Shown piece by piece: positions 1 through 64,000 of a stretch of 64,000 bases of DNA. The notes under the pieces were generated by a model, which did no database searches, had not been told where the DNA came from, and saw nothing but the letters and a program-made list of their open reading frames with translations. The translations under genes were made by a program, and so were the position numbers. Positions within the stretch are counted from its first letter, which is position 1; every line of letters starts with the position of its first letter. Origin of the DNA: Pyrinomonadaceae bacterium (lineage in GTDB: Bacteria; Acidobacteriota; Blastocatellia; Pyrinomonadales; Pyrinomonadaceae); NCBI GenBank assembly GCA_036006355.1, contig DASYPT010000100.1, forward strand, positions 5,724 through 69,723. The letters run 5' to 3'.

Positions 1-2168
1 AAGTCAACATCCATCTCCGCGTTGACTGCAAGTGAACGAGTGCGGCCTTCGAGATTAACAACGCCAATACGACCGTTCTCCAGGTAGTAAAGCTCCTTAC
101 TGTCCGGCGTGAACTGAATCGCGGACTTGGAGCCGGGCGTTGAAGTCAATTGCTTGGCAACGGCCGGATCGCGAGAAAGTTCGTCCAATGAGTACAGATA
201 AATGTTTGACTGATTCGCAGCGGTAGCTACCATTGCCACCCACTTACCATCAGGACTTATCGCTTGAGAGTTCAGATCAACTCCCACTGGCAACAGACTC
301 AACCGGCGACGAATCCCGTCAAAAACCACTTGAACAGGTTTGGGAGACGACTTTGCTCCTGATGCTGGAGAAGGCGATGCAACGGGTGAAGCTTCGGGGG
401 TTGGTGTTGGTGACGGTCTCGGTTCCACCGGCTGACGGCCAGGCGTGACATTTCTGGGCGTCTCTTCACGAAAGAGGTCGCGAAACTGATCTTCACGGAA
501 CTTAGGTGTCCGGGGAATCAAATCGATCCGCGCGAGTTGGAAACTTTCGGTGCGTTGACCTGTATCAAACAAAATGTAGGTGCCATCCGGACTCCAGGAC
601 AGCGTGTTGCTAAATACATTTGCCAGGAAACTAGCCGGTTTGCTTCCGCCATTTTCAACTTGAACGAGATTGACGTTCTTAAACTGATTATCTGCTACTG
701 GTAAGTACGCCAACCATTTGCTATCTGGCGACCAGACGAGCGGCCGATCGGCAATGATCGGCGGACGCTCAAACACACCTGTGGCAACAACACGATCCTG
801 CTTGTCGGCCAGGTTTAAGACACGAACTGCTTTTGCGCCGCGAAAGAAGGCCAACCATTTTCCATCGGGCGAAAACGAAGGCGCGGCATCGTCAGACGAA
901 TCGTTGGTCAGTTGTGATTCAGTGTTGGTATTGAAATCGTAAATGAAAAGATGTGGGGTTCCGGCTCGATCAGAAACATAAACAAGCCGACGGCTATCTG
1001 GTGACCAGGTAACCTGATATTCATCAGCACTGCTAACTGAGACGCGGGCCGCGTCACCACCGTCTGCCGCAGACGCTGCAAAAACTTCACCTCGAACTAC
1101 GAATGCGACCTTCTTACCGTCTGGAGATAATTCGAGTTCGGAGATTTGATCAGTCAACCGAACATGCTCAACAGCCGGGCCGGCAGACGCACCACGTCTT
1201 TGAATCTCGACTTCCGAGGCTTTGCCTGATTCCGTATCGAATTTCCAAATATGAAAATTGTGTTCGAAAACGATCTCGCGACCGTCGTAAGAAATACTCG
1301 GCCAAACCACTCGACCATTCGTGAAATTCGACAACCGTTTCGCAACTCCGCGCCCCGGAGTAGTGCTCCAGATATTCGGCGCGCCTTGCTTGTTCCCTGC
1401 GTCGCTCCGATCGGAAACGTAGAAAAGAGACCGGCCATCGGCGCTCCACATGGGCCACAGCTCTTTAGCACCACCCGGAGTCACGCGTTCGTAAGTTCCG
1501 TTGTCACTGTCAAATGATTTCAACAACCAGATCTCTGACTCGTCGATATGACTATGCCCTTTCCGCCACCATTGACCTGAGGCAATTCCTCGAGCGTTGA
1601 AAGCTAAAGTGTTTCCATCAGGCGACGGCGCTGAAAAAAACTCGTTGGTATAACGGTCAGCACTGACTTGCATGGCCGTACTACCCGAAAGACTGACGCG
1701 AAAGATATCGCCTGCTGCGCCAACGTCTTTGCTGCCCGATGAAAAGTAGATCCATCGCCCATCTCTGGACCAACCATCAAGTAACTCTGGAGCATCGTCA
1801 AAAGTCATCCGCTTGAGTTCGCCACTTGCCAGGGTCAATACATAGATGTCGCCATTGCCTGAGCGCGTTGAGACGAAGGCCAATTGTTTGCCGTCAGGTG
1901 AGTACAAGGGCCTTGCCTCATTTGCGGGATTCGAAACCAACAACGACGCAACCCCTCCAGAAGACGGAACAGTCCAGATGTCTCCGCCTGAGACGAAGGC
2001 GATCTCTTTTCGATCGGGTGAAAGCGCTGGTTCGGTGAAGTATGGCTGCGCAGTAACCGACGAATCTCGAGTCTCGGCACGCTCTTGAGCAGCGGCAACT
2101 ACACTGAAGGTGAGGAGAAAACCACTTAGGAGAATTGCAACGACCGCGCGTCTAGTATTGAAAGCCAT
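1..2168 (-). CDS. PD40/TolB-like beta-propeller repeat protein (tricorn-protease-like N-terminal region); 3' end lies outside the window
   Basis: Missing from the ORF track because it has no in-window stop. My hand translation of the minus strand from ATG 2168 (AGGAG just upstream) stays open to base 1. It gives signal peptide MAFNTRRAVVAILLSGFLLTFSVVAAAQ, then repeated SPDGKxLAFVS / WSPDS PD40-type motifs and a P/S/T-rich linker. Confidence 0.75.
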   Translation of the reverse strand, partial: MAFNTRRAVVAILLSGFLLTFSVVAAAQERAETRDSSVTAQPYFTEPALSPDRKEIAFVSGGDIWTVPSSGGVASLLVSNPANEARPLYSPDGKQLAFVSTRSGNGDIYVLTLASGELKRMTFDDAPELLDGWSRDGRWIYFSSGSKDVGAAGDIFRVSLSGSTAMQVSADRYTNEFFSAPSPDGNTLAFNARGIASGQWWRKGHSHIDESEIWLLKSFDSDNGTYERVTPGGAKELWPMWSADGRSLFYVSDRSDAGNKQGAPNIWSTTPGRGVAKRLSNFTNGRVVWPSISYDGREIVFEHNFHIWKFDTESGKASEVEIQRRGASAGPAVEHVRLTDQISELELSPDGKKVAFVVRGEVFAASAADGGDAARVSVSSADEYQVTWSPDSRRLVYVSDRAGTPHLFIYDFNTNTESQLTNDSSDDAAPSFSPDGKWLAFFRGAKAVRVLNLADKQDRVVATGVFERPPIIADRPLVWSPDSKWLAYLPVADNQFKNVNLVQVENGGSKPASFLANVFSNTLSWSPDGTYILFDTGQRTESFQLARIDLIPRTPKFREDQFRDLFREETPRNVTPGRQPVEPRPSPTPTPEASPVASPSPASGAKSSPKPVQVVFDGIRRRLSLLPVGVDLNSQAISPDGKWVAMVATAANQSNIYLYSLDELSRDPAVAKQLTSTPGSKSAIQFTPDSKELYYLENGRIGVVNLEGRTRSLAVNAEMDVD

Positions 2169-2190
2169 TTCGCTCCTTTAGTCTTTGGCT

Positions 2191-2290
2191 CTCTCTGCGC
2201 TTCCTCAGCGTCCTCTGCGTCGGTGGCTTTTGTGGCGCTCAATCCAGGAACCGCAGAGACGCAGAGAACGCTGAGGAAGCGCAAAGAGAG
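2191..2290. repeat. 100-bp intergenic palindrome (type F, single copy in window)
   Basis: Left arm CTCTCTGCGCTTCCTCAGCGTCCTCTGCGTC pairs with right arm GACGCAGAGAACGCTGAGGAAGCGCAAAGAGAG. It lies between the stop of 2307..2987 and the start of 1..2168. Confidence 0.85.
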
Positions 2291-2306
2291 AACCTCAAAG
2301 TGTGGC

Positions 2307-2987
2307 TTAATTCTTTTTTGGCACTATCGCAAACGCTCGCACAGGAAACGTGCCGAAGTTACGAACCTTTACTGGAACAGCAAAAAACCGGAAACCCTCC
2401 TCAGGTAGATCACGCAAGCCACAAAGGTGTTCGACAATCGGAATGTTGTGACGAAGCAAGATCGAATGCGCGGGTCGACTACCGCCTTCTGTGTTGTCGA
2501 TGTTGTAAGAATCTATGCCAACTAGAGCAGCACCAGAACCTGCCAAATGCTGCGCTGCCGCGGCAGACAAAAACGGGTGGTTGCCACTCCAATACTGTTC
2601 AGTGCGCCAGTGAAGATCCCAATTGGTTTGAAACAGAACAGCCTTGCCTTTTACATCGAGACCGCGCACTACGCTTTCATCAATTTCCCGTTTAGCTACA
2701 TCTAATAACCTGACGACGACGCCATCAACGTTTGCAAGCGAATATAAATCGAGCGCTGCAAGATCGACGCCGTCTGCATAACGATGAAACGGACTATCGA
2801 GGTAAGTGCCGGTATTCGCAACCATCTCAATTTTGCCGATGTGAAACTCTGTTCCCGCTTCATAGTGGCTTTTCGAGTCTTCACGAGACAGGTGATCGCT
2901 GATAACCGGCGACGGGAGACCTTTGTACGTAATCATTCCGTGCTCGACGGTATGAGAGATATCGATTAGTTCGTAGTCTGAAATCAT
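2307..2987 (-). CDS. putative cyclase family protein (arylformamidase / kynurenine formamidase-like)
   Basis: 226 aa. NTGTYLDSPFH resembles the HxGTHxDxPxH metal motif of the cyclase/arylformamidase family. Size and the C-terminal IVEHL region are typical. Confidence 0.75.
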   Translation of the reverse strand: MISDYELIDISHTVEHGMITYKGLPSPVISDHLSREDSKSHYEAGTEFHIGKIEMVANTGTYLDSPFHRYADGVDLAALDLYSLANVDGVVVRLLDVAKREIDESVVRGLDVKGKAVLFQTNWDLHWRTEQYWSGNHPFLSAAAAQHLAGSGAALVGIDSYNIDNTEGGSRPAHSILLRHNIPIVEHLCGLRDLPEEGFRFFAVPVKVRNFGTFPVRAFAIVPKKN

Positions 2988-2998
2988 ATATAGACCAT

Positions 2999-3090
2999 GG
3001 TGCTGGGAGCGCAGGCGTCCCCGTCTGCTCGCTCAAACTCACAGTTCGTTAAGGCGACGGGCAGGCGGGGACGCCTGCGTTCCCAGCACC
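2999..3090. repeat. 92-bp palindrome, family G copy 1
   Basis: GGTGCTGGGAGCGCAGGCGTCCCCGTCTGC ... GCAGGCGGGGACGCCTGCGTTCCCAGCACC. It ends 4 nt before the stop of 3095..4216. Confidence 0.9.
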
Positions 3091-3094
3091 GAGA

Positions 3095-4216
3095 TTAGTG
3101 TTTCTGCACGAGTACTTGAAAACTCGAAGCCATACCACCAGGCAAGATCATTTCCCTCGCCGACGTTGTCAGCGCCGACTTCTCAGCTTCTGAACCGGCA
3201 TGAATCAAACCAGATTCGAGCTCTTCGAGAATTCCTGCCTGCATCAAGAACTTATCAAGTTGCAAGAATTGACTTGTCTTGAAACCCCATTTCTTGCCTA
3301 CGGATTCGACAAAAGTCCAATTGACACTGCTTGTGATGTCACACTCTCCAGGATCTGAAAGAACATCATCAATGATGTGATGCTCACGGAAAGCCCTGAT
3401 GGTCCCGTCCGGACGATCCTTTCCTGAGTAAAGTTCCGTTGCGACGGCGCCGTAGTCTACAGTGATTACATAACCGTTAGCTAATATCGAAGCGACTTTC
3501 TTGAACCAATCACCGATCTGTAGGTTGAGTTCGATTATCTGTCCCTCAACTAAAGAAGGAACCTGATTTCTGCAACCTGCGATGAGTTCTTCAGACGATG
3601 GATCATCGACAACCCATATGAACTTTCCATCATGGTCTATTGAGACAAAGAGTTCTTTCAGTTCCCCACCACGAAGAGTCAGCCGATGAACGGGAAAAGC
3701 ATCCAGCAATTCGTTTGTAAAAAGAAATCCCGATTGTAGTGACGGTATCGCTTCGTTCTCCGCAAACACAACGCGATCACGAAACTCATAGAGACGTTCC
3801 GAGGCAACCTGCCTCGATACCTGACTGTTTTCGATAATCAGATATCTCGTGGCGTTGAATACGTTCGGAAAACTTTGCTTCAGTTTCGCTAGAACGCCCG
3901 CGGCAAATTCACCATTACCCGCCCCCATTTCAACGATATTGAATTCAGCCGGCTGACCTGGTTGTTCGTAAAGCGAAACAAAGTATCGTGCAAACGTCGC
4001 GGCGAAAAGTTCACTGCGTTCGGGGCTGGTGCGATAGTCACCCTGACGTCCCCAGCGCACACGGTCGGCTCGATTGTAATAACCAAAATCAGGATGATAG
4101 AGAGCCTCTCTCATCCAATCATGAAAACTAATGCTGCCTGTTTGTCGAATTTGTTGGGCCAGCAACCCTGCTAGCTGCGACTGCGGGCGGGCGACCAATT
4201 CTAATTCACTGCTCAC
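3095..4216 (-). CDS. SAM-dependent methyltransferase, MidA/NDUFAF7 (DUF185) family
   Basis: 373 aa. FHDWMREALYHPDFGYY, GDYRTSPE and EMGAGNGEFA are typical MidA-type motifs. Confidence 0.8.
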   Translation of the reverse strand: MSSELELVARPQSQLAGLLAQQIRQTGSISFHDWMREALYHPDFGYYNRADRVRWGRQGDYRTSPERSELFAATFARYFVSLYEQPGQPAEFNIVEMGAGNGEFAAGVLAKLKQSFPNVFNATRYLIIENSQVSRQVASERLYEFRDRVVFAENEAIPSLQSGFLFTNELLDAFPVHRLTLRGGELKELFVSIDHDGKFIWVVDDPSSEELIAGCRNQVPSLVEGQIIELNLQIGDWFKKVASILANGYVITVDYGAVATELYSGKDRPDGTIRAFREHHIIDDVLSDPGECDITSSVNWTFVESVGKKWGFKTSQFLQLDKFLMQAGILEELESGLIHAGSEAEKSALTTSAREMILPGGMASSFQVLVQKH

Positions 4217-4766
4217 CTGTGCGATCTTCTTTGTCCAGCAAACGTGTTGTGTTCTCCGTCACACTCGGAGGAGTCGCCAGTTCAGCTGTAGTCGGACGCT
4301 GGCGCCACGGAGCAGTTGAAACTGAAGGCGGAGGCAAAGCAGTGTTATGAGCCGATCCAAACGGACGAGGAGTGACTGGCGGTGAAACATACGATCTGGC
4401 GGTTTGCAGTATCGGCCGCGGAGCTCCCTCTTCAAAGACTGCCGCGTACAGCATTCTGAGTGGCCCACCCATGAAGCAGATGATTGCTGCAAGGGCGGTC
4501 AGGATCTCGGGAAATCGCGAATCGAAATAGCTTGCAAACAAACCCAGAATCGGAACTATGATGGCGCCTAAAAGAAACAACATTCCGCCCTGTCGCACGC
4601 CTTTTTTTCGGGGCGACATTTCAACGGGAGATCCCGGCTCGCGATAAACCGGCACCATGCCGCCGTTATTCAGCAACTGGAAGACTCCTTCGAGCGGGAA
4701 ACCACAGCGCGAACAAAACCTCACGGCTCCCGGAACTTGTTGTTGACCGCAATGCGGACAATACAT
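4206..4766 (-). CDS. zinc-ribbon membrane protein
   Basis: N-terminal MYCPHCGQ...CSRCGF double CxxC, followed by hydrophobic helices. Overlaps the downstream gene by 11 nt. Confidence 0.6.
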   Translation of the reverse strand: MYCPHCGQQQVPGAVRFCSRCGFPLEGVFQLLNNGGMVPVYREPGSPVEMSPRKKGVRQGGMLFLLGAIIVPILGLFASYFDSRFPEILTALAAIICFMGGPLRMLYAAVFEEGAPRPILQTARSYVSPPVTPRPFGSAHNTALPPPSVSTAPWRQRPTTAELATPPSVTENTTRLLDKEDRTGEQ

Positions 4767-4801
4767 TCTGCTAGTTCCTCACCAGGGGCTATTAAAGACA
4801 G

Positions 4802-5281
4802 CTAGATAATAAACCTTGTCGCGTCTTCACCGGAAAGCAATTTTAGTGTTGCTGCAGCTCGGCCACGATAATCGCTTGCTCGCAACATCGTTGTAAGAAG
4901 CAGTTCCAATAAACTACACGGCTTACCAGACGGTATTGAGATCAGCTTCAATAATATGCCATCGTCAGTAAAACTTACGAAGGCGCGATTCTTTAAACTG
5001 TTTACTTCTGCCAGGTACTCAAGAACACGGGCATCCGTTGAAAGCGTTTCCGGCAAGGTCCATTCGAAAGGGTCATCCCAGAGATTCGCTGTGATACCGC
5101 CGAAAGTCTGCTCTATCACGCCTGCGCTTTTGAGAATGTTCTCCCCGATCGAAGAGGCAGCGTGCTGTTCGTAAAGAAGATTTGAAGGCGTTGAGACGGC
5201 AAGTGCTCGAAGGCTTTCGATCAGACGATCAAACTGCTGATCCAGGAGTTCGACTATGATGCGATTACTAGTCTCGAGCAA
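4802..5281 (-). CDS. hypothetical protein
   Basis: 159-aa ORF with a TTG start, packed in the same-strand gene string. I recognise no motif. Confidence 0.45.
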   Translation of the reverse strand: MLETSNRIIVELLDQQFDRLIESLRALAVSTPSNLLYEQHAASSIGENILKSAGVIEQTFGGITANLWDDPFEWTLPETLSTDARVLEYLAEVNSLKNRAFVSFTDDGILLKLISIPSGKPCSLLELLLTTMLRASDYRGRAAATLKLLSGEDATRFII

Positions 5282-5305
5282 GGGGAGAGTCGCCAGGGTT
5301 TGAAG

Positions 5306-5659
5306 CTACCTGCCTTTGGTTCGGCGGTCAGTCTCCTCAATCACTGTCCCATAACTTCGTCCACCAAAGCTAAACCCATTGTGGACGTATCCCTTTGTTC
5401 CAACTTGCGACCCACGCGAAGGAATTCCTCGGCGCGTCGCCACCCAGATTCTTCCGGTGCCATCATCGATTTCATAAGCACCCTGTCCTAAAACCCCGTA
5501 GCTATCTGTGACTCGGCCTGCGATAGCGACTTCCTTATCTCTATAGCGGCCGGGGTCGCCATTGATTCTTGCGATGTTGGTCTGACTCGGACATGCAGTG
5601 ACAAGCAAAGTGCCGAAGAGAACAGCGACGATCAAAACGATTCTTTTGTGACCCGACAT
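5306..5659 (-). CDS. small lipoprotein
   Basis: Start moved from 5743 to ATG 5659 (AAGGAG upstream). MSGHKRIVLIVAVLFGTLLVTAC is a lipobox signal peptide. Confidence 0.6.
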   Translation of the reverse strand: MSGHKRIVLIVAVLFGTLLVTACPSQTNIARINGDPGRYRDKEVAIAGRVTDSYGVLGQGAYEIDDGTGRIWVATRRGIPSRGSQVGTKGYVHNGFSFGGRSYGTVIEETDRRTKGR

Positions 5660-5758
5660 AGCGTCTCCTTTAATGTGTGATTCATCTCGGGAGAGGTAGC
5701 AGGGATGATAGCATAAGGGAATTGGATGCCCGGGTGGGGTCAAAAGCCTATTTATCAG

Positions 5759-5882
5759 TGGTCATTTTCCATTTCTCATTTTCCATTTTGGTCTGCGTGG
5801 TTAATAGGACCTATTTGACCTATAGGACCTATTCAGTGCACCAACTAGCGAAAAATGGAAAATGAGAAATGATAAATGACCA
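5759..5882. repeat. family E element copy 1 (9-mer core plus inverted low-complexity arms)
   Basis: Arms TGGTCATTTTCCATTTCTCATTTTCCATTTT / AAAATGGAAAATGAGAAATGATAAATGACCA. Core at 5803-5833 is ATAGGACCT ATTTGACCT ATAGGACCT. Confidence 0.85.
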
Positions 5883-5925
5883 ATGAGAAATGTGCCTTTT
5901 TACCTGTGCCCAATTCGTCTCTCAG

Positions 5926-7434
5926 TTACTTCCCAAACCACCCGATCGGCTTTCCGGAGAGATCCACCCACACGCTTTTTACTTGTGTGTACAGATCCAG
6001 CGCATGACGGCCCATCTCACGTCCGTAACCCGATTGCTTGTAACCGCCAAAGGGAGAGGCTGCATTGAACATGTTGTAGGTATTGATCCAAACGACCCCA
6101 GCCTTTATCTCACGCGCAAAACGGTGTGCGCGCGTTATGTCCTGAGTCCATATGCCGGCCGAAAGTCCGTAAATCGTATCGTTAGCCTGTTTAATTAGAT
6201 CGTCCTCGTCTTTGAAACTAATCACTGACACGACCGGTCCAAATATCTCTTCCTGGGCCACGCGCATTCTGTTGTTTACGTCCGCGAAGATCGTCGGGCG
6301 GAAGAAATAACCTTTCTGAAACGCACCTTCAAGCTCAGGAGAAGCCCCGCCGGTCACAACCGCCGCGCCTTCATTGCGAGCAACATCAACGTAGCCCTTG
6401 ATTCGATTCAGTTGTTCCTCGGAAACCTGGGGACCCATTTGGGTCGACTTGTCCATCGGATCGCCAACCGCGATGCGTTCGGCTCTTTCAGTTAACTTTG
6501 ACAGGAATTCATCCTTCACACCTTCTTCGACGAAGAGACGCGATCCCGCGCAACAAACCTGGCCCTGGTTGTAAAAGATTCCCATCATTGCTCCAGCCAC
6601 GGCCTGGTCCAGATTGGAGTCAGCGAAAACTATGTTCGGCGCTTTGCCACCAAGTTCCAACGAAACTTTGGTTAAGTTTTCAGCCGCTGCTTTCGCAATC
6701 AGTTTTCCGACTTCGGTAGAGCCAGTGAAAGCAACTTTATCGATGCCCCTGTGTGCAGCAAGAGCAGCGCCCGCGCTTTCGCCATAGCCGGGAACAATGT
6801 TCACTACTCCTTCTGGAAACCCAGCCTCCTGGATTAACTTCGCGAGCTCCATCGCGCCAACCGGAGTTTGCTCTGCCGGCTTCAGCACGACTGTGTTACC
6901 GGCAGCGAGAGCAGGCGCAAGCTTCCATGCCGCCATTAATAATGGAAAGTTCCAGGGAATGATCTGACCGCAAACGCCGATCGGTTCCCTCAGTGTGTAA
7001 TTAAACATCTTGCCGGGAACAGGAATCGTTTCACCTTCGATCTTGGTGGCCCAACCAGCGAAGTATTCAAAGTTCTCCACAACCTGCGGCAAATCGACGT
7101 ACAGAGATTCCTTAATCGGCTTGCCGTTGTCCGCGGTTTCTAACCGGGCAAGTTCGTTGGCGTTCTGTTCTATCAGCTGCGAAAGCTTGTAGAGCAACCG
7201 GCCGCGATCACGCGCGCTTAGTTTTGACCATTTTCCTTCATAGGCACGTCTTGCAGCCGCGACGGCCTTATCGATATCGGCGGCGTCTGCCTCGGCAACT
7301 TCAGCGAGTGTCTCGCCGGTCGCAGGATTTGGGGTTGTAAAGGTCTTGCCGGACTCGGCATCGACCCATTGGCCGTCGATAAAGAGTTGGTAGTTCCGAG
7401 GGGTGTTGTTTTCGGCTGGTTGTGCAGATGACAT
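5926..7434 (-). CDS. NAD(P)+-dependent aldehyde dehydrogenase
   Basis: 502 aa. Contains ELGGKAP and the FYNQGQVCCAGSR catalytic-Cys motif. Confidence 0.92.
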   Translation of the reverse strand: MSSAQPAENNTPRNYQLFIDGQWVDAESGKTFTTPNPATGETLAEVAEADAADIDKAVAAARRAYEGKWSKLSARDRGRLLYKLSQLIEQNANELARLETADNGKPIKESLYVDLPQVVENFEYFAGWATKIEGETIPVPGKMFNYTLREPIGVCGQIIPWNFPLLMAAWKLAPALAAGNTVVLKPAEQTPVGAMELAKLIQEAGFPEGVVNIVPGYGESAGAALAAHRGIDKVAFTGSTEVGKLIAKAAAENLTKVSLELGGKAPNIVFADSNLDQAVAGAMMGIFYNQGQVCCAGSRLFVEEGVKDEFLSKLTERAERIAVGDPMDKSTQMGPQVSEEQLNRIKGYVDVARNEGAAVVTGGASPELEGAFQKGYFFRPTIFADVNNRMRVAQEEIFGPVVSVISFKDEDDLIKQANDTIYGLSAGIWTQDITRAHRFAREIKAGVVWINTYNMFNAASPFGGYKQSGYGREMGRHALDLYTQVKSVWVDLSGKPIGWFGK

Positions 7435-7464
7435 TTTGTTTCCCGCTTCAAGTAATGGTTGGAT

Positions 7465-7571
7465 ATTGTCGATTTCCGATTGCCAATTGCCGATTTGAGC
7501 CTAGGCCTGGTTTTAGGCAACTCAAGATTCAAGCAGACCAAATCGCCAATTGGCAATCGGAAATCGGCAAT
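7465..7571. repeat. family D palindrome copy 1
   Basis: ATTGTCGATTTCCGATTGCCAATTGCCGATTT ... AAATCGCCAATTGGCAATCGGAAATCGGCAAT. It ends 2 nt from the acnA stop. Confidence 0.88.
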
Positions 7572-7573
7572 CC

Positions 7574-10465
7574 TTAAAAATCCGTTGTGCCCGCGAGCAG
7601 CTGTCGCAAAACAAAGGGGAGAATTCCGCCATGCTTGTAGTAGTCAACCTCGATCGGAGTATCTATTCGCAAGGTCACAAGTACCTCCTCCAGCGCGCCG
7701 CTGCGTCTGTGAATCAGCAGGGTCAGATCCTGTAATGGTCTGATGCCGGCATCGATGCCAACAAGATCGAATGTCTCGCTTCCATCCAAACGCAATGATG
7801 CAGCACTCATCTCGTCCTTGAACTGACAAGGCAGTACGCCCATTCCAACAAGGTTGCTGCGATGAATCCGTTCAAAACTCTGCGCGACCACTGCTTTCAC
7901 GCCTAGCAGCCTTGTTCCCTTGGCGGCCCAGTCACGTGAACTGCCTGTGCCGTACTCCTGTCCGGCGATAATCACCAGCGGCACTCGCTCCTCCTGATAA
8001 CGCATCGCCGCGTCGTAAATGCTCATTCGTTCGCCATCTCGCTGGTGAATCGTGACTCCGCCCTCAACGCCAGGGACCATTAAGTTTTTGATTCTGACGT
8101 TTGCGAAGGTTCCGCGCACCATCACTTCATGGTTACCGCGCCTGGCGCCATAACTATTGAAGTCGCGAATGTCTACACCACGTTGCTGAAGATAAAGACC
8201 AGCTGGTGACGAAGGCTTTATCGCTCCTGCCGGACTAATGTGGTCCGTCGTTACTGAGTCGCCGAAAATTGCGAGTGGTCGCGCGCCTTTGATGTTCTTC
8301 AACGGTTCCAAACCGCTCTTAAAGCCGTCGAAGTAAGGGGGCTCGCGAATGTAAGTCGAATCAGGCTCCCACTGGTACACATTTCCGGTAGTCATTGGGA
8401 TTTCGTTCCACAACGGATTTTGATCGGCGAAGTTCCCGTATAGCGTTTGGTATGTTTTTGGATCAAACGCCGCGCCAATCAAATCATTCACTTCCTCCAG
8501 CGTTGGCCAGATATCTTTGAGGTAGACTTCCGTCCCATCTTTACCCGTCCCTAGAGGTTCTGACGAAAGATCGACGTCAATTCGGCCGGCGAGTGCGAAG
8601 GCTACTACGAGAGGAGGACTCATTAAGAAGTTTGCTTTAATACTCTGGTGCACGCGCGCTTCGAAGTTACGATTACCGGAAAGAACAGACGCTGCGATTA
8701 CATCCCGCTCGTTTACAACTTGCTCAATCGCCGGATCGAGAGGTCCTGAGTTTCCGATGCACGTAGTGCAGCCATAACCGACCAAATTGAAACCGAGGTC
8801 GTTCAGATAACGCTGCAGACCGGTCTTCTGTAAATACTCCGTTACGACTCGCGATCCAGGGGCTAGTGAGTTCTTAACTTTTCCGTTAACCGTGAGCCCA
8901 CGTTCGACTGCTTTCTTTGCTAACAAACCAGCAGCCAGCATGACGCTCGGATTCGAAGTGTTCGTGCATGATGTGATTGCGGCTATCAACACATCACCAT
9001 GGCCAATCAATTCATCACCAGTTGGAAATTGGTCTTCAGGAATTTCAGCGAAAACATCCGGCGTTGGGCGGTTGTTAACCATTTCCGTTTCCGTCCAAAC
9101 ACTCGTCGCTTTATTTGATACATCGAGCACAACTGGCGTGGGAACGCTTTCAACTCTTTGCTCACCTCCACCTGCAACCGCCATCTGCTTGTCCTCACCC
9201 ATTTTCACGTGATACCGCGTCCACAACTCCTCCTCCGTTTTGCCGTAGCCGCCCTCTTTAACAGGCTTAAGCATCAGTTGATTGAACTGATCTTTCAACT
9301 TCGACAGTTCAATTCGGTCCTGAGGACGCTTCGGACCTGCGACACTTGGCGGAATCGACGCAAGATCCAGGTCATAAACAACGCTGTAATCACATTCGCC
9401 CTTCTTCGGTATCCCGAACATTCCCTGTGCGCTGTAAAACCCGCGAACAAGTTCAACATGCTCTTCTGATCGTCCGGTTGCTAGCAGGTATTGACACGTC
9501 TGTTCATCAATTGGGAAAAAACCCATTGTGGCGCCATATTCCGGGGCCATGTTCGCAATTGTCGCGCGATCCGTGACCGACAAACGCGCAGCGCCCTCGC
9601 CGTGGAACTCAACAAACTTTCCGACAACTTTGGCAGCGCGCATCATCTCAGTAACTCGCAAGACGAGATCCGTTGCCGTTACGCCTTCGCCCAAAGTTCC
9701 CGTCAGATTCACTCCTACAACATCAGGAGTCAGGAAATATACTGGCTGGCCCAACATAGCTGCTTCGGCTTCAATCCCACCAACGCCCCAACCGACGATT
9801 CCCAAACCATTGATCATTGTCGTGTGCGAATCGGTGCCCACGAGCGTGTCAGGAAAACAAACGCCCTTCTCCCAAACATTCTTCGCGAGGTATTCAAGAT
9901 TGACCTGGTGGCAAATCCCAATACCCGGAGGTATGACGCGAAATCCGTCGAAACCTTGTGTACCCCATTTTAGAAACTGATATCGCGAACGGTTGCGTTT
10001 GAATTCCATCTGCATGTTCTTTTCAAACGCATCTCCGGTGCTGGAAAAATCAACCTGAATTGAATGATCGATAACGAGGTCAACTGGAACAAGCGGTTCG
10101 ATGATCCCGCTGTTCTTGCTGAGCCGCGCCACCGCCGAGCGCATGGCTGCCAGATCGACCAGCAGGGGAACACCAGTGAAGTCCTGCAGAAGAACGCGAG
10201 CAACCACAAAAGGTATTTCTTCCGTCCGTTTTCCATTCGGTTGCCAGTTCGCTAGTTCCTTAACATTTGATTCGGTGACACGCCGGCCATCGCAATTGCG
10301 AAGCACCGACTCAAGCACGATTCGAATACTGATTGGTAAACGAGAAATCGGGCCGACACCACTCTTTTCCAGTTGTGGCAACGAATAAAAACGATAGGTA
10401 GAACCAGAACCTGCCTCAAACGTTTGCAATGAATCGAACGGACCATCTGGCATACGACTGCTCAA
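7574..10465 (-). CDS. acnA: aconitate hydratase A
   Basis: 963 aa. Contains the [12 protein letters not shown] and [12 protein letters not shown] Fe-S ligand motifs. Confidence 0.95.
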
Positions 10466-10586
10466 ATCCTTTCGCCGAAATTAGACGATTCGAGTTCGTC
10501 TTCTGAGATGAAGTGTGGACAATTTGTGTGGTTCAAATTGAAGTGTAAAGTCGGCATGATTAATCGTCAAGCAAGCGATTTTGTTG

Positions 10587-10669
10587 TGCCTTCGTGTGTT
10601 TCGTGTGATTCGTGGATCGAACTTTCAGAACCCAAACGATCCACGAATCACATGAAACACACGAAACAC
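10587..10669. repeat. family H palindrome copy 1
   Basis: GTGCCTTCGTGTGTTTCGTGTGATTCGTGGATCG ... CGATCCACGAATCACATGAAACACACGAAACAC. Confidence 0.85.
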
Positions 10670-10813
10670 TAAGGTCATAATGACCAATTGCTCGCGTTTT
10701 ACTGCTTTGTTATAGTCTGACCATCGGTTCCCCCTGATCAAGTAAGCTCGGTCGGAGTTTCTTCATTTGAAGCAACTCGTCAACAGAACTTTCGAGTCTT
10801 GAGGAGTGAGAAC

Positions 10814-11212
10814 ATGCCGAAGAAGCACGCAGAGGATTTTGAATACTTAGCAAACAATCCGAACTACGTTCCAGACCCTGAGATTGAAGAGCTCATGGAA
10901 GAAGAAATCTCAAGGGCACCAAAGGACCCGGAGCTGTTGGCGCAGAGATTGCGCAACAACACCTCTTCTTCGCCGCGTGATGCCGGCGGAGATCTCGACG
11001 CCAACTGGGAAGACGTGAACGACAGCGGGTCGGAAAGCGTAGCAGGCGACAATCCCACTCCCGATCAATCAATGGTTGAGGAAAATGCCAGAGCTCTTGG
11101 GGTATCTTACGAAGACAATGAGGAACTGGAGTTTATCGACAAGATTGAAAGGCGAGATCGCGAACGATTCGAACTCGACGAGGGTTCGAAATCAACCGAG
11201 GACATGATCTGA
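10814..11212 (+). CDS. acidic hypothetical protein
   Basis: Start set at ATG 10814 (GAGGAG 7 nt upstream) rather than TTG 10799. It is D/E-rich. It carries GGDLDANWEDV...GDNPTPDQ...ALGVSYEDNEEL motifs that I recall from a conserved DUF family but cannot name with certainty. Confidence 0.6.
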   Translation: MPKKHAEDFEYLANNPNYVPDPEIEELMEEEISRAPKDPELLAQRLRNNTSSSPRDAGGDLDANWEDVNDSGSESVAGDNPTPDQSMVEENARALGVSYEDNEELEFIDKIERRDRERFELDEGSKSTEDMI

Positions 11213-11215
11213 CGT

Positions 11216-11665
11216 TCAAAACAGCTTGCGACTATCCAACATTAGAGTCACGGGTCCATCGTTTACGAGTTCGACATGCATCATTTTACGGAAGCTTCCA
11301 GTCTCAACTCTCTCAACTAATTCTCTGCACTTTTGCACAAAATACTCGTAAAGCGGCTCAGCTACTTCCGGCGGAGCTGCGTCGCTCCATGACGGTCTTA
11401 GGCCTCGACGTACATCTCCGTACAACGTGAATTGCGAAACGACAAGCAGACCTCCGAATGAATCTTTCAAAGAGACATTCATTCGACCAGCTAAGTCATC
11501 AAAGATTCGCAAAGCAACGATCTTTGGCGCAAGATAATCCGCGTCTTCCTGCGTGTCATCCAAAGCGATGCCAAGAAGAACGACGAGACCATTGGCTATC
11601 TGACCCACTATTTCACCTTCGATGGTGACTTTGGCTCGCGTTACCCGCTGAACAACTGCTCGCAT
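11216..11665 (-). CDS. dtd: D-aminoacyl-tRNA deacylase
   Basis: 149 aa. MRAVVQRV..., SQFTLYGD and GLRPSW motifs are typical of Dtd. Confidence 0.9.
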
Positions 11666-11671
11666 CTTAAT

Positions 11672-11771
11672 GTCCGATAAACTTTAGTTTGTCGTGCGTG
11701 TGGTCCAGCCGCCTGGGAATTGATCAGCGTTCTGCAAATCGCAGCATCGACAAACTAAAAGTTCGTCGGAC
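11672..11771. repeat. family A terminal-inverted-repeat element copy 1 (100 bp)
   Basis: GTCCGATAAACTTTAGTTTGTCGTG ... CGACAAACTAAAAGTTCGTCGGAC. It ends 5 nt from the stop of 11777..12496. Confidence 0.9.
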
Positions 11772-11776
11772 AAAGA

Positions 11777-12496
11777 TCACTTCTTCGGAGGTTTTGATGG
11801 TCTGATTTCGACCCGACTCGGCAGACTTCGATCCGGATGATTCAGTAGGTCCAAGACGACGCGTGCAACATCTTCGGGTTGCAGTTGCCAACTCTGCTCT
11901 TCGGAAGGCTCGTCCCCACCAAAATGCGTGTTCACCGAACCGGGCATGACATAGCTGACTTTGATTCCGTCGTACCGCACTTCCTGCATCAATGCCTCGC
12001 TAAAACCATTAAGCCCAAACTTCGACGCGTTGTAAGCAGCCATACGAGGATGAGCGTTCACTCCTGCAAGTGAAGAAATGTTGATAATGTAGCCACCACC
12101 CCGTTGCTTCATCAGTGGAATGGCCCGATGGCAACAGTGATAGACGCCGAGAACATTTGTTTCAAGGATTGCCCGAAAATCTTCCGGCGGCATCTGCTCA
12201 ACTGTTGCGAAGATACCTATGCCGGCGTTGTTCACTAGAATGTCGATACCACCAAAAGCCTTAACCGCCGTTTCAAATAACTTCCCGACTTGCGTGTAAT
12301 CACGCACATCACAAACTGAGCCGGCAACTCGTCCCAGGCCGATTTTGTTCAACTCAGCAACTGTTAGTTCAATCTCGGCAGATTTCCGCGAACTGACAAC
12401 GACGTTAACATCACCCCGCACCAAGGCTGTCGCTATTGCTTTCCCGATGCCTTTTGTACTTCCAGTTACGACGGCAGTCTTGCCTTTGAGCTCCAT
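11777..12496 (-). CDS. SDR family oxidoreductase
   Basis: Contains the TGSTKGIGKA, NNAGIG and YNASK motifs. Confidence 0.85.
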   Translation of the reverse strand: MELKGKTAVVTGSTKGIGKAIATALVRGDVNVVVSSRKSAEIELTVAELNKIGLGRVAGSVCDVRDYTQVGKLFETAVKAFGGIDILVNNAGIGIFATVEQMPPEDFRAILETNVLGVYHCCHRAIPLMKQRGGGYIINISSLAGVNAHPRMAAYNASKFGLNGFSEALMQEVRYDGIKVSYVMPGSVNTHFGGDEPSEEQSWQLQPEDVARVVLDLLNHPDRSLPSRVEIRPSKPPKK

Positions 12497-12502
12497 ATCA
12501 AC

Positions 12503-13975
12503 TTAACCGTTCAGCTTTGTCCGCAATCGCTCATTCACGATCTTTGGATTGGCCTTGCCCTTGGACGCCTTGATCACCTGACCCACGAAGAAACCAAACA
12601 AAGCTTGTTTGCCGCCTCGATAATTTGCTGCCTGATCAGGATTCGCGTCGATAACCTCATCGATGAGTGAATCGATCTCTCCGGTATCGCTGAGTTGAAC
12701 CAGGCCCTTTGCCTCAATGATCGCTTGCGCAGTTTTGCCGGTCTTGAACATTTCAACCAGGACATCTTTGCCTTGTTTCCCGCTTATCTTCTCCTCATCA
12801 ATTAAACGCACTAGTGCAGCCAACTCCGTTGCTGGTACTGGCGATTCAGCGGCTGATACTCCACCACTCTCGAGCTCTCGCAATAGTTCTGAACGGATCC
12901 AGTTTGCTGTTGCTCGCGGGTTCCCTGATGCTCTCGCCGCGTCTTCGTAATATTCAGACAAAGCACGATCAGAAACCAACTGGGAGGCGTCGGCGAACGA
13001 CAAATCATATTGCTCCATGAAACGTTGCCGACGAACTTCCGGCAGCTCTGGCATCTCGCGTTTGACTCGCTCCACAAAATCGTTCGATACGATCACGGGT
13101 GGCAAGTCCGGTTCGGGAAAGTAGCGGTAGTCGTGAGCCTCCTCTTTGGAACGCATCACACGCGTTTCCATTGACTTGTCATCCCAAAGCCGCGTCTCCT
13201 GAGTCAACGTGCCGCCGGCTTCGAGCGTCTTGATGTGCCTCGCAACCTCAAATTCGATCGCGCGCTGCATAAACCGAACTGAGTTCAAGTTTTTCAACTC
13301 TACCTTTGTTCCAAACCTCTCCTCACCAACACGACGAACAGAAACGTTAGCCTCACAACGGAGGTTGCCCTTCTCCATGTCCGCTTCAGAAGCACCGACC
13401 CATTGCAGCGAACGACGAACATGATTGACGTAATCGTACGCTTCCCATGAAGAACGAAAGTCAGGCTCGGTCACGATCTCAGCAAGTGGAACTCCAGCAC
13501 GATTCAGATCGATATAGGAGTAACGATCGACATCGGGCAATCCTTCATGCACGTTCTTCCCAGCATCTTCTTCGAGATGGAGTCTGGTGATTCGTATCTT
13601 CTTGGGACGCCACTCCCTCGGATGACCCGCATCATCGCGTTCTGCCGTCATGAATTCCAGTTCGCCATCAGCAGAGAACGGTCGATCGTACTGAGAGATT
13701 TGATAACCCTTGGGAAGATCTGGATAGAAGTAATTCTTCCGCGCAAAGATTGAGGTGTTGTTGATCTTTAGACCGAGGGAGAGTGCAGCTCGTGCGCCTA
13801 GCTCCAGCGCGTGGCGGTTAAGCACAGGCAATGCGCCTGGCAAACCGAGACAAACGGGGCACGTGTTTGCGTTTGGCTCATCGCCAAATCTCGTCGCGCA
13901 ACCGCAGAAGATCTTTGATTCAGTATTGAGCTGGGCGTGAATTTCCAGCCCGATTATGGTTTCCCAATTGTTCAT
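12503..13975 (-). CDS. gatB: Asp-tRNA(Asn)/Glu-tRNA(Gln) amidotransferase subunit B
   Basis: 490 aa. The N-terminus WETIIGLEIHAQLNTESKIFCGC is canonical GatB. Confidence 0.95.
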   Translation of the reverse strand: MNNWETIIGLEIHAQLNTESKIFCGCATRFGDEPNANTCPVCLGLPGALPVLNRHALELGARAALSLGLKINNTSIFARKNYFYPDLPKGYQISQYDRPFSADGELEFMTAERDDAGHPREWRPKKIRITRLHLEEDAGKNVHEGLPDVDRYSYIDLNRAGVPLAEIVTEPDFRSSWEAYDYVNHVRRSLQWVGASEADMEKGNLRCEANVSVRRVGEERFGTKVELKNLNSVRFMQRAIEFEVARHIKTLEAGGTLTQETRLWDDKSMETRVMRSKEEAHDYRYFPEPDLPPVIVSNDFVERVKREMPELPEVRRQRFMEQYDLSFADASQLVSDRALSEYYEDAARASGNPRATANWIRSELLRELESGGVSAAESPVPATELAALVRLIDEEKISGKQGKDVLVEMFKTGKTAQAIIEAKGLVQLSDTGEIDSLIDEVIDANPDQAANYRGGKQALFGFFVGQVIKASKGKANPKIVNERLRTKLNG

Positions 13976-13993
13976 GGTGGTTTGTGGTTTGTG

Positions 13994-14085
13994 GTCAGTA
14001 GTCAGTAGTCAGTGGTCCAGTGGTGATAGGACCTGTGGAACCTATTCGACCTATTACCACTGACCACTGACTACTGACTACTGAC
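13994..14085. repeat. family E element copy 2
   Basis: Arms GTCAGTAGTCAGTAGTCAGTGGTCCAGTGGTG / CACTGACCACTGACTACTGACTACTGAC. Core at 14026-14056 is ATAGGACCT GTGGAACCT ATTCGACCT. Confidence 0.85.
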
Positions 14086-14544
14086 AATTACCGCAGCCAT
14101 CCCAGATACGCGCCGTTCATCCGAGCTTCAACTTCAAGACGACGCCAGCGTATCAGCTGAAAGAAGTAGAAATAGGAGAATCAGCGCGGCAAGAGTTGCA
14201 CCACCCGTTCGTTTTCTCATAAACGCGCCACCTTTTCCAGAAGTATAAACGCCTAGCCCGCGAACGGTGAAGGATAGAGCATGAGCTTTGTTCTTTCTTC
14301 TTTGACCCTTCATTTCCTTCAGCCACATACGTGCAAAGAACTAAGCACAAAGTTCAAGCGTCGCCGTTTACCTCGTTTTCCTTGTTTTTTAAAGCTTTAT
14401 GACTAGATTTTCCAATAGCTCTTTGATATACATGCCGCCGCGATTAACCGTAGCCTCCCGGTAGAACCATCTGCGGACGCCTGTTAGCCGAACCGGCGAC
14501 ACCGCTCGTCCTTTGACCCTTTGACAGAGGAGTTAAACCAAATC

Positions 14545-14904
14545 ATGGCAAAGACTGTTTGCAAGATTTTGGGGGTTGTCTTCTTACTGGTCGGAGTCGC
14601 TGGTTTTGCAAAGCCGGATCTACTCGGTGCACATCTGAATCCGCCCCATAACGTCGTTCACATCGTTTCGGGTGTTATCGCCCTTTATTTTGGCTTTGCT
14701 GGGTCAATATCGGGGGCTAAGGCTTTAGCGCTCGTTTTCGGTGTCGTTTATTTGGCTCTGGGGATTTTGGGCCTGGCAATGGGTGGGGGCGCCGAACACC
14801 TGTGGCAGGTCGGGCCGCTCCATCTTGGGCAGGTGGATCATGGCATCCACATTGTGCTGGGCGTGGTCTTTCTCGCTGGAGGCTTGTTTACCAAAACATC
14901 TTGA
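14545..14904 (+). CDS. small membrane protein, DUF4383-like
   Basis: Start set at ATG 14545 (AGAGGAG upstream). It has four hydrophobic helices and an HNVVHIVSGVIALYFG motif. Confidence 0.6.
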   Translation: MAKTVCKILGVVFLLVGVAGFAKPDLLGAHLNPPHNVVHIVSGVIALYFGFAGSISGAKALALVFGVVYLALGILGLAMGGGAEHLWQVGPLHLGQVDHGIHIVLGVVFLAGGLFTKTS

Positions 14905-14989
14905 GAATTGACATTCAGGTTGCAAGGCGGATTCGATAAGCTGACGCAATTGCGCCCACGAATTCTTAACTTTGCAACCTGAAGCCTTC

Positions 14990-17323
14990 TTAGAATCTTA
15001 GTTTGATCCCTCCTCTACCGACGGCGCCGGGTGCAAGAAAACCGTTTTCGTAGTACGTCCGATCGAATAGGTTCTCGACTCCCGCAAACAAGGTTACTTT
15101 CACTTTCTCAGATGCTGAACGTTCGTAACTAGCGAACACATCCGCCTTCGTATATCCAGGAAAAGTTAACTCTGCCATTCGAAATGGAGAGTTGTTCTCA
15201 AAAACTGGCGCCAAATATGAACCAGTTCGATTAACTTCCAGGCTGACAAGGAATGGGCGATAACGCTGGCTCCAGAAAAAACCGATCAAATGTTTTGGAA
15301 TAACATATTCCGGTTGCAGACCGTGTGACGGGACTGAACGATCACTATTAGTGAAAGTGTAAGCTGCACGAATTTCAGCACCCTTCCACGGCGCAGCCTC
15401 TAGATAAGTCTCCACGCCGCGTGAGAGTCCACCCGGTCGATTGAGATAACCGCTGAACCTGCCAAGTCCGAGCGGGTCAACGGAAAACCCCGTGAACGCA
15501 ACTACGCGTTGCAATCGTGTGTAGAAATAGGTTGCTCCCAGTGAAACTCTGTCAGTCGCTAAACGCTGATCGAAACCGCCATCAACACTGATCGATTGCT
15601 CGGCTTTTAACGTTGGGTCGCCAAATCGCACGGGTCCGGCACTGCCAAATGTTCCCTCTCCAAATCTTTCAAACAAAGACGGTGCTCTGAATCCATTACC
15701 AATGTGACCGCGCAACTTTGTTCCCGTCGTGCGAAACAAATACGCAACTGACCCGTCTCCCGTAATGGAGCTTTCGGCGTCGCGACCTGCTAGTTCACCC
15801 GGACGATCGGCACTCCTGATCCGGTACGATTGAATGCGTGCCCCTAACGAAAACCGAAGTCGATCATCAAGAAAAGCGAATTGATCTTGTCCAAAGACGG
15901 CAAAGGTTCGTTGATGATCAGTTGTGTTGTTGAATGTAGAAAACGATGGTTGGGAACTCTGGAAGAAGCTCTCGCGCTCAAATTCAAAGCCAGCCGTTGC
16001 CAGGTTCGATCGGCCAAGCGTGAAATTTAAGCGACCATCGAATGTATCGATCGTTCCGTTGTTAACGCTTGTCAGTTCGAAATCGCCAAACGGCACGAAA
16101 GAAGTAAATCTCGGATCGACTGCCGGTCCATTGTAGTTTCTTCGGTTTGTTCCTACTCGTTGGTAAGCCAAACTATATGAGACACGATCGCTGACAACTT
16201 GAGTAAACCTGCCGGAACCGACCAGCAGTCGATTGCGTCTACCTTGATCCGGATTGTTGAAGTCAGGCTGGAAGGTTATGCCAGCTACAGCCGACGGGAA
16301 TTGTTGACCACTAAACGCGCCTGGCAAAGCGAAAGGATTGTCATTCACCCGAGCATTTGCGGCGTCGCCGAAGAAAGTTCCGGTTATGGCGATTGAATGA
16401 GTCGGCTTGAATTGCGCCCGTGCGATAAATGACGAATTCCCATACGCGTCGTCCTTATCTATCCCTCTTCGCACGTCCAGCCGATCTACACCGATATTGA
16501 AGCCAAATCGTTCAGCACCTCCCGCTACCTGCAAGCGCTCGCGATATGTGCCAAGGGAACCGCCGTCGAAACTGCTACTAAAGTGAAGTCCTCGCGTCCC
16601 TGAATCCGGAATCACATTAACCACGCCACCAATCGCATGCGTTCCATAAATCGATGAACCTGAGCCGCGAAGTATTTCAACGCGATCTAGGGACACAAGC
16701 GGGAGATCTGAAACCAACGAGACCGCAGACCCGTTGATATCGCCGGCATCGCGGACGCGTAACCCATCGAGAAGTATTGCAGTGTCAAATGTGCGTTGAC
16801 CACGCAAACGCAGCGTGGCCAGGGCGCCCGGCGAGCCTTGTTGCTGAACTCGAACTCCCGGGGTTCCTCTCAGGGCCTCAGAAAAAGCAAGTTCATGTCG
16901 CTGGTCAATCTGCTGACTATCAATGACTGATAACACCTTCGCGGCTTCTTCAATCCGCTCAGCCGTTCCGTTGGCTGTTACGACTACACTTTCGGTAATA
17001 GAAGCCACTGCTAAAGTGATCTGCAACTCTTTGCTTTCACCGCGTGCCAGTCGGATTTCATCATGCGTGTAGGGCGCGAAACCAGGAGCATTAACTTCAA
17101 GGAGATAGGTTCCAGACATCAAACCTCTGAACTCAAACTTGCCCATTTCATCGGTAGTTGTAGAAGACTGCAGACCTGGGTTGGTCAGCAGTCGAAGGCG
17201 AGCGCCCGGGATTTTTGCGCGGTTACTGTCTGTAACTGTTCCCTGAATGTCGCCGGTTGATTGTGCGTAAGCACTGAAGGAAAGAACTGTACTGAAGAAA
17301 ATTATTGAAACGATTCTTTTCAT
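14990..17323 (-). CDS. TonB-dependent receptor with N-terminal carboxypeptidase-regulatory-like domain (BtuB-like by context)
   Basis: Start moved from 17533 to ATG 17323 (GGAGA upstream; signal peptide MKRIVSIIFFSTVLSFSAYAQ). The longer track ORF reads through a riboswitch and a repeat. The protein has plug and barrel regions and a C-terminal Phe. Confidence 0.88.
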   Translation of the reverse strand: MKRIVSIIFFSTVLSFSAYAQSTGDIQGTVTDSNRAKIPGARLRLLTNPGLQSSTTTDEMGKFEFRGLMSGTYLLEVNAPGFAPYTHDEIRLARGESKELQITLAVASITESVVVTANGTAERIEEAAKVLSVIDSQQIDQRHELAFSEALRGTPGVRVQQQGSPGALATLRLRGQRTFDTAILLDGLRVRDAGDINGSAVSLVSDLPLVSLDRVEILRGSGSSIYGTHAIGGVVNVIPDSGTRGLHFSSSFDGGSLGTYRERLQVAGGAERFGFNIGVDRLDVRRGIDKDDAYGNSSFIARAQFKPTHSIAITGTFFGDAANARVNDNPFALPGAFSGQQFPSAVAGITFQPDFNNPDQGRRNRLLVGSGRFTQVVSDRVSYSLAYQRVGTNRRNYNGPAVDPRFTSFVPFGDFELTSVNNGTIDTFDGRLNFTLGRSNLATAGFEFERESFFQSSQPSFSTFNNTTDHQRTFAVFGQDQFAFLDDRLRFSLGARIQSYRIRSADRPGELAGRDAESSITGDGSVAYLFRTTGTKLRGHIGNGFRAPSLFERFGEGTFGSAGPVRFGDPTLKAEQSISVDGGFDQRLATDRVSLGATYFYTRLQRVVAFTGFSVDPLGLGRFSGYLNRPGGLSRGVETYLEAAPWKGAEIRAAYTFTNSDRSVPSHGLQPEYVIPKHLIGFFWSQRYRPFLVSLEVNRTGSYLAPVFENNSPFRMAELTFPGYTKADVFASYERSASEKVKVTLFAGVENLFDRTYYENGFLAPGAVGRGGIKLRF

Positions 17324-17364
17324 GTTAGCTTCTCCTGCCCGTCGCAGTGCGAGCCGAAATAGAA

Positions 17365-17645
17365 TCGCTGAAAGGTTTCCTGACTCGCAGTATTGACCCA
17401 ATAGATCGCGGATCGCCTTAACTCCTCGCCTTCCCAGATTTCTCCAGTGGCTGATTTGTCCGACGAACTTTAGTTTGTCGTTGGCGTGAATAGTGGCCCG
17501 CGAAAAGAACACAGAGGCCGTAACGTCACGCACGACAAACTAAAGTTCGTCGGACTTCTTTGAGGAACTAAATTACTGCATACAGTTGCGCGGGCAGTGG
17601 CGGCATCTCACCGCCTTCCCTTACCAAGCGACTCTTCGGTTATCA
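17365..17645 (-). promoter_or_regulatory. cobalamin riboswitch 2, interrupted by a family A element
   Basis: Read on the minus strand. Core AAGGGAAGGCGGUGAGAUGCCGCCACUGCCCGCGCAACUGU is at 17582-17622. Distal GCCACUGGAGAAAUCUGGGAAGGCG is at 17427-17451. A B12-box-like GAGUCAGGAAACC is at 17371-17388. Confidence 0.6.
17458..17555. repeat. family A element copy 2 (98 bp), inside riboswitch 2
   Basis: GTCCGACGAACTTTAGTTTGTCG ... CGACAAACTAAAGTTCGTCGGAC; the terminal inverted repeats are perfect. Confidence 0.92.
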
Positions 17646-17659
17646 ATTTGCCGATACAG

Positions 17660-18436
17660 TTAATGTACCGGCGTGACGCGAGGCACACCTGAAATCGGAT
17701 GCGCATCGACTAATACATCCACAGAAAATACTTCTCGTAACAAATCCGGCACCAACACTTGCTGCGTTGTTCCGGTTTTCACTACTTGTCCACCTTTCAG
17801 CAATAGAATGACGTCGGCAAACTGTGCAGCGAGATTAATGTCATGAGTGATAACAAGCGCCGACGAACTTCGCGAATTGCAACGTTCTCTAACGAGGCCA
17901 AGCAGGGTGGCCTGATGAGAAAGATCCAGATTCGCGGTGGGTTCGTCCAGTAACAAGATCGGCGCTTCGGTTGCTAAGGCTCGAGCCAGGACCGCTCGTT
18001 GACGTTCACCCCCGGAAAGCTCATTCATCATTCGACCACTGAGTTCGTGTAGCTCGGTTTCATCCAGGACTGCTTCCGCAACCTCAAGATCACGTTCGCC
18101 CTCCCAACCCCACGTAGTGCTGTTGGCCCAGACGAAGCGTCCACCAAGGACATACTCGAATACCGTGATCGGAAACCGCAGCTCTGCTTCCTGTGCAACA
18201 ACCGTGATCTGTTTAGCGATCGCCCGCCGACTCAACTTCCCGAGGGACTTGTCGTTGAGGAGAATTGTTCCGCTGTTGGGGATCAAACTTCCATTCAGTG
18301 ATCGCAATAGTGTCGATTTACCAGCACCGTTTGGTCCAATCACGGCTGTTACCACACCTGGTTCCAACAACATTGAGACGTTGTCCACGGCAGTTCGATG
18401 ACCGTACTTGATTGTTAGATTGCGAGCTTCGAGCAA
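17660..18436 (-). CDS. ABC transporter ATP-binding protein (FecE/BtuD type)
   Basis: Contains GPNGAGKST, LSGGERQR and LLLDEPT. Confidence 0.9.
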   Translation of the reverse strand: MLEARNLTIKYGHRTAVDNVSMLLEPGVVTAVIGPNGAGKSTLLRSLNGSLIPNSGTILLNDKSLGKLSRRAIAKQITVVAQEAELRFPITVFEYVLGGRFVWANSTTWGWEGERDLEVAEAVLDETELHELSGRMMNELSGGERQRAVLARALATEAPILLLDEPTANLDLSHQATLLGLVRERCNSRSSSALVITHDINLAAQFADVILLLKGGQVVKTGTTQQVLVPDLLREVFSVDVLVDAHPISGVPRVTPVH

Positions 18437-18437
18437 G

Positions 18438-19472
18438 TTAGACTCTCTTCAAAAGATAAATAAATAAAGGAGCGCCAATCAGCGCGGTAATTGCTCCCAC
18501 GGGTAACTCGCGGGGGGCAATCACAGTGCGAGCGATTGTGTCCGCAACAATCACAAACAACGCTCCGCCAAGCGTCGCACTCGGAATACTGATCCGGTTA
18601 TCACTTCCCACCGACAACCTTGTGAGATGAGGCACTACCAAACCTACGTATCCGACCGAGCCGCTCGCAGCAACGGAACTTCCTACCAACAAGCTAGCGA
18701 TAAGAAATATCGTTACCCGCACTCGACTAACTTCTACGCCGAGGTCGAATGCGTCGCGTTCGCCGAGCATCAACAAATTCAATGAACGTGCGTTGAGCGT
18801 CAGGATGATCGCGCCAACGACCGCAACGGCTATTGGCACTGGTAATAAGCCGGTGTTTGCGCCCGACAGATCCCCTAACAACCAGAACGTAAAAGATCGG
18901 ATACGTGTCGCATCCATCATCGTGGTTACAAACACGATGATGGACGACAGGAACGTAGTTACGATGACGCCTGCCAGGATCAATCTCTCAGGAGTTGCCC
19001 CAACTCTTCCCCGTGCCAATCTATAAACAGCAAAAGTTGCAACCAATGCTCCCGCGAACGCCATTAGCGGTCGACTCCACTCGAGACTTCCGAAAAACAA
19101 CAGCGCTAACATCGTCCCAACAGCAGCTCCGTTTGAAACCCCGAGAAGATAAGGCTCTGCCAACGGATTTCTGAGCAATGCCTGGTAACCGGCGCCAGCG
19201 GTTGCCAGTGAACCTCCGACAGCCGCTGCCAGCAAGATTCGAGGCAAACGTATCTGAAACAGAATATCGAAGTGATCGCTGGTCAATCCGCACTGTCTGG
19301 CGCCAAGCGTCGTCAGTGCACAGAGTGAATTGGAAACAGGTAGTCGTTCACTTCCAAGTAAAGAAGCCGCGCCAACCACAATAACCAACGCAGCAACAAG
19401 GAACAGCAAGGTTATTATTGTTCGCCGAAGCGTTACTCTGTTTTGGTTGGACAGCCGCGAACTGGTCATCAC
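18438..19472 (-). CDS. FecCD-family ABC permease (BtuC-like)
   Basis: 344 aa, polytopic. Contains FecCD-like LAEPYLLGVSNGAA and a C-terminal GAITALIGAPLFIYLL. Confidence 0.9.
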   Translation of the reverse strand: MMTSSRLSNQNRVTLRRTIITLLFLVAALVIVVGAASLLGSERLPVSNSLCALTTLGARQCGLTSDHFDILFQIRLPRILLAAAVGGSLATAGAGYQALLRNPLAEPYLLGVSNGAAVGTMLALLFFGSLEWSRPLMAFAGALVATFAVYRLARGRVGATPERLILAGVIVTTFLSSIIVFVTTMMDATRIRSFTFWLLGDLSGANTGLLPVPIAVAVVGAIILTLNARSLNLLMLGERDAFDLGVEVSRVRVTIFLIASLLVGSSVAASGSVGYVGLVVPHLTRLSVGSDNRISIPSATLGGALFVIVADTIARTVIAPRELPVGAITALIGAPLFIYLLKRV

Positions 19473-20398
19473 TTGAAGACTTCGGGATGAAGCACTCTTG
19501 CCATCTCCTCCAATCCGTCGACGGCCCTCGGTCCCGGACGTACCAAATGATCGTCGTTGATTTTGTAGACTCTGCCGGTCTTTGCGGCCGGCGAGCTTGC
19601 CAGAGCTTTCGCGACGGTTCCATTACCCTCGCCCATTGATCCGCCCGTGGGAAGAATTATCGCGTCAGGCCTGGCTGCAAGCGCTGCTTCTGCACTGTAC
19701 TTGGGCCACGCTCCCGGGACATTGGCCGTCACCGAATCTGCTCCGGCGCGTTTGAGCAGATCCGTAACGAATGAGTCGTGTCCAGCTGTGTAAAGTGGTT
19801 CAGCAGAAAGTTGATAGAACGTTCTAATGCGTGGAGATTGTTTTAATGCGTTGTCTACAGCCATTGCGCGCGCTCGCAGCGAGGACACAACTGCGGTTGC
19901 CTGCTCCACGTAACCAAGAATTTGTCCAACCTGCTCGATAGAACGAAACACTCCTTCGAGATCATGTGGATCAGTAACGAACACCGCAATATTGTGACTT
20001 CTTAACTGCTCAGTGAAGACCTCGAGTTGTGAGGCAGTTGAGACAAGTACAACTTGAGGCTTCAACGCAATGATTCGTTCCAAATTGGGATGCTGAGTGT
20101 CGCCCACCTTTTCAATGTTCTTTGCTTGGACTGGATAGTCGCAGTAAGTTGTATCACCAGCAAGGCTGCTTCCCGCGCCAACAGCGAAAACTATCTCAGT
20201 CAAATTCGGCGCGAGCGAAATAACGCGATCCACTTTAGCCGGGAGGAAAACCTCTCGCCCCGCATCGTCAGTGATCCGTCGGGTGTTAGTGCTCGGATTG
20301 TTCAGAACTGCGGATGAGCGCGTGCAGGCCGCGACCGAAAATAAGGTTATCAGCAGAAGTGAAAGAGATTTGATAAAACGTGACGAGTTAAGAAACAC
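19469..20398 (-). CDS. periplasmic corrinoid/siderophore-binding lipoprotein (BtuF-like)
   Basis: DRVISLAPNLTEIVFAVGAG is a Peripla_BP_2 motif and LFSVAAC is a lipobox. Start set at GTG 20398 (alternative GTG 20407, GGAGG upstream). The track start at 20635 reads through riboswitch 1. Confidence 0.8.
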   Translation of the reverse strand: MFLNSSRFIKSLSLLLITLFSVAACTRSSAVLNNPSTNTRRITDDAGREVFLPAKVDRVISLAPNLTEIVFAVGAGSSLAGDTTYCDYPVQAKNIEKVGDTQHPNLERIIALKPQVVLVSTASQLEVFTEQLRSHNIAVFVTDPHDLEGVFRSIEQVGQILGYVEQATAVVSSLRARAMAVDNALKQSPRIRTFYQLSAEPLYTAGHDSFVTDLLKRAGADSVTANVPGAWPKYSAEAALAARPDAIILPTGGSMGEGNGTVAKALASSPAAKTGRVYKINDDHLVRPGPRAVDGLEEMARVLHPEVFK

Positions 20399-20511
20399 GA
20401 AACCCACTGACCTCCGATGTTCCAACAAAGGGAAACAGGCTTCAGCGGGATTAAGGATGGGAACCCACAAGCTGCCTGAACACCTTTGCGCGAGTGTTGA
20501 GAGGCGGCAAG

Positions 20512-20616
20512 TGTCTGGGCAGGTCTCCTGGCTTAGAGCAAACTCTTCACAGTGGCGCGACCGCGCGGGAATCTCACCCGCTTCCCTATTCTCCCCAATC
20601 GACTGGGGCACCCAAA
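20512..20616 (-). promoter_or_regulatory. cobalamin riboswitch 1 (short form)
   Basis: Minus-strand RNA reads GGUGCCCCAGUCGAUUGGGGAGAAUAGGGAAGCGGGUGAGAUUCCCGCGCGGUCGCGCCACUGUGAAGAGUUUGCUCUAAGCCAGGAGACCUGCC. It has all the core blocks and a canonical B12 box. Confidence 0.88.
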
Positions 20617-20686
20617 CACAATTTGAAAAGAGCAACTGTAATGTGGCGGCGACACTAACACCTTAAAGTGGGGGTGTCAAACTTCG

Positions 20687-20850
20687 GAAAGGATGAAGGA
20701 TGAAGGCGGAAGGATGAAGGTTGAGCTTTGTACTTTGTACTGGTGCTTCGTACTTTGCGCTCCAGATTCCTCTTGCTCCCAAACTCAAAGCTCAAGGTAC
20801 AAAGTACAAAGCTCAACCTTCATCCTTCCGCCTTCATCCTTCATCCTTTC
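20687..20850. repeat. 164-bp palindrome (type I) with about 54-bp arms
   Basis: GAAAGGATGAAGGATGAAGGCGGAAGGATGAAGGTTGAGCTTTGTACTTTGTAC ... GTACAAAGTACAAAGCTCAACCTTCATCCTTCCGCCTTCATCCTTCATCCTTTC. Confidence 0.9.
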
Positions 20851-20919
20851 TTCGGTTTGCCTCCCCTTCCTGCGTCCAGTAAGATGCCGTTCTATTCAAC
20901 GCCTAACAGGACGAAATCA

Positions 20920-21984
20920 ATGATCAAAACTCTGGAATGGACAAAAGACGGGGTTCGTATGTTGGACCAGCGCCTTCTCCCGTCCGAAGAGAAATACCTG
21001 ATGCTGCGGTCTTACGATGAAGTGGCCGAAGCAATTCGAAAGATGGTAGTTCGGGGCGCACCCGCGATTGGTGTTTCTGCAGCAATGGGAATCGCATTAG
21101 GTGCCAATCAATCTGTCGGGACGTCCGTAGCCGATCTCGAAGACGACCTCAACTACATCTGCGATGTAATGGCTCATACCCGTCCAACCGCTGTCAATCT
21201 TTTTTGGGCTATTGAGAGAATGCGGACAGCGTTCGAACGAGCCAAATCACTTCGCGACGTTGAAGAAGTAAAAGCGGCTTTGGTGTCTGAAGCCTTGGCC
21301 ATCTTCGAAGAAGACATCGCCGCAAACCGTTCCATAGGTCAACACGGCGCCGATCTGATTCCAGACGGCGCAACTGTGCTTACACATTGTAATGCAGGCG
21401 CATTGGCAACTGCTGGCGACTACGGGACCGCGCTCGGCGTCATTCGAGGTGCTCGCGACGCTGGAAAGAAAGTAGCAGTGATTGCCGATGAAACCAGACC
21501 GTTCCTTCAGGGTTTACGGTTAACAGCGTGGGAACTGGCGAAGGACGAGATCCCCGTGACGGTCATAACCGACAACATGGCTGGTCATGTCATGAAGAGC
21601 GGTAAGGTTGATGCAGTGGTGGTAGGCGCCGATCGAATTGCGGCAAACGGTGATACGGCTAATAAGATTGGAACATACATGGTTGCCGTGCTTGCAAGGG
21701 AACACGGTATTCCATTCTACGTGGCAGCTCCACTGACCACGTTGGATCTATCCCTTTCATCCGGCGAGCAAATTCCAATCGAAGAACGAGATCCGATCGA
21801 AGTGACCCACATCAGAGATCAGCAAATAGCGCCTGATGGCATAAACGTTCACAACCCGGCATTCGACGTAACACCACATCATTTTATAACCGCGATTGTT
21901 ACTGATAAAGGCGTGGCAAGGCCGCCGTATGAAGAAAGTTTGAAAGCGCTAACTGAGATGGAGCACGCGCAATCTGCAGGTTAA
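20920..21984 (+). CDS. mtnA: S-methyl-5-thioribose-1-phosphate isomerase
   Basis: Start set at ATG 20920 ([21 protein letters not shown]); the longer track ORF runs through palindrome I. Contains [24 protein letters not shown] and [10 protein letters not shown]. Confidence 0.9.
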
Positions 21985-22940
21985 GTTGTCGCGTAACGAC
22001 TGGTCTTCCACCAGTCAATAGTCCTTCGGAGTCCTTCTCGCAATCCGACCGTTGGTTCATAGCCGAGTAATTCGCGAGCTCGTGTTGTGTCCGCGAGGCT
22101 GTGACGAACATCACCCACCCGCGGTTCACGATAGTCAACTGTTACCTGCGGTTTTCCAATTAGATCTTTTAGTTCGGCAAGCAACTTGTTCAGTGTGATT
22201 CGTTCGCCTGTGGCAACGTTGATTACGTTGCCAACGCCTTTCGTCGTCGTTGCAGCCTTGAGATTCGCAGCCACGACATTATCGATGTAAGTAAAATCAC
22301 GCGACTGTTCGCCATCTCCGAAGATTACTGGCTGCTCGTCAGAACAGAGCGCACTGATAAATCTCGATACAACACCCGAATACTGTGATCCCGGATCTTG
22401 CCGCGGGCCAAACACATTGAAATATCGGAGTGAAACCGTTTCCAAACCGTAAACACGCGTAAAAACCTGGCAATAGTATTCGCCAACGAGTTTCGCAACG
22501 GCGTAAGGAGAGAGCGGATCCGGAGCCATACCTTCCACTTTCGGCAGCGTCGGCTGGTCGCCATATGCCGAACTGGATGCCGCGTACACAACACGTCTTA
22601 CGTTTTGTTGACGTGCGGCCTGCAGCAGATGAAAGGTTCCATCAACTGAGGCGATATGCGATTGTTCAGGGTTCTCCACGGAACGCGGAACTGAGGGTAT
22701 GGCGGCCTCGTGAAAGACAACCTCAGTGTCCTTGAGTGCGCGGTTAATCAATTCAAAATCTGCCACGCTGCCTTCGATGAACTCGATGTCTCCCGAAAGC
22801 TCCTCCACATTTTCACGGTGACCCGTCGACAAGTCATCGATGATCCGCACCTTGGCACCGCTTGCTGCAGCAGTTTCTGCGATGTGGGAACCAATGAACC
22901 CAGCGCCACCTGTGACAACTACAACTCCAGATAATGACAT
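21981..22940 (-). CDS. NAD-dependent nucleotide-sugar epimerase (extended SDR)
   Basis: Contains [18 protein letters not shown] and [11 protein letters not shown] (YxxxK). It lies next to ugd. Confidence 0.85.
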
Positions 22941-22962
22941 TAGCCTTATTAGTTGGTCGAGA

Positions 22963-24261
22963 CTACCGACCCACGCCTACATATTCAAAACCTATTTCGC
23001 GCATGTCTTCGGGATCACAAATGTTTCTGAGGTCGGCGATTCGCGGGGTCGCCATCAGCTGGTGAATGCGACGCATATCAAGTGCCCTGAACTGGTTCCA
23101 TTCAGTCACAAAAATCAAGGCCTCTGCGCCGTTCACAGCATCGTACTCGTCGTCAGCATAAGAAACTTCGGAAAGTATTTTCTTCGCTTCCGATTTTGCT
23201 ACGGGGTCGTAGGCTTGAACCAGGGCACCATCGGCGAGAAGTCCTCGGATAATCCCGACCGATGGCGCTTCACGCATATCGTCAGTCTCAGGTTTGAATG
23301 CGAGTCCAAGTACCGCGATCTTTTTATCCTTCAAGTCGCCCACCAGCTTGCGAATCTTCACCAGCATCTCTTTACCCTGGCGCTTATTCACTTCTATGAC
23401 AGCATCGACGATTAAAGAGTCGGAACCGAACTGACGCGCGACACTGGATAATGCTCGAGTGTCTTTTGGAAAGCATGAACCACCAAATCCCGGGCCAGGG
23501 TGTAAAAACTTACTGCCGATCCTTTTGTCCATGCCAATACCACGTGCAACATCGTGGACGTCGCAACCGATTCTCTCGCAAAGATTGGCGATCTCGTTAA
23601 TGAAGGAGACCTTCGTAGCAAGAAATGCATTTGCAGCATACTTCGTGAGTTCAGCTGCCTCGAGAGAAGTAATCACAAACGGAGCTTCGATCAAGTAAAG
23701 CGGGCGATAAAGATCCTTCATGATAGCGATCGCTTCTTGATCACGACTACCTATCACCACACGATCGGGCCGCATGAAGTCGTTGATGGCAGCACCTTCA
23801 CGTAAAAATTCCGGGTTCGAAACGACACCAAAATTTGCCCGACTCTTTTTGCGTTCGTTCACCAATCTACGAATATGTTCACCAGTACCAATTGGCACAG
23901 TAGATTTTGTAACGATGACCTTGTAATCCTGAAGATGATCTGCGATGGAGGCCGCCGCAGCTTCGACGAAACTTAGATCAGGTGAGCCATCGTCTTTGGG
24001 CGGTGTACCGACAGCAAGAAAGATAACTAGAGCCTGTTCTACAGCCTCGCCCACGTCTGTGGTGAACCTTAGACGGCCTGACTGCACGTTCTTGGCTACG
24101 AGTTGCTCGAGACCTGGCTCGTAGATCGGCATCACGCCATTCCTGAGTCGTTCAATTTTCTGCTCATCGACGTCAACACAGGTGACGTCGACTCCAAATT
24201 CGGCAAAACAAGCGCCTGTAACCAGACCGACGTAACCAGTGCCGATAACCGCTATATGCAT
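22963..24261 (-). CDS. ugd: UDP-glucose 6-dehydrogenase
   Basis: MHIAVIGTGYVGLVTGACFAEFG and the GFGGSCFPKD catalytic-Cys motif. Confidence 0.92.
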   Translation of the reverse strand: MHIAVIGTGYVGLVTGACFAEFGVDVTCVDVDEQKIERLRNGVMPIYEPGLEQLVAKNVQSGRLRFTTDVGEAVEQALVIFLAVGTPPKDDGSPDLSFVEAAAASIADHLQDYKVIVTKSTVPIGTGEHIRRLVNERKKSRANFGVVSNPEFLREGAAINDFMRPDRVVIGSRDQEAIAIMKDLYRPLYLIEAPFVITSLEAAELTKYAANAFLATKVSFINEIANLCERIGCDVHDVARGIGMDKRIGSKFLHPGPGFGGSCFPKDTRALSSVARQFGSDSLIVDAVIEVNKRQGKEMLVKIRKLVGDLKDKKIAVLGLAFKPETDDMREAPSVGIIRGLLADGALVQAYDPVAKSEAKKILSEVSYADDEYDAVNGAEALIFVTEWNQFRALDMRRIHQLMATPRIADLRNICDPEDMREIGFEYVGVGR

Positions 24262-24413
24262 TTTGAATCTATTGAAACGCCTTTGGGGTGGACTTTAAAT
24301 CAAAATTTTGCGGGTCGCGCGATTTCGATCGCGTGACCCGCAAACGTCAGTTAGTACGCTGTAGCGCTGAGGTCAGTGCTACAGTTTTGTTGGAATGATC
24401 CAATCTCTCGAAA

Positions 24414-25106
24414 CTACTTCGTCGGGCTTACTACTGTAACGGACCCACCGAAGTTCAGGTCGTTGTTGTGGAATGCGGCGTAAAGAACACCGGCAACTGC
24501 TCCACCGACTGCGAGCAACAACACCGCCAAAGCACCACCACTGAGACCATCATCGTCGTCATCACCCTGAGGGCTCGGCATTCCGGCCATTCCACTTTCA
24601 CCAGCGGCAATCTGCTTCACAGAACCGCCGGATCGGAGCTGGGCCAGACCCGTTTCAGTCGAGACTGATGTTCGACCGTGCGACGCATTCACAGTAAACG
24701 CCGTGGCTTGACTACCATCCACCACCACAGTTCCGTCTTTTGTGGTCAAGTTTACGGTGATTCCATTAAGTGTGGAAACGTGAGCGCTGCCAGTCTCGAG
24801 CATTCCGTTGATGCTCTTGTCTGTGAAGGTCAGGCGAAGATTGCTATTGGGAGCGAGATCGATCCGGCCCAATTTGTTGATGCTGACCGATGCGCTGCTA
24901 TCTTTTGCGGTGCTAATCGCTGAGTCGGAGAACAAGGTGCCGCCAGAAATCACTTTCTGTCCGTTCACGGTAACCTCACCAGTTACCGACAACTCGCCGG
25001 ATGCTCTGGCGCCCGGCGCGGCCAACACAATCATTGAGTAAACACTCAAAACGGCAACCGCTACAAAGAGCGCGATGAACTTGCGGCTCCAAGTTTTGCT
25101 AGTCAT
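24414..25106 (-). CDS. exported protein with an acidic stretch and a C-terminal TM anchor
   Basis: It has a signal peptide, an S/T/V-rich beta-like body, then GDDDDDGLSGGALAVLLLAVGGAVAGVLYAAF. I recognise no family. Confidence 0.5.
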   Translation of the reverse strand: MTSKTWSRKFIALFVAVAVLSVYSMIVLAAPGARASGELSVTGEVTVNGQKVISGGTLFSDSAISTAKDSSASVSINKLGRIDLAPNSNLRLTFTDKSINGMLETGSAHVSTLNGITVNLTTKDGTVVVDGSQATAFTVNASHGRTSVSTETGLAQLRSGGSVKQIAAGESGMAGMPSPQGDDDDDGLSGGALAVLLLAVGGAVAGVLYAAFHNNDLNFGGSVTVVSPTK

Positions 25107-25426
25107 TAACTTTCCTCCCGTATAGTGAAAAACAAAAAAGTCTTTATTGCTGTCGCAACGCGAAACTGTCGTGAGAAACTAAGGCGCAGAACCAAATCCC
25201 GTTACAACTGCTCGCGACCTTCAAAAGTTGGTGCATTTGTGGTCCGCAAAGCCCGCTAACACTTGGCATTTATTACACTAATAGCAGCCCGGTGTCAACA
25301 AACATTTGGGCCGAGTTTGCCACGAAACTGTGCTTTTTTCGGCTGGTTGAGAAGATACCATCGGACAATCTACACGTCTGGATATTCTGAGGGTCACAAA
25401 ACATTGCTTTGGTTTGACACCGGAGC

Positions 25427-25966
25427 TTACGGAACTACGCGCCGACTTCTACTGAGCGCTTTTGGACCGCCATCGGAAACATTGGGTTTACTTTCCGACG
25501 GGCCCTTCTCAGTCAGGTCCGCTTGCTCATAGGGATCCAATCTTGCAAAAACATAGAAGATTTCGCTTGAACGGACCGTCCCAAGGAACCGAAATGTATT
25601 TCTTATCACCTCGCCGGATTTAAAATTGGGCGGTGGTGTAGGTCGACCGAATAGTAACCCAAATTCATCGGCCGTCACCGCCTCCAACTCCGGTAGGTAA
25701 TCATTTTGGGTTTCCCGGGCCAAACGAACCGCGATTTGCCTGAGAGCTCTGATTCGATTGGAGTTGCGGCGATAATAACCAGGGCTGATTTCGCGGCGGC
25801 TTACCCTGTCATCTACAACCTCTTGCTCGTTTTTTAGATATCCCAGGTAGGCGCGGACGACCGGACCAAAATCGTCTTCTGAATATCTCGTCTGGCCGAT
25901 CGTAAATGGCGGACAAATAATCAGGAGAAAGAGACCGAAAAAGAGTTGTGCCCTCGAGAATGGCAT
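25427..25966 (-). CDS. hypothetical exported protein
   Basis: Start moved to ATG 25966 (MPFSRAQLFFGLFLLIICPPF). The longer form would overlap the divergent coaBC start. Confidence 0.45.
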   Translation of the reverse strand: MPFSRAQLFFGLFLLIICPPFTIGQTRYSEDDFGPVVRAYLGYLKNEQEVVDDRVSRREISPGYYRRNSNRIRALRQIAVRLARETQNDYLPELEAVTADEFGLLFGRPTPPPNFKSGEVIRNTFRFLGTVRSSEIFYVFARLDPYEQADLTEKGPSESKPNVSDGGPKALSRSRRVVP

Positions 25967-26093
25967 CAAATAGCGTTGCCGCCTTCTGTGATAATTTTCT
26001 TGTGAAGTCGCATTATAAAACGTTTGCGAGACACAAAATTGCGCGTGTCTTTCAGCAATGTTACATTGATCTTCAATTTCAGTGAATGCATCA

Positions 26094-27353
26094 ATGACTT
26101 CGGTCGATCTCACAGGTATCCCGACTCAAAACAGAGTTGCGCTCGGTGTTTCGGGAGGCATCGCCGCTTATAAGGCGGTGGAAATCCTCCGAGGGCTGCA
26201 ACGAGCCGGTTGCTCAGTCCGCGTGGCAATGACACAACGCGCGTGCGAATTTGTTCGACCTCTTACTTTCCGTGCACTCTCGGGTTCGCACGTGGTCGTT
26301 GACGATTATGCGCCTGATAATCCCGATCCAATTGCGCATATCACATTTTCTCAAACGGTAGACCTGCTTCTCGTCGCCCCTGCCACCGCAAATATTATCG
26401 CTAAGTTTGCTCATGGAATTGCCGATGATTTTCTGACCTCGACCTATCTCGCGTGCACTTCGCCAATCCTGGTAGCGCCGGCTATGAACACGACGATGTG
26501 GGAGCATCCCGCAACTCAACGCAATGTCGAACGATTGCGAAAGGATGGAATTTACTTTGTCGAACCAGACGCGGGCGAAATGGCTTGCGGCACAATCGGT
26601 CCTGGCCGTTTGAGCGATCCCGAACGCGTGGTGAGCGCCGCCTTGGAAATTTTGCGGAACAACAAAAGGAAAGATTTAGCTGGCGAACGTCTTCTTATCA
26701 CAGTCGGCGCAACCCGTGAAGAGATCGATCCCGTCCGTTTCATTTCAAACCGCTCATCCGGAAAAATGGGGTTTGCGATCGTTGAAGCAGCTCGACGAAG
26801 AGGAGCAACGGTGACGGCAATCGCCGGCGCGACCACAGTCGATTCGCCGCCCGGCGTAGATACGATTCGAGTGAATTCGGCGATGGAAATGGCGGAGGCA
26901 GTACGACGCGAGATCGCCAATGCAACGATATTTATCGGGGCAGCTGCCGTTGCCGATTACCGGCCGGCTGAACGGGCCAATCAAAAGATAAAGAAGAACA
27001 CCGAATCTCTGACGATCAATTTGGAACGCACTGAAGACATCCTGTCCGCTGTCGCCGCTAATCGACACGAAGGAATGCTGGTTGTCGGCTTCGCGGCGGA
27101 GTCTGAAAATCTTTTAGAGAATGCCAGAAACAAATTGCGAACCAAACAAGTTGATGTCATCGTCGCTAATGATATTTCCGAACGCAACGTCGGATTCGAT
27201 TTCGACACTAATGCGGTTACAATCCTCAGTCGCAATAACTACAATCACGTTCAACTGCCGCTGATGACAAAGCAGGAAATCGCGGATCAAATACTTGACG
27301 TAATCGTGAAACTCAGATCTGAAACAGCCACAACCAAAGCTTCGTCAACTTAA
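26094..27353 (+). CDS. coaBC: bifunctional phosphopantothenoylcysteine decarboxylase / phosphopantothenate-cysteine ligase
   Basis: GVSGGIAAYK and PAMNTTMWEHPATQ, plus a C-terminal CoaB domain. The start is ATG 26094 or GTG 26082. Confidence 0.92.
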   Translation: MTSVDLTGIPTQNRVALGVSGGIAAYKAVEILRGLQRAGCSVRVAMTQRACEFVRPLTFRALSGSHVVVDDYAPDNPDPIAHITFSQTVDLLLVAPATANIIAKFAHGIADDFLTSTYLACTSPILVAPAMNTTMWEHPATQRNVERLRKDGIYFVEPDAGEMACGTIGPGRLSDPERVVSAALEILRNNKRKDLAGERLLITVGATREEIDPVRFISNRSSGKMGFAIVEAARRRGATVTAIAGATTVDSPPGVDTIRVNSAMEMAEAVRREIANATIFIGAAAVADYRPAERANQKIKKNTESLTINLERTEDILSAVAANRHEGMLVVGFAAESENLLENARNKLRTKQVDVIVANDISERNVGFDFDTNAVTILSRNNYNHVQLPLMTKQEIADQILDVIVKLRSETATTKASST

Positions 27354-27354
27354 A

Positions 27355-28137
27355 ATGGACTCCTCAGAGTTATTAGAACTCGTAAAAGAAACAAAGAAGC
27401 AACTACTTCATTTGCAGACGCTAGGTGTCGAAGGCGTCCAACTTTCGCAGGAACCCCTACCGAGGTCAACTGCCGCCAGTCCCGTGTTTCAACCACCAAC
27501 ACCTAAAGGTTTGCAAACTGAACGGGTGAGCTTGTTTGGCGATCTCGCGCCTCAAGCGGAGAAACTCGCATCGTCTCTGGAGACGTTTGAGGAGATTCAT
27601 AACGAAATCGGTGATTGCACACGGTGTCCATTACATCGCGAAAGAACAACTGTCGTTCACACTGAAGGAAACAAAAAGGCGCGTCTCATGTTTGTCGGCG
27701 AGGCTCCCGGCGCGGACGAAGACATCCAGGCCAGACCATTTGTCGGTCGCGCGGGTCAGCTGCTGACGAAAATCATCGAAGCTATTGGTTTGAAACGAGA
27801 GGAAGTGTTGATTGGAAATGTAAATCGCTGTCGACCGCCAGGGAATCGCCCACCAACGCCTGAAGAAGCTTCAATGTGTAAACCGTTTTTGCTTCGCGAA
27901 ATTGCGATCGTTCAACCCGAAGTCATTGTTGTGCTGGGCAACACTGCGATGAAGAATCTTTTAGATACCAGAGAAGGAATAACTAAACTGCGGGGCACCT
28001 TCCAGGAGTACAAAGGGATCAAAGTGATGCCAACTTTTCATCCGGCTTATCTGCTGCGAGATCCTTCGAAGAAACGCGAGACTTGGGAAGATTTGAAAAA
28101 AGTGCGCGATTACCTCGACAGCACCGCTCAACATTGA
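27355..28137 (+). CDS. uracil-DNA glycosylase, family 4
   Basis: CTRCPLH...GEAPGADED...FVGRAGQLL motifs, with an N-terminal extension of about 85 aa. Confidence 0.85.
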   Translation: MDSSELLELVKETKKQLLHLQTLGVEGVQLSQEPLPRSTAASPVFQPPTPKGLQTERVSLFGDLAPQAEKLASSLETFEEIHNEIGDCTRCPLHRERTTVVHTEGNKKARLMFVGEAPGADEDIQARPFVGRAGQLLTKIIEAIGLKREEVLIGNVNRCRPPGNRPPTPEEASMCKPFLLREIAIVQPEVIVVLGNTAMKNLLDTREGITKLRGTFQEYKGIKVMPTFHPAYLLRDPSKKRETWEDLKKVRDYLDSTAQH

Positions 28138-28179
28138 TAACAGTCCAGAGGCTGTCGCACTAAAAGAATTTGCGTTAAC

Positions 28180-30681
28180 TTGTCGTACGTGAACAATCAC
28201 CTCGGAACTGCAGCATCAACGACGCTCAAACCCAGTTCATCTCGTTACGTTGAAGTCGCTGTTCCTCTCCACGTTTCGAAAACATTCATCTATAGATTTA
28301 GTAGCGAAGAGGCGACGCCACAGATCGGCGTTCGTATTCTTGTACCACTGGGTCGCAAGCTCGTCACTGGATACGTGGTGGCGTTTTATGAAGCTTTACC
28401 GCCCCACTTTGCATCAAGTGAATCTGAACTTAAGGATGCTGGAAATGTCATCGACTCCGTTCCTGTCTGTACCTCCCAGATTCTCGACTTGACGCGCTGG
28501 GTTTCGGACTATTACGCATCGCCCTGGGGTGAAGTGATCAAGGGAGCGTTGCCGCCGGGCATAAGTCCGGCGATTCACGAGTTTGTTTCGCTTACAGAAG
28601 AGGGCAGAACTCAGGAGCACACCGATGAAGTGAGCTTGACTGCAAAGCTTCTCAATCACCTCAGCACGACCAGCCAACCAACAAGACGAGATTCCTTAAG
28701 CCATTTTGCATCCATGACGCAGGTCAGCCGTACCCTGCATGAGATGGAGAATGAAGGACTAATTGAGCGCACTCAAACACAAAGCAATTCCTTCGTTAAA
28801 ACCAAACAAATGCGATTCGTCCGCTTGCTTCCGGAAAGCCTCACGCGCGACAACAAACTGACATCGGCCCAGGAACGTGTGATTGCCAGTCTCAAGCGCC
28901 AAGTGCAAAAAGTTCCACTGCAAGTTGTTTTGAAGGAAGCACAGGTAAGCGCGGCGACAGTGATCACTATGGAGAAGAAAGGCATCGTTTCCATCAACAC
29001 TGAGGTAGTCAGGCGAGATCCGTTTTATGATGCGCAATCGCAAGCACCTTCAAACTACACGCTGACTGCGGCACAAAGTTCAGTACTAACCGAGATCGAA
29101 TCAGCAATTCAGAACGGAACTTATTCAGCGTTCCTGCTACATGGCGTAACTGGCAGCGGCAAGACAGAGATTTACATTCGTGCAATGCGAACCGCACTCA
29201 GTCAAGGCAAGTCTGCGATGATGCTGGTGCCGGAGATTGCATTGACCCCCGTCTTTTCACGGCGGCTAAGAGAACATTTCGGCGAGAACGTTGCCATCTT
29301 TCATTCTTCCCTGAAGCGAGGCGAACGTTTTGATGAATGGAGTCGTGTAAAAGCAGGCGAAGCTCGGGTCGTCATCGGCACTCGTTCGGCCGTATTTGCA
29401 CCGGTGAAGGATCTAGGCCTCATCGTTGTAGATGAGGAACACGAGTCGAGTTACCGGCAACAGGATTCGCCGTACTACAACGGCCGAGATACAGCAATCG
29501 TGCGCGCTCAGAAGGAATCGGCCGTGGTCGTTTTGGGTTCCGCCACTCCTTCGCTCGAATCGTTCCACAACTCGAAAAATGGAAAGTACAGATATCTGAG
29601 TCTGCCCGAGCGAATTGGCGGAAGACCTATGGCTGACGCTGCCATCGTTGACATGCGCAATGTCTTCGCACGACACGGTAAGCAAGGAGTGTTTTCAGAT
29701 GAACTACTTGAAGCGATCAAGGAGACTCAAGATCGCAAAGAGCAATCCATTATCCTGCTCAATCGCCGGGGCTACTCGAGCTTCGTTCTTTGCCGGTCGT
29801 GTGGTGAAACGGTTCAGTGCAAAAACTGCGACGTCACGCTTACCTATCACCGGTCCGAACGGGTCATGATTTGCCACTATTGCAACTATCGTGAGGCTGT
29901 ACCTTCTGTATGCCGTCACTGTGGCAAGGACTACATTCATTATGTTGGTGAGGGTACTGAACAACTCGAGGAGCTGTTAAAGAAGGCTTTCCCGACTTTA
30001 CGTGTTGCCAGGATCGACAAAGACACAACATCGAATCGACGACGGTTCGAAAAGATCCTTCAAGACTTCAGCGATGGAGATTTGGATGCACTTGTTGGGA
30101 CTCAGATGCTGGCAAAAGGGCACGACTTTCCAAATGTGACTCTTGTGGGCGTTGTAAGCGTTGACGCGGGTTTAGCACTAGCTGACTTTCGAGCTTCTGA
30201 ACGAACGTTTCAGTTAATAACCCAGGTCGCTGGACGCGCTGGTCGTGGCGATCGGCCAGGCCGTGTCTTGATCCAAACATACCATCCGAACCACTACGCA
30301 TTACGACATGCATGCGCTCAGGACTACGAAGCGTTTTATGAAGAGGAAATTCGTTATCGCCAGAATCATTCTTACCCGCCATTCATTGCACTCGCTAGCT
30401 TTCTTGTTCACGGTCCCGATCTTAGCAAGGTTCGGAATGACGCACTTGAACTTCGCAAGCATTTAGACCTGGCAAATCAGGATCGGACTTCGCGAATTCT
30501 GGGTCCGGCTCCAGCTCCACTTGCGCGTCTAAAAGGCGAGCATCGATTTCAGTTGCTGATCAAGTCCAGGAGCCGGCGTCGATTGCGTGAAGTAGCAGAT
30601 GCGGCGTTGAGAGCTGCAGCCGAGAGCAGGACAAACCTGCGGTCCATAAACCTTGAAATTGATCCCGTCTCGTTGATGTAG
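28180..30681 (+). CDS. priA: primosomal protein N' (replication restart helicase)
   Basis: GVTGSGKTEIY, DEEHE, and the Cys-rich zinc region CRSCGETVQCKNCDVTLTYHR...CHYCNY. TTG start. Confidence 0.92.
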   Translation: MSYVNNHLGTAASTTLKPSSSRYVEVAVPLHVSKTFIYRFSSEEATPQIGVRILVPLGRKLVTGYVVAFYEALPPHFASSESELKDAGNVIDSVPVCTSQILDLTRWVSDYYASPWGEVIKGALPPGISPAIHEFVSLTEEGRTQEHTDEVSLTAKLLNHLSTTSQPTRRDSLSHFASMTQVSRTLHEMENEGLIERTQTQSNSFVKTKQMRFVRLLPESLTRDNKLTSAQERVIASLKRQVQKVPLQVVLKEAQVSAATVITMEKKGIVSINTEVVRRDPFYDAQSQAPSNYTLTAAQSSVLTEIESAIQNGTYSAFLLHGVTGSGKTEIYIRAMRTALSQGKSAMMLVPEIALTPVFSRRLREHFGENVAIFHSSLKRGERFDEWSRVKAGEARVVIGTRSAVFAPVKDLGLIVVDEEHESSYRQQDSPYYNGRDTAIVRAQKESAVVVLGSATPSLESFHNSKNGKYRYLSLPERIGGRPMADAAIVDMRNVFARHGKQGVFSDELLEAIKETQDRKEQSIILLNRRGYSSFVLCRSCGETVQCKNCDVTLTYHRSERVMICHYCNYREAVPSVCRHCGKDYIHYVGEGTEQLEELLKKAFPTLRVARIDKDTTSNRRRFEKILQDFSDGDLDALVGTQMLAKGHDFPNVTLVGVVSVDAGLALADFRASERTFQLITQVAGRAGRGDRPGRVLIQTYHPNHYALRHACAQDYEAFYEEEIRYRQNHSYPPFIALASFLVHGPDLSKVRNDALELRKHLDLANQDRTSRILGPAPAPLARLKGEHRFQLLIKSRSRRRLREVADAALRAAAESRTNLRSINLEIDPVSLM

Positions 30682-30716
30682 TGCGCGTGCAGTTTTGATG
30701 CGTTACACTCCGCCGC

Positions 30717-31745
30717 ATGAAACTGTCAGAACTGGCCGAAAAAACCGGGGCTAGAGTTGAAGGCGAAAATGTCGAGATCACCGGTGCCTCCGGTCTCGAT
30801 GAAGCACGAGAAGGACACGTAACATTCCTCTCGAATCCTCGATACACGACGAGAGTAAAGACAACAACGGCGTCTGCGATCTATCTCGCGGAAGACGTAA
30901 AGACTGATCGTCAGATTTCGATTTTGCGGGTCAAAGATCCATATCTTGCCTACACGCGTGCGCTTCGAATTTTTTATCCTGAGAAACCTATCACACCGAT
31001 TATCGACCCGTCTGCGGTCATTGATCCCTCAGCAGTCATTGCAAAACATGTCCAAATCGGGGCTTGTGTTGTCATTGGTAAGAACGTTCATATCGCCGAT
31101 GGGGTCTGCTTATTTCCGAACGTCACGATCTATGACGATGTCACGATCGGCAAAGATTGTGTGATCCACTCTGGCGTCGCGATACGTGAACGAACCGAGA
31201 TTGGTGAGCGAGTTGTGATCTACAACAATGCGGTGATTGGTTGCGACGGATTTGGTTACGCGAAAGACGAAGAGCGACACTGGCTGAAGATTCCACAAGC
31301 TGGTCGCGTCGTCCTGGAAGATGACGTCGAAGTGGGCGCGGGAACGACGATCGATCGTGCATCAACTGGTGAAAGTCGAATAGGCCGCGGCTCGAAGTTG
31401 GATAACCTGGTGCAAATCGGCCATTCATGCACGGTTGGAGAAGATTCACTGCTCTGTGCCCAGGTTGGATTAGCAGGCAGTTCACATATTGGTAGTCGTG
31501 TCATCCTTGCAGGACAGGCCGGTGTTGCTGGACACCTCACGATTGGTGACGATGTCGTGTTGACTGCAAAGAGTGCTACAAGTCACGACATCCCACCAGG
31601 GAAAGTAATCTCGGGAATTCCTGCGTTCGATAATCGAGACTGGTTGCGATCAGTGGCGGCGTTCCGGCGTCTTGGAGAAATGCAACGAACTGTCAGGGAG
31701 CTTGAGAAGCGGATAAAGGAGTTGGAGGAAAAAACTTCCAAATAG
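30717..31745 (+). CDS. lpxD: UDP-3-O-acylglucosamine N-acyltransferase
   Basis: 342 aa with a left-handed beta-helix of hexapeptide repeats. The N-terminus is LpxD-type. Confidence 0.9.
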   Translation: MKLSELAEKTGARVEGENVEITGASGLDEAREGHVTFLSNPRYTTRVKTTTASAIYLAEDVKTDRQISILRVKDPYLAYTRALRIFYPEKPITPIIDPSAVIDPSAVIAKHVQIGACVVIGKNVHIADGVCLFPNVTIYDDVTIGKDCVIHSGVAIRERTEIGERVVIYNNAVIGCDGFGYAKDEERHWLKIPQAGRVVLEDDVEVGAGTTIDRASTGESRIGRGSKLDNLVQIGHSCTVGEDSLLCAQVGLAGSSHIGSRVILAGQAGVAGHLTIGDDVVLTAKSATSHDIPPGKVISGIPAFDNRDWLRSVAAFRRLGEMQRTVRELEKRIKELEEKTSK

Positions 31746-31770
31746 GGACGCCTTCAACCAATCCAAAAAT

Positions 31771-31854
31771 CTCACCACGAAGGCACCAGGACACAAAGCT
31801 GAAAATGGCTTGGAAGATTTTGCGGCTTTTGTGACTTCGTGACTTTGTGGTGAG
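31771..31854. repeat. imperfect palindrome, H-like copy 2
   Basis: CTCACCACGAAGGCACCAGGACACAAAGC ... GCTTTTGTGACTTCGTGACTTTGTGGTGAG (about 70% arm pairing). It lies in the convergent gap between lpxD and the SDR gene. Confidence 0.6.
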
Positions 31855-31899
31855 TCTTCTTCGAAAGTAATTGAGTTGAGGATCTTAAGGCATCGAAGC

Positions 31900-32649
31900 T
31901 TAGGTTATGCCGCCACCATCCACGATCACGATCTCACCGTTCATAAAACTGTTTCGATCGCTCACCATGAACGCCGCATACTCGGCGAGTTCCTCAGGAC
32001 GACCCAGGCGGCCGGCAGACACCCAGAAGTCATGCATTTGCAGTAAACGTTCAGGTAAAGACTGGGCCAGATCGGTATCGAATATTCCTGCCGCAATCGC
32101 GTTGACACTAATGCCAAACGTTCCTGCTTCTCTCGACAAACATTTCGTGAAGCCAATCATTGCAGCTTTCGATGTTGCATAGTGAACGGCCGTAGGCAGC
32201 GCACGCATTGCGCCGATTGAAGTGATGTTAAGGATCGACCCTTTACGCTGCCGAATCATCTGTTTGTAGATTGGCTTAGTTACCGCGAAAAGACTGTCGA
32301 CATTCGTGTGGATAACATCGTCCCAGGCTCGGTCGGTAGTAGTGGCGAAATTGTCTCCCCGATTGATGGCGGCATTGTTTACCAGGATATCTATACCGCC
32401 CCATTTCTCTACTAACTCTCGCGTGAGCCTCTTTAGCCCGACTCGGTCAGTCACCGAAATCTTCGCGCTGAAGGCACGTCGGCCATAGCTCTCAATCTTG
32501 TTTCGGATTTCCTCCGCGAGGTCATCACGACTGTTGTAATTAAACGCGACATCTGCACCCTCACGAGCAAACACGTCGCACAGTGCCGCACCGATACCCC
32601 GCGTTCCACCCGTGATGAACGCTCGCTTTCCTTCCAGCAAAAGACTCAC
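31900..32649 (-). CDS. SDR family oxidoreductase (FabG-like)
   Basis: Contains ITGGTRGIGAA, NNAAI and YATSKAA. Confidence 0.85.
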   Translation of the reverse strand: MSLLLEGKRAFITGGTRGIGAALCDVFAREGADVAFNYNSRDDLAEEIRNKIESYGRRAFSAKISVTDRVGLKRLTRELVEKWGGIDILVNNAAINRGDNFATTTDRAWDDVIHTNVDSLFAVTKPIYKQMIRQRKGSILNITSIGAMRALPTAVHYATSKAAMIGFTKCLSREAGTFGISVNAIAAGIFDTDLAQSLPERLLQMHDFWVSAGRLGRPEELAEYAAFMVSDRNSFMNGEIVIVDGGGIT

Positions 32650-32806
32650 TTAGTTATGTTTTCTCCTAAGACTCCCGCTAGTAGGACAGGCATCCTCAAG
32701 CGTAACAGACTTTAATAATCTGAGCAGAGAAACGCGGGAGCTACTACGGATTAGTTTTTGTGCCGGGAGATTAAACCGTGAAAAGAGCCGGCAGTCAATT
32801 CAGGGG

Positions 32807-34114
32807 TCAGGCGGAAGCTTCGCCAAACGAGGCGTTTTCAGGCTGGGGAATCAGTGCGGCGATCTCTTCAACGATTTGTCGCGTGGAGTTTGGTATCGCA
32901 AGGCCGACGGTTGCCGCTCTTAACCGAGAATAATGCACTTCGTCTTCCAACATTCTTCGCACGGCAGGAACGACGTCTGAGGTTCGCCTCAACATCACCC
33001 CTGCGCCACGCTCGGCAATAAGATTTGCCGTGCCAGCTTCCTGGGGCATCGGTTCGGTCGTCACATCCGCGATAATCGGAACGCGACACGCCAGGGCTTC
33101 AAAGGTCGTCAGCCCTCCAAGTTTGGAGATCATAACGTTTGCCGCGCTCATCAGTTTTTCGATTTCGTCCGAATAGCCAATCACCTTAATAGGGAATGGG
33201 GCATCCAGTGCCAACGACTCAGCCTTGGCGCGCAAATCTTCATTTCGACCAGCCAGGAAAATCGCCTGGACATCCAATTCACCTCGGATAAGTTCCTTGA
33301 ATATCTGCGGGATGTTGCCACCTCCAGCCCAGCCGGCATTTACAAACACAGTAAACTTTTCCGGGTCCAACCCAAGGGCGGAACGTGCCGCTTTCGCAGC
33401 ATCTTCTCCCGGATAGGCAAACTTGGGATGAACAGGCATACCTGAAATCTTGATACGTTCAGGTGCAACGCCATAATCGATCAACTGACGACGCGCCTCA
33501 TCACTCGCCACCAGATATAGCGAGACAGCATCACAAGCCCAACCCTTCCAGAATCCGTAGCAAGGATCGGTTACAACCGAGATTAGCGGAACTCGATCGG
33601 TCAGGTTCAATTCCTTAAGCACACGACCGAAGAGGTGTTGTGTTAGCGGATGCACGCTGACGACGACATGAGGACACCAACGTTCAAATAGCCCCGCCAC
33701 ATAACCGATACATCGCTTATGAAAAAACTCCAGTGTTTCAGGTCGAACGTGGTTGACGCACCAGTAGAAGTATTTCATCCAGTGCTGGCGATTCGTCAGA
33801 ATCCAATTGTAGAGTCGAACAAGTTTGGCAGTGAGATGATGCGATTCTTCGATGGCCCGTACGACTCTAACTGCGACAGACTCACCCTCAAAAAACTTCT
33901 GCACTCCGGCAACAATTGCCGCCGCGGCTGAACGATGACCACCACCCGTATCCGAAGAAATAATCAAGATCTTCGGATTGCGGTGCGCCTTAGTGCTGGG
34001 ACCGCACGCGTCCTCGCCTGCCCGGTTAAAATCAAGCGTCTGAGTTGGCAAGACGGCAGGCGGGGACGCCTGCGGTCCCGGCACTAAGCCCTGTTGTTGT
34101 TCTGATGTACTCAT
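32807..34114 (-). CDS. glycosyltransferase family 28, MGDG-synthase-like diacylglycerol glycosyltransferase
   Basis: KILIISSDTGGGHRSAAAAI is the N-terminal signature of the MGDG-synthase/UgtP-type family, and a GT28 C-terminal domain follows. The start is uncertain: ATG 34114, TTG 34049 or TTG 33967. A family G repeat lies in the 5' part. Confidence 0.75.
   Translation of the reverse strand: MSTSEQQQGLVPGPQASPPAVLPTQTLDFNRAGEDACGPSTKAHRNPKILIISSDTGGGHRSAAAAIVAGVQKFFEGESVAVRVVRAIEESHHLTAKLVRLYNWILTNRQHWMKYFYWCVNHVRPETLEFFHKRCIGYVAGLFERWCPHVVVSVHPLTQHLFGRVLKELNLTDRVPLISVVTDPCYGFWKGWACDAVSLYLVASDEARRQLIDYGVAPERIKISGMPVHPKFAYPGEDAAKAARSALGLDPEKFTVFVNAGWAGGGNIPQIFKELIRGELDVQAIFLAGRNEDLRAKAESLALDAPFPIKVIGYSDEIEKLMSAANVMISKLGGLTTFEALACRVPIIADVTTEPMPQEAGTANLIAERGAGVMLRRTSDVVPAVRRMLEDEVHYSRLRAATVGLAIPNSTRQIVEEIAALIPQPENASFGEASA
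33993..34084. repeat. 92-bp palindrome, family G copy 2
   Basis: GTGCTGGGACCGCACGCGTCCTCGCCTGCC ... GGCAGGCGGGGACGCCTGCGGTCCCGGCAC. It has the same length and arm sequence class as 2999..3090. Confidence 0.85.
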
Positions 34115-34121
34115 TCCCGAT

Positions 34122-35288
34122 TTAGAATCCGGCGACTCGAACACCATCGGGCTCCGGATCAACTCGATCAATGCCCTTCCGAGCTTTCTTCATTTCTCTT
34201 TCAAGTTTTTTGATTTGGATCAAGTGACCGGGATTGAATGGCAGCGACGGATAATAACTGTTTGATTCATGTGTGCAGAAACAACCTGAGGCTGCTTTCT
34301 TGCGTCGTTCTTTCATTGCCGGAGACAGCCAAAGCTTCTGAAAATTCCAATCGAACTCACGCAGGTTGCCAATCGGCGCCAGGTTCTCGCATGAGGAGAC
34401 AGTGCCCTCGTCGTAGATAACGCCACCAGCGGTTCCCGCGTAACACTTCATCTGCGCGGTTTGAGTTTCCTGTGTCTTCGCAATCAAACCGTGCATGTAG
34501 ATATCGATCGCCGCCTTGAAGAAACCTGCCTTGCCACCGTAGTTGTTCTTAATGGCCGCATGACGGGAATCATCGTCGATCATTTGTGCCAGTTTCGCGT
34601 AACGAGAGTGGTCTATCTCTAATTCTTTTGGATCTGCTGACGGTGGTCGGATGTAGTTGAAATTAACTTTGTCTGGCTTCAAATCGTATTTCAGAAAGTC
34701 GTACCAGTCGAAGATCGTGTCCTGGTTTGAATTCATGAAGCAGGTACAGGTTTGCACATCCAACCGTGGAAAGTCATTCTTTATCGCCTGGAGCTGTCGA
34801 GCGGTGTCGATTGCGATGTCCCAGGAGCCGGGCTTCTGACGAATCTTTTCGTGCTCGCGCTTCGGGCCATCAATCCCAAGGGCGACCGTCACATTCAGAT
34901 TTGGACATTCCTGAAGAACTCGAGTTACGTCAGGAAAGATTCGTTTCTGAATTTGTCCATTGGACATTATGTAAATAGACTCGAGTTGATTATTACGGTA
35001 GAAGGCGCTCGCGATCTCGGGAAGATCTTTTCGCGTGAACGGTTCGCCCCCAGCTAAAATCAAGACACCGAGATTGCCACCTAATGTTTCAGATATGCGT
35101 TCGATCTCATGGGTCTTCATCTGAAGCTTCTTTCGCGGACGATCATCCAGCTCGTCCGTAAAGAAACAGTGGGTGCACCGCATGTCACAAACCGAGGTGA
35201 CGAGTATGTTGAGCAGCACTGGCGAGAACGGTTGGCCGATCGCCAGCTTTGCGTAACGCTTCAGTAATTCTTTCGTGGTGAAATCCAT
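34122..35288 (-). CDS. radical SAM protein with SPASM/twitch-like C-terminal Cys cluster
   Basis: CDMRCTHC is a CxxxCxxC motif, and GGEPF follows. The C-terminal part has CYAGTAGGVIYDEGTVSSCE...SGCFCTHE. Start set at ATG 35288 (GAGGAAG upstream). Confidence 0.8.
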   Translation of the reverse strand: MDFTTKELLKRYAKLAIGQPFSPVLLNILVTSVCDMRCTHCFFTDELDDRPRKKLQMKTHEIERISETLGGNLGVLILAGGEPFTRKDLPEIASAFYRNNQLESIYIMSNGQIQKRIFPDVTRVLQECPNLNVTVALGIDGPKREHEKIRQKPGSWDIAIDTARQLQAIKNDFPRLDVQTCTCFMNSNQDTIFDWYDFLKYDLKPDKVNFNYIRPPSADPKELEIDHSRYAKLAQMIDDDSRHAAIKNNYGGKAGFFKAAIDIYMHGLIAKTQETQTAQMKCYAGTAGGVIYDEGTVSSCENLAPIGNLREFDWNFQKLWLSPAMKERRKKAASGCFCTHESNSYYPSLPFNPGHLIQIKKLEREMKKARKGIDRVDPEPDGVRVAGF

Positions 35289-35393
35289 TTCTTCCTCAAC
35301 TTCTTTGCTCGCGCGCACAAAACCGCGAGAGTCTTACAGATAAGCTATTTAACTGAGCATTGTCAACGTGATGTTTTTGATGCGAGTTTAGGG

Positions 35394-35496
35394 AAGTGAG
35401 TGGGTTGTGGTTAGTGGTGGAATAGGTCGAATGGGTCTAATAGGTCGTATAGGTCCTATACACTCACTACTGACTACTGACCACCGACCACTAACC
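35394..35496. repeat. family E element copy 3 (core in opposite orientation, 4 units)
   Basis: Core is AATAGGTCG AATGGGTCT AATAGGTCGT ATAGGTCCTAT. Arms GGTTAGTGGTGG / CCACCGACCACTAACC, plus CAGTAGT-type repeats shared with copy 2. It overlaps the last 23 nt of 35474..37153. Confidence 0.75.
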
Positions 35497-37153
35497 GTCG
35501 GGCATCGCTTGTAACTCGTGTTGTACTCTCAGAGAACCGTGGGGCTTCAGCGACGATTACGTCCATAACTCGAAAAGCTCCACCTGACGGGACTTCAAAC
35601 TGGATGTCCAGATATCCACTTTCGCTCTCGACCACATCCGAAACTACTTCGCTGATGCGCTCTGGCTCGATTGTCCCCATCGACATCGAACCGCGTGCGG
35701 AGTCACCGATTCGCCAATTGACCAATCCTCGCGAAACACTAACACGCGCATAAAGTAAATACCGACGGTGAGCTTGTGCCTGGACTCTTTGCCACAAGCG
35801 GCCGCCGGCAAGGGCGGCCATCGCCTGCCCGCCAGATACCGTCATTGCCTCAACCGGGCCGGTAACACTCCAACCATCCGCCAACTGATTCGATCTACTC
35901 GTGAGCCGGAACGACGGATTGACTGCGAGGTTATCCGCTGTGAACAGTCCTAAGTCTTCCGCACGTTGATGCAAATAAGCGCAACCTTCGACAGTGCCAC
36001 TCGAAGATCGCACTCGGATTCCCTGCGAACGTTCGCGACGATCTCTTATAAACAGATCTCCATCAAGCAATTGAACGAATATGCCGGGAGCAATCTCCGA
36101 CCTTCGCTCAACAATCAGATTGCCTCCTGTGTCCAGACGCTGAATGTCTGAAGGATCGCTTGTATGAACCCAGTTCTTATCACTCACACTCAGCGGCTCC
36201 AATCTCTTGTCAGCAAAATAGAGCACTGCGCCTCCGGGCTTGTATTCGTAGGAGATGTGCCTGAAGTAAAGTCGTGGATCCATGTAGTAGTTACTGAGAT
36301 CGCGTTCAGTTTGCGGTTCGTGAGGTGCAAATGCGAGCTGCTTGCCTGACATCACAGCTTCGTGCAATGTGAGCGCGCCTGCTGGTTTATCCTCAACACG
36401 CCAGTAGCAATTGAATGTAGGATCCTGATAGATCCAACCGCCCCGATCCACGATCCAAACTTCAGCACCTGCGTGAGTGTCAACACCAAAACCACCACTT
36501 TGCACGGCTACGCTCAATCCAACTGTTCGGGCGACGAGGCCAACTGATTCACACAGTGCGACGTAAATATCGGCAAGATTTCCGCAGAGCACGGGATCGC
36601 CGGCCTTCATCTGTTGGTACGCTTCTCGTGGATGACGTGTCGCAAGACCCGGCATTGCGAGGTGATGTGTTTGACGACCAAGCCACGCTCGAATCTTATT
36701 TGCCTTGTCCCACGCTGAATCCGTTGCGGAAACAACTCCGTTCAATTCAGATCGAAGGAAGGCCGCGTCTTCCGGGCTCAACCTCTCGCGCGGTTCTATG
36801 CGACGCATGTCCTTTGGCAGGCCATCGATCTCGTCGCCCTGTCGATGGATCTGTAAGCGAGCCAGTTCCGCAGGATTGCCTTCTCGCGATGTAACCACGA
36901 CGGTCGTATCACCTTCCGGTACCTGAACTCGGAAATCCGCTACCTGGATCTTGGGCTCTACAACGATAGGACCAGGACGCCAATATGAAGAAACACCAAA
37001 GCCGCCGAGAAACGCGCCGACTATTCCTATCCCAATGAGCCATTTGGATGAAGACTGCTGGAGTGTGGCAGGACTTGCAGAAACTAAACGCAGTGTTCTC
37101 TCGGGTGGGATACCTGATCGGCTAGCGGGCTGCTCCGGGGTGAGCAGATTCAT
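35474..37153 (-). CDS. transglutaminase-like (Cys-His-Asp fold) protein with N-terminal TM helix
   Basis: CGNLADIYVALCESVGLVARTV...THAGAEVW...WIYQDPT fits the transglutaminase-core C/H/D spacing. The C-terminal region looks like a jelly-roll domain. Confidence 0.78.
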   Translation of the reverse strand: MNLLTPEQPASRSGIPPERTLRLVSASPATLQQSSSKWLIGIGIVGAFLGGFGVSSYWRPGPIVVEPKIQVADFRVQVPEGDTTVVVTSREGNPAELARLQIHRQGDEIDGLPKDMRRIEPRERLSPEDAAFLRSELNGVVSATDSAWDKANKIRAWLGRQTHHLAMPGLATRHPREAYQQMKAGDPVLCGNLADIYVALCESVGLVARTVGLSVAVQSGGFGVDTHAGAEVWIVDRGGWIYQDPTFNCYWRVEDKPAGALTLHEAVMSGKQLAFAPHEPQTERDLSNYYMDPRLYFRHISYEYKPGGAVLYFADKRLEPLSVSDKNWVHTSDPSDIQRLDTGGNLIVERRSEIAPGIFVQLLDGDLFIRDRRERSQGIRVRSSSGTVEGCAYLHQRAEDLGLFTADNLAVNPSFRLTSRSNQLADGWSVTGPVEAMTVSGGQAMAALAGGRLWQRVQAQAHRRYLLYARVSVSRGLVNWRIGDSARGSMSMGTIEPERISEVVSDVVESESGYLDIQFEVPSGGAFRVMDVIVAEAPRFSESTTRVTSDARRLVVGGQ

Positions 37154-37293
37154 AATTCGCTCCTTGAGGCGCTAATTCTTTGCTTACCGAAGAAAATTGC
37201 AGATCAGCCAAGTGGAAGAGATTACCAAATACTATGTAAAGACTTGGTCATGGTTGTGTAAAGTTTTGTCAATGCGGAATGCTTGTGTGGGCC

Positions 37294-37388
37294 AAAAAAG
37301 TCAGAAGCGAAACGCGGAAGCGTCGGGTTTGCAACCAACCAGATCATTGGATTGGTAGAACCCGACGCTACCGCGTTTCGCTTCTGAG
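37294..37388 (-). terminator. long-stem intrinsic terminator after the two-component operon
   Basis: Minus strand: CTCAGAAGCGAAACGCGGTAGCGTCGGGTT ... AACCCGACGCTTCCGCGTTTCGCTTCTGAC followed by TTTTTT. The 5' arm encodes the last residues (LRSETR*) of the regulator. Confidence 0.6.
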
Positions 37389-38729
37389 TTCTTTTTGGAT
37401 GCCCAAGGCGCGCATGCGTCGATACAAGTGGCTTCGGTCCACTCCCATCAATTCAGCAGCACGCGAAACATTACCGTCAGCTTCTTCCAACTTCCGCTGA
37501 ATGAACTCGCGGTGATAAGCCTCGGTCGCTTCCTTAAAGGAAGGAAAACGAAAAGAAACGGCAGGCGGTTCTTCTTTTCCGTGCGGTGGCAGATCTGACG
37601 CATCAACTTTCGTCCCAGGATGCATGATTACCACACGCTCGATCGTGTTTCGCAATTCACGCACGTTACCTGGCCACGAGTAGTTTTGTAACTCTTCAAG
37701 CGCTTCAGGCAAGAACTCCTTTTGCCGCTTGCCGTACGCCTTCGAGAAATGTTCATTGAAGTAAGCGACCAGTGCGGGCACATCCTCCAGGCGTTCACGC
37801 AACGGTGGCAGTTCGAAAGGAATGACATTCAATCTATAGAAAAGGTCCGCGCGAAAATTTCCTTGCTCAATTTCCATATCGAGTCGTTTATTTGTAGCGG
37901 CGATCAATCTGACGTCCACAGTAATCGAGGTTCCACTACCGACAGGTTCAAAGCGTTGCTCTTCGAGAACCCGCAGAACCTTCGCCTGGACCTTTGGACT
38001 CATGTCTCCCACTTCGTCCAAAAAGATCGTGGCGCCGTCTGCCAATTCAAACTTTCCTTTCTTTGCCGCAGTCGCTCCGGTAAACGCGCCCTTAACATGA
38101 CCAAAGAGCTCCGACTCGATTAACTCTTCAGGAATTGCCGCTGAGTTGACTTCAACAAACGGCGCAGCTGCACGCCTTGATTCCGAATGAATAGCATGGG
38201 CCACAAGCTCTTTTCCTGTACCCGACTCTCCGTAGATCAGGATTCGTCCATCCGTTGGCGCGACAACTGAGATCTGCTTTCGCAATGCACGCATCGCCAC
38301 TGACTCGCCGACCATCGTGTACTCCCGGGCGAGCGCCGCAGCCATGTCTGCATTGATTCGTTCCAGTCGTTGTTGTCGTAAAGCATTACGAACCGTCAGT
38401 ATTGTTTTCTCGATTGACAGAGGTTTCTCGATGAAATCGAAAGCGCCAAGTTTTGTGGCCCTGACAGCGGTCTCGACGTTTCCATGACCTGAAATAATGA
38501 CAACGGCGGCTTCCGATCCGAGAGCTCGAAGTTGTTTCAACGTTTCTAATCCATCGATCCCCGGTAACCAGACGTCGAGCAAAATACATCCGTACGCTCG
38601 TCGCCCCAACGCCTTCAAACAATCCTCCCCTGAAGGGACGGCATCGGCGACGAAGCCTTCATCTTCCATGACCGCACGCAACGTATCGCGAATGCCGCGT
38701 TCGTCATCAACTATGAGAATCGAATCCAT
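37368..38729 (-). CDS. sigma-54-dependent response regulator (NtrC family: REC-AAA+-Fis HTH)
   Basis: DVWLPGIDG receiver, GESGTGKE Walker A, the GAFTGA sigma-54 contact motif and a C-terminal HTH. Confidence 0.92.
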   Translation of the reverse strand: MDSILIVDDERGIRDTLRAVMEDEGFVADAVPSGEDCLKALGRRAYGCILLDVWLPGIDGLETLKQLRALGSEAAVVIISGHGNVETAVRATKLGAFDFIEKPLSIEKTILTVRNALRQQRLERINADMAAALAREYTMVGESVAMRALRKQISVVAPTDGRILIYGESGTGKELVAHAIHSESRRAAAPFVEVNSAAIPEELIESELFGHVKGAFTGATAAKKGKFELADGATIFLDEVGDMSPKVQAKVLRVLEEQRFEPVGSGTSITVDVRLIAATNKRLDMEIEQGNFRADLFYRLNVIPFELPPLRERLEDVPALVAYFNEHFSKAYGKRQKEFLPEALEELQNYSWPGNVRELRNTIERVVIMHPGTKVDASDLPPHGKEEPPAVSFRFPSFKEATEAYHREFIQRKLEEADGNVSRAAELMGVDRSHLYRRMRALGIQKELRSETR

Positions 38730-38765
38730 GTAGGAATTTAGAATTGAAGATTTAAGATTTCAGAT

Positions 38766-41018
38766 TCAGCTGCTCACAGGAAGTTCAATAATAAACCTGG
38801 CGCCAGCTGGATGATTTTTCTCGGCGCGAATTCGCCCGTGGTGTTCCACGATTATTCGTTGAACGATTGCCAGCCCTAAACCGGTTCCGCTGTCTCTGCG
38901 GGAGAAGTAGGGCTGAAAGAGTCGCCTGAAATCGTTAGGTGCAATTCCGTGTCCGGTGTCCGCCACTTCTGCGACAAGCAAACTCCGCTCCGTATCGTGG
39001 TAAGTAACGATGGTAATCCGCTTCTCGTTTTCTCCACGGACTAAGGCATTGAGCGCGTTATCGATCAGGTTCACAAACACTCGCTTGATTTGCTCCACAT
39101 CGAGCATCGCGGCAGGTAATTCCGGTGACAAGTGTACAGAAATCGTAGCGTCGTCGAGCCGTTCCTCGTAGAGTCCGATAGCCTGGGTTATCACCTCGTT
39201 GAGATTCGCACTTTCGAGTTGAATCGCTGGTAGTCGCGCAAAACGCGAAAACTCATCAACCATCGCTTTCAGACCTGCGACTTCCCTGGTGATCGTCTCT
39301 GTGCATTCCGCAATAACAGCCCCCACCTTATCGACTTCAACCGACTCCTCTTGCGGATGATTTCCGTTCTGACCATTCCCAGACGCAACTCGTTTATAGT
39401 TCTTGGCAATTCGTTCCGCCGAAAGTTGAATCGGCGTCAAAGGATTTTTAATCTCATGGGCCATGCGCCGCGCAACTTCGCTCCAGGCTGCTACTCGCTG
39501 TGCTGCAAGCAACTCAGACAAGTCCTCGATGACGAGAACCGCGCCTCGGCCGGAAAATACGGAATTAGTTAAAGCGGCAGCTGTCATCGCCACTGGTAAC
39601 GGTCCAGCCCCGTTACCGCCACTTTCCAGTTGTGTCTGCTCAGCCGCATGTCCTGCACGTCTGGCGCGTCTCAATAAACGACTAATCACTGACCAATCCT
39701 CGGCTCCGATCACTTCACTCAATAATCTGCCGCTATCTGGTCGATTCTCCAAACCAAGCATCCGAGCGGCGGACGCGTTGAGGGTTGTTATGCGATCGGC
39801 ATCGTCGATGGAGACAACCCCGGTTGAAAGTGATTGCAAGACCGTCTCGATATAGTTTCGTCGCTCGAGCAAAGCGAGGTTTTTCTCGCGTAGTTCTTCG
39901 GCGCCTGCTTCAATGCTTTTTCGATTCTCCTCGAGTTCGCTTGTCATTTGATTAAACGACTCAGCAAGCATAGCCAGTTCGTCATCAGCGACGGTGTGAA
40001 CCCGATGCGATAAATGGCCGCGGGCTATCTCCTTTGACGCTTCCGCAAGTGCCTTGATCGGAGTGGCAATACCGCGCGCGAGGTAAATAGCCACCCAGCT
40101 CGAAACAAAAAATAGAATCAACGTCATCAAGCCCAATGTTGAAAGACCCAACATTCTTATACGGCGCTGCTTTCGAACCAGGTCGCGATATCCCTGTTCC
40201 GAAGCTGACATCATTTGATCTAAATCGTTATCAGCGCGTTTGGGAGGCGCGACGATAAGCGTCTGCGAGTCATTTAAGGGAACGGCGACAACGTCGAAGT
40301 CTTTGCCGTCAGCAAAGGTATTGCCTGTGGGAGCACTCGCTTTACGCGCTTCCGCAAATAATTCGTCCAGTCGCTGGACTTCACTTGAAGAGAGATTCGC
40401 GCGTCGCTTGAGTTGAATCGTGCCGTCTCTCGAGACGATTTCGACACCAGCTAATTCGCCCGAAGACACCAGATGATCTATGGCAGCTTGCTGCTCAATG
40501 GCGGACTTTTGACCTAGTAGAGTTACCAGCAATAACGAGATGTCCTGCAGGTTTCGCGCCTGAATGTCGACAGTTTGACGACGAACTGAACTCGCTTGCT
40601 GAAGAATCACCTCTGGATAGAACCACTTCTCAAGTGATCGATTAAGAAACAGGTACGAGAAGACGGCCATTGCTGTGATGGGAAGGAAGCTGATCGAGAT
40701 GAAATAGACCAGCAAACGAGTCCTAAGCTTCGAACCGAGCTGACGCTCAGCCCTTTCGCGTCGCAACTTCAGGATGTTGCGAACGAATATAAAGGAGAAG
40801 ACTACAAAGCCGACGAAATTCAGCGTCGATAGGGCGTACAGAAGAATCGCGTCAGAAGGCGTGTCGGGCGTTACAACCGTCCAGAGCCACAGTTGCTGCG
40901 AAACAATAATTGATAGAAGAAGAGCGACCGTGATGCCCAAGGCCCAAAGCAGTAAACGTCGACGGCGACGCCGACGTTGCTCGAATTCAGGACTCACGTT
41001 TTCTGGATCGAAACTCAT
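38766..41018 (-). CDS. sensor histidine kinase (NtrY-like: TM-HAMP-PAS-HisKA-HATPase)
   Basis: HEIKNPLTPI H-box and G-box DTGHGI...GTGLGLAIV. Start moved to ATG 41018, because the track start at 41102 lies inside a family B repeat. Confidence 0.85.
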   Translation of the reverse strand: MSFDPENVSPEFEQRRRRRRRLLLWALGITVALLLSIIVSQQLWLWTVVTPDTPSDAILLYALSTLNFVGFVVFSFIFVRNILKLRRERAERQLGSKLRTRLLVYFISISFLPITAMAVFSYLFLNRSLEKWFYPEVILQQASSVRRQTVDIQARNLQDISLLLVTLLGQKSAIEQQAAIDHLVSSGELAGVEIVSRDGTIQLKRRANLSSSEVQRLDELFAEARKASAPTGNTFADGKDFDVVAVPLNDSQTLIVAPPKRADNDLDQMMSASEQGYRDLVRKQRRIRMLGLSTLGLMTLILFFVSSWVAIYLARGIATPIKALAEASKEIARGHLSHRVHTVADDELAMLAESFNQMTSELEENRKSIEAGAEELREKNLALLERRNYIETVLQSLSTGVVSIDDADRITTLNASAARMLGLENRPDSGRLLSEVIGAEDWSVISRLLRRARRAGHAAEQTQLESGGNGAGPLPVAMTAAALTNSVFSGRGAVLVIEDLSELLAAQRVAAWSEVARRMAHEIKNPLTPIQLSAERIAKNYKRVASGNGQNGNHPQEESVEVDKVGAVIAECTETITREVAGLKAMVDEFSRFARLPAIQLESANLNEVITQAIGLYEERLDDATISVHLSPELPAAMLDVEQIKRVFVNLIDNALNALVRGENEKRITIVTYHDTERSLLVAEVADTGHGIAPNDFRRLFQPYFSRRDSGTGLGLAIVQRIIVEHHGRIRAEKNHPAGARFIIELPVSS

Positions 41019-41070
41019 GAAATGTGTGGAAAGTTTAGCATAGGCGCTTCGGACAGCCGCGTCGTCAGGT

Positions 41071-41188
41071 GTCCGATATGCTTCAGCTTTGTCGTGACGC
41101 AACCAACCAGGCCCCTCGGTTTACGAACAGAGCTGATTGCCTTGGGGGCCTGGTTGGTAGAGTCCCGACAAGCTAAAGCATATCGGAC
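41071..41188. repeat. family B terminal-inverted-repeat element copy 1 (118 bp)
   Basis: GTCCGATATGCTTCAGCTTTGTCGTGACGCAACCAACCAGGCCCC ... GGGGCCTGGTTGGTAGAGTCCCGACAAGCTAAAGCATATCGGAC. Confidence 0.9.
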
Positions 41189-41218
41189 AACTTCGGTTAG
41201 AATGCGAAACTCATCAAC

Positions 41219-42181
41219 ATGACCCTGCGCACCCCTTTCATTAACGACGTGGGCCGACTACGAAGCGGCTGGCGGATAGTAATTTTCATCGTTGTATTTC
41301 TGAGCGCTATCAAGATTTCAGATCTGATGGTGCTACGGATCAACTGGGGTGGCATTCCTCATGGCCATCAACTGTTAGACCTTTTCGCACGTATTTTTCT
41401 TTTGCTGTCATCATTAGTTGCGGGCTATTTGTGCTCACGCATCATCGAAGACCTTCCCTGGCGATCGCTTGGTCTAGCATTCACGACGCGCTGGTTTTAT
41501 GACTTGGTGGTCGGCTCTATCATAGGTTTCCTTTCCCTCTGTTTAGCCGTCGCAATTGCCGCCGCAGCAGGTGGCCTAAAGTTTACCTTCAGCACCGCTG
41601 ATGTCTTTTGGCCAACAATACGAGCTGTCGTTGGAACCGGCTTGGTCTTCATAATTGCCGCGCTTGCTGAAGAGGCAGTGTTCAGGGGTTATCCACTGCA
41701 GACTCTCTCGCGGGCAAGATTAGCGTGGCTCGGAGTTCTGCTCACGTCAGTGCCCTTTGCTTTGGCTCACTTCTGGAATCCAAACATTGTGCGCGGTGTG
41801 ACTTTTGCCAATACGGCGCTGGCGGGTGTCTGGCTCGCCGTCGCCTACCTGCGAACGCGCAATCTTTGGTTCCCGCTGGGCGTTCACTGGGGCTGGAATT
41901 GGGCACTCGGTTCGATTTTTGGTCTGCCAGTCAGTGGCCTGACATTGCTGTCTAATCCATTGATGTACGGAAAAGACTTCGGACCTAGATGGTTGACGGG
42001 TGGCAATTACGGGATCGAAGGTGGCGTTGCAGGAACGCTGGCAATTGTCGCGTCGATATTGTTCCTATGGCGAACGAAAATCATTTCGGCAGATCCGGAA
42101 TTGTTGAAGTTAACTTCCCAGGAAAACCCTGTCCGAGGTAATCAGCCACAGATAAAAACGGATGACACGGATCAGATTTGA
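41219..42181 (+). CDS. CPBP family intramembrane glutamic endopeptidase (CAAX protease-like)
   Basis: EEAVFRGY and FALAHFWN motifs, in a polytopic protein. Confidence 0.85.
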   Translation: MTLRTPFINDVGRLRSGWRIVIFIVVFLSAIKISDLMVLRINWGGIPHGHQLLDLFARIFLLLSSLVAGYLCSRIIEDLPWRSLGLAFTTRWFYDLVVGSIIGFLSLCLAVAIAAAAGGLKFTFSTADVFWPTIRAVVGTGLVFIIAALAEEAVFRGYPLQTLSRARLAWLGVLLTSVPFALAHFWNPNIVRGVTFANTALAGVWLAVAYLRTRNLWFPLGVHWGWNWALGSIFGLPVSGLTLLSNPLMYGKDFGPRWLTGGNYGIEGGVAGTLAIVASILFLWRTKIISADPELLKLTSQENPVRGNQPQIKTDDTDQI

Positions 42182-42292
42182 GCTTTGTCAATTGTCAATT
42201 TTCGATTTGCATAGGACCTATTCGACCTCTAGGACCTATGCTGCTTGCTGATTACTACTAGTCAAAATCGAAATTTGGCAATTGACAAAGCT
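42181..42292. repeat. family E element copy 4
   Basis: Arms AGCTTTGTCAATTGTCAATTTTCGATTTGC / GTCAAAATCGAAATTTGGCAATTGACAAAGCT. Core at 42211-42240 is ATAGGACCT ATTCGACCT CTAGGACCT. Confidence 0.88.
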
Positions 42293-42351
42293 CCAATCTG
42301 ATCTGTGTTAGTTCTGTTAACAATCTCCGTCCCTCTCCCGTCTTAATCGGT

Positions 42352-42380
42352 GTCAAAACGCTGCTCGAAAACGAGCGTCA
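42352..42380 (+). promoter_or_regulatory. candidate ECF-type promoter (AAC-N16-CGTC)
   Basis: GTCAAAAC-gctgctcgaaaacgag-CGTCAA about 75 nt upstream of the ECF sigma start. The spacing fits the generic ECF -35 AAC / -10 CGT pattern. This rests on the motif alone. Confidence 0.3.
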
Positions 42381-42451
42381 ACCGATCTTCCTACAGTGTT
42401 TTGACGTTTCAAGGAGTTCAGCCGGCACCGTGAACCGCATTGAGGCGACGA

Positions 42452-43036
42452 ATGTTCGAGCTTGAAGCGACAGCAGACATGCTTTTACCGACCCCGCAAG
42501 CGAAAGCGTCGACTGACACGCCGGAGACCAGAATCGAAGTAGTACTGGTTAAGGCTGTGCTCGACGGGGATCGCGACTCTTTCGGCCGGCTTTACGAACT
42601 ATACGCTCCCATGGTTCACGGCATCTTGCTCGCTCGTATTCCGCGCAGTGAAGTGGACGATCTCGTCCAGGACATCTTTCTTCACGCTTTTCGAAAGCTT
42701 CACACGTTGCGCGATTGGGCAGCTTTTGGACCCTGGATAGCAATGATTGCCCGTAATCGGGCGATGGACTTCTACCGGCGTACGAAAGAGACAGTCGAGG
42801 TCACGGAAGATCTGCGAAGTACGGATATGCAGACGTCGAGGGCGAATGAAATTCTTGAGTTAATACGCGCATTGCCCGAAGCGTATCGAGAGACTTTGAT
42901 TTTGCGACTTGTCGAAGGCATGACTGGCCCTGAGATCGCGGCCCGAACTGGATTAACTCCTGCTTCGGTTCGAGTGAATCTTCATAGGGGAATGAAACAA
43001 TTACGGAAAAAGCTCGGTTATGCGGAGGGCTTATGA
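42452..43036 (+). CDS. ECF-type RNA polymerase sigma-70 factor
   Basis: Region 2 is DLVQDIFLHAF and region 4 is EIAARTGLTPASVRVNLHRGMKQLR. ATG 42452 has GAGG 6 nt upstream. Confidence 0.88.
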   Translation: MFELEATADMLLPTPQAKASTDTPETRIEVVLVKAVLDGDRDSFGRLYELYAPMVHGILLARIPRSEVDDLVQDIFLHAFRKLHTLRDWAAFGPWIAMIARNRAMDFYRRTKETVEVTEDLRSTDMQTSRANEILELIRALPEAYRETLILRLVEGMTGPEIAARTGLTPASVRVNLHRGMKQLRKKLGYAEGL

Positions 43037-43581
43037 ACGAAGAGTACTTGTGGGACAAGAGCGGTAAGCCAGATCCAGAGATACAAGAACTGGAGCAGAT
43101 CCTGGGAGCGTTGCGTTATCAACCAAAACCTTTGGATCTGACTGATGAACTTCAACCGCGTTCTCGCCACCGGTATCTGCCGCTGATCGCGATCGCAGCG
43201 ACGTTGCTTATTGCATTGATCGCTGGTGCGCTGTGGTTGCGGGTAAGAACCAGGACGGTCCCGCAACTCAATAACGTGCGGATTGAGTCGCCAAAGCGTC
43301 AGCAAGAAATTCCAAATATCAATGACAAGAAGACAAACGACTTCCTTGCAACTGCTACTGGTAAACCCAGTCGTGAGCCACGACCGAAAGTAAAGGAAAT
43401 CAAACACTCCCGACCGCTGGAAGCGTCCAACATGACGGCAAGCGAACGCCAGCAAGCATTGGAAGCAAAAGAACAACTGATGATTGCGCTGCGCCTTACC
43501 AGTGAAAAACTGAATCTCGCGCATCGAAAAGCCCAGGGATCATCACCAAACCAAATTCGCAATCAACATAAAGTAGGATGA
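43033..43581 (+). CDS. single-pass anti-sigma factor (by context)
   Basis: ATGA overlap with the sigma gene. The N-terminus is YLWDKSGKPDPEIQELEQIL, followed by one TM helix (YLPLIAIAATLLIALIAGALWL). Confidence 0.6.
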   Translation: MNEEYLWDKSGKPDPEIQELEQILGALRYQPKPLDLTDELQPRSRHRYLPLIAIAATLLIALIAGALWLRVRTRTVPQLNNVRIESPKRQQEIPNINDKKTNDFLATATGKPSREPRPKVKEIKHSRPLEASNMTASERQQALEAKEQLMIALRLTSEKLNLAHRKAQGSSPNQIRNQHKVG

Positions 43582-44171
43582 ATGGAGCAAGTATGAAATT
43601 ACTCTTCCACAGAATATCGAGAGCCTTACTCATATCCGCGTTGTTTGTGGTCACAACAACGATCACAATCCACGCTCAGGATCCGAGGATCCGCATGGCT
43701 CCTCTCGACCACCTTTCGACGAAAGCGTCTGAAACAGTGGACGTAAATATCGACGAGCGCTTGATTCAACTGGCTGCAAAACTCTTCAACGATAAAGATG
43801 AAGATGAGGCGAAAATCAAGAAGCTGGTGAACGGTCTCAAGGGGATCTACGTCAAAAGCTTCGAGTTCGATAACGAAAACGACTACTCCTCTGCTGATGT
43901 GGATTCCATTCGCTCACAGTTACGCGAGCCAGCCTGGAGTCGACTCGTGAATGTCACGAGCAAACGGGATGGAATCGTTGAGGTTTACGTCGCATTGAAC
44001 GGACCAGACGTTCTTGGACTCACAGTCTTAAGCGCAGAGCCTAAAGAACTAACCATAGTAAACATCGTCGGTCCAGTTGATCTGGAGAAGCTGGCCAAGC
44101 TCCAAGGCAATCTGAATATTCCCGACCTGGGGATCGAACCAAGCAAGACCAAGATAAAAAACGAGCAGTGA
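43578..44171 (+). CDS. exported protein, DUF4252-like
   Basis: ATGA overlap with the anti-sigma stop (alternative ATG 43593). It has a signal peptide. The pattern ...GIYVKSFEF...W..LVNV...G.VEVYV...GLTVLSAEPKELTIVNIVG.VDL matches my recollection of DUF4252. Confidence 0.55.
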   Translation: MNGASMKLLFHRISRALLISALFVVTTTITIHAQDPRIRMAPLDHLSTKASETVDVNIDERLIQLAAKLFNDKDEDEAKIKKLVNGLKGIYVKSFEFDNENDYSSADVDSIRSQLREPAWSRLVNVTSKRDGIVEVYVALNGPDVLGLTVLSAEPKELTIVNIVGPVDLEKLAKLQGNLNIPDLGIEPSKTKIKNEQ

Positions 44172-44180
44172 GGTTTGTCA

Positions 44181-44729
44181 ATGAAACGCTCTACAACCAA
44201 AAAGCTCGTAACCGGACTCCTCGCTGTAACGCTATGGTCGACTATCTCCTTCGCGAAAGGCGATGACTTCAACTCCGTCGTGAAAATCATCGAGGAGTTT
44301 TACAACGTCAAGCACGAAGGTATTCCCTTCCTGGCGAAAGCCGCGATGAAGGCAGTTGGTGTTGGAGCAAAGATCAAAGGGGGCGACGCCAAACGATTTG
44401 CAGAGGCCGGCAGCATTAAGTTAGCCACATTTGAGAATCAAGAGTTCAAAGGCGACTTCATTAAGTTTCGTCAAACGCTTAACGATTCTCTAACTCAGAC
44501 CTGGGTGCCGTTGATTCAGACTCTGGCAGCTCCGGATCACGAACAGTGTTACATCTTTGTCAGAGAGAACGGCGACAAATTCAGGGTGCTGGTTGTGACG
44601 ATCGAACCACACGATGCGACCGTTGTTCAGGCAACCGTGTCGCCAAAGAACCTTGCCTTACTGATGAAGGATCCTGAAGAAGGTGCAAAGGCAATAACTC
44701 AGGAAGCAACAATCAATGATCAGGAATAA
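44181..44729 (+). CDS. second exported protein, possibly DUF4252-like
   Basis: It has a signal peptide, and its size and C-terminal pattern are similar (W.PLIQT...CYIFVRENGDKFRVLVVTIEPHDATVV). Confidence 0.45.
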   Translation: MKRSTTKKLVTGLLAVTLWSTISFAKGDDFNSVVKIIEEFYNVKHEGIPFLAKAAMKAVGVGAKIKGGDAKRFAEAGSIKLATFENQEFKGDFIKFRQTLNDSLTQTWVPLIQTLAAPDHEQCYIFVRENGDKFRVLVVTIEPHDATVVQATVSPKNLALLMKDPEEGAKAITQEATINDQE

Positions 44730-46137
44730 GGTGAAGCACATGGAATCTCGGCAACTCAACTCGATGCAGACATCGACGCAAGGGCGTAAAGCCACGGACA
44801 CAACTCGACTACACCGCTCTCTCAATAACGGGTCAAGTCCATCACAACCGTTGTTCCGTGGCTTTGCGCCTTTGCGTCTTTGTCTGACGATCCTTCTTGT
44901 CGGCTTGTCGTGCGTCTCAGCAATGGGACAGGAAGTTGAAGATACGATTCGCATCAAGACGCGAGTCGTTTTTCTGGACGCTCTGGTCAAAGACAAAAAA
45001 ACAAATCTGCCGATTTCGACTCTTGCGCAGGAAAATTTCGAAGTACTAGACAACGGCAAGACACGAGCTATCTCCTACTTCACACGCGAAGGACAAGCAC
45101 GAAAACCGTTGGCGTTAATCCTCATCCTCGATTTGCGCGACGACGGCGCCGGTCGATTTCTCAAGAGGCCCGAAATCATCAAGGCGATGGAAGAGCAACT
45201 GGCCAAACTTCCGGTCGGAGATGAAGTAGCGATTATGGCGATGGACTTTAGTGAAGATGAAAAGCGAATTTGGGTGACACAATTCACGAACGAACGAAGC
45301 AAGATTGCCGAGGCGTTAGCGCAAGTACAATCGATGTGTGCATCACATCCGGAGAACCCGGGAGAGCGCGCCGCTCAAGACAAGCAGGCAGCTGCGGGGA
45401 ACGAACAAGCAGCGAAAGAGATCAAGGAAGCTGCTGATTCGAAAGATCCTTCGACCGATCCGAAGGCGATCGTTTCAACCGAAGTTATCAAAGGAAAGAA
45501 CGGAACGTTGACGCGCAGAATCAGACGCGACGGCAGTAGTGACATAACCCGAACGAACAAGAAAGGTAACGTGACGATCGAGATGGACGATATTTACGAT
45601 ATGGCATCTGCGATACAAGATGCCTCTCAGCAGGCGCAAGTGATGCGCCCGAACTCCCAGCTATCGATCGTCTGGATATCGGATGGGATTGCTCCAATCT
45701 TCTTTGAAGACCGTGAAGCGAGCGAACAGGCGTTAATTCGGAGCAATGTTATCTTCAACTCACTTACCGTCGAATTGCGCACGCTGTTCAAGTTTTTAAT
45801 GCCCATCGGGAAACCGATAGCTGGATGGATGGGAATTAGTCTTTACGGGAGTGCCAAGTATCTCGCTCAACAATCCGGCGGCGAAGCTGTCAAGGTAGGT
45901 AGTCCGAAAGATTACGGCACTGGTCTGGCACGCATCATCGGCAATCTGACGGCAAGGTACAGTCTTGGTTTCGCCCTGGCAGAAGATGAAATGGACGATG
46001 GGAAAATGCATTCGCTCGAAGTGCGAGTGAAAGCGAAAGACGAAAAGGGAAAGAACCGAAAACTGTTGGTGAGTTCCCGACAGGGATATTACATGTCGAG
46101 TGTAGGCCCGAAAGACACCGCAGCAAAGGCGCAGTAG
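44716..46137 (+). CDS. VWFA-related Acidobacterial-domain protein (TIGR03436-like)
   Basis: IRIKTRVVFLDALVKDKKTNLPISTLAQENFEVLDNGKTRAISYF...PLALILILD fits the family N-terminal pattern. The MIDAS position reads DLRDD rather than DxSxS. The alternative start is ATG 44740. Confidence 0.7.
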   Translation: MIRNKVKHMESRQLNSMQTSTQGRKATDTTRLHRSLNNGSSPSQPLFRGFAPLRLCLTILLVGLSCVSAMGQEVEDTIRIKTRVVFLDALVKDKKTNLPISTLAQENFEVLDNGKTRAISYFTREGQARKPLALILILDLRDDGAGRFLKRPEIIKAMEEQLAKLPVGDEVAIMAMDFSEDEKRIWVTQFTNERSKIAEALAQVQSMCASHPENPGERAAQDKQAAAGNEQAAKEIKEAADSKDPSTDPKAIVSTEVIKGKNGTLTRRIRRDGSSDITRTNKKGNVTIEMDDIYDMASAIQDASQQAQVMRPNSQLSIVWISDGIAPIFFEDREASEQALIRSNVIFNSLTVELRTLFKFLMPIGKPIAGWMGISLYGSAKYLAQQSGGEAVKVGSPKDYGTGLARIIGNLTARYSLGFALAEDEMDDGKMHSLEVRVKAKDEKGKNRKLLVSSRQGYYMSSVGPKDTAAKAQ

Positions 46138-46138
46138 A

Positions 46139-46436
46139 GTCCGATATGCGTCTGTCTTGTCGTGAGTACACCACCAGGCTTTAGCCGGTGGTACTTGAAC
46201 TTCATAACTACAAAGATGGGGAAAAACGTTGGGACACCACCGGGCTTTAGCCGGTGGTATTTCAATTTCATAGCTACTCCTTTGGAAGATCTGAGTGTAG
46301 CTCAGAAGTTGAAGTACCACCGGCTAAAGCCTGGTGGTGTCCCAACGTTTTTCCCCATCTTTGTAGTTGTGAAATTCAGGGACCACCGGCTAAAGCCCGG
46401 TGGTGTGAGGCACGACAAGACAGACGCATATCGGAC
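46139..46436. repeat. family B copy 3: 298-bp nested palindrome
   Basis: Ends GTCCGATATGCGTCTGTCTTGTCGTG / CACGACAAGACAGACGCATATCGGAC. The arms are about 140 bp and about 90% complementary. It carries four internal CACCACCRGGCTTTAGCCGGTGGTA mini-hairpins. Confidence 0.92.
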
Positions 46437-46437
46437 A

Positions 46438-47589
46438 CTATCGAACGTCAATTGGAACGTACTTCACGTTGCGTGGACCAACGTATTCAGCCCGAGGTCG
46501 GATCAACTTGTTGTCGGCATACTGCTCGAGGATGTGTGCAGTCCAACCCGTGATGCGACTGACTGCGAAGATCGGGGTAAAGAGATCCAGTGGAATGTCC
46601 ATCATGTAGTACGTTGATGCGGAGAAGAAATCGACGTTTGGATACAGTCCCTTCTCGCGCATCATCACTTCTTCTACTTTGCGCGACATTTCGTACCACT
46701 TGGTGTTTCCAGCACGCTCCCCCATTTCCTGGGAGAACTTTCGCAAGTGTGTAGCCCGCGGATCCTCCGTCTTGTAAACGGCATGACCAAATCCCATCAT
46801 CTTTCGCTTCTCCGCCAGCGCTCGCTTCACAAAGGTCTCAACGTTGTCCAACTCGCCGATTTCGAGCAACGTCTTCATAACGGCGGTATTCGCGCCGCCA
46901 TGTAATGGACCTGACAACGCACCGATTGCCGCAACCACGGATGCATAAACTGTGGCCAGTGTTCCGGCCACTACGCGAGCCGTAAACGTCGAAGCATTTA
47001 GCTCGTGATCTGCGTGCAAAATGAGGCAAACGTCGAACAGCTTTGCATCGTGTTCAGAGGGCATTTCGCCCTTGAGCATATAAAGAAAGTTGGTTGCGAC
47101 ATTGGCGTTCCGCAAAGGATCAATGGGATCTTTCCCATTCCGAATACGATCAATTGCGGCAACGAGCGTTGCGAATTGACCGGTGAGTTTGGTTGCAATC
47201 TCTCGACTATTAGCGTTCGAGATGTCGCGGGCGGTTTTGTCGTACGATTCAAGCGCTGACACAGCTGTACGCAGCGTGTCAATTGGATCTGAATCACGCG
47301 GGATCTGCTTAATCACATCAAACACTTCGCGGGGTACTGCGTAGGTTTCGCCGAACCGTTGCTTCAGCTGATCCAATTCAGTGCGATTCGGAAGTCGTTT
47401 GTTCCACAACAGAAAAGCTACTTCTTCAAAGGTTGAGTGCGCGGCTAAATCGTGAATGTTGTAACCCTGGAATATCAGCTCGCCTTTGTCGCCAACGACG
47501 TCGGAAACTGTTGAGGCTCCGACTACAACTCCTCGGAGACCGGTCGCTGCTGCAGTAGCACTGGGAGTGTCTTTCACAGTATCTGGCAT
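46438..47589 (-). CDS. gltA: citrate synthase
   Basis: 383 aa. Contains GPLHGGAN and MGFGHAVYKTEDPRA. Confidence 0.92.
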   Translation of the reverse strand: MPDTVKDTPSATAAATGLRGVVVGASTVSDVVGDKGELIFQGYNIHDLAAHSTFEEVAFLLWNKRLPNRTELDQLKQRFGETYAVPREVFDVIKQIPRDSDPIDTLRTAVSALESYDKTARDISNANSREIATKLTGQFATLVAAIDRIRNGKDPIDPLRNANVATNFLYMLKGEMPSEHDAKLFDVCLILHADHELNASTFTARVVAGTLATVYASVVAAIGALSGPLHGGANTAVMKTLLEIGELDNVETFVKRALAEKRKMMGFGHAVYKTEDPRATHLRKFSQEMGERAGNTKWYEMSRKVEEVMMREKGLYPNVDFFSASTYYMMDIPLDLFTPIFAVSRITGWTAHILEQYADNKLIRPRAEYVGPRNVKYVPIDVR

Positions 47590-47646
47590 AAAGTTTCAGT
47601 GTGAGGCGAAGATAACAAACAGGTACGATAGAAACAAGCGAGCGCG

Positions 47647-47760
47647 CTTTGGAGTGCGACGGCCTGCCGTCGCTATATTACCAGCGCTAATCGCAGAATA
47701 TGGCACCGTATAAGTTAGTGTCTCTGTAACAAAGCGACGGCAGGCTGTCGCACTCCAAAG
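47647..47760. repeat. family C palindrome copy 1
   Basis: CTTTGGAGTGCGACGGCCTGCCGTCGCT ... AGCGACGGCAGGCTGTCGCACTCCAAAG. It ends 3 nt from the stop of 47764..48624. Confidence 0.9.
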
Positions 47761-47763
47761 CAA

Positions 47764-48624
47764 TCAACCATCAAATTCCACTGCGACTGAATCACCACGT
47801 TTGGCCTTTAACATTTTGGCTGCGGATCGATTCCGTGCGGAGATTTCGAGGAAACCGGCACTCCCCCAAAGCGCAAATAGCTTGTGACCGTGTCCTTCTG
47901 AATAGGAACTCTGCACTGATTGAGTTTTCCTTCCATTTACCAACAGCACCACTCTCTGTTCTTCCAGTCCGTTGAAAGACTGACGATCAAGATTAGTCAC
48001 GCAGTTCCCGAAACGGTCGATGTGAATAATCCGTCCTTTTAACTTCCCTCTTTTGGTGACCTCAGGTGTCAAGGCTTTGAGCCGAACTTCATCTCGAATC
48101 TCCGGGCCAAACGATTCAAGCGAAACTCCGCGGGACAGCTCAGCAGCAACTGGGGCAAAGACGTCCCGTCCATGAAATGTCTTACTGACCGGATGTCGAA
48201 AATATTCTTCGGCGGTTATGTGGATGATTCGACGACTCGTCTCCTGGTCAAAAATGTAGCTGAAGATTCCGTTATCTGGTCCAACAAAATAATAGTTCCC
48301 TGCTTTCGCCAAGATCGGGCGACGAGAGGAACCGACGCCCGGATCAACGACGGCAAGGTGAATTGTTCCGTTCTGAAAGGAGCGATAACAAGCAAGGAGC
48401 GTAAACGCAGCCTCCTCGATATCGTGTGGCGAAATCTGATGACTGATGTCGATGATGTATGCGGTGGGATTGATCGAAAGGATCACGCCTCTGACTGCTC
48501 CGACGTAGTAGTCAGATGTTCCGAAGTCAGTAAGTAAGGTGATCTGTTCAGAAGTAGAAACAGGGAGACGGCCAGACCGTGCTCCCTGTTTAATTCCCCT
48601 TGAAGACTCTTTTGGATCGTTCAC
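47764..48624 (-). CDS. SAM hydrolase (adenosine-forming), DUF62 / chlorinase-fluorinase superfamily
   Basis: Contains LLTDFGTSDYYVGAVRGVI, VVDPGVGSSRRPI, GPDNG and HGRDVFAPVAA. Confidence 0.85.
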   Translation of the reverse strand: MNDPKESSRGIKQGARSGRLPVSTSEQITLLTDFGTSDYYVGAVRGVILSINPTAYIIDISHQISPHDIEEAAFTLLACYRSFQNGTIHLAVVDPGVGSSRRPILAKAGNYYFVGPDNGIFSYIFDQETSRRIIHITAEEYFRHPVSKTFHGRDVFAPVAAELSRGVSLESFGPEIRDEVRLKALTPEVTKRGKLKGRIIHIDRFGNCVTNLDRQSFNGLEEQRVVLLVNGRKTQSVQSSYSEGHGHKLFALWGSAGFLEISARNRSAAKMLKAKRGDSVAVEFDG

Positions 48625-49625
48625 AGAGCGCCTGTGTCAGTTGAAGTGCGAATTTTCAACTGCTGACCTTGCTCAAGTCGGATATCTTTGCCTCGCTGAG
48701 TCATGGTCCCAGCAGTTCCGGCGCCACCACCGATGATGGCACCGATCGCAGCTCCTTTTCCTCCACCTGCAATGGCACCGATGATCGCACCTACACCTGA
48801 TGCAGCTCCAATTTTCGCAGCATCGTCCTTGGTGGAATCCTGTCCGCGAACTCCGCCTTCCGGATCAACATCGGTACGGCTATCAGAGTTTAGCGGCACT
48901 ATTTCCATTAGCTCGGCATGAAGAGTAGCCGTGCGGTTGTCGGGAGTCCGAATTTGATCGAACGACAACTGCAGTTCAGCGACTCCTTTTACTTTGCCGG
49001 GCCGCTTAACCTGAGATAGATGCCCCTCAACGATATAGCCAGCAAATTGTGCCGGCTGAACTACCCGTGCTTTGAACGGGTCGTTACGCTGCGAGGCGTC
49101 TGTGGAAATACTCGTCAAGAGTTCCAGCGACAGAATTGTGTTTCGCGGAATTCCTAAAGAGGCGTTGGCTGTGACGTTGCTATCCGGATTATCTGCTGGT
49201 TGTGTTCCTTGGTCAGTCCGAACCGTAACTCCCGTGTCTGCCGGTGCGGGTGCACTGGACTGACGTCTCCGTAGACCAGTCGGAATGGTTGAATCGAATT
49301 GCTGATGGTCATAGCCACCGGCGTAACCTAATTCAAAACCCTGCTGATAACCATCCCGATAGTCCTCAATTGGACCCCAGGCGTCATTAAATGAGCGGTC
49401 AGCTCGCTGATATTCCTCTTTGCCTTTGTAATCGCGCGCAGCGTGATCATTAATGTCCTTATACCCAGCGGTATAACCATCCGAGTATCCGGTCCGGTAA
49501 CCCCGCTCCAGCGCGGTTGATTGCGCCTGGCTAACTGCAAAGTGAGCGTTCGAGACCGGAATGCTTACAAATCCGGCCAGAACAAAGCTAAGTACACTTA
49601 CAAGGGGAATCTTGATGTGGTTCAT
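48621..49625 (-). CDS. exported Tyr/Gly-rich protein with C-terminal glycine-zipper
   Basis: It has a signal peptide, GYxxGY repeats, and a C-terminal GAASGVGAIIGAIAGGGKGAAIGAIIGGGAGTAG. It overlaps the downstream start by 4 nt. Confidence 0.55.
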   Translation of the reverse strand: MNHIKIPLVSVLSFVLAGFVSIPVSNAHFAVSQAQSTALERGYRTGYSDGYTAGYKDINDHAARDYKGKEEYQRADRSFNDAWGPIEDYRDGYQQGFELGYAGGYDHQQFDSTIPTGLRRRQSSAPAPADTGVTVRTDQGTQPADNPDSNVTANASLGIPRNTILSLELLTSISTDASQRNDPFKARVVQPAQFAGYIVEGHLSQVKRPGKVKGVAELQLSFDQIRTPDNRTATLHAELMEIVPLNSDSRTDVDPEGGVRGQDSTKDDAAKIGAASGVGAIIGAIAGGGKGAAIGAIIGGGAGTAGTMTQRGKDIRLEQGQQLKIRTSTDTGAL

Positions 49626-49856
49626 CTATACAGTCCTTCCGAGAATTTACGACCATTTACCCACGATCGTAGCGTCCTGGGAGAGCCAACCTCGTAGCAG
49701 GGTCGATGCTACCACTCGTGCATTGAGTCATCAATCTATATCTGCTTGACGCTCTGGGGTGCCGAACCTAGACTCGTAGCACCGGTTGAGGCCATTTCGA
49801 ACTGCAACTCAGATGCAAGGTTTTGACTCTGAGTTTGCGCCAAAAACGAGATTTTG

Positions 49857-51059
49857 ATGGCGAAACGACAAGTTTATCTAGACCATAGCGCGACAACGCC
49901 TGTCGACGAGCGAGTCGCCGCCGCGATGAGTCGTAGCCTGGCCGAAACGTTTGGCAATGCCTCAAGTGTTCACACTTTTGGTCAGAAGGCTCGCTCGGCA
50001 GTTGACCGCGCACGACGGGAAGTGGCTGCTCTCATCGGTGCTCGTCAGAACGAAATTGTCTTTGTCTCAGGCGGAACCGAGGCAAATAATCTTGCCATCC
50101 GGGGTCTCTCCGAAGCCGCAGCGCAATATGGCCGGCATCTTGTTACTTCAGCTATCGAACACCCTTCGGTCCGCGGAGTGTGTGATCGATTGGAGAAAGA
50201 AGGTTGGGACGTAACACGCTTGCCGGTCTATGACAATGGCATCGTGAAGATTGACGATGTTCGTCAGGCTCTTCGTGCGGATACGGTCCTCGTTACCGCG
50301 ATGCTGGCCAACAATGAAATTGGCACGATTCAACCAGTCAAAGAAATCGGGCGCCTGATTAGAGAGCGTCGAAATTCTGGTCGTAAAAGTCTCTGGTTCC
50401 ATACAGACGCGGTCCAGGCTGCAGGCAGACTGGAGATTGACGTTGATGAGCTCGGCTGTGATCTTCTATCGCTTTCAGGTCACAAACTATACGCGCCCAA
50501 AGGAATCGGAGCTCTTTACGTCAGAAAAGGAGTCAGACTCGTAGAGCAAAATGTAGGTGGACATCAGGAACGTGAACGCCGAGGAGGTACCGAAAACGTT
50601 CCGGGCATCGTTGCTTTTGGAGAAGCTGCAAGGATCGCAGGTGAGGAATTCCAAAAGCGAAACGATCATGTGAAGTCTTTGCGTGATCGATTTGAAGCTG
50701 CCGTTGAGACCAGGATTAGCGAGATCGTTATCAATGGCGACCGCCATCAACGTCTTCCTCACCTGACGAACATCTCATTCAGGTTCATTGAAGGAGAAGG
50801 TTTGCTCATCAACCTGGATATGAATGGTATCGCTGTATCAACCGGTTCAGCGTGCTCCTCTGGAACTCTCGAACCATCACCCGTCATTAGAGCTCTGGGT
50901 CGAAATGATGAACTGGCGCGTGGATCAATTCGGTTTAGTTTCGGAAAAGACAATTCGGAAGCAGATGTTGACTATGTGGTCGAGGTTCTGGTTGAGGTAG
51001 TTGAACGACTTCGTGAGCTTTCTCCGCTTGGGAAAGAAGTCAGTACCACCTCGCGGTAG
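49857..51059 (+). CDS. cysteine desulfurase (NifS/IscS type)
   Basis: SLSGHKLYAPKGIG carries the PLP lysine and STGSACSSG carries the active-site Cys. Confidence 0.9.
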   Translation: MAKRQVYLDHSATTPVDERVAAAMSRSLAETFGNASSVHTFGQKARSAVDRARREVAALIGARQNEIVFVSGGTEANNLAIRGLSEAAAQYGRHLVTSAIEHPSVRGVCDRLEKEGWDVTRLPVYDNGIVKIDDVRQALRADTVLVTAMLANNEIGTIQPVKEIGRLIRERRNSGRKSLWFHTDAVQAAGRLEIDVDELGCDLLSLSGHKLYAPKGIGALYVRKGVRLVEQNVGGHQERERRGGTENVPGIVAFGEAARIAGEEFQKRNDHVKSLRDRFEAAVETRISEIVINGDRHQRLPHLTNISFRFIEGEGLLINLDMNGIAVSTGSACSSGTLEPSPVIRALGRNDELARGSIRFSFGKDNSEADVDYVVEVLVEVVERLRELSPLGKEVSTTSR

Positions 51060-51131
51060 CGGGTGGGTGCGAAGTTTTTTGGCAGCCAACTCTGAGCTTC
51101 GCACCCACCCGCTACCGCGAGGTGGTACTGA
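51039..51131. repeat. 93-bp perfect palindrome (type J), 36-bp arms
   Basis: GTCAGTACCACCTCGCGGTAGCGGGTGGGTGCGAAG ... CTTCGCACCCACCCGCTACCGCGAGGTGGTACTGAC. The left arm contains the last 6 codons and the stop of the desulfurase gene. Confidence 0.95.
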
Positions 51132-51171
51132 CTTCTTCCAACTAATTGAAGCAAAATTAGAACCACTTCAG

Positions 51172-51537
51172 TTGCCATACTCATTAACATTCAAAGATCA
51201 CCTGGCCCATCCACGGAATGTCGGCGAAATCCCAAACGCTTCTGTCATCGCTGAAGAAGTAAATCCTGTTTGCGGCGATCGACTCCGATTGTCGTTAATG
51301 ATTACTAACGGACGGATTGAGCTCGCTAAGTATCTGGCTTACGGCTGTCCTCCGACGCTGGTTATGGGGTCAGTTCTAACCGAATTGATTACTGGTAAGG
51401 CTGTTGACGAGGCGCTGGCGGTAACACGTTCAGACTTGATCGACCAGGTCGGTGGTTTACCAAGTCGCAAACACCACGCGGCTGCGCTCGCAATCGAAGC
51501 ACTCGCGAGCGCGGTCAAAAACTTTGGAGTGCGCTAG
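51172..51537 (+). CDS. IscU/NifU-N-terminal-like Fe-S scaffold protein (atypical)
   Basis: With a TTG start at 51172 the N-terminus is (M)PYSLTFKDHLAHPRNVGE, matching the IscU N-terminus. NPVCGD and YGCPP are present, but the third Cys position reads KHHAAALA. The track start at 51001 lies inside the upstream gene and repeat. Confidence 0.7.
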   Translation: MPYSLTFKDHLAHPRNVGEIPNASVIAEEVNPVCGDRLRLSLMITNGRIELAKYLAYGCPPTLVMGSVLTELITGKAVDEALAVTRSDLIDQVGGLPSRKHHAAALAIEALASAVKNFGVR

Positions 51538-51651
51538 CCTGCTAGCGCTTTGTTACAAGTGACGCTAACCAACCTGTCCTCTAACTAAACCCAAATCGTC
51601 GATTGACAAGTAGCCTGTGACAAAGCGACGGCAGGCCGTCGCACTCCAAAG
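51522..51651. repeat. family C palindrome copy 2
   Basis: CTTTGGAGTGCGCTAGCCTGCTAGCGCTTTGTTACA ... TGTGACAAAGCGACGGCAGGCCGTCGCACTCCAAAG. It fills the convergent gap. The left arm encodes NFGVR* of the scaffold gene, and the right end is 1 nt from the PBP stop. Confidence 0.9.
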
Positions 51652-51652
51652 A

Positions 51653-54367
51653 TCATGGCTGCGGTGTACCAACAACCCTCGGCCTGCTGGATGAATCCCC
51701 TGCCTTACCTCGGTGATACTCCGGCCCACAATACTTTTTCGGTTCCGTTCCCAACACGAAAGTCTTGGTTCTAATCACCGGACATGAATCACTCGCAAGC
51801 AATCCGGTTGTTGGATCAATATCCAGAGTAATCGTTCCTTCTAAATGGCCTTCGGGCACGGCGGTAACTGGTTTTCGAGGCAAGGGTGACGGTAACGGCG
51901 CTACAGTCGGTGTCACTTCTGGAGTTGCTTCTTCTGCGGGCGAGGCCGAGGGCTGTTCTTCTGGAGTCGCCTGCTCAGTCCCTTCAGGGGACTCATGATT
52001 GGGTCCAGTTCCGTTGATGAAATACTCAGTCCGCTTTTCGGTATCACCCGCGGCGCTCGGTTGTCCTGTCTCCGGATTAATTTCGATAGCTTCGACGCCC
52101 GCGGGCATTTGCCAATCGCCGGCCCACTCAGGGTGTTCATTTAAAGCGAACGACATGAAGTCGGACCAGATCGGCAACGCTGAATTCGCACCAGTCAAAC
52201 CCAGCTGCGAGCCATCATCGAAACCTACCCAAACCGCACAGACCAAATTCGGCGTATAACCAGCAAACCAACCGTCTCTAGACGTGCCTGTCTTACCAGC
52301 CAACACTCCCTTCAATCCACGAGCTCTGACTTTTGAAGCAGTGCCACGGTTGATTACGTCCTTCATGAACGAAGTCATAACGAATGCGACGTCCGGCCTA
52401 AGGACTTCACTGCGCTGAGGTGTTGGTGCAGCAACTGTCACTCCTTCGCCAGTCGTAATCCGGTTAATGGCAATCGGTGTTGTCCGTGAACCAAGGTTCG
52501 CAAAAGCAGTATATGCAGAGGCAATCTGCAACGGTGTTGCTTCGCTGGTCCCTAAGGCCATGGCAGGGTATGCACGCGGTGGTTTCGGTAAACCTGCTTT
52601 AGCAGCGAGGTTCATCACCCGGCCAATCGTCACTTCCATTGCCACGTCTACAGTAACGACGTTCAGACTGTGAACAATCGCGTCACGTAACGTAACCGGC
52701 TTATTCGAATAAGTGTCCCCAAAGTTACCCGGCGAATACTCCTGATTGTCGAAGGTGAAGGTCTTCGGTTCATCCATGAAGGTCGTTGCGGGAGTGATCA
52801 CTCGTGGCACCGGATCGTAGGCGGTGTTGAGCGCCGTTGCATAAACAAACGGCTTGAAGACTGAACCAGGTTGACGAAAGGCATCAGCCGCCCGATTAAG
52901 TTGACTCTTCGAATAGTCTCGTCCGCCGACCATCGCAACGATCTCGCCAGTCTTCGCATTCATCGCGACCAGAGCGGCTTGCAGCGTTCCGGGTTGAAAT
53001 CTCTTGGCCTCGATTTTGTCGAGCTCGACCAGTTGCCTGGTGAGGGCTGCGTACGCTGCGCGCTGCAAATCCATATCAATGGTCGTGTAGATCCGTAGAT
53101 GTTCGGCGCCGCCCGGGCCTGCAATCATGTCGCCCAATTGGTTCTGAACATAATCAGCAAAGTAAGGCGCATCAGAGACGTCTATGCGTCCTTTGGTAGG
53201 TGCAACCTGCAGCGGCGTTTCTTTAGCGATCTTTGCTTCGTCCGTGTTAATTGCCCCGGTCTCCAACATCGAGTCAAGCACCTGGTTACGTCTTGCAGTC
53301 GCCGTTTGCAGGTCCCGGTATGGGTTGTAGCGATTTGGACTCCGAATGAGCCCTGCCAGGAATGCCGCTTCCGGCAGAGTTAGATTTGTGACGTCTTTGT
53401 TGAAATACGCGCTTGCAGCTTCGCCCATCCCATTGATTGAGAACCCTGCTTGTTGGCCCATGTAGATCTGATTGCAATACAGTTCGAAGATCTTCTGCTT
53501 CGAGAGACGAGTCTCGAGGATGACCGACATGTAGGCTTCGGAGATTTTTCGCTTAGGAGAGTACTCAGGAGACAGCAAAAGGTTTTTAACTAACTGTTGC
53601 GTGATGCTGGAACCGCCCTGTCTCGCTAAAGGTGAATTTGGATCTATGTCGTAACGACGAACAGCGGCGCGGATGATTCCACGAATGTTCACTCCATAGT
53701 GTTCGAAGAAAGACCGGTCTTCAGTAACTGTAATCGCCTTCCGAAGATGTTCCGGGATGTCGTTGAAACCTACTACTTTCCTTTTTGCGCGCTCATGCCC
53801 GGTTACTGAGCTGATCAACTCTGGTTCAAGCCAAACCTGTTGAAATGAACCACGCCCATCGAGGTCGGACAAAGATGCGATTGCCTTGCCGGTCTTGGCG
53901 AACTGCACACGCACTCTTTGAAACTGCTGCTGACCGTCCACCGTCGAAGCACTACTTGGTTCAACGTCAACCGCAGTTCCATTGATCGTATAACGTCCTC
54001 GGGCATTATCGGCTTGCGCGCTCTTCTCAACATAACCAGCGCGCTTTAGAAATGCTATTACTTCGTCCTCAGAGATCGATTCGTTAACTCGAAGTTGCTT
54101 AGGCGCAGCGTAAATACCTGCGGAGCGAGTGTAGACTTCGCCTTTCAGAAGATTGTCAATGCGAGCTGAGAAGACAGTCCAATAGTAGACAAGGATTCCA
54201 ATTACAATTGCACTTGTAAAGACGACAGGAATAACTACATAGGGGCTTAGCAGTTTTCGCAACAGACGTCGCCAAAAACTCTGATGGGGTTGTATGTAGC
54301 TAACCATTCTTTGATCGCGCATTGTGCGCGACGGCGTCGGGTTATTTGGTGGATACCGGACTGGCAT
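51653..54367 (-). CDS. penicillin-binding protein 1A (bifunctional glycosyltransferase/transpeptidase)
   Basis: EDRSFFEHYGV and GGSSITQQL are GT51 motifs. SVFKP, SLN and KTGT are transpeptidase motifs. There is an N-terminal TM helix and a P/E/T-rich tail. Confidence 0.9.
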   Translation of the reverse strand: MPVRYPPNNPTPSRTMRDQRMVSYIQPHQSFWRRLLRKLLSPYVVIPVVFTSAIVIGILVYYWTVFSARIDNLLKGEVYTRSAGIYAAPKQLRVNESISEDEVIAFLKRAGYVEKSAQADNARGRYTINGTAVDVEPSSASTVDGQQQFQRVRVQFAKTGKAIASLSDLDGRGSFQQVWLEPELISSVTGHERAKRKVVGFNDIPEHLRKAITVTEDRSFFEHYGVNIRGIIRAAVRRYDIDPNSPLARQGGSSITQQLVKNLLLSPEYSPKRKISEAYMSVILETRLSKQKIFELYCNQIYMGQQAGFSINGMGEAASAYFNKDVTNLTLPEAAFLAGLIRSPNRYNPYRDLQTATARRNQVLDSMLETGAINTDEAKIAKETPLQVAPTKGRIDVSDAPYFADYVQNQLGDMIAGPGGAEHLRIYTTIDMDLQRAAYAALTRQLVELDKIEAKRFQPGTLQAALVAMNAKTGEIVAMVGGRDYSKSQLNRAADAFRQPGSVFKPFVYATALNTAYDPVPRVITPATTFMDEPKTFTFDNQEYSPGNFGDTYSNKPVTLRDAIVHSLNVVTVDVAMEVTIGRVMNLAAKAGLPKPPRAYPAMALGTSEATPLQIASAYTAFANLGSRTTPIAINRITTGEGVTVAAPTPQRSEVLRPDVAFVMTSFMKDVINRGTASKVRARGLKGVLAGKTGTSRDGWFAGYTPNLVCAVWVGFDDGSQLGLTGANSALPIWSDFMSFALNEHPEWAGDWQMPAGVEAIEINPETGQPSAAGDTEKRTEYFINGTGPNHESPEGTEQATPEEQPSASPAEEATPEVTPTVAPLPSPLPRKPVTAVPEGHLEGTITLDIDPTTGLLASDSCPVIRTKTFVLGTEPKKYCGPEYHRGKAGDSSSRPRVVGTPQP

Positions 54368-54506
54368 AAATCGTCGGGCGTTTAGTTACGCCACTTCTCA
54401 TCCTACGAATTATCTGAGATGCGGTTCTCCTTCAGTTCAGTTTACGTGGTTATCCTCAGTCATTTGCGTGGCACTCCTCTTTGGAGTGCGATACCCTGTT
54501 TGAGAG

Positions 54507-54597
54507 ATTGCCGATTTCCAATTGCCGATTGCCGATTAAATCGCTGCGAAGCCGATCAATCTGTTCAACCGGCAATCGACAATTGGAAATCGGCAAT
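54507..54597. repeat. family D palindrome copy 2
   Basis: ATTGCCGATTTCCAATTGCCGATTGCCGATT ... AACCGGCAATCGACAATTGGAAATCGGCAAT, in the divergent promoter region. Confidence 0.85.
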
Positions 54598-54626
54598 AGT
54601 GATTGACCTGCAGTCTCGTCCCGAAC

Positions 54627-55673
54627 ATGAGTCTAACATCCAGTCTGCGTCCGACGGGTAAGAATCGCACTAGTCTGCGCATTGGTGTGATTGCAGTAGG
54701 ATGCGCAATCGGCGTGGGAACCGTCGTGTTCCACCACATCGAGGGCTGGTCTATACTGGACAGCCTTTATGTAACGGCCCAAACGGTCACAACGGTCGGT
54801 TTTGGTGATTTGACGCCGCGAACGGTCTGGGGCCGGGCATTTGCCACCGTGTTTATGTTGGTGGGAGTTGGAATTGTTCTGTACGCTCTGACCAGTGCTG
54901 TTCAATCCATCGTCCAATCGGAAATGGTGGCCACGTTTGGCCGACGAAGGCTTTCACGCAAAATGAGTAAACTGCGGAATCATTTTATCATTTGTGGCGC
55001 CGGCCGAGTCGGCTCGCATTTGATCCGTAGTCTTCAAGGCAGCGACGAAACCTTCATCGTCATCGAAAGCAATGCAGAAAAAGTCAGCCAGCTGCTCGAC
55101 TTTGGCATCGCGGTCCTGGTTCGCGACGCGACTCTCGAAGAAAGCTTGATTGAAGCGGGTGTGGAAAATGCAAAAGGCCTGGCCGCGTGTTTACCAAACG
55201 ACGCAGATAACGTTTATGTTGTTCTAACTGCGCGTGCCTTGAACCCGGATATCCATATCGTGGCTCGCGCTGCTGAAGAACAGGCTGAGGCAAAATTGAT
55301 CAGAGCAGGAGCAAATCGCGTCGTGGCGCCTACGATAATTGGGGGCCACCGAATGGCAATGGCTTTGACAAAACCAGCCGTGGGCGACTTTCTTGATTCA
55401 ATCACTGCCAATCAACTCGACCTTGGGTTTGAGCAACTTGAAGTGGAACCGGTGTCGTCTTTTGTGGGGCGTCGTTTGAGTGACACAAATATCCGGTCTC
55501 AGCTGAACATAGTTATTGTCAGCATTAGAAGAGTTAACGGAGAGATAGTCTTCAATCCAAACGCCGAAGCGGTAATACAAGCTGGCGATATGCTGATTGC
55601 GATCGGCAGTGCTGAATCACTGGCAAAATTAACAGCCCTGGCACGCGGGCAGGCTGCAGCGGTTCCAGCTTGA
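54627..55673 (+). CDS. potassium channel with RCK (TrkA-N/TrkA-C) domains
   Basis: TVTTVGFGDLTP is the selectivity filter, IICGAGRVGS is a Rossmann motif, and a C-terminal TrkA-C domain follows. Start set at ATG 54627. Confidence 0.85.
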   Translation: MSLTSSLRPTGKNRTSLRIGVIAVGCAIGVGTVVFHHIEGWSILDSLYVTAQTVTTVGFGDLTPRTVWGRAFATVFMLVGVGIVLYALTSAVQSIVQSEMVATFGRRRLSRKMSKLRNHFIICGAGRVGSHLIRSLQGSDETFIVIESNAEKVSQLLDFGIAVLVRDATLEESLIEAGVENAKGLAACLPNDADNVYVVLTARALNPDIHIVARAAEEQAEAKLIRAGANRVVAPTIIGGHRMAMALTKPAVGDFLDSITANQLDLGFEQLEVEPVSSFVGRRLSDTNIRSQLNIVIVSIRRVNGEIVFNPNAEAVIQAGDMLIAIGSAESLAKLTALARGQAAAVPA

Positions 55674-55676
55674 TTG

Positions 55677-55804
55677 TCCGACGAACTTTAGTTTGTCGTG
55701 GTTCCAAAGAGATTAGCCCCAGATTACACAGATGAAACAGATCAGAAGACGTGAAGCCTTTACGCAATTCCTATCCGTCTCATCTGTATAAATCTGTGGC
55801 TAAG
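55677..55804. repeat. family A copy 3 (right outer end missing)
   Basis: The left end is GTCCGACGAACTTTAGTTTGTCGTGG. The inner inverted pair is TTAGCCCCAGATTACACAGATG / CATCTGTATAAATCTGTGGCTAA. It has no right GTCGGAC end. It starts 3 nt after the channel stop. Confidence 0.8.
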
Positions 55805-55819
55805 TGAGTTTCTGATTTC

Positions 55820-56665
55820 ATGAAGATTCTGGTAACCGGCGGTAGCGGCTATTTGGGCAGTCATGTACGCCGCTATTTTTCAGCTGACGATTTCTCGCGA
55901 CGATCCAATCTCGACATACTAAACTCCAGAGACACGGAACTGGTTCAGGACTATGACGCAGTGATTCACCTCGCCGCGTGTATGGATAAGTCTTCTGCCG
56001 GGGCGGATCTTTCTTTTCGAACCAACACAGAAGGAACCAGGAACGTGCTGCAGCACATGCGACCCAATTGCGTATTCATCTACGCCTCGACGAAAGATGT
56101 ATACGGTAAACACGCCAATGCGTATCCAACTGCGGTTCCCGAGACTTGTGAAACGACATACGCTAACCACTCAGCGTTCGAGTGGTCGAAACTGATTGGT
56201 GAACGTTACGTCGAATATTATGCCGCTCAACGAAACTTTCGGGCGTGTGTTTTCAGACTTTCCGCGGTGTACGCTCGACCTACCTCAGGAAATGAAAATG
56301 GATTCGTGACCCATTACGTCGAGTCAGTAAAGCATGGCTGGCCAATTCGTTTGCCCGCCTCGGCGGATCCACGTCGTGACATTCTTTATGTAGACGACTT
56401 TTCACGTGCCTGTCAGGCCTTCATTGATTCCGCGCTGCTCTTCGGCCTTTACAATGTGGGCGGTGGAAGTGCAAACGCAGCATATTTGCGTGAGATAATT
56501 CAAACGGTCGGGAATCTAATTGCGTTGGAGCCTGTGATTCAAAACGATGAGAGGCTTCCGCTTCCTGAGCCTCTAAATTACGTGTCTGATTTGACGCGCA
56601 TTCGTGCAGAGTTAGGCTGGGAACCAAGAGTAGGAAATGAAGAAGGTTTGAGGAATTTACTTTAG
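55820..56665 (+). CDS. extended-SDR epimerase/dehydratase-like protein (atypical active site)
   Basis: Contains VTGGSGYLGSH and ASTKDVYG. The YxxxK position reads FEWSK. Confidence 0.7.
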   Translation: MKILVTGGSGYLGSHVRRYFSADDFSRRSNLDILNSRDTELVQDYDAVIHLAACMDKSSAGADLSFRTNTEGTRNVLQHMRPNCVFIYASTKDVYGKHANAYPTAVPETCETTYANHSAFEWSKLIGERYVEYYAAQRNFRACVFRLSAVYARPTSGNENGFVTHYVESVKHGWPIRLPASADPRRDILYVDDFSRACQAFIDSALLFGLYNVGGGSANAAYLREIIQTVGNLIALEPVIQNDERLPLPEPLNYVSDLTRIRAELGWEPRVGNEEGLRNLL

Positions 56666-56700
56666 TGTACGACAGGCTCACAGCCTGTCGTACATCAAAC

Positions 56701-57798
56701 ATGTCACTAGTGATTGCAAAAGCAATAAAACGCGTGGTTGTTCGCGGTACCAACTGGGTCGGCGACTCAGTGATGAGCGTGCCGGCACTTCGAGCGTTAC
56801 GGAGAGTTCTTCCGGATGCAAAGATCACACTGGTAATACGACCTGGGGTGCGAGGTCTGTTCGCTGATGCTGACTTTATCGATGAGCTACTAGTCTACAA
56901 TCGGCGAAGTATGTTCTCGGCGTTTGGCCAGGTACGCGAGTGGAAAAAGCGAAACTTCGATCTGGCGTTGTTGTTTCAAAATGCATTTGAAGCAGCACTG
57001 ATTCCCTTCCTTGCCGGCGTTCCCTTGCGACTCGGGTATGCGACTGAATCGCGACAGGCCCTCCTCTCGCATCCTCTTGCTTTACCTGACTGGCGATCAA
57101 CTCGACATGAAGTCTTCTACTACCTTTATCTGGTAACGGCGCTCGAACAGCTGCTGTATCAAACGAGCACCATCTGTGAAGCTGATCCGGATGCCTCATT
57201 GGAGTTATCTGAATCTCGCCGACAAGAAGCAGCCCGAATTCTACAGGCTATTGGAGTAAACAGTGACCGCAGTATTGTGGCGATCTGTCCAGGCTCGATT
57301 AACAGCCGAGCAAAACGCTGGCCCGCGGAATCTTTCGCGCAACTGGCAGATAGACTGTTGGAGGAACGACGTCAGGTTGTATTAGTCGGTTCGAAGGCGG
57401 AGGAGGATGTTTCGCAGGAAGTTACAAGCAGGATGCGCAACAAGCCTGTTGTGTTAACAGGCAAGACAACAATCGATCAACTTACTTCAGTTCTGGGTGT
57501 CGTTGATTTGGTATTAACGAATGACACTGGACCCGCTCACATTGCTGCGGCATTGGGTCGACCGACCCTTGTGATTTTCGGTCCCACCAATCCTCTAACA
57601 ACGAGACCATTTTCTGGTCAGGCTGAAATTCTGAGGCACCCACCTGAGTGCGCACCTTGTATGCTTCGCGATTGTCCAATCGATCATCGTTGCATGACTG
57701 CGATCACCGTCGAAGAAGTTTTAGAACAATCGAATGTGATGCTCAAGCGAAGCAGTTTCGCAAAAGCGGCAAGGAGTTTGTGCGACTCGGTCGCATGA
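56701..57798 (+). CDS. waaF: GT9 ADP-heptose:LPS heptosyltransferase (WaaF-like)
   Basis: Contains RGTNWVGDSVMSVPALRAL and TNDTGPAHIAAALGRPTLVIFGPT. Start set at ATG 56701, because the track start lies in a small hairpin. Confidence 0.8.
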   Translation: MSLVIAKAIKRVVVRGTNWVGDSVMSVPALRALRRVLPDAKITLVIRPGVRGLFADADFIDELLVYNRRSMFSAFGQVREWKKRNFDLALLFQNAFEAALIPFLAGVPLRLGYATESRQALLSHPLALPDWRSTRHEVFYYLYLVTALEQLLYQTSTICEADPDASLELSESRRQEAARILQAIGVNSDRSIVAICPGSINSRAKRWPAESFAQLADRLLEERRQVVLVGSKAEEDVSQEVTSRMRNKPVVLTGKTTIDQLTSVLGVVDLVLTNDTGPAHIAAALGRPTLVIFGPTNPLTTRPFSGQAEILRHPPECAPCMLRDCPIDHRCMTAITVEEVLEQSNVMLKRSSFAKAARSLCDSVA

Positions 57799-58382
57799 CT
57801 AATCAGATGGCAAAATCGGCGGTGTTTATTGATCGTGACGGAACCATCTCGGAAGAAGTTGGTTATGTGAATCATCCGTCACGCTTTCGAGTGTTTCAGT
57901 ACTCAAGCGAGGCGATTAAGAAACTAAATGATGCAGGCTGGCTAGCGATCCTGGTCACGAATCAAGCGGGCGTCGCACGCGGTTACTTCTCGGAAGATGT
58001 CATCACGGAAGTCCATAACCGTCTGAATAAAGAGCTGGCTCAGCAGAACGCTCGACTCGATGCAATCTACTACTGCGCTCACCATCCTAGCGTCGGTGAA
58101 CCACCGTATCGGCTAGACTGTGATTGCCGGAAACCAAAGGACGGATTGATCAAACGTGCTGCAGGTGATTTCGATATTGATTTGCCTGGCAGTTGGATGA
58201 TTGGCGATCGTTATAGCGACATCGAGCTCGCGCACAATGCCGGTTTAAGGTCAGCATTTGTTTTGAGTGGATATGGTCGTGGAGAGTGGGAATATCAGCG
58301 CAGTTCGTGGGTTCTCCAACCAGAGCTCGTTTCTGAGAATCTCTTGGAGGCGGTGAACTCTATAGTTCGCGTTACTCTATAA
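57795..58382 (+). CDS. gmhB: D-glycero-D-manno-heptose 1,7-bisphosphate phosphatase
   Basis: VFIDRDGTI is HAD motif I and CAHHP...CDCRKP is the zinc motif. ATG 57795 overlaps the waaF stop (ATGA). Confidence 0.88.
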   Translation: MTNQMAKSAVFIDRDGTISEEVGYVNHPSRFRVFQYSSEAIKKLNDAGWLAILVTNQAGVARGYFSEDVITEVHNRLNKELAQQNARLDAIYYCAHHPSVGEPPYRLDCDCRKPKDGLIKRAAGDFDIDLPGSWMIGDRYSDIELAHNAGLRSAFVLSGYGRGEWEYQRSSWVLQPELVSENLLEAVNSIVRVTL

Positions 58383-58488
58383 ACTCAGCGAATGAAGCGA
58401 TAATCCAAAGTTTGATCGATGAACATATAGCCCGAAACCACGAGCTCCGCGCACAAGCGCAGAGTTATTGTTACCGAAACTCCTCACC

Positions 58489-58730
58489 ATGGACTTTGAA
58501 ATTGTCAGCGAAAAACAGCGATCGAACCAATTGCCAAGGGCAAAGGAGTTCGCGGCCGTAGTCGTCTACGAAGGCTCTATGGTGGCAATCGTTGGCGGAA
58601 GTTGAAGGGAGTTGCTCAGGTACGACTGTCGAATGGTAGGATACGGAAGGCTGAGATTCACTGGTACGAAGGGCACGGAGTTGGCAGACGAGAATTCAAA
58701 ATAAAACTTCCATTCTTAGATTCGCAATGA
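58489..58730 (+). pseudogene. small, very basic protein gene interrupted by a 1-nt frameshift at an A5 run
   Basis: Frame 1 from ATG 58489 reads MDFEIVSEK... and stops at 58605. The frame ending at 58730 is open from 58500 with no start codon and reads ...AIEPIAKGKGVRGRSRLRRLYGGNRWRKLKGVAQVRLSNGRIRKAEIHWYEGHGVGRREFKIKLPFLDSQ*. One extra A at 58511-58515 joins the two into an 80-aa ORF. Confidence 0.5.
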
Positions 58731-58963
58731 AAAAGAAACAGGCAGCTCATTTTGTAGTTTGTCTCGACAATAATGGCTATGCCGCTTCGTTAGACGTGGG
58801 CAAGCTCTACCGCTTTATCCCGGATCCAGAGGCAGAGGCTGAGGGCTTGCTCCGGGTTATAGACGAGAGCGGTGAAGATTATGCTTTTGAAGCAACGCGG
58901 TTTCACGAAATCACTCTCCCGCGTGTCGTTGAAAAGGCTCTTTTGCAGGCGAGTCGTTCCTAA
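58727..58963 (+). CDS. small acidic hypothetical protein
   Basis: 78 aa. ATG 58727 overlaps the upstream stop (ATGA). The sequence is MKKKQAAHFVVCLDNNGYAASLDVGKLYRFIPDPEAEAEGLLRVIDESGEDYAFEATRF... Confidence 0.6.
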   Translation: MKKKQAAHFVVCLDNNGYAASLDVGKLYRFIPDPEAEAEGLLRVIDESGEDYAFEATRFHEITLPRVVEKALLQASRS

Positions 58964-58973
58964 CCCGTCACAT

Positions 58974-59081
58974 GTCCGATATGCTTTAGCTTGTCGTGAC
59001 GCAACCAACCAAGCCCGAACGATTACGAGGTTCTCAGAAAATTGGGTTGGTTACGTCACGACAAGCTAAAGCATATTGGAC
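58974..59081. repeat. family B element copy 2 (108 bp)
   Basis: GTCCGATATGCTTTAGCTTGTCGTGACGCAACCAACCAAGCCC ... GGGTTGGTTACGTCACGACAAGCTAAAGCATATTGGAC. Confidence 0.9.
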
Positions 59082-59093
59082 ATTCATCTGCGC

Positions 59094-60095
59094 ATGACAC
59101 CTCTTAAAAAACGACTGCTGGATATCATCAGCAATTTTCGCGACAAGAAACTTGTCATTGTCGGTGATTCGATTGCTGATCGGTTCACTTACGGTTCAAT
59201 TAGCCGTGTTTCCCGTGAAGCTCCGGTCTTTATTCTTCGTCACGAACAGACTGAAACTGTACCCGGAGGCGCTGCGAATTCTGCAGTGAATCTTGCGTCG
59301 CTCGGTGCGCAAGTCTCATTAGTTTCCGTGGTTGGAAATGATCAGGCAGGCAGCGAACTGAGGACGAAGCTGGACGGTCTTGGCGTAGATACTGGCAGCT
59401 TATTAACTGCTGAAAATCTACAAACAACGACTAAAGTTCGCATTCTCGCGGGACACGCACATTCAAACCGGCAGCAGGTAATTCGAATCGATTACGAAGA
59501 TTTTCCAATAACAGACCGCGATGTGCGCGCAAGACTATTGTCAGAATTAAAGAGAAGAACTTCCAACGCAAGTGCGGTAATCGTTTCTGATTACAACTAC
59601 GGCGTTGTTGCTGACGCGGAAGTTGAGTTTTTGCGCACCGTTCGGAAATCGGTGCCCGTGTTGGCTGATTCGCGTTTTCGTTTGACGAGTCTTACGGGAT
59701 TGACTGCGGCAACCCCGAACGAAGACGAACTGGAACAAATCATCAAAGAACCGATTGGCTCCCTTGAACATCTTGAAGCCTCGGCAACTAAACTCAAAAA
59801 GCAACTTCAGTATCATGCACTCCTCGTGACGCGCGGACCTCGAGGCATGATGCTGCTCGAGCAGGATGCACCACCACTTCACATCGAAGCAGTAGGCTCC
59901 GCGCAACCCGTCGACGTGACCGGCGCGGGCGACACCGTCATCGCGACATTTGCATTAGCGTTAGCTTCAGGTGCGTCTTTTTCTGAAGCTGCTCGTCTCG
60001 CCAACTACGCCGGCGGCATTGTCGTGATGAAACGTGGGACCGCATCAGTCACCTGCTCTGAACTCGAGCACTCGATCGTTAACTCTGAAAACTAA
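59094..60095 (+). CDS. hldA: D-glycero-beta-D-manno-heptose-7-phosphate kinase (HldE domain I as a separate gene)
   Basis: PfkB-family kinase with [11 protein letters not shown] and DVTGAGDT. Start set at ATG 59094, outside the repeat. Confidence 0.85.
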
Positions 60096-60574
60096 TGCCT
60101 CCTCCTAACGTCGTCTCCCGTGAAGAGTTGATTAAGACTGTGGCTGAAGCGAGAGCAGCAGGTTTGCGAATTGTCCTCGCAAATGGATGCTTTGACGTTC
60201 TGCATGTCGGCCATATTAGATATTTGGCAGGAGCACGGAGTGAAGGGGATCTTTTGATCGTCGGTGTTAACTCCGATGAACAAGTGCGCGAGCAAAAAGG
60301 AGAAGGCCGGCCAATTCTTCCAGCCGCGCAACGGGCCGAGATCGTAGCGGCGCTTGAAAGTGTTAACTACGTCACGGTTTTTGACGAACCAACCGTCGCG
60401 GAGCTGCTGCTCGTGTTAAAGCCGGATGTCCACGCCAAGGGAACGGATTATACTGTCGATACTGTCCCGGAACGTGAAGTGGTTAAATCGTACGGAGGGC
60501 GCGTCGCAATTGTTGGAGACCCAAAAGATCACTCAACTTCGGAGATTCTTTCTCGAATGGGAGAAAATGAATGA
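60095..60574 (+). CDS. hldC: D-glycero-beta-D-manno-heptose-1-phosphate adenylyltransferase (HldE domain II as a separate gene)
   Basis: [14 protein letters not shown] is the HxGH cytidylyltransferase motif. The start overlaps the upstream stop (TAATG). Confidence 0.88.
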
Positions 60575-61035
60575 CTAACATATCCTTTCGACTCACCGCA
60601 AAGGTTGTTGCTCTCTCGATCGTCGTTGCATGCTTAGTTCAGGTTGCACCGGCCCAGTCGAAAGGAAATCGCTTCGACCCTGACGGATCGTTTTGGATTA
60701 AAGGAGATCATCCCGACGGTTTTTCGGATTTCGGCGGCATAAATCTGAACGCCAAGAGAGACAAACATCTTCCAAAGCCTGGCCTCGAGTTGAACAATGG
60801 TCATGCCTTCCGTTTCAAACAGGTGAGTGTCAGCCGCGAGCGTTTCACTTTCACAACTGTAACTCTATCCAATATTTCGTATAGCTTCTCAGGAAGATTT
60901 TTGAAAGGCGGCGTCTTCGGAGCCGGAAAACTTGATGACGAAACGCCGGTGCTGGAAGGCACTCTGATCAAGTACCGCAACGGCAAAAAAGTTGCTGAAG
61001 CAAAATTGACGTTCGTTTATTTCGGCGGCACTTGA
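60571..61035 (+). CDS. exported hypothetical protein
   Basis: ATGA-coupled to hldC. The signal peptide ends ...VAPAQS. I recognise no family. Confidence 0.55.
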
Positions 61036-61043
61036 TTTAGAAG

Positions 61044-62126
61044 ATGCGGATTCTGATAGTAAAACTGGGAAGTATCGGCGACATCGTTCACACTCTGCCC
61101 GCGCTTGATGCGATTCGTAAAGCTCTTCCTCACGCAGAGATTTCCTGGGTTGTGGAACAATCAACTTCTGAAATTTTACGAGACAACCCGCTCATAGATC
61201 GTCTCATCGAAGTGGACACGAAGGCGCTGAGGCGCGGACTGATGTCTGGGGAGACGCTGCGGGCACCGCGCCAGCAGTTACGTCGGTTACGTGCCTCGGC
61301 CTTCGATGTAGCAATAGATTTTCAGGGACTGCTAAAGTCCGCTTCAATCGCGCGCCTCTCGGGCGCGCGTCGTGTTTTTGGGTATACGCGCGAAGGCCTC
61401 CGGGAACCAGCCAGTGCTTTGTTCCTATCAAAGCGAGTTCACGTACCCAAGCAAACCCACGTAATCTTCAAGGCTTTACAGCTCGTCCAGGGCGCTCTCG
61501 GCATCGCCGTTCCGAGCGATCCTGGCGAACTCAATTTCCCAATCGGCATTCCAGATCGTGATCAATTGGAGGCCTCAACAGAAATCGAGAGAATCAAATC
61601 TCCATACGCAATCCTGAATCCCGGCGGAGGCTGGCCAACGAAACTTTGGAGTCCCGAACGTTTTGGTCAACTTGCAGACGCTCTCTGGTCTCATTTCGGT
61701 TTGGAGTCGCTTATCACTCACGGTCCCGGCGAGGAACAACTAGCCCAGTCTGTGATCGATGCCTCGCGGGCAGGCAAAGCACGAACAGTCACCCTGTCGT
61801 TAAAAGGCTTCTTCGCCTTAGCACAACACGCAAAGATTTATGTAGGGGGAGATACCGGCCCGACGCATCTCGCTGTGGCCGCTAACACGCCGATTGTAGG
61901 ACTCTTTGGTCCAACGGAGTGGTGGCGCAATGGCAGCCCACGGCCTGCTGATATTTGCGTTGAGAGAACCGACATCGATTGTCGGGTCGATTGCCACCGT
62001 CGTTCGTGTTCCAAATGGATTTGTATGGATATTGAAGTAGAGCGAGTATTGAAGGCTGTGGAAACCAGGCTTAGCGATACTTTCTCTACGTCACCTCGGA
62101 GTGAGCAGGAGCAGACAAGATTGTAA
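61044..62126 (+). CDS. GT9 heptosyltransferase (WaaC-like)
   Basis: Contains MRILIVKLGSIGDIVHTLPAL and GGDTGPTHLAVAANTPIVGLFGPT. Confidence 0.8.
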   Translation: MRILIVKLGSIGDIVHTLPALDAIRKALPHAEISWVVEQSTSEILRDNPLIDRLIEVDTKALRRGLMSGETLRAPRQQLRRLRASAFDVAIDFQGLLKSASIARLSGARRVFGYTREGLREPASALFLSKRVHVPKQTHVIFKALQLVQGALGIAVPSDPGELNFPIGIPDRDQLEASTEIERIKSPYAILNPGGGWPTKLWSPERFGQLADALWSHFGLESLITHGPGEEQLAQSVIDASRAGKARTVTLSLKGFFALAQHAKIYVGGDTGPTHLAVAANTPIVGLFGPTEWWRNGSPRPADICVERTDIDCRVDCHRRSCSKWICMDIEVERVLKAVETRLSDTFSTSPRSEQEQTRL

Positions 62127-62158
62127 TAGGTCCTATTCGTCGTACAGATCCTATTATT
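62126..62158. repeat. family E core-only copy 5 (no arms)
   Basis: AATAGGTCCTATTCGTCGTACAGATCCTATTATT, which is three degenerate 9-mer units in the reverse orientation. Confidence 0.55.
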
Positions 62159-62170
62159 GCCATCAAATAC

Positions 62171-62725
62171 ATGCGAAGAGGTGGAACCTGGATTCAGCGT
62201 TGGCGCGTACCTTTAGGATTTTTGTGTGCAGCGATCTTTCTCGTCCTGGCAAAACCGACGCCGAAGTTCCTTCTGATTGGCGCTGTTGTTTCGTTGCTTG
62301 GACTTGCAATTCGTGCGTGGGCGGCTGGGCATATTCGAAAGAATTCCCAGTTGGCTGTTTCGGGGCCGTATGCCTTCACAAGGAATCCTCTTTACCTGGG
62401 AAGCTTCATTCTCGGCCTCGGATTCACGATTGCTTCGGGTCGCTGGTTACTTGCCGTTGTTTTTGCGGCATTATTTCTGGGCATCTATTTCCCGGTGATG
62501 CGCGTCGAAGCCTCGACATTGACCGACTTGTTCGGTGAGGAATACCAAGCTTATAAGAATGCGGTCCCGTTGTTCTTTCCCCGAGTTAGCCCCTATCGAC
62601 CAGCTAATTCAGATTCCCTCAAGTTTGATAGCACCTTGTACTTGCGTTATCGAGAATACAGAGCAGCGCTGGGGCTGGTGGTTGCGTGGAGCTTGCTGTT
62701 AGCGAAAAGCTACTTTGTAAGATGA
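62171..62725 (+). CDS. ICMT/PEMT-family membrane methyltransferase
   Basis: SGPYAFTRNPLYLGSFILGLGF is the family signature. The protein is polytopic. Confidence 0.7.
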   Translation: MRRGGTWIQRWRVPLGFLCAAIFLVLAKPTPKFLLIGAVVSLLGLAIRAWAAGHIRKNSQLAVSGPYAFTRNPLYLGSFILGLGFTIASGRWLLAVVFAALFLGIYFPVMRVEASTLTDLFGEEYQAYKNAVPLFFPRVSPYRPANSDSLKFDSTLYLRYREYRAALGLVVAWSLLLAKSYFVR

Positions 62726-63561
62726 GTCGTAGAACGAGTTATTTTTTGGTTATCGTTTTAGGCGTGACGGTGAGTGTGTTGAGCCGGCAGAGTATCAATG
62801 CTCAGCAACCGATTGCTGCTACTACGAGGCCATTTGAACCGGTTGAGGAACTTCAATACGAAGCTGAGTTCAATCGATCTCTAATTCGTGGACTGAATAT
62901 AGCTGATTTCAAATTCCGCTCAGCCCGAACTCCGAATGTCGAAAATGGCAACGGCTCAAAGCCCGTCTCATTAGTCTTTCGCGCCGATGTTGCGAGCAAA
63001 GGTTTTTTCACTCGTCTCTTCAACCTGAAGGTTCATGAACAAGTAGAATCGACAGTAGACGCAGAAACGCTCACCTTGCAAAGAACAACCATTCGTGATG
63101 AACAAGGCAAACGAGTTCGCGAGACCGAAACCACTTACGATCGGGCCAAAGGGGAAATGGCCTGGACCCGGCGTGATCCCAATAATCCGACCGCCGAACC
63201 TAACAAAGCACTCGTGGATTTTTCGGGTCAGCTCCAGGACATCTTGTCAGCGATCTATTTCATTCGAACTCAACCATTGCACCTGGGAAAGAGCTTCGAA
63301 ATCTTCATCGGAGATGGCGGCAAAGTTTACCGGGTACCCGTTCGAGTTCTTGAGAAGAAGAAGTTGAAGACCGTACTGGGAAGCGTCAATGCGTTTCGAG
63401 TTGAACCAGATCTTTTCGGACCTGATAGTCTGATCGATCATGAAAAGGGTCAGTTCACATTGTGGATCACGGACGACAGTCGCCACATTCCCGTCACCGC
63501 CAAAATCAAGACCGATTACGGAACGTTCGATATTAAATTGAAGCGCGCCGTTTACAATTGA
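62722..63561 (+). CDS. exported protein, DUF3108-like
   Basis: ATG 62722 overlaps the upstream stop (ATGA). It has a signal peptide, EELQYEAEF near the N-terminus and a C-terminal TDYGTFDIKLKR. The family call is from memory. Confidence 0.5.
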   Translation: MSRRTSYFLVIVLGVTVSVLSRQSINAQQPIAATTRPFEPVEELQYEAEFNRSLIRGLNIADFKFRSARTPNVENGNGSKPVSLVFRADVASKGFFTRLFNLKVHEQVESTVDAETLTLQRTTIRDEQGKRVRETETTYDRAKGEMAWTRRDPNNPTAEPNKALVDFSGQLQDILSAIYFIRTQPLHLGKSFEIFIGDGGKVYRVPVRVLEKKKLKTVLGSVNAFRVEPDLFGPDSLIDHEKGQFTLWITDDSRHIPVTAKIKTDYGTFDIKLKRAVYN

Positions 63562-63562
63562 T

Positions 63563-63734
63563 GTCCGACGAACTTTAGTTTGTCGTGGCCCCAAAGAGAT
63601 TAGCCACAAATTCCACAAATGACGCAAACAGGAATTGTGATGAAGGCTCGAACGTCCTAAGTTCTGATCTGTTTGATTTGTGTAAATTTGTGGCTAATCT
63701 CTTTGGGACCACGACAAACTAAAGTTCGTCGGAC
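63563..63734. repeat. family A copy 4, complete composite element (172 bp)
   Basis: Outer ends GTCCGACGAACTTTAGTTTGTCGTGG / CCACGACAAACTAAAGTTCGTCGGAC. The inner inverted pair is CCAAAGAGATTAGCCACAAATT.. / ..AAATTTGTGGCTAATCTCTTTGG. It starts 1 nt after a stop and ends 5 nt before the next ATG. Confidence 0.93.
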
Positions 63735-63739
63735 ATTCT

Positions 63740-64000
63740 ATGCACTCTCCACTCGTAATCGGACATCGCGGTGCCTCTGCTCATGCTCCTGAAAACACGA
63801 TGGCCGCTTTTCGGCTGGCAATGGAAGTTGGTGCAGACGGAATTGAGTTCGACGTTCGCCTATCTCGTGACGGAATTCCTTTTGTCATTCACGACGATAA
63901 CCTGAGACGCACAGGACTTGATCCAAGGCGAGTTGTAGATCTTAATGCGTCCGAACTAAAACAAATTGACGTTGGCAGATGGTTCGATCCGAGTTGCTTC
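63740..64000 (+). CDS. glycerophosphodiester phosphodiesterase (5' part; continues beyond the window)
   Basis: MHSPLVIGHRGASAHAPENT...GADGIEFDVRLSRDGIPFVIHDDNL is the canonical GDPD N-terminus. Confidence 0.85.
   Translation, partial: MHSPLVIGHRGASAHAPENTMAAFRLAMEVGADGIEFDVRLSRDGIPFVIHDDNLRRTGLDPRRVVDLNASELKQIDVGRWFDPSCF

Follow-up and report, generated by a model that had tools for sequence, protein, structure and literature searches.

A REPIN-like palindrome in the P6 extension of a class-I cobalamin riboswitch of Pyrinomonadaceae

Results

The receptor gene of a btuFCD-like operon is preceded by a cobalamin riboswitch of its own

On the minus strand of the window (the whole stretch of DNA analysed here, 64,000 nucleotides from a Pyrinomonadaceae bacterium), genes for a permease, a periplasmic binding protein, and an ATPase lie upstream of a TonB-dependent receptor gene; the locus is therefore considered a btuFCD-like operon followed by its receptor. 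RF00174, the Rfam model of cobalamin riboswitches, matches the window twice, once ahead of the binding-protein gene and once ahead of the receptor gene. In the order of transcription, the features are:

20501 to 20630, minus strand: cobalamin riboswitch that heads the operon (short P6 type), preceding the binding-protein gene (RF00174, 84.8 bits)
19469 to 20407, minus strand: periplasmic binding protein, btuF-like (PF01497), presumably starting at GTG 20407 after GGAGG
18438 to 19472, minus strand: FecCD-family permease, btuC-like (PF01032, E 7e-90)
17660 to 18436, minus strand: ABC-transporter ATPase, btuD-like (PF00005)
17353 to 17662, minus strand: cobalamin riboswitch aptamer (RF00174, long P6-extension or Cbl-I type), interrupted by a REPIN (cmscan and RNAalifold consensus pairs)
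14990 to 17323, minus strand: TonB-dependent receptor (CarboxypepD_reg, Plug, and β-barrel; Pfam), the regulated gene

Several homologues of the receptor carry the JGI label "vitamin B12 transporter". Between the stop codon of the ATPase gene (TAA) and the receptor ATG at 17323-17321 lies a gap of 336 nt (minus strand), and an ORF with a GTG start (14990 to 17533, 847 aa) runs straight through it. An earlier reading of the sequence alone (the sequence-only reading) had pointed to this ORF and had expected automated annotation to hide the RNA. The first part was confirmed; the second was not, as the riboswitch passes the Rfam gathering threshold and JGI, on a copy with 99% identity, calls the receptor start at the ATG. 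A promoter and terminator scan of positions 17200-18000 gave no signal above the shuffled background, in keeping with control at the level of translation in a polycistronic mRNA.

The receptor leader has the sequence hallmarks of a class-I aptamer

The match in the receptor leader (cmscan) covers model positions 1-189 and scores 52.2 bits (E 4e-10), exceeding the RF00174 gathering score of 31.5 bits. To align it, the local-end state of the model jumps over 114 nt, and the palindrome described below (17458-17555) lies inside the jumped stretch. The parts of the aptamer are:

17622-17582, minus strand: aptamer core AAGGGAAGGCGGUGAGAUGCCGCCACUGCCCGCGCAACUGU
17587 to 17597, minus strand: L5/P5 tract CUGCCCGCGCA, complementary to the expression platform, nearly invariant in 31 orthologous leaders
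17451-17427, minus strand: P6-extension segment GCCACUGGAGAAAUCUGGGAAGGCG
17428 to 17451, minus strand: P10-J11/10-P11 module GCC-A-CUGGA-GAAA-UCUGG-GAA-GGC, the same in the related locus L013 (RF00174 consensus gCCACUG...CGGGAAGGc in relatives with an empty insertion site)
17370 to 17386, minus strand: B12 box GAGUCAGGAAACCUUUC (sequence, RF00174 match, and alignment of relatives)
17386-17374, minus strand: B12-box motif proper, GAGUCAGGAAACC

The sequence-only reading had located the core, the P6-extension segment, and the B12 box, and its sequence claims hold, except that its B12 box (17371-17388) includes flanking bases of the motif. The core blocks AAGGGAAG...GCCACUGCCCGCGCAACUGUA and the B12-box motif are the same as in relatives that have no insertion. 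The box had also been described as slightly off consensus. GGAAACC is indeed there, but it is common to all eight leaders of alignment A1, including every empty-site relative in it, and is therefore a trait of the clade, not a sign of decay. A long P6 extension (P7-P11) with conserved adenosines in J11/10 defines the Cbl-I class; in class-I riboswitches these adenosines fold back and shape the adenosyl pocket, and a kissing loop between L5 and L13 is a general feature of cobalamin riboswitches (PMC7367189). The J11/10 module at 17451-17428 fits the model in this respect, and the score, the core with its B12 box, and the gene context are all those of a cobalamin riboswitch. By its sequence, the receptor leader is a class-I (long P6 extension) cobalamin riboswitch, which is predicted to bind its ligand.

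A palindrome of a dispersed family lies within the aptamer

Between the core and the P10-J11/10-P11 module sits the 98-bp element that the sequence-only reading had described as having perfect inverted ends. The inverted ends are 100% complementary; they are 24 nt long rather than 23, with 50 nt between them. That they recur at three other sites of the window was confirmed by arm matches, and a diverged subfamily occupies two more. The copies are (those without a strand being palindromic as a whole):

17458 to 17555: 98-bp REPIN (REP doublet), self-contained hairpin with 24-nt perfect arms (dG −59.0 kcal/mol)
17532 to 17555, minus strand: 5′ REP arm as read on the mRNA, GTCCGACGAACTTTAGTTTGTCGT, which forms an imperfect hairpin of 9 bp on its own (CGACGAACT/AGTTTGTCG)
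17458 to 17481, plus strand: inverted copy of the REP arm, 3′ end on the mRNA
11672 to 11771: second REPIN of the same family, 100 bp, also present in L013
55676 to 55698, plus strand: REP singlet of the same family
63563 to 63734: 172-bp copy, in which REP arms of the same family enclose a different palindromic repeat
41071 to 41188: REPIN of the diverged subfamily (GTCCGATATGCTTTAGCTTGTCG)
58974 to 59081: REPIN of the diverged subfamily

Allowing up to three mismatches, the arm sequence matches the window six times, compared with zero matches in 100 shuffles. Counting both subfamilies, REP units occur at six sites, and the diverged subfamily differs by a paired A-T to G-C change within the arm hairpin.

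The family has the properties of REPINs

A scan of metagenomes with a degenerate arm pattern gave at least 120 stretches; soil and rhizosphere samples account for nearly all of those listed. Among the matches listed, 246 arms gave the REP consensus (A)TGTCCGAYRWRCTTTAGYTTGTCG, which is conserved only from positions −2 to +22 (about 25-27 nt) and reads GTCC followed by GACGAACT-TT-AGTTTGTC; in these arms, no conservation was seen beyond that range, either inside or outside of the element. At least 101 inverted pairs of arms enclose unrelated interiors, their lengths covering the range of 53-296 bp without a gap, and at least 49 arms are unpaired. A target-site duplication was not detected: direct repeats of 3, 4, 5, and 6 bp flank 1, 1, 0, and 0, respectively, of 94 pairs among the matches listed. 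Instead, the flanks of these 94 pairs extend the palindrome (T...A, mostly AT/AT), and flanks other than AT are inverted five times versus direct twice. Considering the TT/TT flanks of the riboswitch copy as a 2-bp duplication was rejected, as this fails across the same 94 pairs.

The list of ORFs between arms also contained a candidate for the mobilizing enzyme, on metagenomic contig L165. The ORF (332-1054) encodes the motifs NHVHTIF (HUH) and YVLNNPVKAGL (tyrosine) and is bracketed by two REPINs of the window family. It matches the NCBIfam model NF047646, "REP-associated tyrosine transposase", with an E value of 1e-14 and 54.7 bits, which is under the model cutoff of 80. A Pfam search with the protein gave no match at E ≤ 0.001, and its best sequence match in the PDB, TnpA-REP of E. 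coli (4ER8), has an E value of only 0.33; the assignment as RayT therefore draws on NCBIfam, the motifs, and the names of homologues. Of the latter there are 1319, many of them named RayT or REP-associated tyrosine transposase by JGI and NCBI, a few with PF01797, and one RayT-named protein being from a Blastocatellia assembly. On contig L168 (Blastocatellia assembly GCA_033856235.1), a gene of the RayT type again lies between inverted REP units. The 64-kb window has no RayT gene, so that the connection to RayT comes from these two other contigs. Arms facing each other at a distance of 1.1-1.3 kb (L084 and L127) were considered as possible ends of an autonomous element, which was rejected because they enclose ordinary membrane genes, one of them large and polytopic; a transposase was not found between them, and a crude scan for the HUH motif was blank, too.

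Thus, the family comprises a short palindromic unit with a 5′ tail, occurring as doublets and singlets, free of target-site duplications, and flanking RayT-type genes on other contigs, which is how REP sequences and REPINs are recognized; a target-site duplication and an interior conserved from a parent insertion sequence, the marks of a MITE, were not found. Because a short conserved hairpin unit, variable interiors, the lack of target-site duplication, and RayT-type neighbours coincide, the element in the riboswitch is, as far as sequence can tell, better called a REPIN of a new acidobacterial REP family than a MITE with terminal inverted repeats and target-site duplication.

The palindrome was inserted before two species separated

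With the receptor protein as query, 46 related loci were retrieved, almost all from assemblies of Pyrinomonadaceae and other Blastocatellia. The arrangement riboswitch-btuFCD-riboswitch-receptor is conserved among these relatives: RF00174 matches ahead of btuFCD in 13 of the 14 loci scanned and also ahead of the receptor in nine. The segment between the core and GCCACUG measures 25-42 nt in 28 of 30 measurable orthologous leaders; the two exceptions are the window (130 nt) and L013 (128 nt). The palindrome is absent from at least 30 orthologous leaders of Pyrinomonadaceae, and alignments A1 and A2 display clean empty sites; in L171 and L172 (receptor identity to the window about 75%), the empty site is the junction of CCUCAAAGUAGU with AGCCACUGG. 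The 98 nt are thus an insert rather than a conserved native stem, as the sequence-only reading had proposed, and its further claim, that a dispersed palindromic repeat interrupts the P6 extension of a long-form cobalamin riboswitch ahead of the TonB receptor gene, is borne out.

Natural leaders with an empty site served as the comparison for the occupied ones in RF00174 scoring (bits):

Empty site, nearest relatives (L171, L172): 82.2, 81.5
Empty site, other relatives (L011, L040, L032, L002, L001, L007): 75.1-89.7
Empty at this site, expanded at other sites (L019, L025): 70.3, 66.7
Occupied site (window, L170, L013): 52.2, 52.1, 48.7

The drop of about 30 bits in the occupied leaders results from the model skipping, together with the insert, the intact GCCACUG...GGGAAGGC module, and not from the loss of motifs. 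The window, L170, and L013 carry the element at one identical site, and its flanks and the first ∼30 nt of its interior match in all three. The receptor of L170 (243-kb JGI contig Ga0418691_01172 of 3300044699, assigned to the species of the window) is 99% identical to that of the window and the receptor of L013 94%. Over 10 kb of synteny, the DNA of the window and of L013 is about 92% identical, which is under the usual 95% rule, so the two are taken as different species. Because three assemblies from two species share the insertion site, the insertion predates the split of these species. Judged from the alignments, the 98-bp palindrome is an insertion common by descent to two Pyrinomonadaceae species.

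The insert is predicted to fold on its own next to the P10-J11/10-P11 module

RNAalifold was run on ten orthologs after removal of the element and the expression platform. The consensus recovers the cobalamin riboswitch architecture; the aptamer of the window, with the element excised, forms 45 of the 46 consensus pairs, and 26 of those formed by the window occur in the clade as two or more types of canonical pair. The insert falls into a 9-12-nt 5′ bulge between a CCUC/GAGG helix and the P10-J11/10-P11 hairpin, in the linker of the P6 extension, and ends 6 nt upstream of the module. With ViennaRNA, the minimum free energy is −136.5 kcal/mol for the full leader, −74.6 for the excised leader, and −59.0 for the element hairpin, and the predicted structure of the full leader is that of the excised leader plus the element hairpin, all other pairs being identical. 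RF00174 tolerates extra bases exactly at the point of insertion, where the relative L011 has five. In this model of the fold, the insertion site is peripheral, though not innocuous: binding of adenosylcobalamin (AdoCbl) requires the J11/10 module, which the insert adjoins, to fold back on the core, so that the insert could impair docking or alter the selectivity for ligands.

The insertion is not in a terminal loop, and the site is occupied in the lineage of the window only. Relatives carry hairpin expansions of 50-150 nt at three other sites, namely L4, the loop of P11, and a small hairpin ahead of the B12 box. Many of these expansions are palindromes of GGATGAA-like heptamers, and L007 has a separate palindrome of 50 nt. 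Going by these leaders, the receptor-leader riboswitch lineage of the clade evidently tolerates large self-pairing inserts, the REPIN of the window alone being at the junction where P10 is entered.

The platform beside the Shine-Dalgarno sequence is complementary to L5

Downstream of the B12 box lies one further feature:

17324 to 17354, minus strand: expression platform GCUCGCACUGCGACGGGCAGGAGAAGCUAAC, with an L13-like tract UGCGACGGGCAG (17335-17346) and the Shine-Dalgarno sequence GGAG (17332-17335); 0/29 changes compared with L013

The Shine-Dalgarno sequence overlaps the 3′ end of the L13-like tract. The central part of the platform, ACUGCGACGGGCAGGAGAAGCU, which includes UGCGACGGGCAG, is unchanged in 29 of 31 orthologs, the start codon following 5-9 nt further on. 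Between the L5/P5 tract CUGCCCGCGCA and UGCGaCGGGCAG by the Shine-Dalgarno sequence there is an 11-bp complementarity with one bulged A, and RNAalifold pairs the L5 tract (17587-17597) with the platform (17335-17346). Both partners are nearly invariant across the 31 leaders, which display no informative covariation. An apparent pair of changes in L039, G to A on the L5 side and A to U on the platform side, was considered as covariation and rejected, since L012 has the platform change alone. The alternative that the pairing is an anti-aptamer helix was rejected as well, because its position is that of the L5-L13 kissing loop in the published architecture (PMC7367189).

The riboswitch has changed less than neighbouring third codon positions since the insertion

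Divergence between the window and L013 was as follows:

Third codon positions of the four genes on either side: 17.3%
Riboswitch outside the element: 18/241, 7.5%
Expression platform: 0/29, 0%
REPIN arms: 2/48 and one indel, 4%
REPIN interior: 18/47, 38%

The difference between the riboswitch and the third codon positions is significant (binomial P = 8e-6). No difference between the window and L013 falls in the core blocks, the P10-P11 module, or the B12 box; the changes that did occur are at variable positions or preserve pairing, e.g., G-C to G-U. The window keeps 123 of the 132 columns that are invariant in six empty-site relatives. Conservation is weaker in the 5′ third of the aptamer, where the window and L013 differ at 13 of 107 sites. 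Spanning two species at 92% identity, this is a short test of conservation, and part of the signal (Shine-Dalgarno sequence and platform) could be attributable to translation signals alone. Nevertheless, the pattern of substitutions favours continued purifying selection on the switch after the insertion, and with it the notion that the hairpin is tolerated and the switch still working, over that of a dead switch. The sequence-only reading had left both options standing, and of the two it is tolerance that conservation since the insertion supports.

Discussion

The reading considered most probable, at roughly 65%, is that a REPIN transposed into a class-I AdoCbl riboswitch before the split of the two species, that it folds on itself as a hairpin, and that the switch most likely still works; this rests on comparison of sequences and predicted folds. 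A REPIN, as a doublet of REP units of ∼25 nt of the kind mobilized by RayT-type tyrosine transposases, would have transposed into the linker upstream of P10-J11/10-P11. There, the insert would fold on itself and turn the 9-12-nt bulge into a three-way junction, leaving all helices of the aptamer intact. Binding of B12 would then stabilize pairing of L5 with the invariant platform tract beside the Shine-Dalgarno sequence, and this pairing would occlude the latter and reduce translation of the receptor. The identity of the riboswitch, the insertion with its REP family and its age, the insulation of the hairpin in the predicted fold, and the continued purifying selection come from the present analysis; ligand binding by the REPIN-bearing switch and the proposed mechanism of a kissing loop that occludes the Shine-Dalgarno sequence are what we infer.

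That the insertion killed the switch, with docking of P7-P11 or binding of B12 lost and the receptor either constitutive or governed only by the upstream riboswitch and transcription of the operon, is unlikely, although several observations would be in line with it. The insert is only 6 nt away from the module that shapes the adenosyl pocket (PMC7367189), its site is unused in other relatives, and the Rfam score is about 30 bits lower than without it; an intact second riboswitch heading the operon could render the inner one dispensable. Against these stand the core blocks and platform, unchanged in two species whose third codon positions have diverged by 17%, and the consensus helices, all of which remain formable. 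The loss in score is due to the intact module being skipped, with no motif lost, and the two-riboswitch layout is kept in most of the 14 relatives scanned, so that the inner switch is not redundant in the clade.

Only a slim chance is given to the element having been co-opted, as a processing site for RNase III or another enzyme, or as a stabilizer that uncouples btuFCD from the receptor message, which might leave an aptamer in two pieces. The perfect RNA stem of 24 bp, continuing into the interior, would suit such a role, and the arms are more conserved than the interior or the third codon positions; conservation of the arms is equally expected, though, from recognition by RayT or gene conversion among copies. 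Precedents exist: within operons, REP elements can stabilize the mRNA upstream of them, and 23S rRNA remains functional when its hairpin intervening sequences are cut out by RNase III. The other copies of the family, on the other hand, are all in ordinary intergenic DNA, and a terminator-like U tract does not follow the hairpin on the sense strand. A shade less probable still is the specific case in which the REPIN duplex is cut out by RNase III in vivo, so that the B12 sensor would work as two RNA pieces that its own helices keep together. If true, it would be the riboswitch counterpart of fragmented 23S rRNA, and mobile hairpins would offer a route to remodelled peripheral domains of riboswitches.

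The lowest probability goes to a classical MITE that depends on a transposase of the DDE type, for despite its perfect 24-nt terminal inverted repeats, its length of about 100 bp, and the TT on both sides of the riboswitch copy as a possible 2-bp duplication, the flanks act as part of the palindrome without any 3-6-bp duplication pattern (94 pairs among the matches listed), the interiors are unconserved and continuous in length (53-296 bp among the matches listed), each arm is a hairpin itself, in which the subfamily shows a paired A-T to G-C change, REP units flank genes of the RayT type, and the facing arms of L084 and L127 enclose no transposase by the HUH-motif scan.

If the REPIN-bearing switch still senses B12, it is a natural experiment in insertion tolerance right beside the module for AdoCbl specificity of class-I riboswitches. 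Together with the expansions at three sites in relatives, the REPIN maps where the fold accepts large cargo, which is useful for aptamer engineering and for understanding how peripheral domains evolve. The family also documents a REP/RayT system in Acidobacteriota, and REPINs appear able to land and persist inside cis-regulatory RNAs. As REPIN-like inserts cost about 30 bits of covariance-model score, weaker riboswitches carrying them could miss annotation thresholds.

The components, a riboswitch of RF00174 and a REP/REPIN family, are each already known; for their combination, i.e., a REP, REPIN, or MITE inside a riboswitch aptamer, no report was found in the open-access full-text literature. 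Like the class-I AdoCbl riboswitches of T. tengcongensis (4GMA) and E. coli btuB, the switch of the window has a four-way-junction core, a B12 box, the GCCACUG/GGGAAGG module in a long P6 extension, and a platform tract complementary to L5, and it precedes the gene of a TonB-dependent B12 receptor. It is unlike them in that a 98-nt mobile hairpin occupies the linker into P10, that it lies inside an operon right after the btuD-like stop codon as the second of two switches, and that its box reads GGAAACC, as in its clade. With the REPINs and RAYT (RayT, TnpA-REP) of E. coli and Pseudomonas, the element shares the short imperfect palindrome with a conserved 5′ tail, the inverted hairpin doublets alongside singlets, the numerous extragenic copies without target duplication, and units that flank RayT-type genes. 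In contrast to these, the family (A)TGTCCGAYRWRCTTTAGYTTGTCG is new and belongs to Blastocatellia (Acidobacteriota), its spacers range from 8 to about 250 nt among the matches listed and sometimes contain other palindromic repeats, and the copy in the window resides within a structured regulatory RNA.

Palindromes are found in other structured RNAs, too: Rickettsia palindromic elements sit in RNA and protein genes, STRR repeats in the RNase P RNA of cyanobacteria, and intervening sequences in 23S rRNA. These have in common with the REPIN a tolerated, self-pairing insert at a peripheral point of the fold; the host in the present case is the aptamer of a ligand-sensing riboswitch. Finally, the variable, facultative stem-loops of B12 elements, peripheral hairpins for which RF00174 permits differing lengths, resemble the 50-150-nt expansions at L4, the P11 loop, and the hairpin before the B12 box in relatives of the clade. 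Those are located in terminal loops or extend hairpins, whereas the insert in the window branches newly from a bulge and belongs to a mobile family with dispersed copies.

Two riboswitches in the B12 operon

Riboswitch 1 (window 20501-20630, minus strand), which precedes the btuFCD-like genes, has a P2 hairpin but just 4 nt in place of the 62-nt P6 extension of the Rfam cobalamin riboswitch model RF00174. The single operon thus contains two B12 riboswitches of differing structure, a short-P6 form before btuFCD and a long-P6 form before the TonB-dependent receptor. Of the 14 relatives scanned (upstream regions from the L001-L044 set), 13 showed an RF00174 match ahead of btuFCD, and nine of the 14 had matches at both operon positions.

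Immediately 5′ of the receptor aptamer, a further hairpin spans the end of the preceding gene:

17651-17671, minus strand: hairpin CCGGUACAUUAACUGUAUCGG across the btuD-like stop codon

This hairpin is present in the predicted clade consensus structure, and its stem sequences vary among relatives. Downstream, where the locus recurs at 99% identity (JGI contig Ga0418691_01172, 1201-3534), the public gene call starts the receptor at the ATG, giving 777 aa; the GTG within the REPIN, from which the 847-aa ORF 14990..17533 originates, is not used there.

REP subfamilies and composite elements

A second REP subfamily (GTCCGATATGCTTTAGCTTGTCG) is represented by two copies with similar interiors:

41071-41188: second-subfamily copy
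58974-59081: second-subfamily copy

Compared with the main family, its REP hairpin shows a paired A-T to G-C change. The REP arms at 63563-63734 have another palindromic repeat (GATTAGCCACAAATT...) between them. This inner repeat also occurs at 55676-~55800 with a single REP arm, and this site is thus a composite or decayed element.

One REPIN differs between species in its arms: in the orthologous pair 11672-11771 (window) and 9349-9442 (L013, the second species), the variant arm (GATAAAC/GATAAAT) lies on opposite sides, as would be expected if the arms had been exchanged or the palindrome had flipped internally.

Hairpin expansions in orthologous receptor leaders

The receptor riboswitches of relatives contain hairpin expansions of 50-150 nt (ΔG −18 to −79 kcal/mol), located in L4, in the P11 loop or in a hairpin 5′ of the B12 box (leaders of L007, L012, L014, L017, L019-L031, L036, L042 and L043). 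Many of them are heptamer-repeat palindromes, and these have 16-mers that recur at other loci and in window ~20600-20900, an interval that contains a heptamer palindrome:

~20688-20852: palindrome of ~165 nt built of GGATGAA heptamer units, in the gap that separates riboswitch 1 from the divergent IF-2B-family gene

The TTG start listed for the IF-2B-family gene (20728) probably falls inside this palindrome.

Follow-up and report, generated by a model that had tools for sequence, protein, structure and literature searches.

A 64,000-nucleotide stretch of DNA from a Pyrinomonadaceae bacterium, here called the window, contains five sites with a short array of tandem 9-mers, most of them set between inverted arms that look different from one site to the next. 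These sites are termed family E. They raise the question of which part constitutes the repeat, the array or the arms, and of what kind of element it is.

Family E copies in the window

All five tandem 9-mer sites of the original prediction are present where it placed them, and all fall between open reading frames (Table 1). In this genome the module is dispersed between genes in high copy number, with five copies in 64 kb. Neighboring genes are gatB and those for an aldehyde dehydrogenase, a radical SAM protein, an ECF sigma factor and a GT9 glycosyltransferase; the site 5 core begins at the GT9 stop codon. The copies form a decay series with exact heptamers in 3/3, 2/3, 3/4, 1/3 and 1/3 of their units. 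Site 5 by itself is weak evidence, consisting of a single exact 11-mer and the 9-nt register. No relation of copy orientation to GC skew is evident in the window. The heptamer repeats at first suggested a cyanobacterial origin. This was rejected, as the window has a GC content of 51% and 4 HIP1 sites, there are sigma-54 activators nearby, and its homologues are assigned to Pyrinomonadaceae.

Table 1. Family E cores and associated palindromes in the window
Feature	Position	Strand	Sequence or description
Core, site 1	5804–5832	+	Intact: ATAGGACCT ATTTGACCT ATAGGACCT AT
Core, site 2	14026–14054	+	Degenerate: ATAGGACCT GTGGAACCT ATTCGACCT AT
Core, site 3	35422–35459	-	4 units: ATAGGACCT ATACGACCT ATTAGACCC ATTCGACCT AT
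Core, site 4	42211–42239	+	3 units, one substitution: ATAGGACCT ATTCGACCT CTAGGACCT AT
Core, site 5	62126–62154	-	Strongly decayed, armless: ATAGGTCCT ATTCGTCGT ACAGATCCT AT
Host hairpin, site 1	5742–5899	.	CATTTTC-heptamer arms, 5742–5789 and 5852–5899; 48 nt, 85% complementary
E-subfamily arms, site 2	13994–14085	.	GTCAGTA/TACTGAC heptamers, 13994–14017 and 14062–14085; 24 nt, 100% complementary
Host palindrome, site 4, left arm	42165–42208	+	44-nt arms, 91% complementary
Host palindrome, site 4, right arm	42265–42308	+	Complementary to left arm
Asymmetric spacer, site 4	42240–42264	+	GCTGCTTGCTGATTACTACTAGTCA; by-eye match to right flanks of armed E copies

The core module

The sequence ATAGGACCTAT, with at most one mismatch, is found 13 times in the window against 0.33 expected, a number reached in 0 of 100 shuffles, and the two-unit 18-nt pattern is found 9 times against 0.28. 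Heptamer pairs spaced 9 nt apart number 9 against 0.07, and triples with the same spacing 5 against 0.0, in 100 first-order Markov simulations of the window. The proposed consensus, ATWNGACCT, has to be changed, as what is conserved in each unit is the heptamer GACCTAT, with two free bases behind it.

The family E module is self-contained and approximately 29 bp long (27–29 nt), ATAGGACCTAT - NNGACCT - ATNGGACCTAT, made up of three GACCTAT heptamers with two free bases after each. In the three-unit modules, 6 of 26 middle units and 20 of 26 third units have xG as their free dinucleotide (Fisher p = 0.0002). The outer two units are thus palindromic 11-mers and the middle unit is not. Blastocatellia modules display these outer 11-mers 18 bp apart, and 47 Blastocatellia copies have sharp ATAGG...CCTAT ends within unrelated flanks. 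Copies begin with ATAG, which is part of the stem; GTAG is found in one copy alone (L037).

The suggestion that GGWCC is a methylation site is weak because the G that completes it is one of the two free positions; only 59% of units carry GGWCC, which rules it out as the conserved feature. The core may bind a protein. An iteron array of the plasmid or phage type was considered and rejected, as no replication initiator gene or origin lies beside the window copies and the copies are dispersed. A collagen-like Gly-X-Y coding origin of the window copies was likewise discarded, since they lie between genes and TTGACC, TCGACC and ACGACC occur among their units. The sequence GAGCTTTGT was rejected as a family-wide terminal repeat, with two clear pairs only in the window. 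String searches of the literature for the repeat sequence found no paper describing family E.

Arms and host hairpins

The left arm of the site 4 host palindrome is nested, with GGATCAGATT followed by GAGCTTTGTC and then by ATTGTCA/ATTTTCG heptamers. These heptamers are similar to those of family D, which agrees with the likeness seen earlier, and hairpins of the D type are the kind that makes the site 4 arms. The GGATCAGATT layer is a gene-end hairpin that is found in empty relatives as well, and the GAGCTTTGTC layer is common to the alternative MITE. The core is followed by a spacer, GCTGCTTGCTGATTACTACTAGTCA, which from its sequence is likely a decayed ACTGACC-type arm of the E subfamily itself; site 4 retains a one-sided remnant of GGTCAGT/ACTGACC arms (ctgattactactagtc).

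The arms differ among copies as originally described, and sites 2 and 3 share GTCAGTA-type heptamers. Period-7 arrays are located at positions 5763–5789, 5860–5892, 13994–14017, 14056–14085, 35461–35496 and 42185–42200; the period of the core is 9. Single-stranded DNA folding gives z-scores of -13.9 for site 4, -10.6 for site 1 and -8.9 for site 2. The site 3 flanks carry GGTnAGT-type arms, and the z-score of -0.2, no better than shuffles, indicates that these have decayed.

The core is independent of the arms. In L159, a 98% relative, the CATTTTC arms of site 1 enclose a different palindromic element. The D hairpin at the aconitase/Aldedh junction has an unrelated centre in the window and an E remnant with GGTCnGT arms in L152. 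Hairpins with GGTCAGT arms and other centres are found in L127, which has no core, and in L136, and naked cores are present in L152, L159 and L089. The original prediction of an inverted design, a conserved core between arms that need only to pair, is therefore correct with respect to the core, which is the conserved and defining unit, but the arms are not part of the element. They are separate palindromes, built of tandem heptamers and carrying other elements nested at the tips. Nor was compensatory evolution of the arms seen: in two orthologous hairpin pairs the arms differ by one-sided changes alone. The proposed alternative, arms that are homologous and merely diverged, applies in part: one subfamily has its own GGTCAGT/ACTGACC arms, of which ctgattactactagtc at site 4 is a remnant. 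Such flanks are present on 12 listed copies, 11 of them distinct (site 2 is L147), in several Pyrinomonadaceae genomes.

Among the cross-phylum matches listed, complementary flanks accompany 20 of 131 arrays and 106 of 131 have none. Pairing stems of at least 5 bp beside the core are weakly enriched overall (9.3% vs 4.7%); targeting of hairpin tips is thus not general.

Presence and absence in related genomes

The module turns over between relatives. The site 4 core is present in two 99% relatives (L001 and L116) and absent from the same spot in 75–95% relatives; this position is occupied by a different MITE in 87–99% relatives and is empty in 75–79% relatives. At both sites 1 and 2, L152 (97%) has the core in the opposite orientation to that of the window. 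Its site 1 junction carries the reverse complement of the window core with one substitution and no arms. The site 2 core is identical in the same-species contigs L147 and L148, and in L162 the right arm of site 2 is kept without the core. No array was found in the region of sites 1 and 2 in 91–95% relatives, where 4–21 kb of syntenic sequence was read from each; the metagenome-assembled genome (MAG) holding L157 has an array elsewhere (L046) despite having none in the syntenic stretch. In L119 and L120 an E element is located upstream of an Rce1-like gene, a position taken by another MITE in the window.

L089, with approximately 75% nucleotide identity, has a three-unit array upstream of a radical SAM gene orthologous to the neighbor of site 3, in the same orientation as in the window. 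This shared position could represent conservation rather than coincidence.

Divergence of the intergenic DNA among the relatives is too great for exact junctions to be placed, and no filled site could be cleanly paired with an empty one. No direct repeat resembling a target-site duplication is visible around cores or armed copies, and no candidate transposase came to light. We infer mobility from the presence/absence patterns, the one line of evidence that supports it.

Distribution across phyla

A scan of 185,579 species genomes was made with a pattern that forced 21 bases; counts refer to the matches listed, and all are from MAGs. At the level of sequence, the matches place the module grammar well outside Pyrinomonadaceae: GACCTAT-NN arrays are found at more than 105 loci in about a dozen phyla, against approximately 0.3 expected for random sequence. 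These include Acidobacteriota, Planctomycetota, Verrucomicrobiota, Bacteroidota, Lentisphaerota, Sumerlaeota, Chlorobiota, Cloacimonadota, Desulfobacterota, Armatimonadota and Hydrogenedentota; some phages also have arrays. Among the matches listed, the unforced N of GACCTNT is A in 118 of 118, and the pattern is followed directly by TAT in 93 of 118, compared with a background of 0.7%. In bacterial matches of all phyla the free bases vary between units of one array and the heptamer is fixed. Several MAGs outside Blastocatellia have more than one matching locus, or more than one array per locus. About 80% of cross-phylum copies among the matches listed have no pairing arms, most Blastocatellia copies are armless, and in Thermoanaerobaculia the arrays themselves make up arms.

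Among the matches listed there is no orientation bias relative to genes (28 vs 27 overall, 13 vs 14 in Blastocatellia), and no fixed distance from arrays to gene starts. Arrays are nearer to upstream stop codons (median approximately 16–20 nt, read off the listed distances) than to downstream starts (approximately 60 nt). When 3,251 ORFs of 105 loci were clustered, no family turned up in more than 9 loci, and no recurrent ORF around these loci points to a related autonomous IS. ORFs between paired arrays encode a radical SAM protein, a nitroreductase, Ogg, an aspartyl protease, a PIN protein and a release-factor-like protein, with no transposase among them.

The phage contig L109 has arrays in six successive gene junctions, all in one orientation. 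Many viral matches are GPI/GPM collagen-like coding repeats, i.e. in-frame Gly-X-Y. A phage origin was rejected, as most viral matches are such collagen-like genes and non-coding ones are few. BLAST of the array against plasmids gave no match, for which the low-complexity filter is a possible cause. Rfam 15 at gathering score detects two cobalamin riboswitches in the window, neither on an array; searched by E-value, the arrays of eight further loci give only weak hairpin-type miRNA matches far below that score.

Comparison with known repeat systems

Elhai et al. 2008 (Genome Res 18:1484) reportedly described SDR4/5/6 of Nostoc punctiforme and relatives as high-copy, mostly intergenic repeats of 21–27 nt that have neither coding capacity nor an identifiable transposase, with mobility inferred from relatives. 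Family E is similar in size (27–29 nt), intergenic location, turnover at 97–99% identity and lack of an associated gene. Both are also set in palindromic sequence, in a genome rich in heptamer-repeat hairpins. SDR5 inserts within the HIP1 palindrome (PMC4390886, PMC5861425), and SDRs have been reported to be lacking outside Nostocaceae (PMC5861425). The host of family E belongs to Pyrinomonadaceae, thus family E is at most an SDR analogue. It differs from the SDRs as described in its phylum, its internal tandem 9-mer and its presence in many phyla.

REP elements are present in hundreds of copies, are associated with RAYT genes and are lineage-specific. As with REP, BIME and REPIN sequences, family E is a short imperfect palindrome (29 nt, with outer 11-mers that pair), high in copy number, extragenic, mostly at gene 3′ ends and in both orientations; it also resembles REP and BIME in forming mosaics with other motifs and in being a place where other elements insert. 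No RAYT gene was seen near any copy in the window or in the 8-kb loci, nor among the recurrent neighbors. The hallmark of REP sequences is a conserved unpaired GTAG/CGTC tetranucleotide at one end (PMC3733652). Family E has no such tag, and unlike REP it has a 9-nt tandem interior and a heptamer common to many phyla.

We know of no report of STRR-like hairpins in Acidobacteriota, and to our knowledge the combination of STRR and small repeats has been described so far in heterocystous cyanobacteria alone. STRR sequences are tandem 7-bp repeats that form intergenic hairpins in filamentous cyanobacteria (PMC2670836). The resemblance concerns only the arms of family E, which are intergenic hairpins of tandem 7-bp repeats; the period of the core is 9 and the host is an acidobacterium.

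What defines MITEs is the combination of conserved terminal inverted repeats with target-site duplications and a related IS; examples are Nezha, Correia, ERIC and Chunjie. Bacterial MITEs are non-autonomous, intergenic and hairpin-capable, with filled and empty sites between relatives (PMC3184786), and family E shares these properties. It differs in having no terminal inverted repeat common to its copies, and in that the conserved part is central and 29 bp long. Other palindromic families in the window resemble true MITEs and have insertion spots in common with family E.

Arrays of short half-sites can be read by a single protein, e.g. those of NarL (7-2-7 heptamers, TACYYMT), MetJ (met-boxes) and the omega protein (heptads), and the mycobacteriophage stoperators. 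The geometry of family E, a heptamer and a 2-bp spacer repeated at least three times, may be comparable, and GACCTAT is one base off the NarL consensus. The one-orientation junction arrays of L109 may likewise be similar to stoperators. These systems have few to tens of sites and are tied to promoters, whereas family E has hundreds of orientation-free sites and turns over between strains.

Discussion

Our preferred reading, which we hold tentatively and at slightly under an even chance, is that family E is a very small non-autonomous mobile DNA element of the SDR-like kind. The module belongs to the family of GACCTAT-NN tandem arrays found in MAGs of about a dozen phyla. It is one of several interchangeable hairpin centres, either naked or within its own GGTCAGT-type heptamer palindrome. 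The arms are fast-evolving tandem-heptamer palindromes, similar to those of cyanobacterial STRR, that gather nested insertions at their tips in this lineage. The module is gained, lost, swapped and flipped while a housekeeping protein diverges by 1–5%, which is how a very small non-autonomous mobile element would behave. Copying may take place in trans or through break repair, and a putative factor that reads heptamers at 9-bp spacing would propagate the module. Gene ends and palindrome tips would be favored for insertion, and flips may result when inverted arms recombine or when the template is switched from one to the other.

It is rather unlikely, in our estimate, that the arrays are instead iteron- or operator-like sites selected by the host for a conserved DNA-binding protein, with heptamer half-sites, 2-bp spacers and cooperative binding to three or more units, kept for a benefit to the cell such as nucleoid organization, transcription blocking or recombination. 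A motif with seven of nine positions kept across phyla is unusual for selfish repeats and fits a host function better; the palindromic outer 11-mers at 18 bp in Blastocatellia and the radical SAM gene downstream of the array in both the window and L089 are in agreement with it. The six filled junctions in the phage contig look functional and are counted against the mobile reading. However, the arrays have no common gene family beside them, favor neither orientation and lie at no set distance from gene starts, and the reading would imply hundreds of sites in each genome. Relatives at 97–99% differ in the presence, orientation and free bases of the arrays, sites are empty of arrays at 95% identity or less, and copies decay (sites 2 and 5). 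A bound factor is compatible with the mobile reading too, as a mobile element also needs one. That family E is an ordinary decaying MITE-like palindrome, (GGTCAGT)n - core - (ACTGACC)n, which inserted into other elements at sites 1 and 4 and left naked cores after arm deletion, we consider unlikely. The 12 listed flanked copies (11 distinct), the one-sided remnant at site 4, the L152 remnant with its own arms nested in a D hairpin and the solitary right arm in L162 are what it would leave behind, but the copies lack a conserved terminal inverted repeat of defined length, and a target-site duplication was not seen. The prevalence of armless arrays (approximately 80% across phyla among the matches listed, and most Blastocatellia copies), the GGTCAGT hairpins with other centres in L127 and L136, and the same core grammar in phyla without these arms, or with arrays as arms in Thermoanaerobaculia, also argue against it.

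An RNA role is very improbable, whether as terminators or mRNA-stabilizing hairpins, or as a small RNA or sponge for an RNA-binding protein with repeated GGA/GACCUAU motifs. The arrays lie mostly right behind stop codons, three window copies are very stable hairpins, and cyanobacterial STRR hairpins have been proposed as transcript stabilizers (PMC2670836). Both orientations relative to flanking genes are, however, equally common, most arrays are stemless and no Rfam family matches them; a function of the stem would be a feature of the host hairpins and not of the core. We give hardly any credence to the view that the cross-phylum matches are unrelated, being slippage 9-mers and collagen-like coding repeats, and that the Pyrinomonadaceae family alone is real. 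Although many viral matches are indeed GPI/GPM coding repeats and the genome matches are all from MAGs, the free bases vary within arrays of all phyla while the heptamer is fixed, which is not a product of slippage. The unforced positions are 79–100% conserved, NN often differs from xG, so that a Gly-X-Y reading is ruled out, and several non-Blastocatellia MAGs give multiple loci or arrays.

The reading as a very small mobile element may be part of a wider scheme, possible but doubtful, in which GACCTAT-NN arrays are the cognate sites of one widespread trans-acting protein, a recombinase/transposase or a chromosome-bound factor. They would then form a pan-bacterial extragenic repeat system, reduced in Pyrinomonadaceae to a fixed 29-bp module of two palindromes that colonizes palindrome tips.

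Dispersed extragenic repeats such as REP, MITE and SDR are as a rule confined to one genus or family. The occurrence of the same heptamer-plus-two grammar at high copy in distant phyla therefore points to a mechanism or factor, undescribed and widely distributed, that acts on intergenic DNA. The array supplies a concrete oligonucleotide, (GACCTATNN)3, for fishing out the putative factor. Collagen-like genes mimic the same DNA pattern, which matters for repeat annotation, and in soil metagenomes both strain-level variation and assembly breaks concentrate at these arrays and hairpins. The architecture of STRR plus small repeats is now seen in an acidobacterium, and the intergenic palindromes of this organism grow by nested replacement at their tips.

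The family E module in the window

Family E is a tandem array of the GACCTAT heptamer and two free bases, usually of three units (about 29 bp). The original prediction placed five copies in the window, and all five are found where it described them. The enrichment far exceeds chance. ATAGGACCTAT with at most one mismatch has 13 matches against 0.33 expected, the two-unit pattern has 9 against 0.28, and heptamers spaced 9 nt form 9 pairs and 5 triples, where Markov simulations yield 0.07 and 0; the over-representation that was to be checked is thus present within the window. All five copies lie between open reading frames, and the adjoining genes are unrelated housekeeping genes, i.e. those for an aldehyde dehydrogenase, gatB, a radical SAM protein, an Rce1-like protease with an ECF sigma factor, and a GT9 glycosyltransferase. 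The copies form a decay series that ends, at site 5, in a nearly erased core.

Repeat features and riboswitches of the window
Feature	Position	Strand	Remark
Site 1 core	5804–5832	+	intact end of decay series
Site 2 core	14026–14054	+	
Site 3 core	35422–35459	−	four units
Site 4 core	42211–42239	+	
Site 5 core	62126–62154	−	heavily decayed, without arms
MITE-like palindromic family	17458–17555, 41089–41171, 58972–59083, 63561–63736		ends (A)TGTCCGAYRWRCTTTAGYTTGTCGTG
Further palindromic families (at least four)	2999–3090, 33989–34088; 47646–47761, 51510–51663; 46168–46406; 51034–51137; 37294–37394		
Hairpins with tandem-heptamer arms	7465–7571, 54507–54597, 20671–20866, 10591–10665		each with a different centre; also in L049, L066, L070, L162
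Cobalamin riboswitch (Rfam RF00174)	17353–17662	−	52 bits
Cobalamin riboswitch (Rfam RF00174)	20501–20630	−	85 bits

The predicted consensus ATWNGACCT reflects a real tandem 9-mer, but the conserved unit is better given as GACCTAT plus two free bases. GGWCC is found in only 59% of units, and the G that completes it occupies one of the two free positions. In 47 Blastocatellia copies exactly three units are usual, and the core starts with ATAGG and ends with CCTAT in wholly unrelated flanks. The free dinucleotide of strict three-unit copies is xG in 6 of 26 middle units versus 20 of 26 third units (p = 0.0002). The module thus consists of two ATAGGWCCTAT palindromes of 11 nt with a non-palindromic 7-mer between them, and it is not a plain slippage array. 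Folded as single-stranded DNA, the module pairs its two outer units, leaving an A-A mismatch.

Sites 1, 2 and 4 lie within long inverted repeats of tandem heptamers and are far more stable than shuffled sequences (z = −10.6, −8.9 and −13.9, respectively). The expectation that arms pair within each copy holds for these sites but fails at site 3, which folds no better than shuffles (z = −0.2). The heptamer hairpins first suggested a cyanobacterial STRR/SDR architecture (tandem heptamer repeats and small dispersed repeats); a GC content of 51%, only 4 HIP1 sites and a sigma-54 activator immediately upstream of the gene next to site 4 speak against this. Close homologues of the window aldehyde dehydrogenase bear the name Pyrinomonadaceae (Acidobacteriota).

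Arms and core in related genomes

Syntenic contigs of relatives were obtained via flanking proteins. Percentages are amino acid identities of the flanking protein that served as query: at sites 1 and 2, and likewise at the aconitase junction, this was the aldehyde dehydrogenase, and at site 4 the Rce1-like protein.

At site 1, relative L159 (98%) has the same CATTTTC-heptamer hairpin as the window, but there the hairpin encloses another palindromic element (ACGACAGGCTGTTAGCCTGTCGT...). L152 (97%) is without the hairpin and has a naked core, the reverse complement of the window core with one substitution; relatives at 91–95% show other hairpin families or nothing. At site 2, the core of L152 points the other way and is bordered by degenerate GTCAnnn arms, L162 has retained the right arm alone, and the syntenic contigs L153 and L156 show no trace of the element. 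At the aconitase/aldehyde-dehydrogenase junction, the window has a hairpin of D type, in which ATTGCCG heptamers surround an unrelated centre. In L152 the same hairpin contains a nested E remnant with its own GGTCnGT/ACTGACC arms, and in L159 there is a naked three-unit core without hairpin.

At site 4, the 99% relatives L001 and L116 are the same as the window, and four relatives at 87–99% (L117–L119, L124) have a TGTCCGACGAAC-type MITE at the same place, with the outer bases GAGCTTTGTC/GACAAAGCTC common to both arrangements. L120 and L121 display additional nested insertions, and 75–79% relatives have a small gene-end hairpin alone. Upstream of the Rce1-like gene an armed E element is found in L119 and L120, a hairpin with GGTCAGT arms and no core in L127, and another MITE in the window.

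The occurrence of the same hairpins around other centres, together with naked cores, shows that at sites 1 and 4 the arms belong to host palindromes outside the element proper, contrary to the original prediction, which counted arms as part of the family. Its view that arms are non-homologous between copies stands for these two sites; it does not for an E subfamily with its own GGTCAGT/ACTGACC heptamer arms, seen at sites 2 and 3 and in other Pyrinomonadaceae genomes, and probably leaving a one-sided remnant at site 4. Nor do the orthologous arms compared show compensatory pairing; they differ by one-sided, mismatch-making changes. The tips of host palindromes appear to be hotspots for exchange of alternative centres, the E core being one recurrent centre.

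Distribution across phyla

An exact-pattern scan (one genome per species, 21 specified bases), which is partly circular, gave at the least more than 105 loci among the matches listed, versus about 0.3 expected in random sequence of equal size. Carriers among these matches are Acidobacteriota (Blastocatellia, Thermoanaerobaculia and others), Planctomycetota, Verrucomicrobiota, Bacteroidota, Lentisphaerota, Sumerlaeota, Desulfobacterota, Chlorobiota, Cloacimonadota, Armatimonadota and Hydrogenedentota, with genome GC of 42% to 66%. All 105 genome-collection matches listed (L002–L106) are metagenome-assembled genomes and none is an isolate, which may stem from the phyla concerned or from the order in which the genomes were scanned.

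Among the matches listed, all 118 have A at the unforced N of GACCTNT, and the three bases after the pattern are TAT in 93 and NAT in 111 of the 118 (background 0.7%). Arrays listed have 3 units in Blastocatellia, 3–8 in Thermoanaerobaculia, where they often form both arms of a hairpin themselves, and up to 13 in Prevotella. Complementary flanks are found in only 20 of 131 arrays listed, and short adjoining stems are barely enriched. The listed arrays lie nearer the upstream stop codon than the next start codon and are randomly oriented relative to flanking genes. No gene family recurs near the arrays among the loci listed, and open reading frames between paired arrays are ordinary genes. No Rfam family matches the arrays at gathering score in the window or in eight array-bearing loci, and a literature string search found the repeat sequence in no paper of the collection covered.

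Most viral-contig matches are ruled out as true arrays. Collagen-like Gly-Pro-Ile/Met coding repeats of giant-virus and phage contigs (L108, L112–L115 and many of L164–L215) give the same DNA pattern (GGACCTATNGGACCTAT) and count as false positives whenever the GACCTAT motif is scanned for by pattern. The phage-like contig IMGVR_UViG_3300035660_000048 (L109, L110, L200; 62% GC, with a tail tube gene) displays non-coding GACCTAT-type arrays at six consecutive gene junctions (L109 1455–5657), in one orientation relative to the genes, and one reversed array further along. These are reminiscent of mycobacteriophage stoperators and start-associated sequences.

Other repeats and genes

This genome's intergenic DNA consists largely of palindromic repeat elements. 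The (A)TGTCCGAYRWRCTTTAGYTTGTCGTG family in relatives sits in intergenic spots held by family E in the window, and vice versa. Among the further families are the GC-rich GGGACCGCAGGCGTCCCCGCCTGCC type and the GCTTTGGAGTGCGACGGCCTGCCGTCGC type; in another the arms span 110 nt, and in yet another they are perfect over 41 nt. The tandem-heptamer hairpins (ATTGCCG, AAGGATG, CTTTGTA; in relatives TTAAGAT, AGTCCTA, GGGCTTT) form an architecture like that of STRR, here in bacteria other than cyanobacteria. In L162 the (AGTCCTA)3 array is at the position of E's left arm in the window and resembles a 7-nt version of the 9-mer. The riboswitches precede a TonB-dependent receptor and a further gene on the minus strand (19469–20635).

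The radical SAM gene (window 34122–35318, minus strand; L089 2844–4010) has an array upstream in both genomes (site 3 in the window), in the same orientation at a different distance; L089 comes from a MAG of the Blastocatellia and is about 75% identical to the window in nucleotide sequence. Arrays also flank a radical SAM gene in another Acidobacteriota MAG (L020 2530–3699), compared by gene type and not orthology. The shared placement may be accidental, or the site may be conserved. The transglutaminase-like gene beside site 3 (35474–37153, minus strand) has no counterpart at the syntenic locus of L089, in which only 72 nt separate the two genes that flank it, which points to a gene-level insertion or deletion adjoining the repeat.

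Nature of family E

Because filled, empty and alternatively filled sites occur among 97–99% relatives, the best-supported reading is that family E is a very small non-autonomous dispersed repeat, probably copied into intergenic DNA with rapid turnover. Relatives at 95% or less are without it at the window sites, yet their genomes carry the family elsewhere (L046 and L157, one MAG). The closest likeness in mode of action, compared by description, is with the Nostoc SDRs, which are very small, mobile and inserting into palindromic sequence (PMC4390886, PMC5861425, PMC3116915); family E is not assignable as a member, since the host phylum differs. The extragenic-palindrome lifestyle is common to REP/BIME, but the GTAG/CGTC tag is absent (PMC3733652). 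Family E lacks the terminal repeats that define MITEs (PMC3184786), and neither target duplication nor a parent IS is seen. The arms fit the published description of STRR hairpins (PMC2670836).

The dispersed repeat would insert at the ends of genes and, in the present lineage, also at the tips of palindromes. Copying could involve a putative trans-acting enzyme that recognises the heptamers, or break-induced copying between palindromes with common low-complexity arms; the latter would also account for centre swaps and orientation flips, since either donor arm can pair. The fixed 7+2 grammar kept across phyla argues that some protein reads the heptamers, be it for the element or for the host. 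Substantial weight therefore attaches to the alternative that the arrays are sites of a putative DNA-binding protein serving the host. The surprising part of family E is its cross-phylum conservation.

What the first reader, a model, noticed from the sequence alone, without database searches (positions are those of the whole stretch)
58423..58963. ATGA-coupled basic/acidic two-gene mini-cassette, with the first gene frameshifted at an A5 run, wedged into the heptose operon
Two tiny genes followed by a family B repeat lie between gmhB (ends 58382) and the heptose kinase (starts 59094). The downstream gene (58727-58963, 78 aa) is acidic (…PDPEAEAEGLLRVIDESGEDYAFE…). Its ATG overlaps the stop of an upstream reading frame encoding a very basic peptide (…GKGVRGRSRLRRLYGGNRWRKLKGVAQVRLSNGRIRKAEIHWYEGHGVGRREFKIK…). 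That frame is open from 58500 but has no start codon. The only ATG (58489, MDFEIVSEK) is in another frame and stops at 58605. Adding one A to the A5 run at 58511-58515 fuses the two frames into an 80-aa ORF. The layout matches type II toxin-antitoxin architecture: small size, opposite charge, translational coupling, insertion into a conserved operon and an adjacent repeat. The possible toxin-like partner would be inactivated. Alternatively the frameshift is a homopolymer sequencing error or programmed slippage. I recall seeing both peptide types as a conserved hypothetical pair in other phyla but cannot name a family.
Basis: partly seen in the sequence, partly recalled or inferred. Interest (0 to 1): 0.65.

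Follow-up and report, generated by a model that had tools for sequence, protein, structure and literature searches.

The report
Decaying toxin–immunity cassette in heptose operon
Two tiny genes inserted into a sugar-biosynthesis operon of a soil Acidobacterium belong to a very widespread, unnamed toxin–immunity pair that also occurs on phage capsid proteins and in integrons; here the toxin gene is being destroyed by mutation while its partner stays intact.

Summary
One correction: the lesion is a lost T (intact relatives read GAAATAACA), not a lost A.

The two genes form a fixed module. The acidic gene lies directly downstream of the basic gene in 83 of 83 loci from at least 10 phyla. Pfam, NCBIfam, PADLOC and PDB name neither protein.

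The basic protein is homologous to the last ~75 residues of phage MuF "minor capsid" proteins, the polymorphic-toxin architecture. The small ORF after those phage genes is homologous to the acidic, SH3-like partner (hhalign 98.5%). So this is a toxin–immunity (TA-like) pair; toxicity is inferred, not shown.

In close Pyrinomonadaceae relatives the pair is an integron gene cassette. In the window it lies in a 607-nt insert between gmhB and the heptose kinase. A relative has the empty site, which already holds the palindromic repeat.

The frameshift is real. Independent assemblies of the same population carry this lesion or other lesions in the basic gene. Only 2 of 14 assemblies have it intact, while the acidic gene is full-length in all.

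This is a new member of a known kind, of moderate interest.

The parts
58365..58971 (+). 607-nt insert relative to the empty gmhB-kinase junction. It starts GTTCGCG and ends ...CCCGTCAC, directly before the palindromic repeat. It supplies the last 5 codons and the stop codon of gmhB.
   Evidence: Alignment with the empty-site relative L100 and with the pair-bearing relative L101. The boundaries are read from that alignment and are uncertain by about 3 nt.
58454..58468 (+). CAAGCGCAGAGTTAT: a 15-nt exact match to the conserved 3' end (L'-R' GTT box) of the attC sites that precede the pair in L002 and L004. It is a remnant of an upstream attC, 21 nt before the ATG.
   Evidence: the only match in the 64 kb. 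The rest of an attC is not detectable with the covariance model.
58489..58730 (+). Basic toxin-like gene, now a pseudogene. Codons 1-8 are in frame 1. A 1-nt deletion (T between 58513 and 58514, inside what is now the A5 run 58511-58515) shifts the frame. The remainder, from 58515, is in the frame that ends at TGA 58728-58730.
   Evidence: AF2 model of the intact protein: pLDDT 92, order beta-beta-alpha-beta-beta-beta. Homologous to the C-termini of MuF proteins.
58727..58963 (+). Acidic 78-aa partner, the putative immunity/antitoxin. It is intact, and its ATG overlaps the TGA of the basic frame.
   Evidence: AF2 pLDDT 82, SH3-like barrel plus C-terminal helix. Homologous to the small ORF downstream of MuF toxins (hhalign 98.5%, E 2e-15). 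The exact protein occurs on 12 contigs.
58972..59083 (.). Family-B palindromic repeat (39-nt arms, 34-nt loop). This is context and not part of the module, because it pre-exists at the empty site.
57795..58382 (+). gmhB-like HAD-IIIA heptose-bisphosphate phosphatase (context, upstream flank).
   Evidence: NF006506 163.7 bits, TIGR00213 135 bits; both slightly below cut-off. Pfam Hydrolase_like in L001.
59094..60095 (+). Heptose-7-phosphate kinase, rfaE domain I-like (context, downstream flank).
   Evidence: TIGR02198 299.9 bits; below the 345-bit cut-off. PfkB in L001.

Best explanation
The pair is a stand-alone toxin-immunity (TA-like) module of an unnamed, very widespread family.

The 80-aa basic protein is a free-standing version of a ~75-residue domain. 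That domain also forms the extreme C-terminus of phage MuF/"minor capsid" proteins, which is the polymorphic-toxin architecture. The 78-aa acidic protein has an SH3-like barrel. It is the cognate immunity protein, is translated in tight coupling with the toxin, and presumably neutralises it by direct binding.

The module moves horizontally. In relatives it is often a promoter-carrying integron gene cassette. In this lineage a 607-nt piece was inserted between gmhB and the heptose kinase. That piece holds a remnant of the upstream attC plus the two genes, but not the downstream attC. It is now read through as part of the heptose operon.

The toxin gene has since been decaying in the population. 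The window carries a 1-nt deletion. Sister strains carry other indels, a 142-nt deletion and substitutions in the conserved EIHWYE motif. The immunity gene remains full-length.

What is shown and what is inferred:
- Shown: homologies, pairing, mobility, the insertion, and the reality and multiplicity of the lesions.
- Inferred: toxicity of the basic protein, neutralisation by binding, and which partner is the toxin.
- Guess: the activity. A metal-independent RNase is suggested by the conserved E/H/K/R residues, pI 11 and the predominance of nucleases among MuF toxins.
For: **Pairing.** The partner lies directly downstream in 83 of 83 loci. The gap is 2 nt in 38 loci and -4 nt in 5.

**Autonomy.** The 74 upstream neighbours carry 90 Pfam families. 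On plasmid pTs485 the pair sits next to a DUF433/PIN-like TA pair and an IS110 element.

**Toxin homology.**
- Foldseek against BFVD: the basic model matches a 451-aa phage minor capsid protein (E 2.8e-4, TM 0.73, 32% identity).
- In about 30 IMG/VR loci the domain lies at the extreme C-terminus of its ORF; these ORFs are mostly 360-760 aa.
- Of 10 such proteins scanned, 5 have an N-terminal Phage_Mu_F domain and 3 have Phage_min_cap2.
- In 8 of 10 the gene lies directly downstream of an SPP1-type portal gene.
- The AE(I/L)HWYEA, W36, K38, G41, K71 and K73 positions are conserved.
- This is the architecture defined for MuF polymorphic toxins (PMC5576092; PMC11699363).

**Immunity homology.** The overlapping 51-61-aa ORF downstream of these phage genes aligns with the acidic family (hhalign 98.5%, E 2.2e-15).

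**Cassette status.**
- L002 has a true IntI (TIGR02249, 479 bits) and an attC array, with the pair as one cassette.
- L004 is the closest of the GTDB genome loci and shows the same arrangement.
- At least 12 of 80 loci have flanking attC sites.
- TA cassettes with their own promoters are a known class in chromosomal integrons (PMC13108822).

**Insertion.** The empty site is in L100, and gmhB and the kinase are adjacent in about 35 more distant loci.

**Decay of the toxin gene.**
- Lesions in independent assemblies are listed.
- In the unbiased sample, 4 indel events fall in the 242-nt basic gene. None fall in the 233 nt of the acidic gene or in 3,580 nt of flanking coding sequence.
- Missense changes or deletions hit W59, E61, I57 and G41.
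- Independent nonsense codons occur in L046, L049 and L054, each with an intact partner.

**Conservation.** The basic protein is more conserved than the acidic one in 68 of 80 loci (67% against 58% mean identity). This is usual for toxin against antidote.
Against: - No experiment shows toxicity or binding.
- No complex could be modelled here.
- The basic fold has no match in the PDB (best E 0.43), so no activity can be assigned.
- The acidic protein has no recognisable DNA-binding domain. Classical type II autoregulation is therefore not evident.
- The window copy has no detectable promoter of its own.
- The window copy has no complete attC, so the route of insertion is unresolved.
- In the population the acidic gene also carries 3 non-synonymous changes against 1 synonymous, including G49R at a near-invariant residue. 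Its retention may be slower drift rather than selection.
- MuF C-terminal extensions of unknown type have not been proven to be toxins (PMC5576092).
Confidence: 0.75

Rival explanations
1. The frameshift is an assembly or sequencing error, and the basic gene is intact and functional in the organism.
For: L001, at 99.3% identity, has the gene intact. L001 itself has a +1T that splits PBP1A where the window is intact. Single-base indels between these assemblies could therefore be errors.
Against: Three further independent assemblies share the same missing T: L091, L092 (NCBI GCA_046735035.1) and L096. Each has additional lesions. Six others carry a 142-nt deletion, and L086 and L094 carry different indels. 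Indels are concentrated in this one gene, with 4 events in 242 nt against 0 in about 3.8 kb around it. The deletion is of a T flanked by A's, not a length change of a pre-existing homopolymer.
Confidence: 0.04
2. The pair is not toxic. The basic domain is a nucleic-acid- or capsid-binding accessory domain of MuF head proteins. The acidic SH3-like protein is its chaperone or regulator. The stand-alone pair is a domesticated or selfish remnant without an addiction function.
For: The role of most MuF C-terminal extensions is unknown. The pI of 11 fits nucleic-acid binding. There is a weak, non-significant resemblance to Rad52-like folds and to the FUS RRM (E 0.035). No known toxin fold was found.
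Against: Strict co-occurrence with a tightly coupled small acidic partner, both on phages and as a stand-alone pair, is the signature of toxin/immunity pairs. The pair is carried as a two-gene integron cassette with a promoter-like leader. The basic gene is knocked out recurrently and independently while the partner is kept.
Confidence: 0.15
3. The roles are reversed. The upstream basic protein is a DNA-binding antitoxin and the downstream acidic SH3-like barrel is the toxin, by analogy with the SH3-like CcdB/MazF toxins and the usual antitoxin-first gene order.
For: The antitoxin-first order is the commoner one in type II TA systems (textbook knowledge). The CcdB/MazF toxins are SH3-like barrels (from memory). 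The basic protein could bind DNA.
Against: On phages the basic domain is the one fused to the MuF delivery module and the acidic ORF is the free downstream gene. In polymorphic toxin systems this arrangement places the toxin first and the immunity gene second. Loss of the basic gene with the acidic gene intact is seen many times; that would be lethal if the basic protein were the antidote. Foldseek matches of the acidic model are to peptide-binding SH3 or Tudor domains, not to CcdB/MazF.
Confidence: 0.05
4. Programmed ribosomal frameshifting at the A-run yields the full-length basic protein from the window allele.
For: The A5 run lies exactly at the frame junction.
Against: The intact relatives read straight through this site: 15 representative proteins carry E-I-T or an equivalent at these positions, and among 83 loci the only disruptions seen are nonsense codons elsewhere in the gene. 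Intact alleles of the same species have AAATAA, not a slippery run. Sister alleles add further frame-breaking lesions.
Confidence: 0.01

Closest known systems
MuF polymorphic toxins of temperate phages with downstream immunity ORFs (Jamet et al. 2017, PMC5576092; characterised members Apk2 and Bxa, PMC11699363)
   Same: The basic protein is homologous to the C-terminal domain of proteins that have an N-terminal Phage_Mu_F or Phage_min_cap2 domain and are encoded just after the portal gene. Identity is 35-45% and the EIHWYEA motif is kept. The acidic protein is homologous to the small overlapping ORF that follows those genes. The gene order is toxin first, immunity second.
   Different: The window protein is free-standing, with no MuF domain and no phage context. 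Its partner has an extra C-terminal helix of about 20 residues that the phage ORFs lack. This C-terminal domain class has no Pfam model. It is not among the characterised MuF toxin activities, which are (p)ppApp synthetase and ADP-ribosyltransferase.
Type II toxin-antitoxin cassettes of sedentary chromosomal integrons (e.g. the Vibrio cholerae superintegron; PMC13108822, PMC11023631)
   Same: In relatives the pair is a two-gene, translationally coupled cassette bounded by attC sites (L002, L004 and others). Many cassette copies carry a promoter-like leader. The module is spread across phyla.
   Different: No match to any described TA family (Pfam, NCBIfam, PADLOC). The order is toxin first. 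The partner has no recognisable DNA-binding domain. In the window the module lies outside any integron, keeps only a 15-nt attC remnant, and no IntI gene is found within 64 kb.
Orphan immunity genes and decayed toxin genes of polymorphic toxin loci and TA systems
   Same: The toxin gene is broken and the immunity gene is kept. Multiple independent toxin lesions occur in one population.
   Different: Whether the retained gene protects against anything (phage-delivered MuF toxin, homologous cassettes) is untested. It also shows some non-synonymous drift.

Membership tests
Type II toxin-antitoxin system | Two small adjacent co-oriented genes expressed as one unit | tested here: met
   ATGA overlap in the window. 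The gap is -4 to +5 nt in most of the 83 loci.
Type II toxin-antitoxin system | Either protein belongs to a described TA toxin or antitoxin family | tested here: not met
   No hit in Pfam, NCBIfam or PADLOC at E<=1. No PDB fold match for the basic model.
Type II toxin-antitoxin system | Antitoxin with a DNA-binding domain that autoregulates the operon (usual but not universal) | tested here: inconclusive
   The acidic model is an SH3-like barrel plus a helix, with no RHH/HTH/AbrB-type match. Regulation cannot be tested here.
Type II toxin-antitoxin system | The toxin arrests growth, and the antitoxin neutralises it by direct binding and is labile | not testable with these tools
   Needs expression and binding assays. 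No multimer prediction was available.
MuF polymorphic toxin / immunity system | N-terminal MuF domain (PF04233 or PF06152) in the same polypeptide, with the gene next to the portal gene | tested here: not met
   The window protein is 80 aa, stand-alone and in a heptose operon. The feature is met only in its phage relatives.
MuF polymorphic toxin / immunity system | Variable C-terminal domain homologous to the domain in question | tested here: met
   tblastn E down to 1e-12 over residues 7-78. Alignment with conserved motif. Foldseek TM 0.64-0.80 at 29-32% identity.
MuF polymorphic toxin / immunity system | Small ORF immediately downstream that is specific to the toxin domain (immunity) | tested here: met
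   Overlapping 51-61-aa ORFs in the phage loci are homologous to the acidic family (hhalign 98.5%).
MuF polymorphic toxin / immunity system | Demonstrated toxicity of the C-terminal domain and protection by the immunity protein | not testable with these tools
   No member of this domain class has been characterised, as far as the papers read here show.
Integron gene cassette | Bounded by attC sites (R''-L''...L'-R', AAC...GTT, extrahelical bases) | tested here: not met
   For the window copy the covariance model R1 finds no attC on either flank. Only a 15-nt 3'-end remnant is present. The feature is met in relatives L002, L004, L009, L026, L027, L059, L065 and L074, and in L006, L011, L023 and L071 by a cruder scan.
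Integron gene cassette | Integron integrase adjacent to the array | tested here: not met
   No IntI-like gene in the 64-kb window. L002 has IntI (TIGR02249, 478.7 bits against a cut-off of 265).

The most novel reading that the evidence does not exclude
The basic domain is a new toxin fold with a new or unassigned activity. Phages carry it into cells on their MuF head protein. Free immunity genes such as the one kept in this window then act as protection of soil bacteria against phage-delivered (or cassette-borne) toxin, making the orphan partner in effect an anti-phage or anti-addiction gene. The integron cassette pool and phage capsid toxins would then share one toxin/immunity currency across at least 10 phyla.
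Probability: 0.2. Interest if true: 0.75.

Novelty: new member of a known kind. Interest (0 to 1): 0.55.

Why it matters
The family is large. The basic protein has 1,490 clusters at 50% identity. It spans Acidobacteriota, Poribacteria, Latescibacterota, Chloroflexota, Cyanobacteria, Planctomycetota, Proteobacteria, Actinobacteria and others. Every source calls both proteins "hypothetical".

Placing the family as the stand-alone form of a MuF phage toxin domain plus its immunity protein has three consequences:

- It gives a testable function to thousands of genes.
- It adds a domain class to the largely uncharacterised MuF toxins.
- It links two pools of mobile genes, phage head-module toxins and integron cassettes.

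The locus also offers a natural series of toxin-inactivating alleles that point at the EIHWYE motif as functionally critical. For annotation, the window's basic ORF should be called a pseudogene and not repaired.

Tried and rejected
- **Sequence searches of both proteins.** Pfam, NCBIfam, PADLOC, PHROGs and PDB sequences gave nothing usable.
- **FUS/EWS RRM similarity.** The basic profile gave E 0.035. Rejected because the AF2 topology (beta-beta-alpha-beta-beta-beta) is not an RRM and Foldseek does not find RRMs.
- **Foldseek of the basic model against the PDB.** The best hit was Rad52 at E 0.43 and TM 0.34, which is not a match.
- **The family-B repeat as the cassette's attC.** Rejected. It scores 6 bits with the attC model, recurs at unrelated places in the window, and sits at the empty site of L100.
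- **A complete attC upstream of the pair.** DNA folding was no better than shuffles (z -0.3) and the covariance model gave no hit. Only the 15-nt 3' end is kept.
- **tblastn against GenBank phages.** No match. The phage relatives came from BFVD and IMG/VR instead.
- **A first attC heuristic.** It was too strict and missed clear sites. It was replaced by the covariance model and a second scan with controls.
- **A second, broader attC model.** Not built, because the hit alignment was contaminated by reverse-strand matches of the palindromes.

Full report
**1. Observation**

- The ATG at 58489 opens MDFEIVSEK..., a frame that stops at 58605.
- A second frame is open from 58500 to the TGA at 58728-58730. 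It encodes a very basic peptide but has no start codon before a TTG at 58602.
- The ATG of a 78-aa acidic ORF (58727-58963) overlaps that TGA.
- One added base in the A5 run (58511-58515) gives an 80-aa protein of pI 11.2. The partner has pI 5.3.

The flanking genes are ADP-heptose pathway genes. They are heptosyltransferase II, a GmhB-like HAD-IIIA phosphatase, an rfaE-domain-I-like kinase and an rfaE-domain-II-like adenylyltransferase. The last three score slightly below NCBIfam's curated cut-offs, but these are their best hits.

One correction is needed. A 99.3%-identical contig (L001, JGI 3300044699) and all family members read GAA ATA ACA (E-I-T). The window has therefore lost a T from AAATAA. 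It has not lost an A from an A6 run.

**2. The pair is a conserved, autonomous two-gene module**

Family size and naming:
- The repaired protein has 1,217 homologues among 90% clusters.
- It has 1,490 clusters at 50% identity with E<=0.001.
- Every source calls both proteins hypothetical. Pfam, NCBIfam, PADLOC, PHROGs and PDB sequence searches find nothing.

Pairing and context:
- 80 species-level genomes carry the basic gene. They come from Acidobacteriota, Poribacteria, Latescibacterota, Chloroflexota, Cyanobacteria, Planctomycetota, Proteobacteria, Actinobacteria, Binatia and Ignavibacteria.
- In every one of these, and in 3 further loci, the acidic gene lies directly downstream. The gap is 2 nt in 38 loci and -4 nt in 5.
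- Neighbours are unrelated from locus to locus. The 74 upstream neighbours carry 90 Pfam families, with a few HicB-like antitoxins among them.
- On plasmid pTs485 of Ca. Thiodictyon the pair is annotated as two hypothetical proteins. It sits next to a DUF433/PIN-like TA pair and an IS110 transposase.
- The basic protein is the more conserved partner in 68 of 80 loci (mean identity 67% against 58%).

**3. Structure**

The AF2 model of the intact basic protein is confident, with pLDDT 92. Its order of elements is beta-beta-alpha-beta-beta-beta. It has no match among solved structures; the best Foldseek hit has E 0.43.

The acidic protein (pLDDT 82) is an SH3-like barrel followed by a C-terminal helix. 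TM scores are about 0.6 to many SH3 domains.

**4. What the pair is related to**

- Against predicted viral structures, the basic model matches a 451-aa "minor capsid protein" and two other phage proteins. TM scores are 0.64-0.80 at 29-32% identity.
- A scan of IMG/VR found 37 viral loci. In about 30 of them the domain is the extreme C-terminus of its ORF, and these ORFs are mostly 360-760 aa.
- Ten such proteins were scanned. Five have an N-terminal Phage_Mu_F domain and three have Phage_min_cap2.
- In 8 of 10 the gene follows an SPP1-type portal gene.
- The alignment keeps W36, K38, G41, AE(I/L)HWYEA, K71 and K73.
- Each of these genes is followed by an overlapping 51-61-aa ORF with the motif R(V/I)(I/V)DE(S/T)GEDY(L/A)(Y/F).
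- Profile-profile comparison with the acidic family gives 98.5% probability and E 2.2e-15.

This is the architecture of MuF polymorphic toxins: a MuF head-protein domain, a variable C-terminal toxin and a small downstream immunity ORF (PMC5576092). Only two MuF toxin types, Apk2 and Bxa, have been characterised so far (PMC11699363), and this C-terminal class is neither. The window's pair is therefore the free-standing form of a toxin-domain/immunity pair. The homology is shown. The toxicity is inferred.

**5. Mobility**

In L002 (83% aa identity) the pair is one cassette of a true integron.
- The integrase matches TIGR02249 at 479 bits, well above its cut-off.
- At least 13 attC sites follow it. 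They have the form AAC-AAGCGCTTGGAGCGGACTCGCC...GGCGAGCCGCTCAAGCGCAxC-GTT, with two unpaired bases in the stem.

In L004, the closest of the GTDB genome loci (85% identity), the pair lies in an array of the same attC type.

A covariance model of these attC sites finds flanking sites in 8 loci. A cruder AAC...GTT palindrome scan finds sites right after the stop codon in 8 of 79 loci, against 4 of 641 control positions. Together, at least 12 of 80 loci are cassettes.

Many cassette copies share a leader with a promoter-like TTGAAT-17-(TGG)CATGAT ending 8 nt before the ATG. Promoter-containing TA cassettes are a known class in chromosomal integrons (PMC13108822).

**6. The insertion in this lineage**

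- A metagenome contig whose kinase is 87% identical (L100) has gmhB followed directly by the family-B palindrome and then the kinase, with no pair.
- Another contig at 87% identity (L101) has the pair.
- About 35 more distant loci have gmhB and the kinase adjacent.
- The insert is window 58365-58971 (607 nt).
- It supplies the last five codons of gmhB.
- It contains a 15-nt exact match to the 3' end of the attC consensus, CAAGCGCAGAGTTAT at 58454-58468. This is the only match in the window.
- After the stop codon it stays similar to L002 only up to the first bases (..CAT) of the R'' box of L002's downstream attC, which here overlap the start of the palindrome.
- No complete attC is present, and no IntI gene is found in the 64 kb.
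- The palindrome belongs to a repeat family scattered through the window. It pre-exists at the empty site, so it is not part of the module.
- How the piece moved is unresolved.

**7. The frameshift is real and is one of many lesions**

Twelve contigs from independent samples encode exactly the window's acidic protein. Six assemblies, including the window, were sampled without bias through the flanking adenylyltransferase gene and span the pair. The alleles found are these:

| Allele of the basic gene | Assemblies |
|---|---|
| Intact | L001 (= L093), L095 |
| Deletion of T at 58513 | window |
| Same deletion of T plus deletion of CT at 58575-6 (frame restored, residues 9-30 scrambled) | L096, L091 |
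| Those two lesions plus W59S and deletion of G41 | L092 |
| T present, deletion of CT plus deletion of G58597, plus E61Q | L094 |
| T present, deletion of CT plus deletion of AG at 58686-7 | L086 |
| 142-nt deletion (58401-58542) removing the start and the first ~18 codons, with further 1-nt indels or I57N in different contigs | L084, L085, L087-L090 |

In the unbiased set, 4 indel events fall in the 242-nt basic gene. None fall in the 233 nt of the acidic gene or in 3,580 nt of flanking coding sequence. By my calculation, if events fell at random over these 4,055 nt, the chance that all four land in the basic gene is about 1e-5.

The acidic gene is full-length in all 14 assemblies. Eight of these were found through that very protein, so only the 6 unbiased ones count as evidence.

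Elsewhere in the family, L046, L049 and L054 carry in-frame nonsense codons in the basic gene with the partner intact.

This pattern argues that the basic protein is the harmful or dispensable partner. It rules out a sequencing artefact and programmed frameshifting.

One caveat applies. The acidic gene shows 3 non-synonymous changes against 1 synonymous in the population, including G49R. Selection for its retention is therefore not demonstrated.

**8. Mechanism proposed**

The toxin (basic) and immunity protein (acidic) are translated from one message with coupling, and the immunity protein binds and blocks the toxin. As a cassette or on plasmids, the pair would stabilise its carrier or act in conflict with phages. 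On phages, the same domain is attached to a head protein that is packaged.

In this window the module is read through from the heptose operon, because no promoter-like site lies upstream on the + strand. Its toxin is dead.

The activity is unknown. Three things make a metal-independent nuclease the best guess, with low confidence:
- the conserved Glu, His, Lys and Arg residues;
- the high pI;
- the fact that more than half of the recognised MuF toxins are nucleases.

**9. Verdict**

- The family is a polymorphic-toxin-type toxin/immunity pair, not a described type II TA family.
- The adjacent repeat is unrelated to the module.
- The lesion is a genuine, population-level pseudogenisation.

This is a new member of a known kind. 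Interest is moderate: a very large unannotated family now has a testable function, a link to phage MuF toxins and integron cassettes, and a natural allelic series.

Noticed in passing
window 58972-59083; also 17458-17555, 41067-41192, 63561-63736; L100:~100-230: The family-B palindromic repeat has conserved outer arms (GTCCGAyrwrCTTyAGyTTGTCGTG) and a variable centre. It recurs in unrelated intergenic spots. It sits at the empty gmhB-kinase junction of L100, where gmhB reads into it. It looks REP/MITE-like and is not an attC.
   Followed up: partly
window, whole (e.g. 46168-46406, 20671-20866, 5742-5899, 51034-51137): The window holds 22 intergenic inverted repeats of at least 22 nt, from several families. 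One has 110-nt arms.
   Followed up: no
L001:863 / window 53350 (PBP1A, window 51653-54367, minus strand): The close relative L001 has a +1T that splits the class A penicillin-binding protein into two ORFs. The window has an intact 904-aa ORF. Whether this is an error or a real variant is unknown.
   Followed up: partly
L006, L009, L011, L019, L023, L027: about 50 nt upstream of the basic gene: Cassette-borne copies share a leader, GTTATGC..CTTGAAT-17 nt-(TGG)CATGAT-8 nt-ATG. It is promoter-like with an extended -10 and would give a nearly leaderless mRNA. The L002/L004/window type of leader lacks it.
   Followed up: no
L042:1666-2166; L035:5240-6061: In L042 the toxin and immunity genes are fused into one 166-aa ORF. 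In L035 the immunity protein carries a C-terminal extension of about 195 aa, for 273 aa in total.
   Followed up: no
L046:4958-5191, L049:2588-2821, L054:5001-5234: In three unrelated genomes the basic gene carries an in-frame nonsense codon (codon 37, 32 or 31), and the partner is full-length.
   Followed up: partly
L002:2746-12237: A chromosomal integron on a 6.1-Mb metagenome-assembled contig (ENA ERZ28493135). It has IntI and at least 13 cassettes of mostly unknown small proteins. There are two attC subtypes: a 103-nt type and a ~125-nt type at 5856, 9498 and 11552.
   Followed up: partly
window 58573-58578 (GGCTCTATGG): The CT deletion at 58575-6 occurs on alleles both with and without the T deletion. 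This points to recurrent slippage at the CTCT repeat or to recombination within the population.
   Followed up: no
window 25541-25602 (minus strand): This is the only hit of the attC covariance model in the window. It is weak (12 bits, E 0.13) and short, and is probably chance.
   Followed up: no
window 60571-61035: A 154-aa ORF with a signal-peptide-like N-terminus and no Pfam family lies inside the heptose gene cluster. It is conserved in all sister contigs.
   Followed up: no
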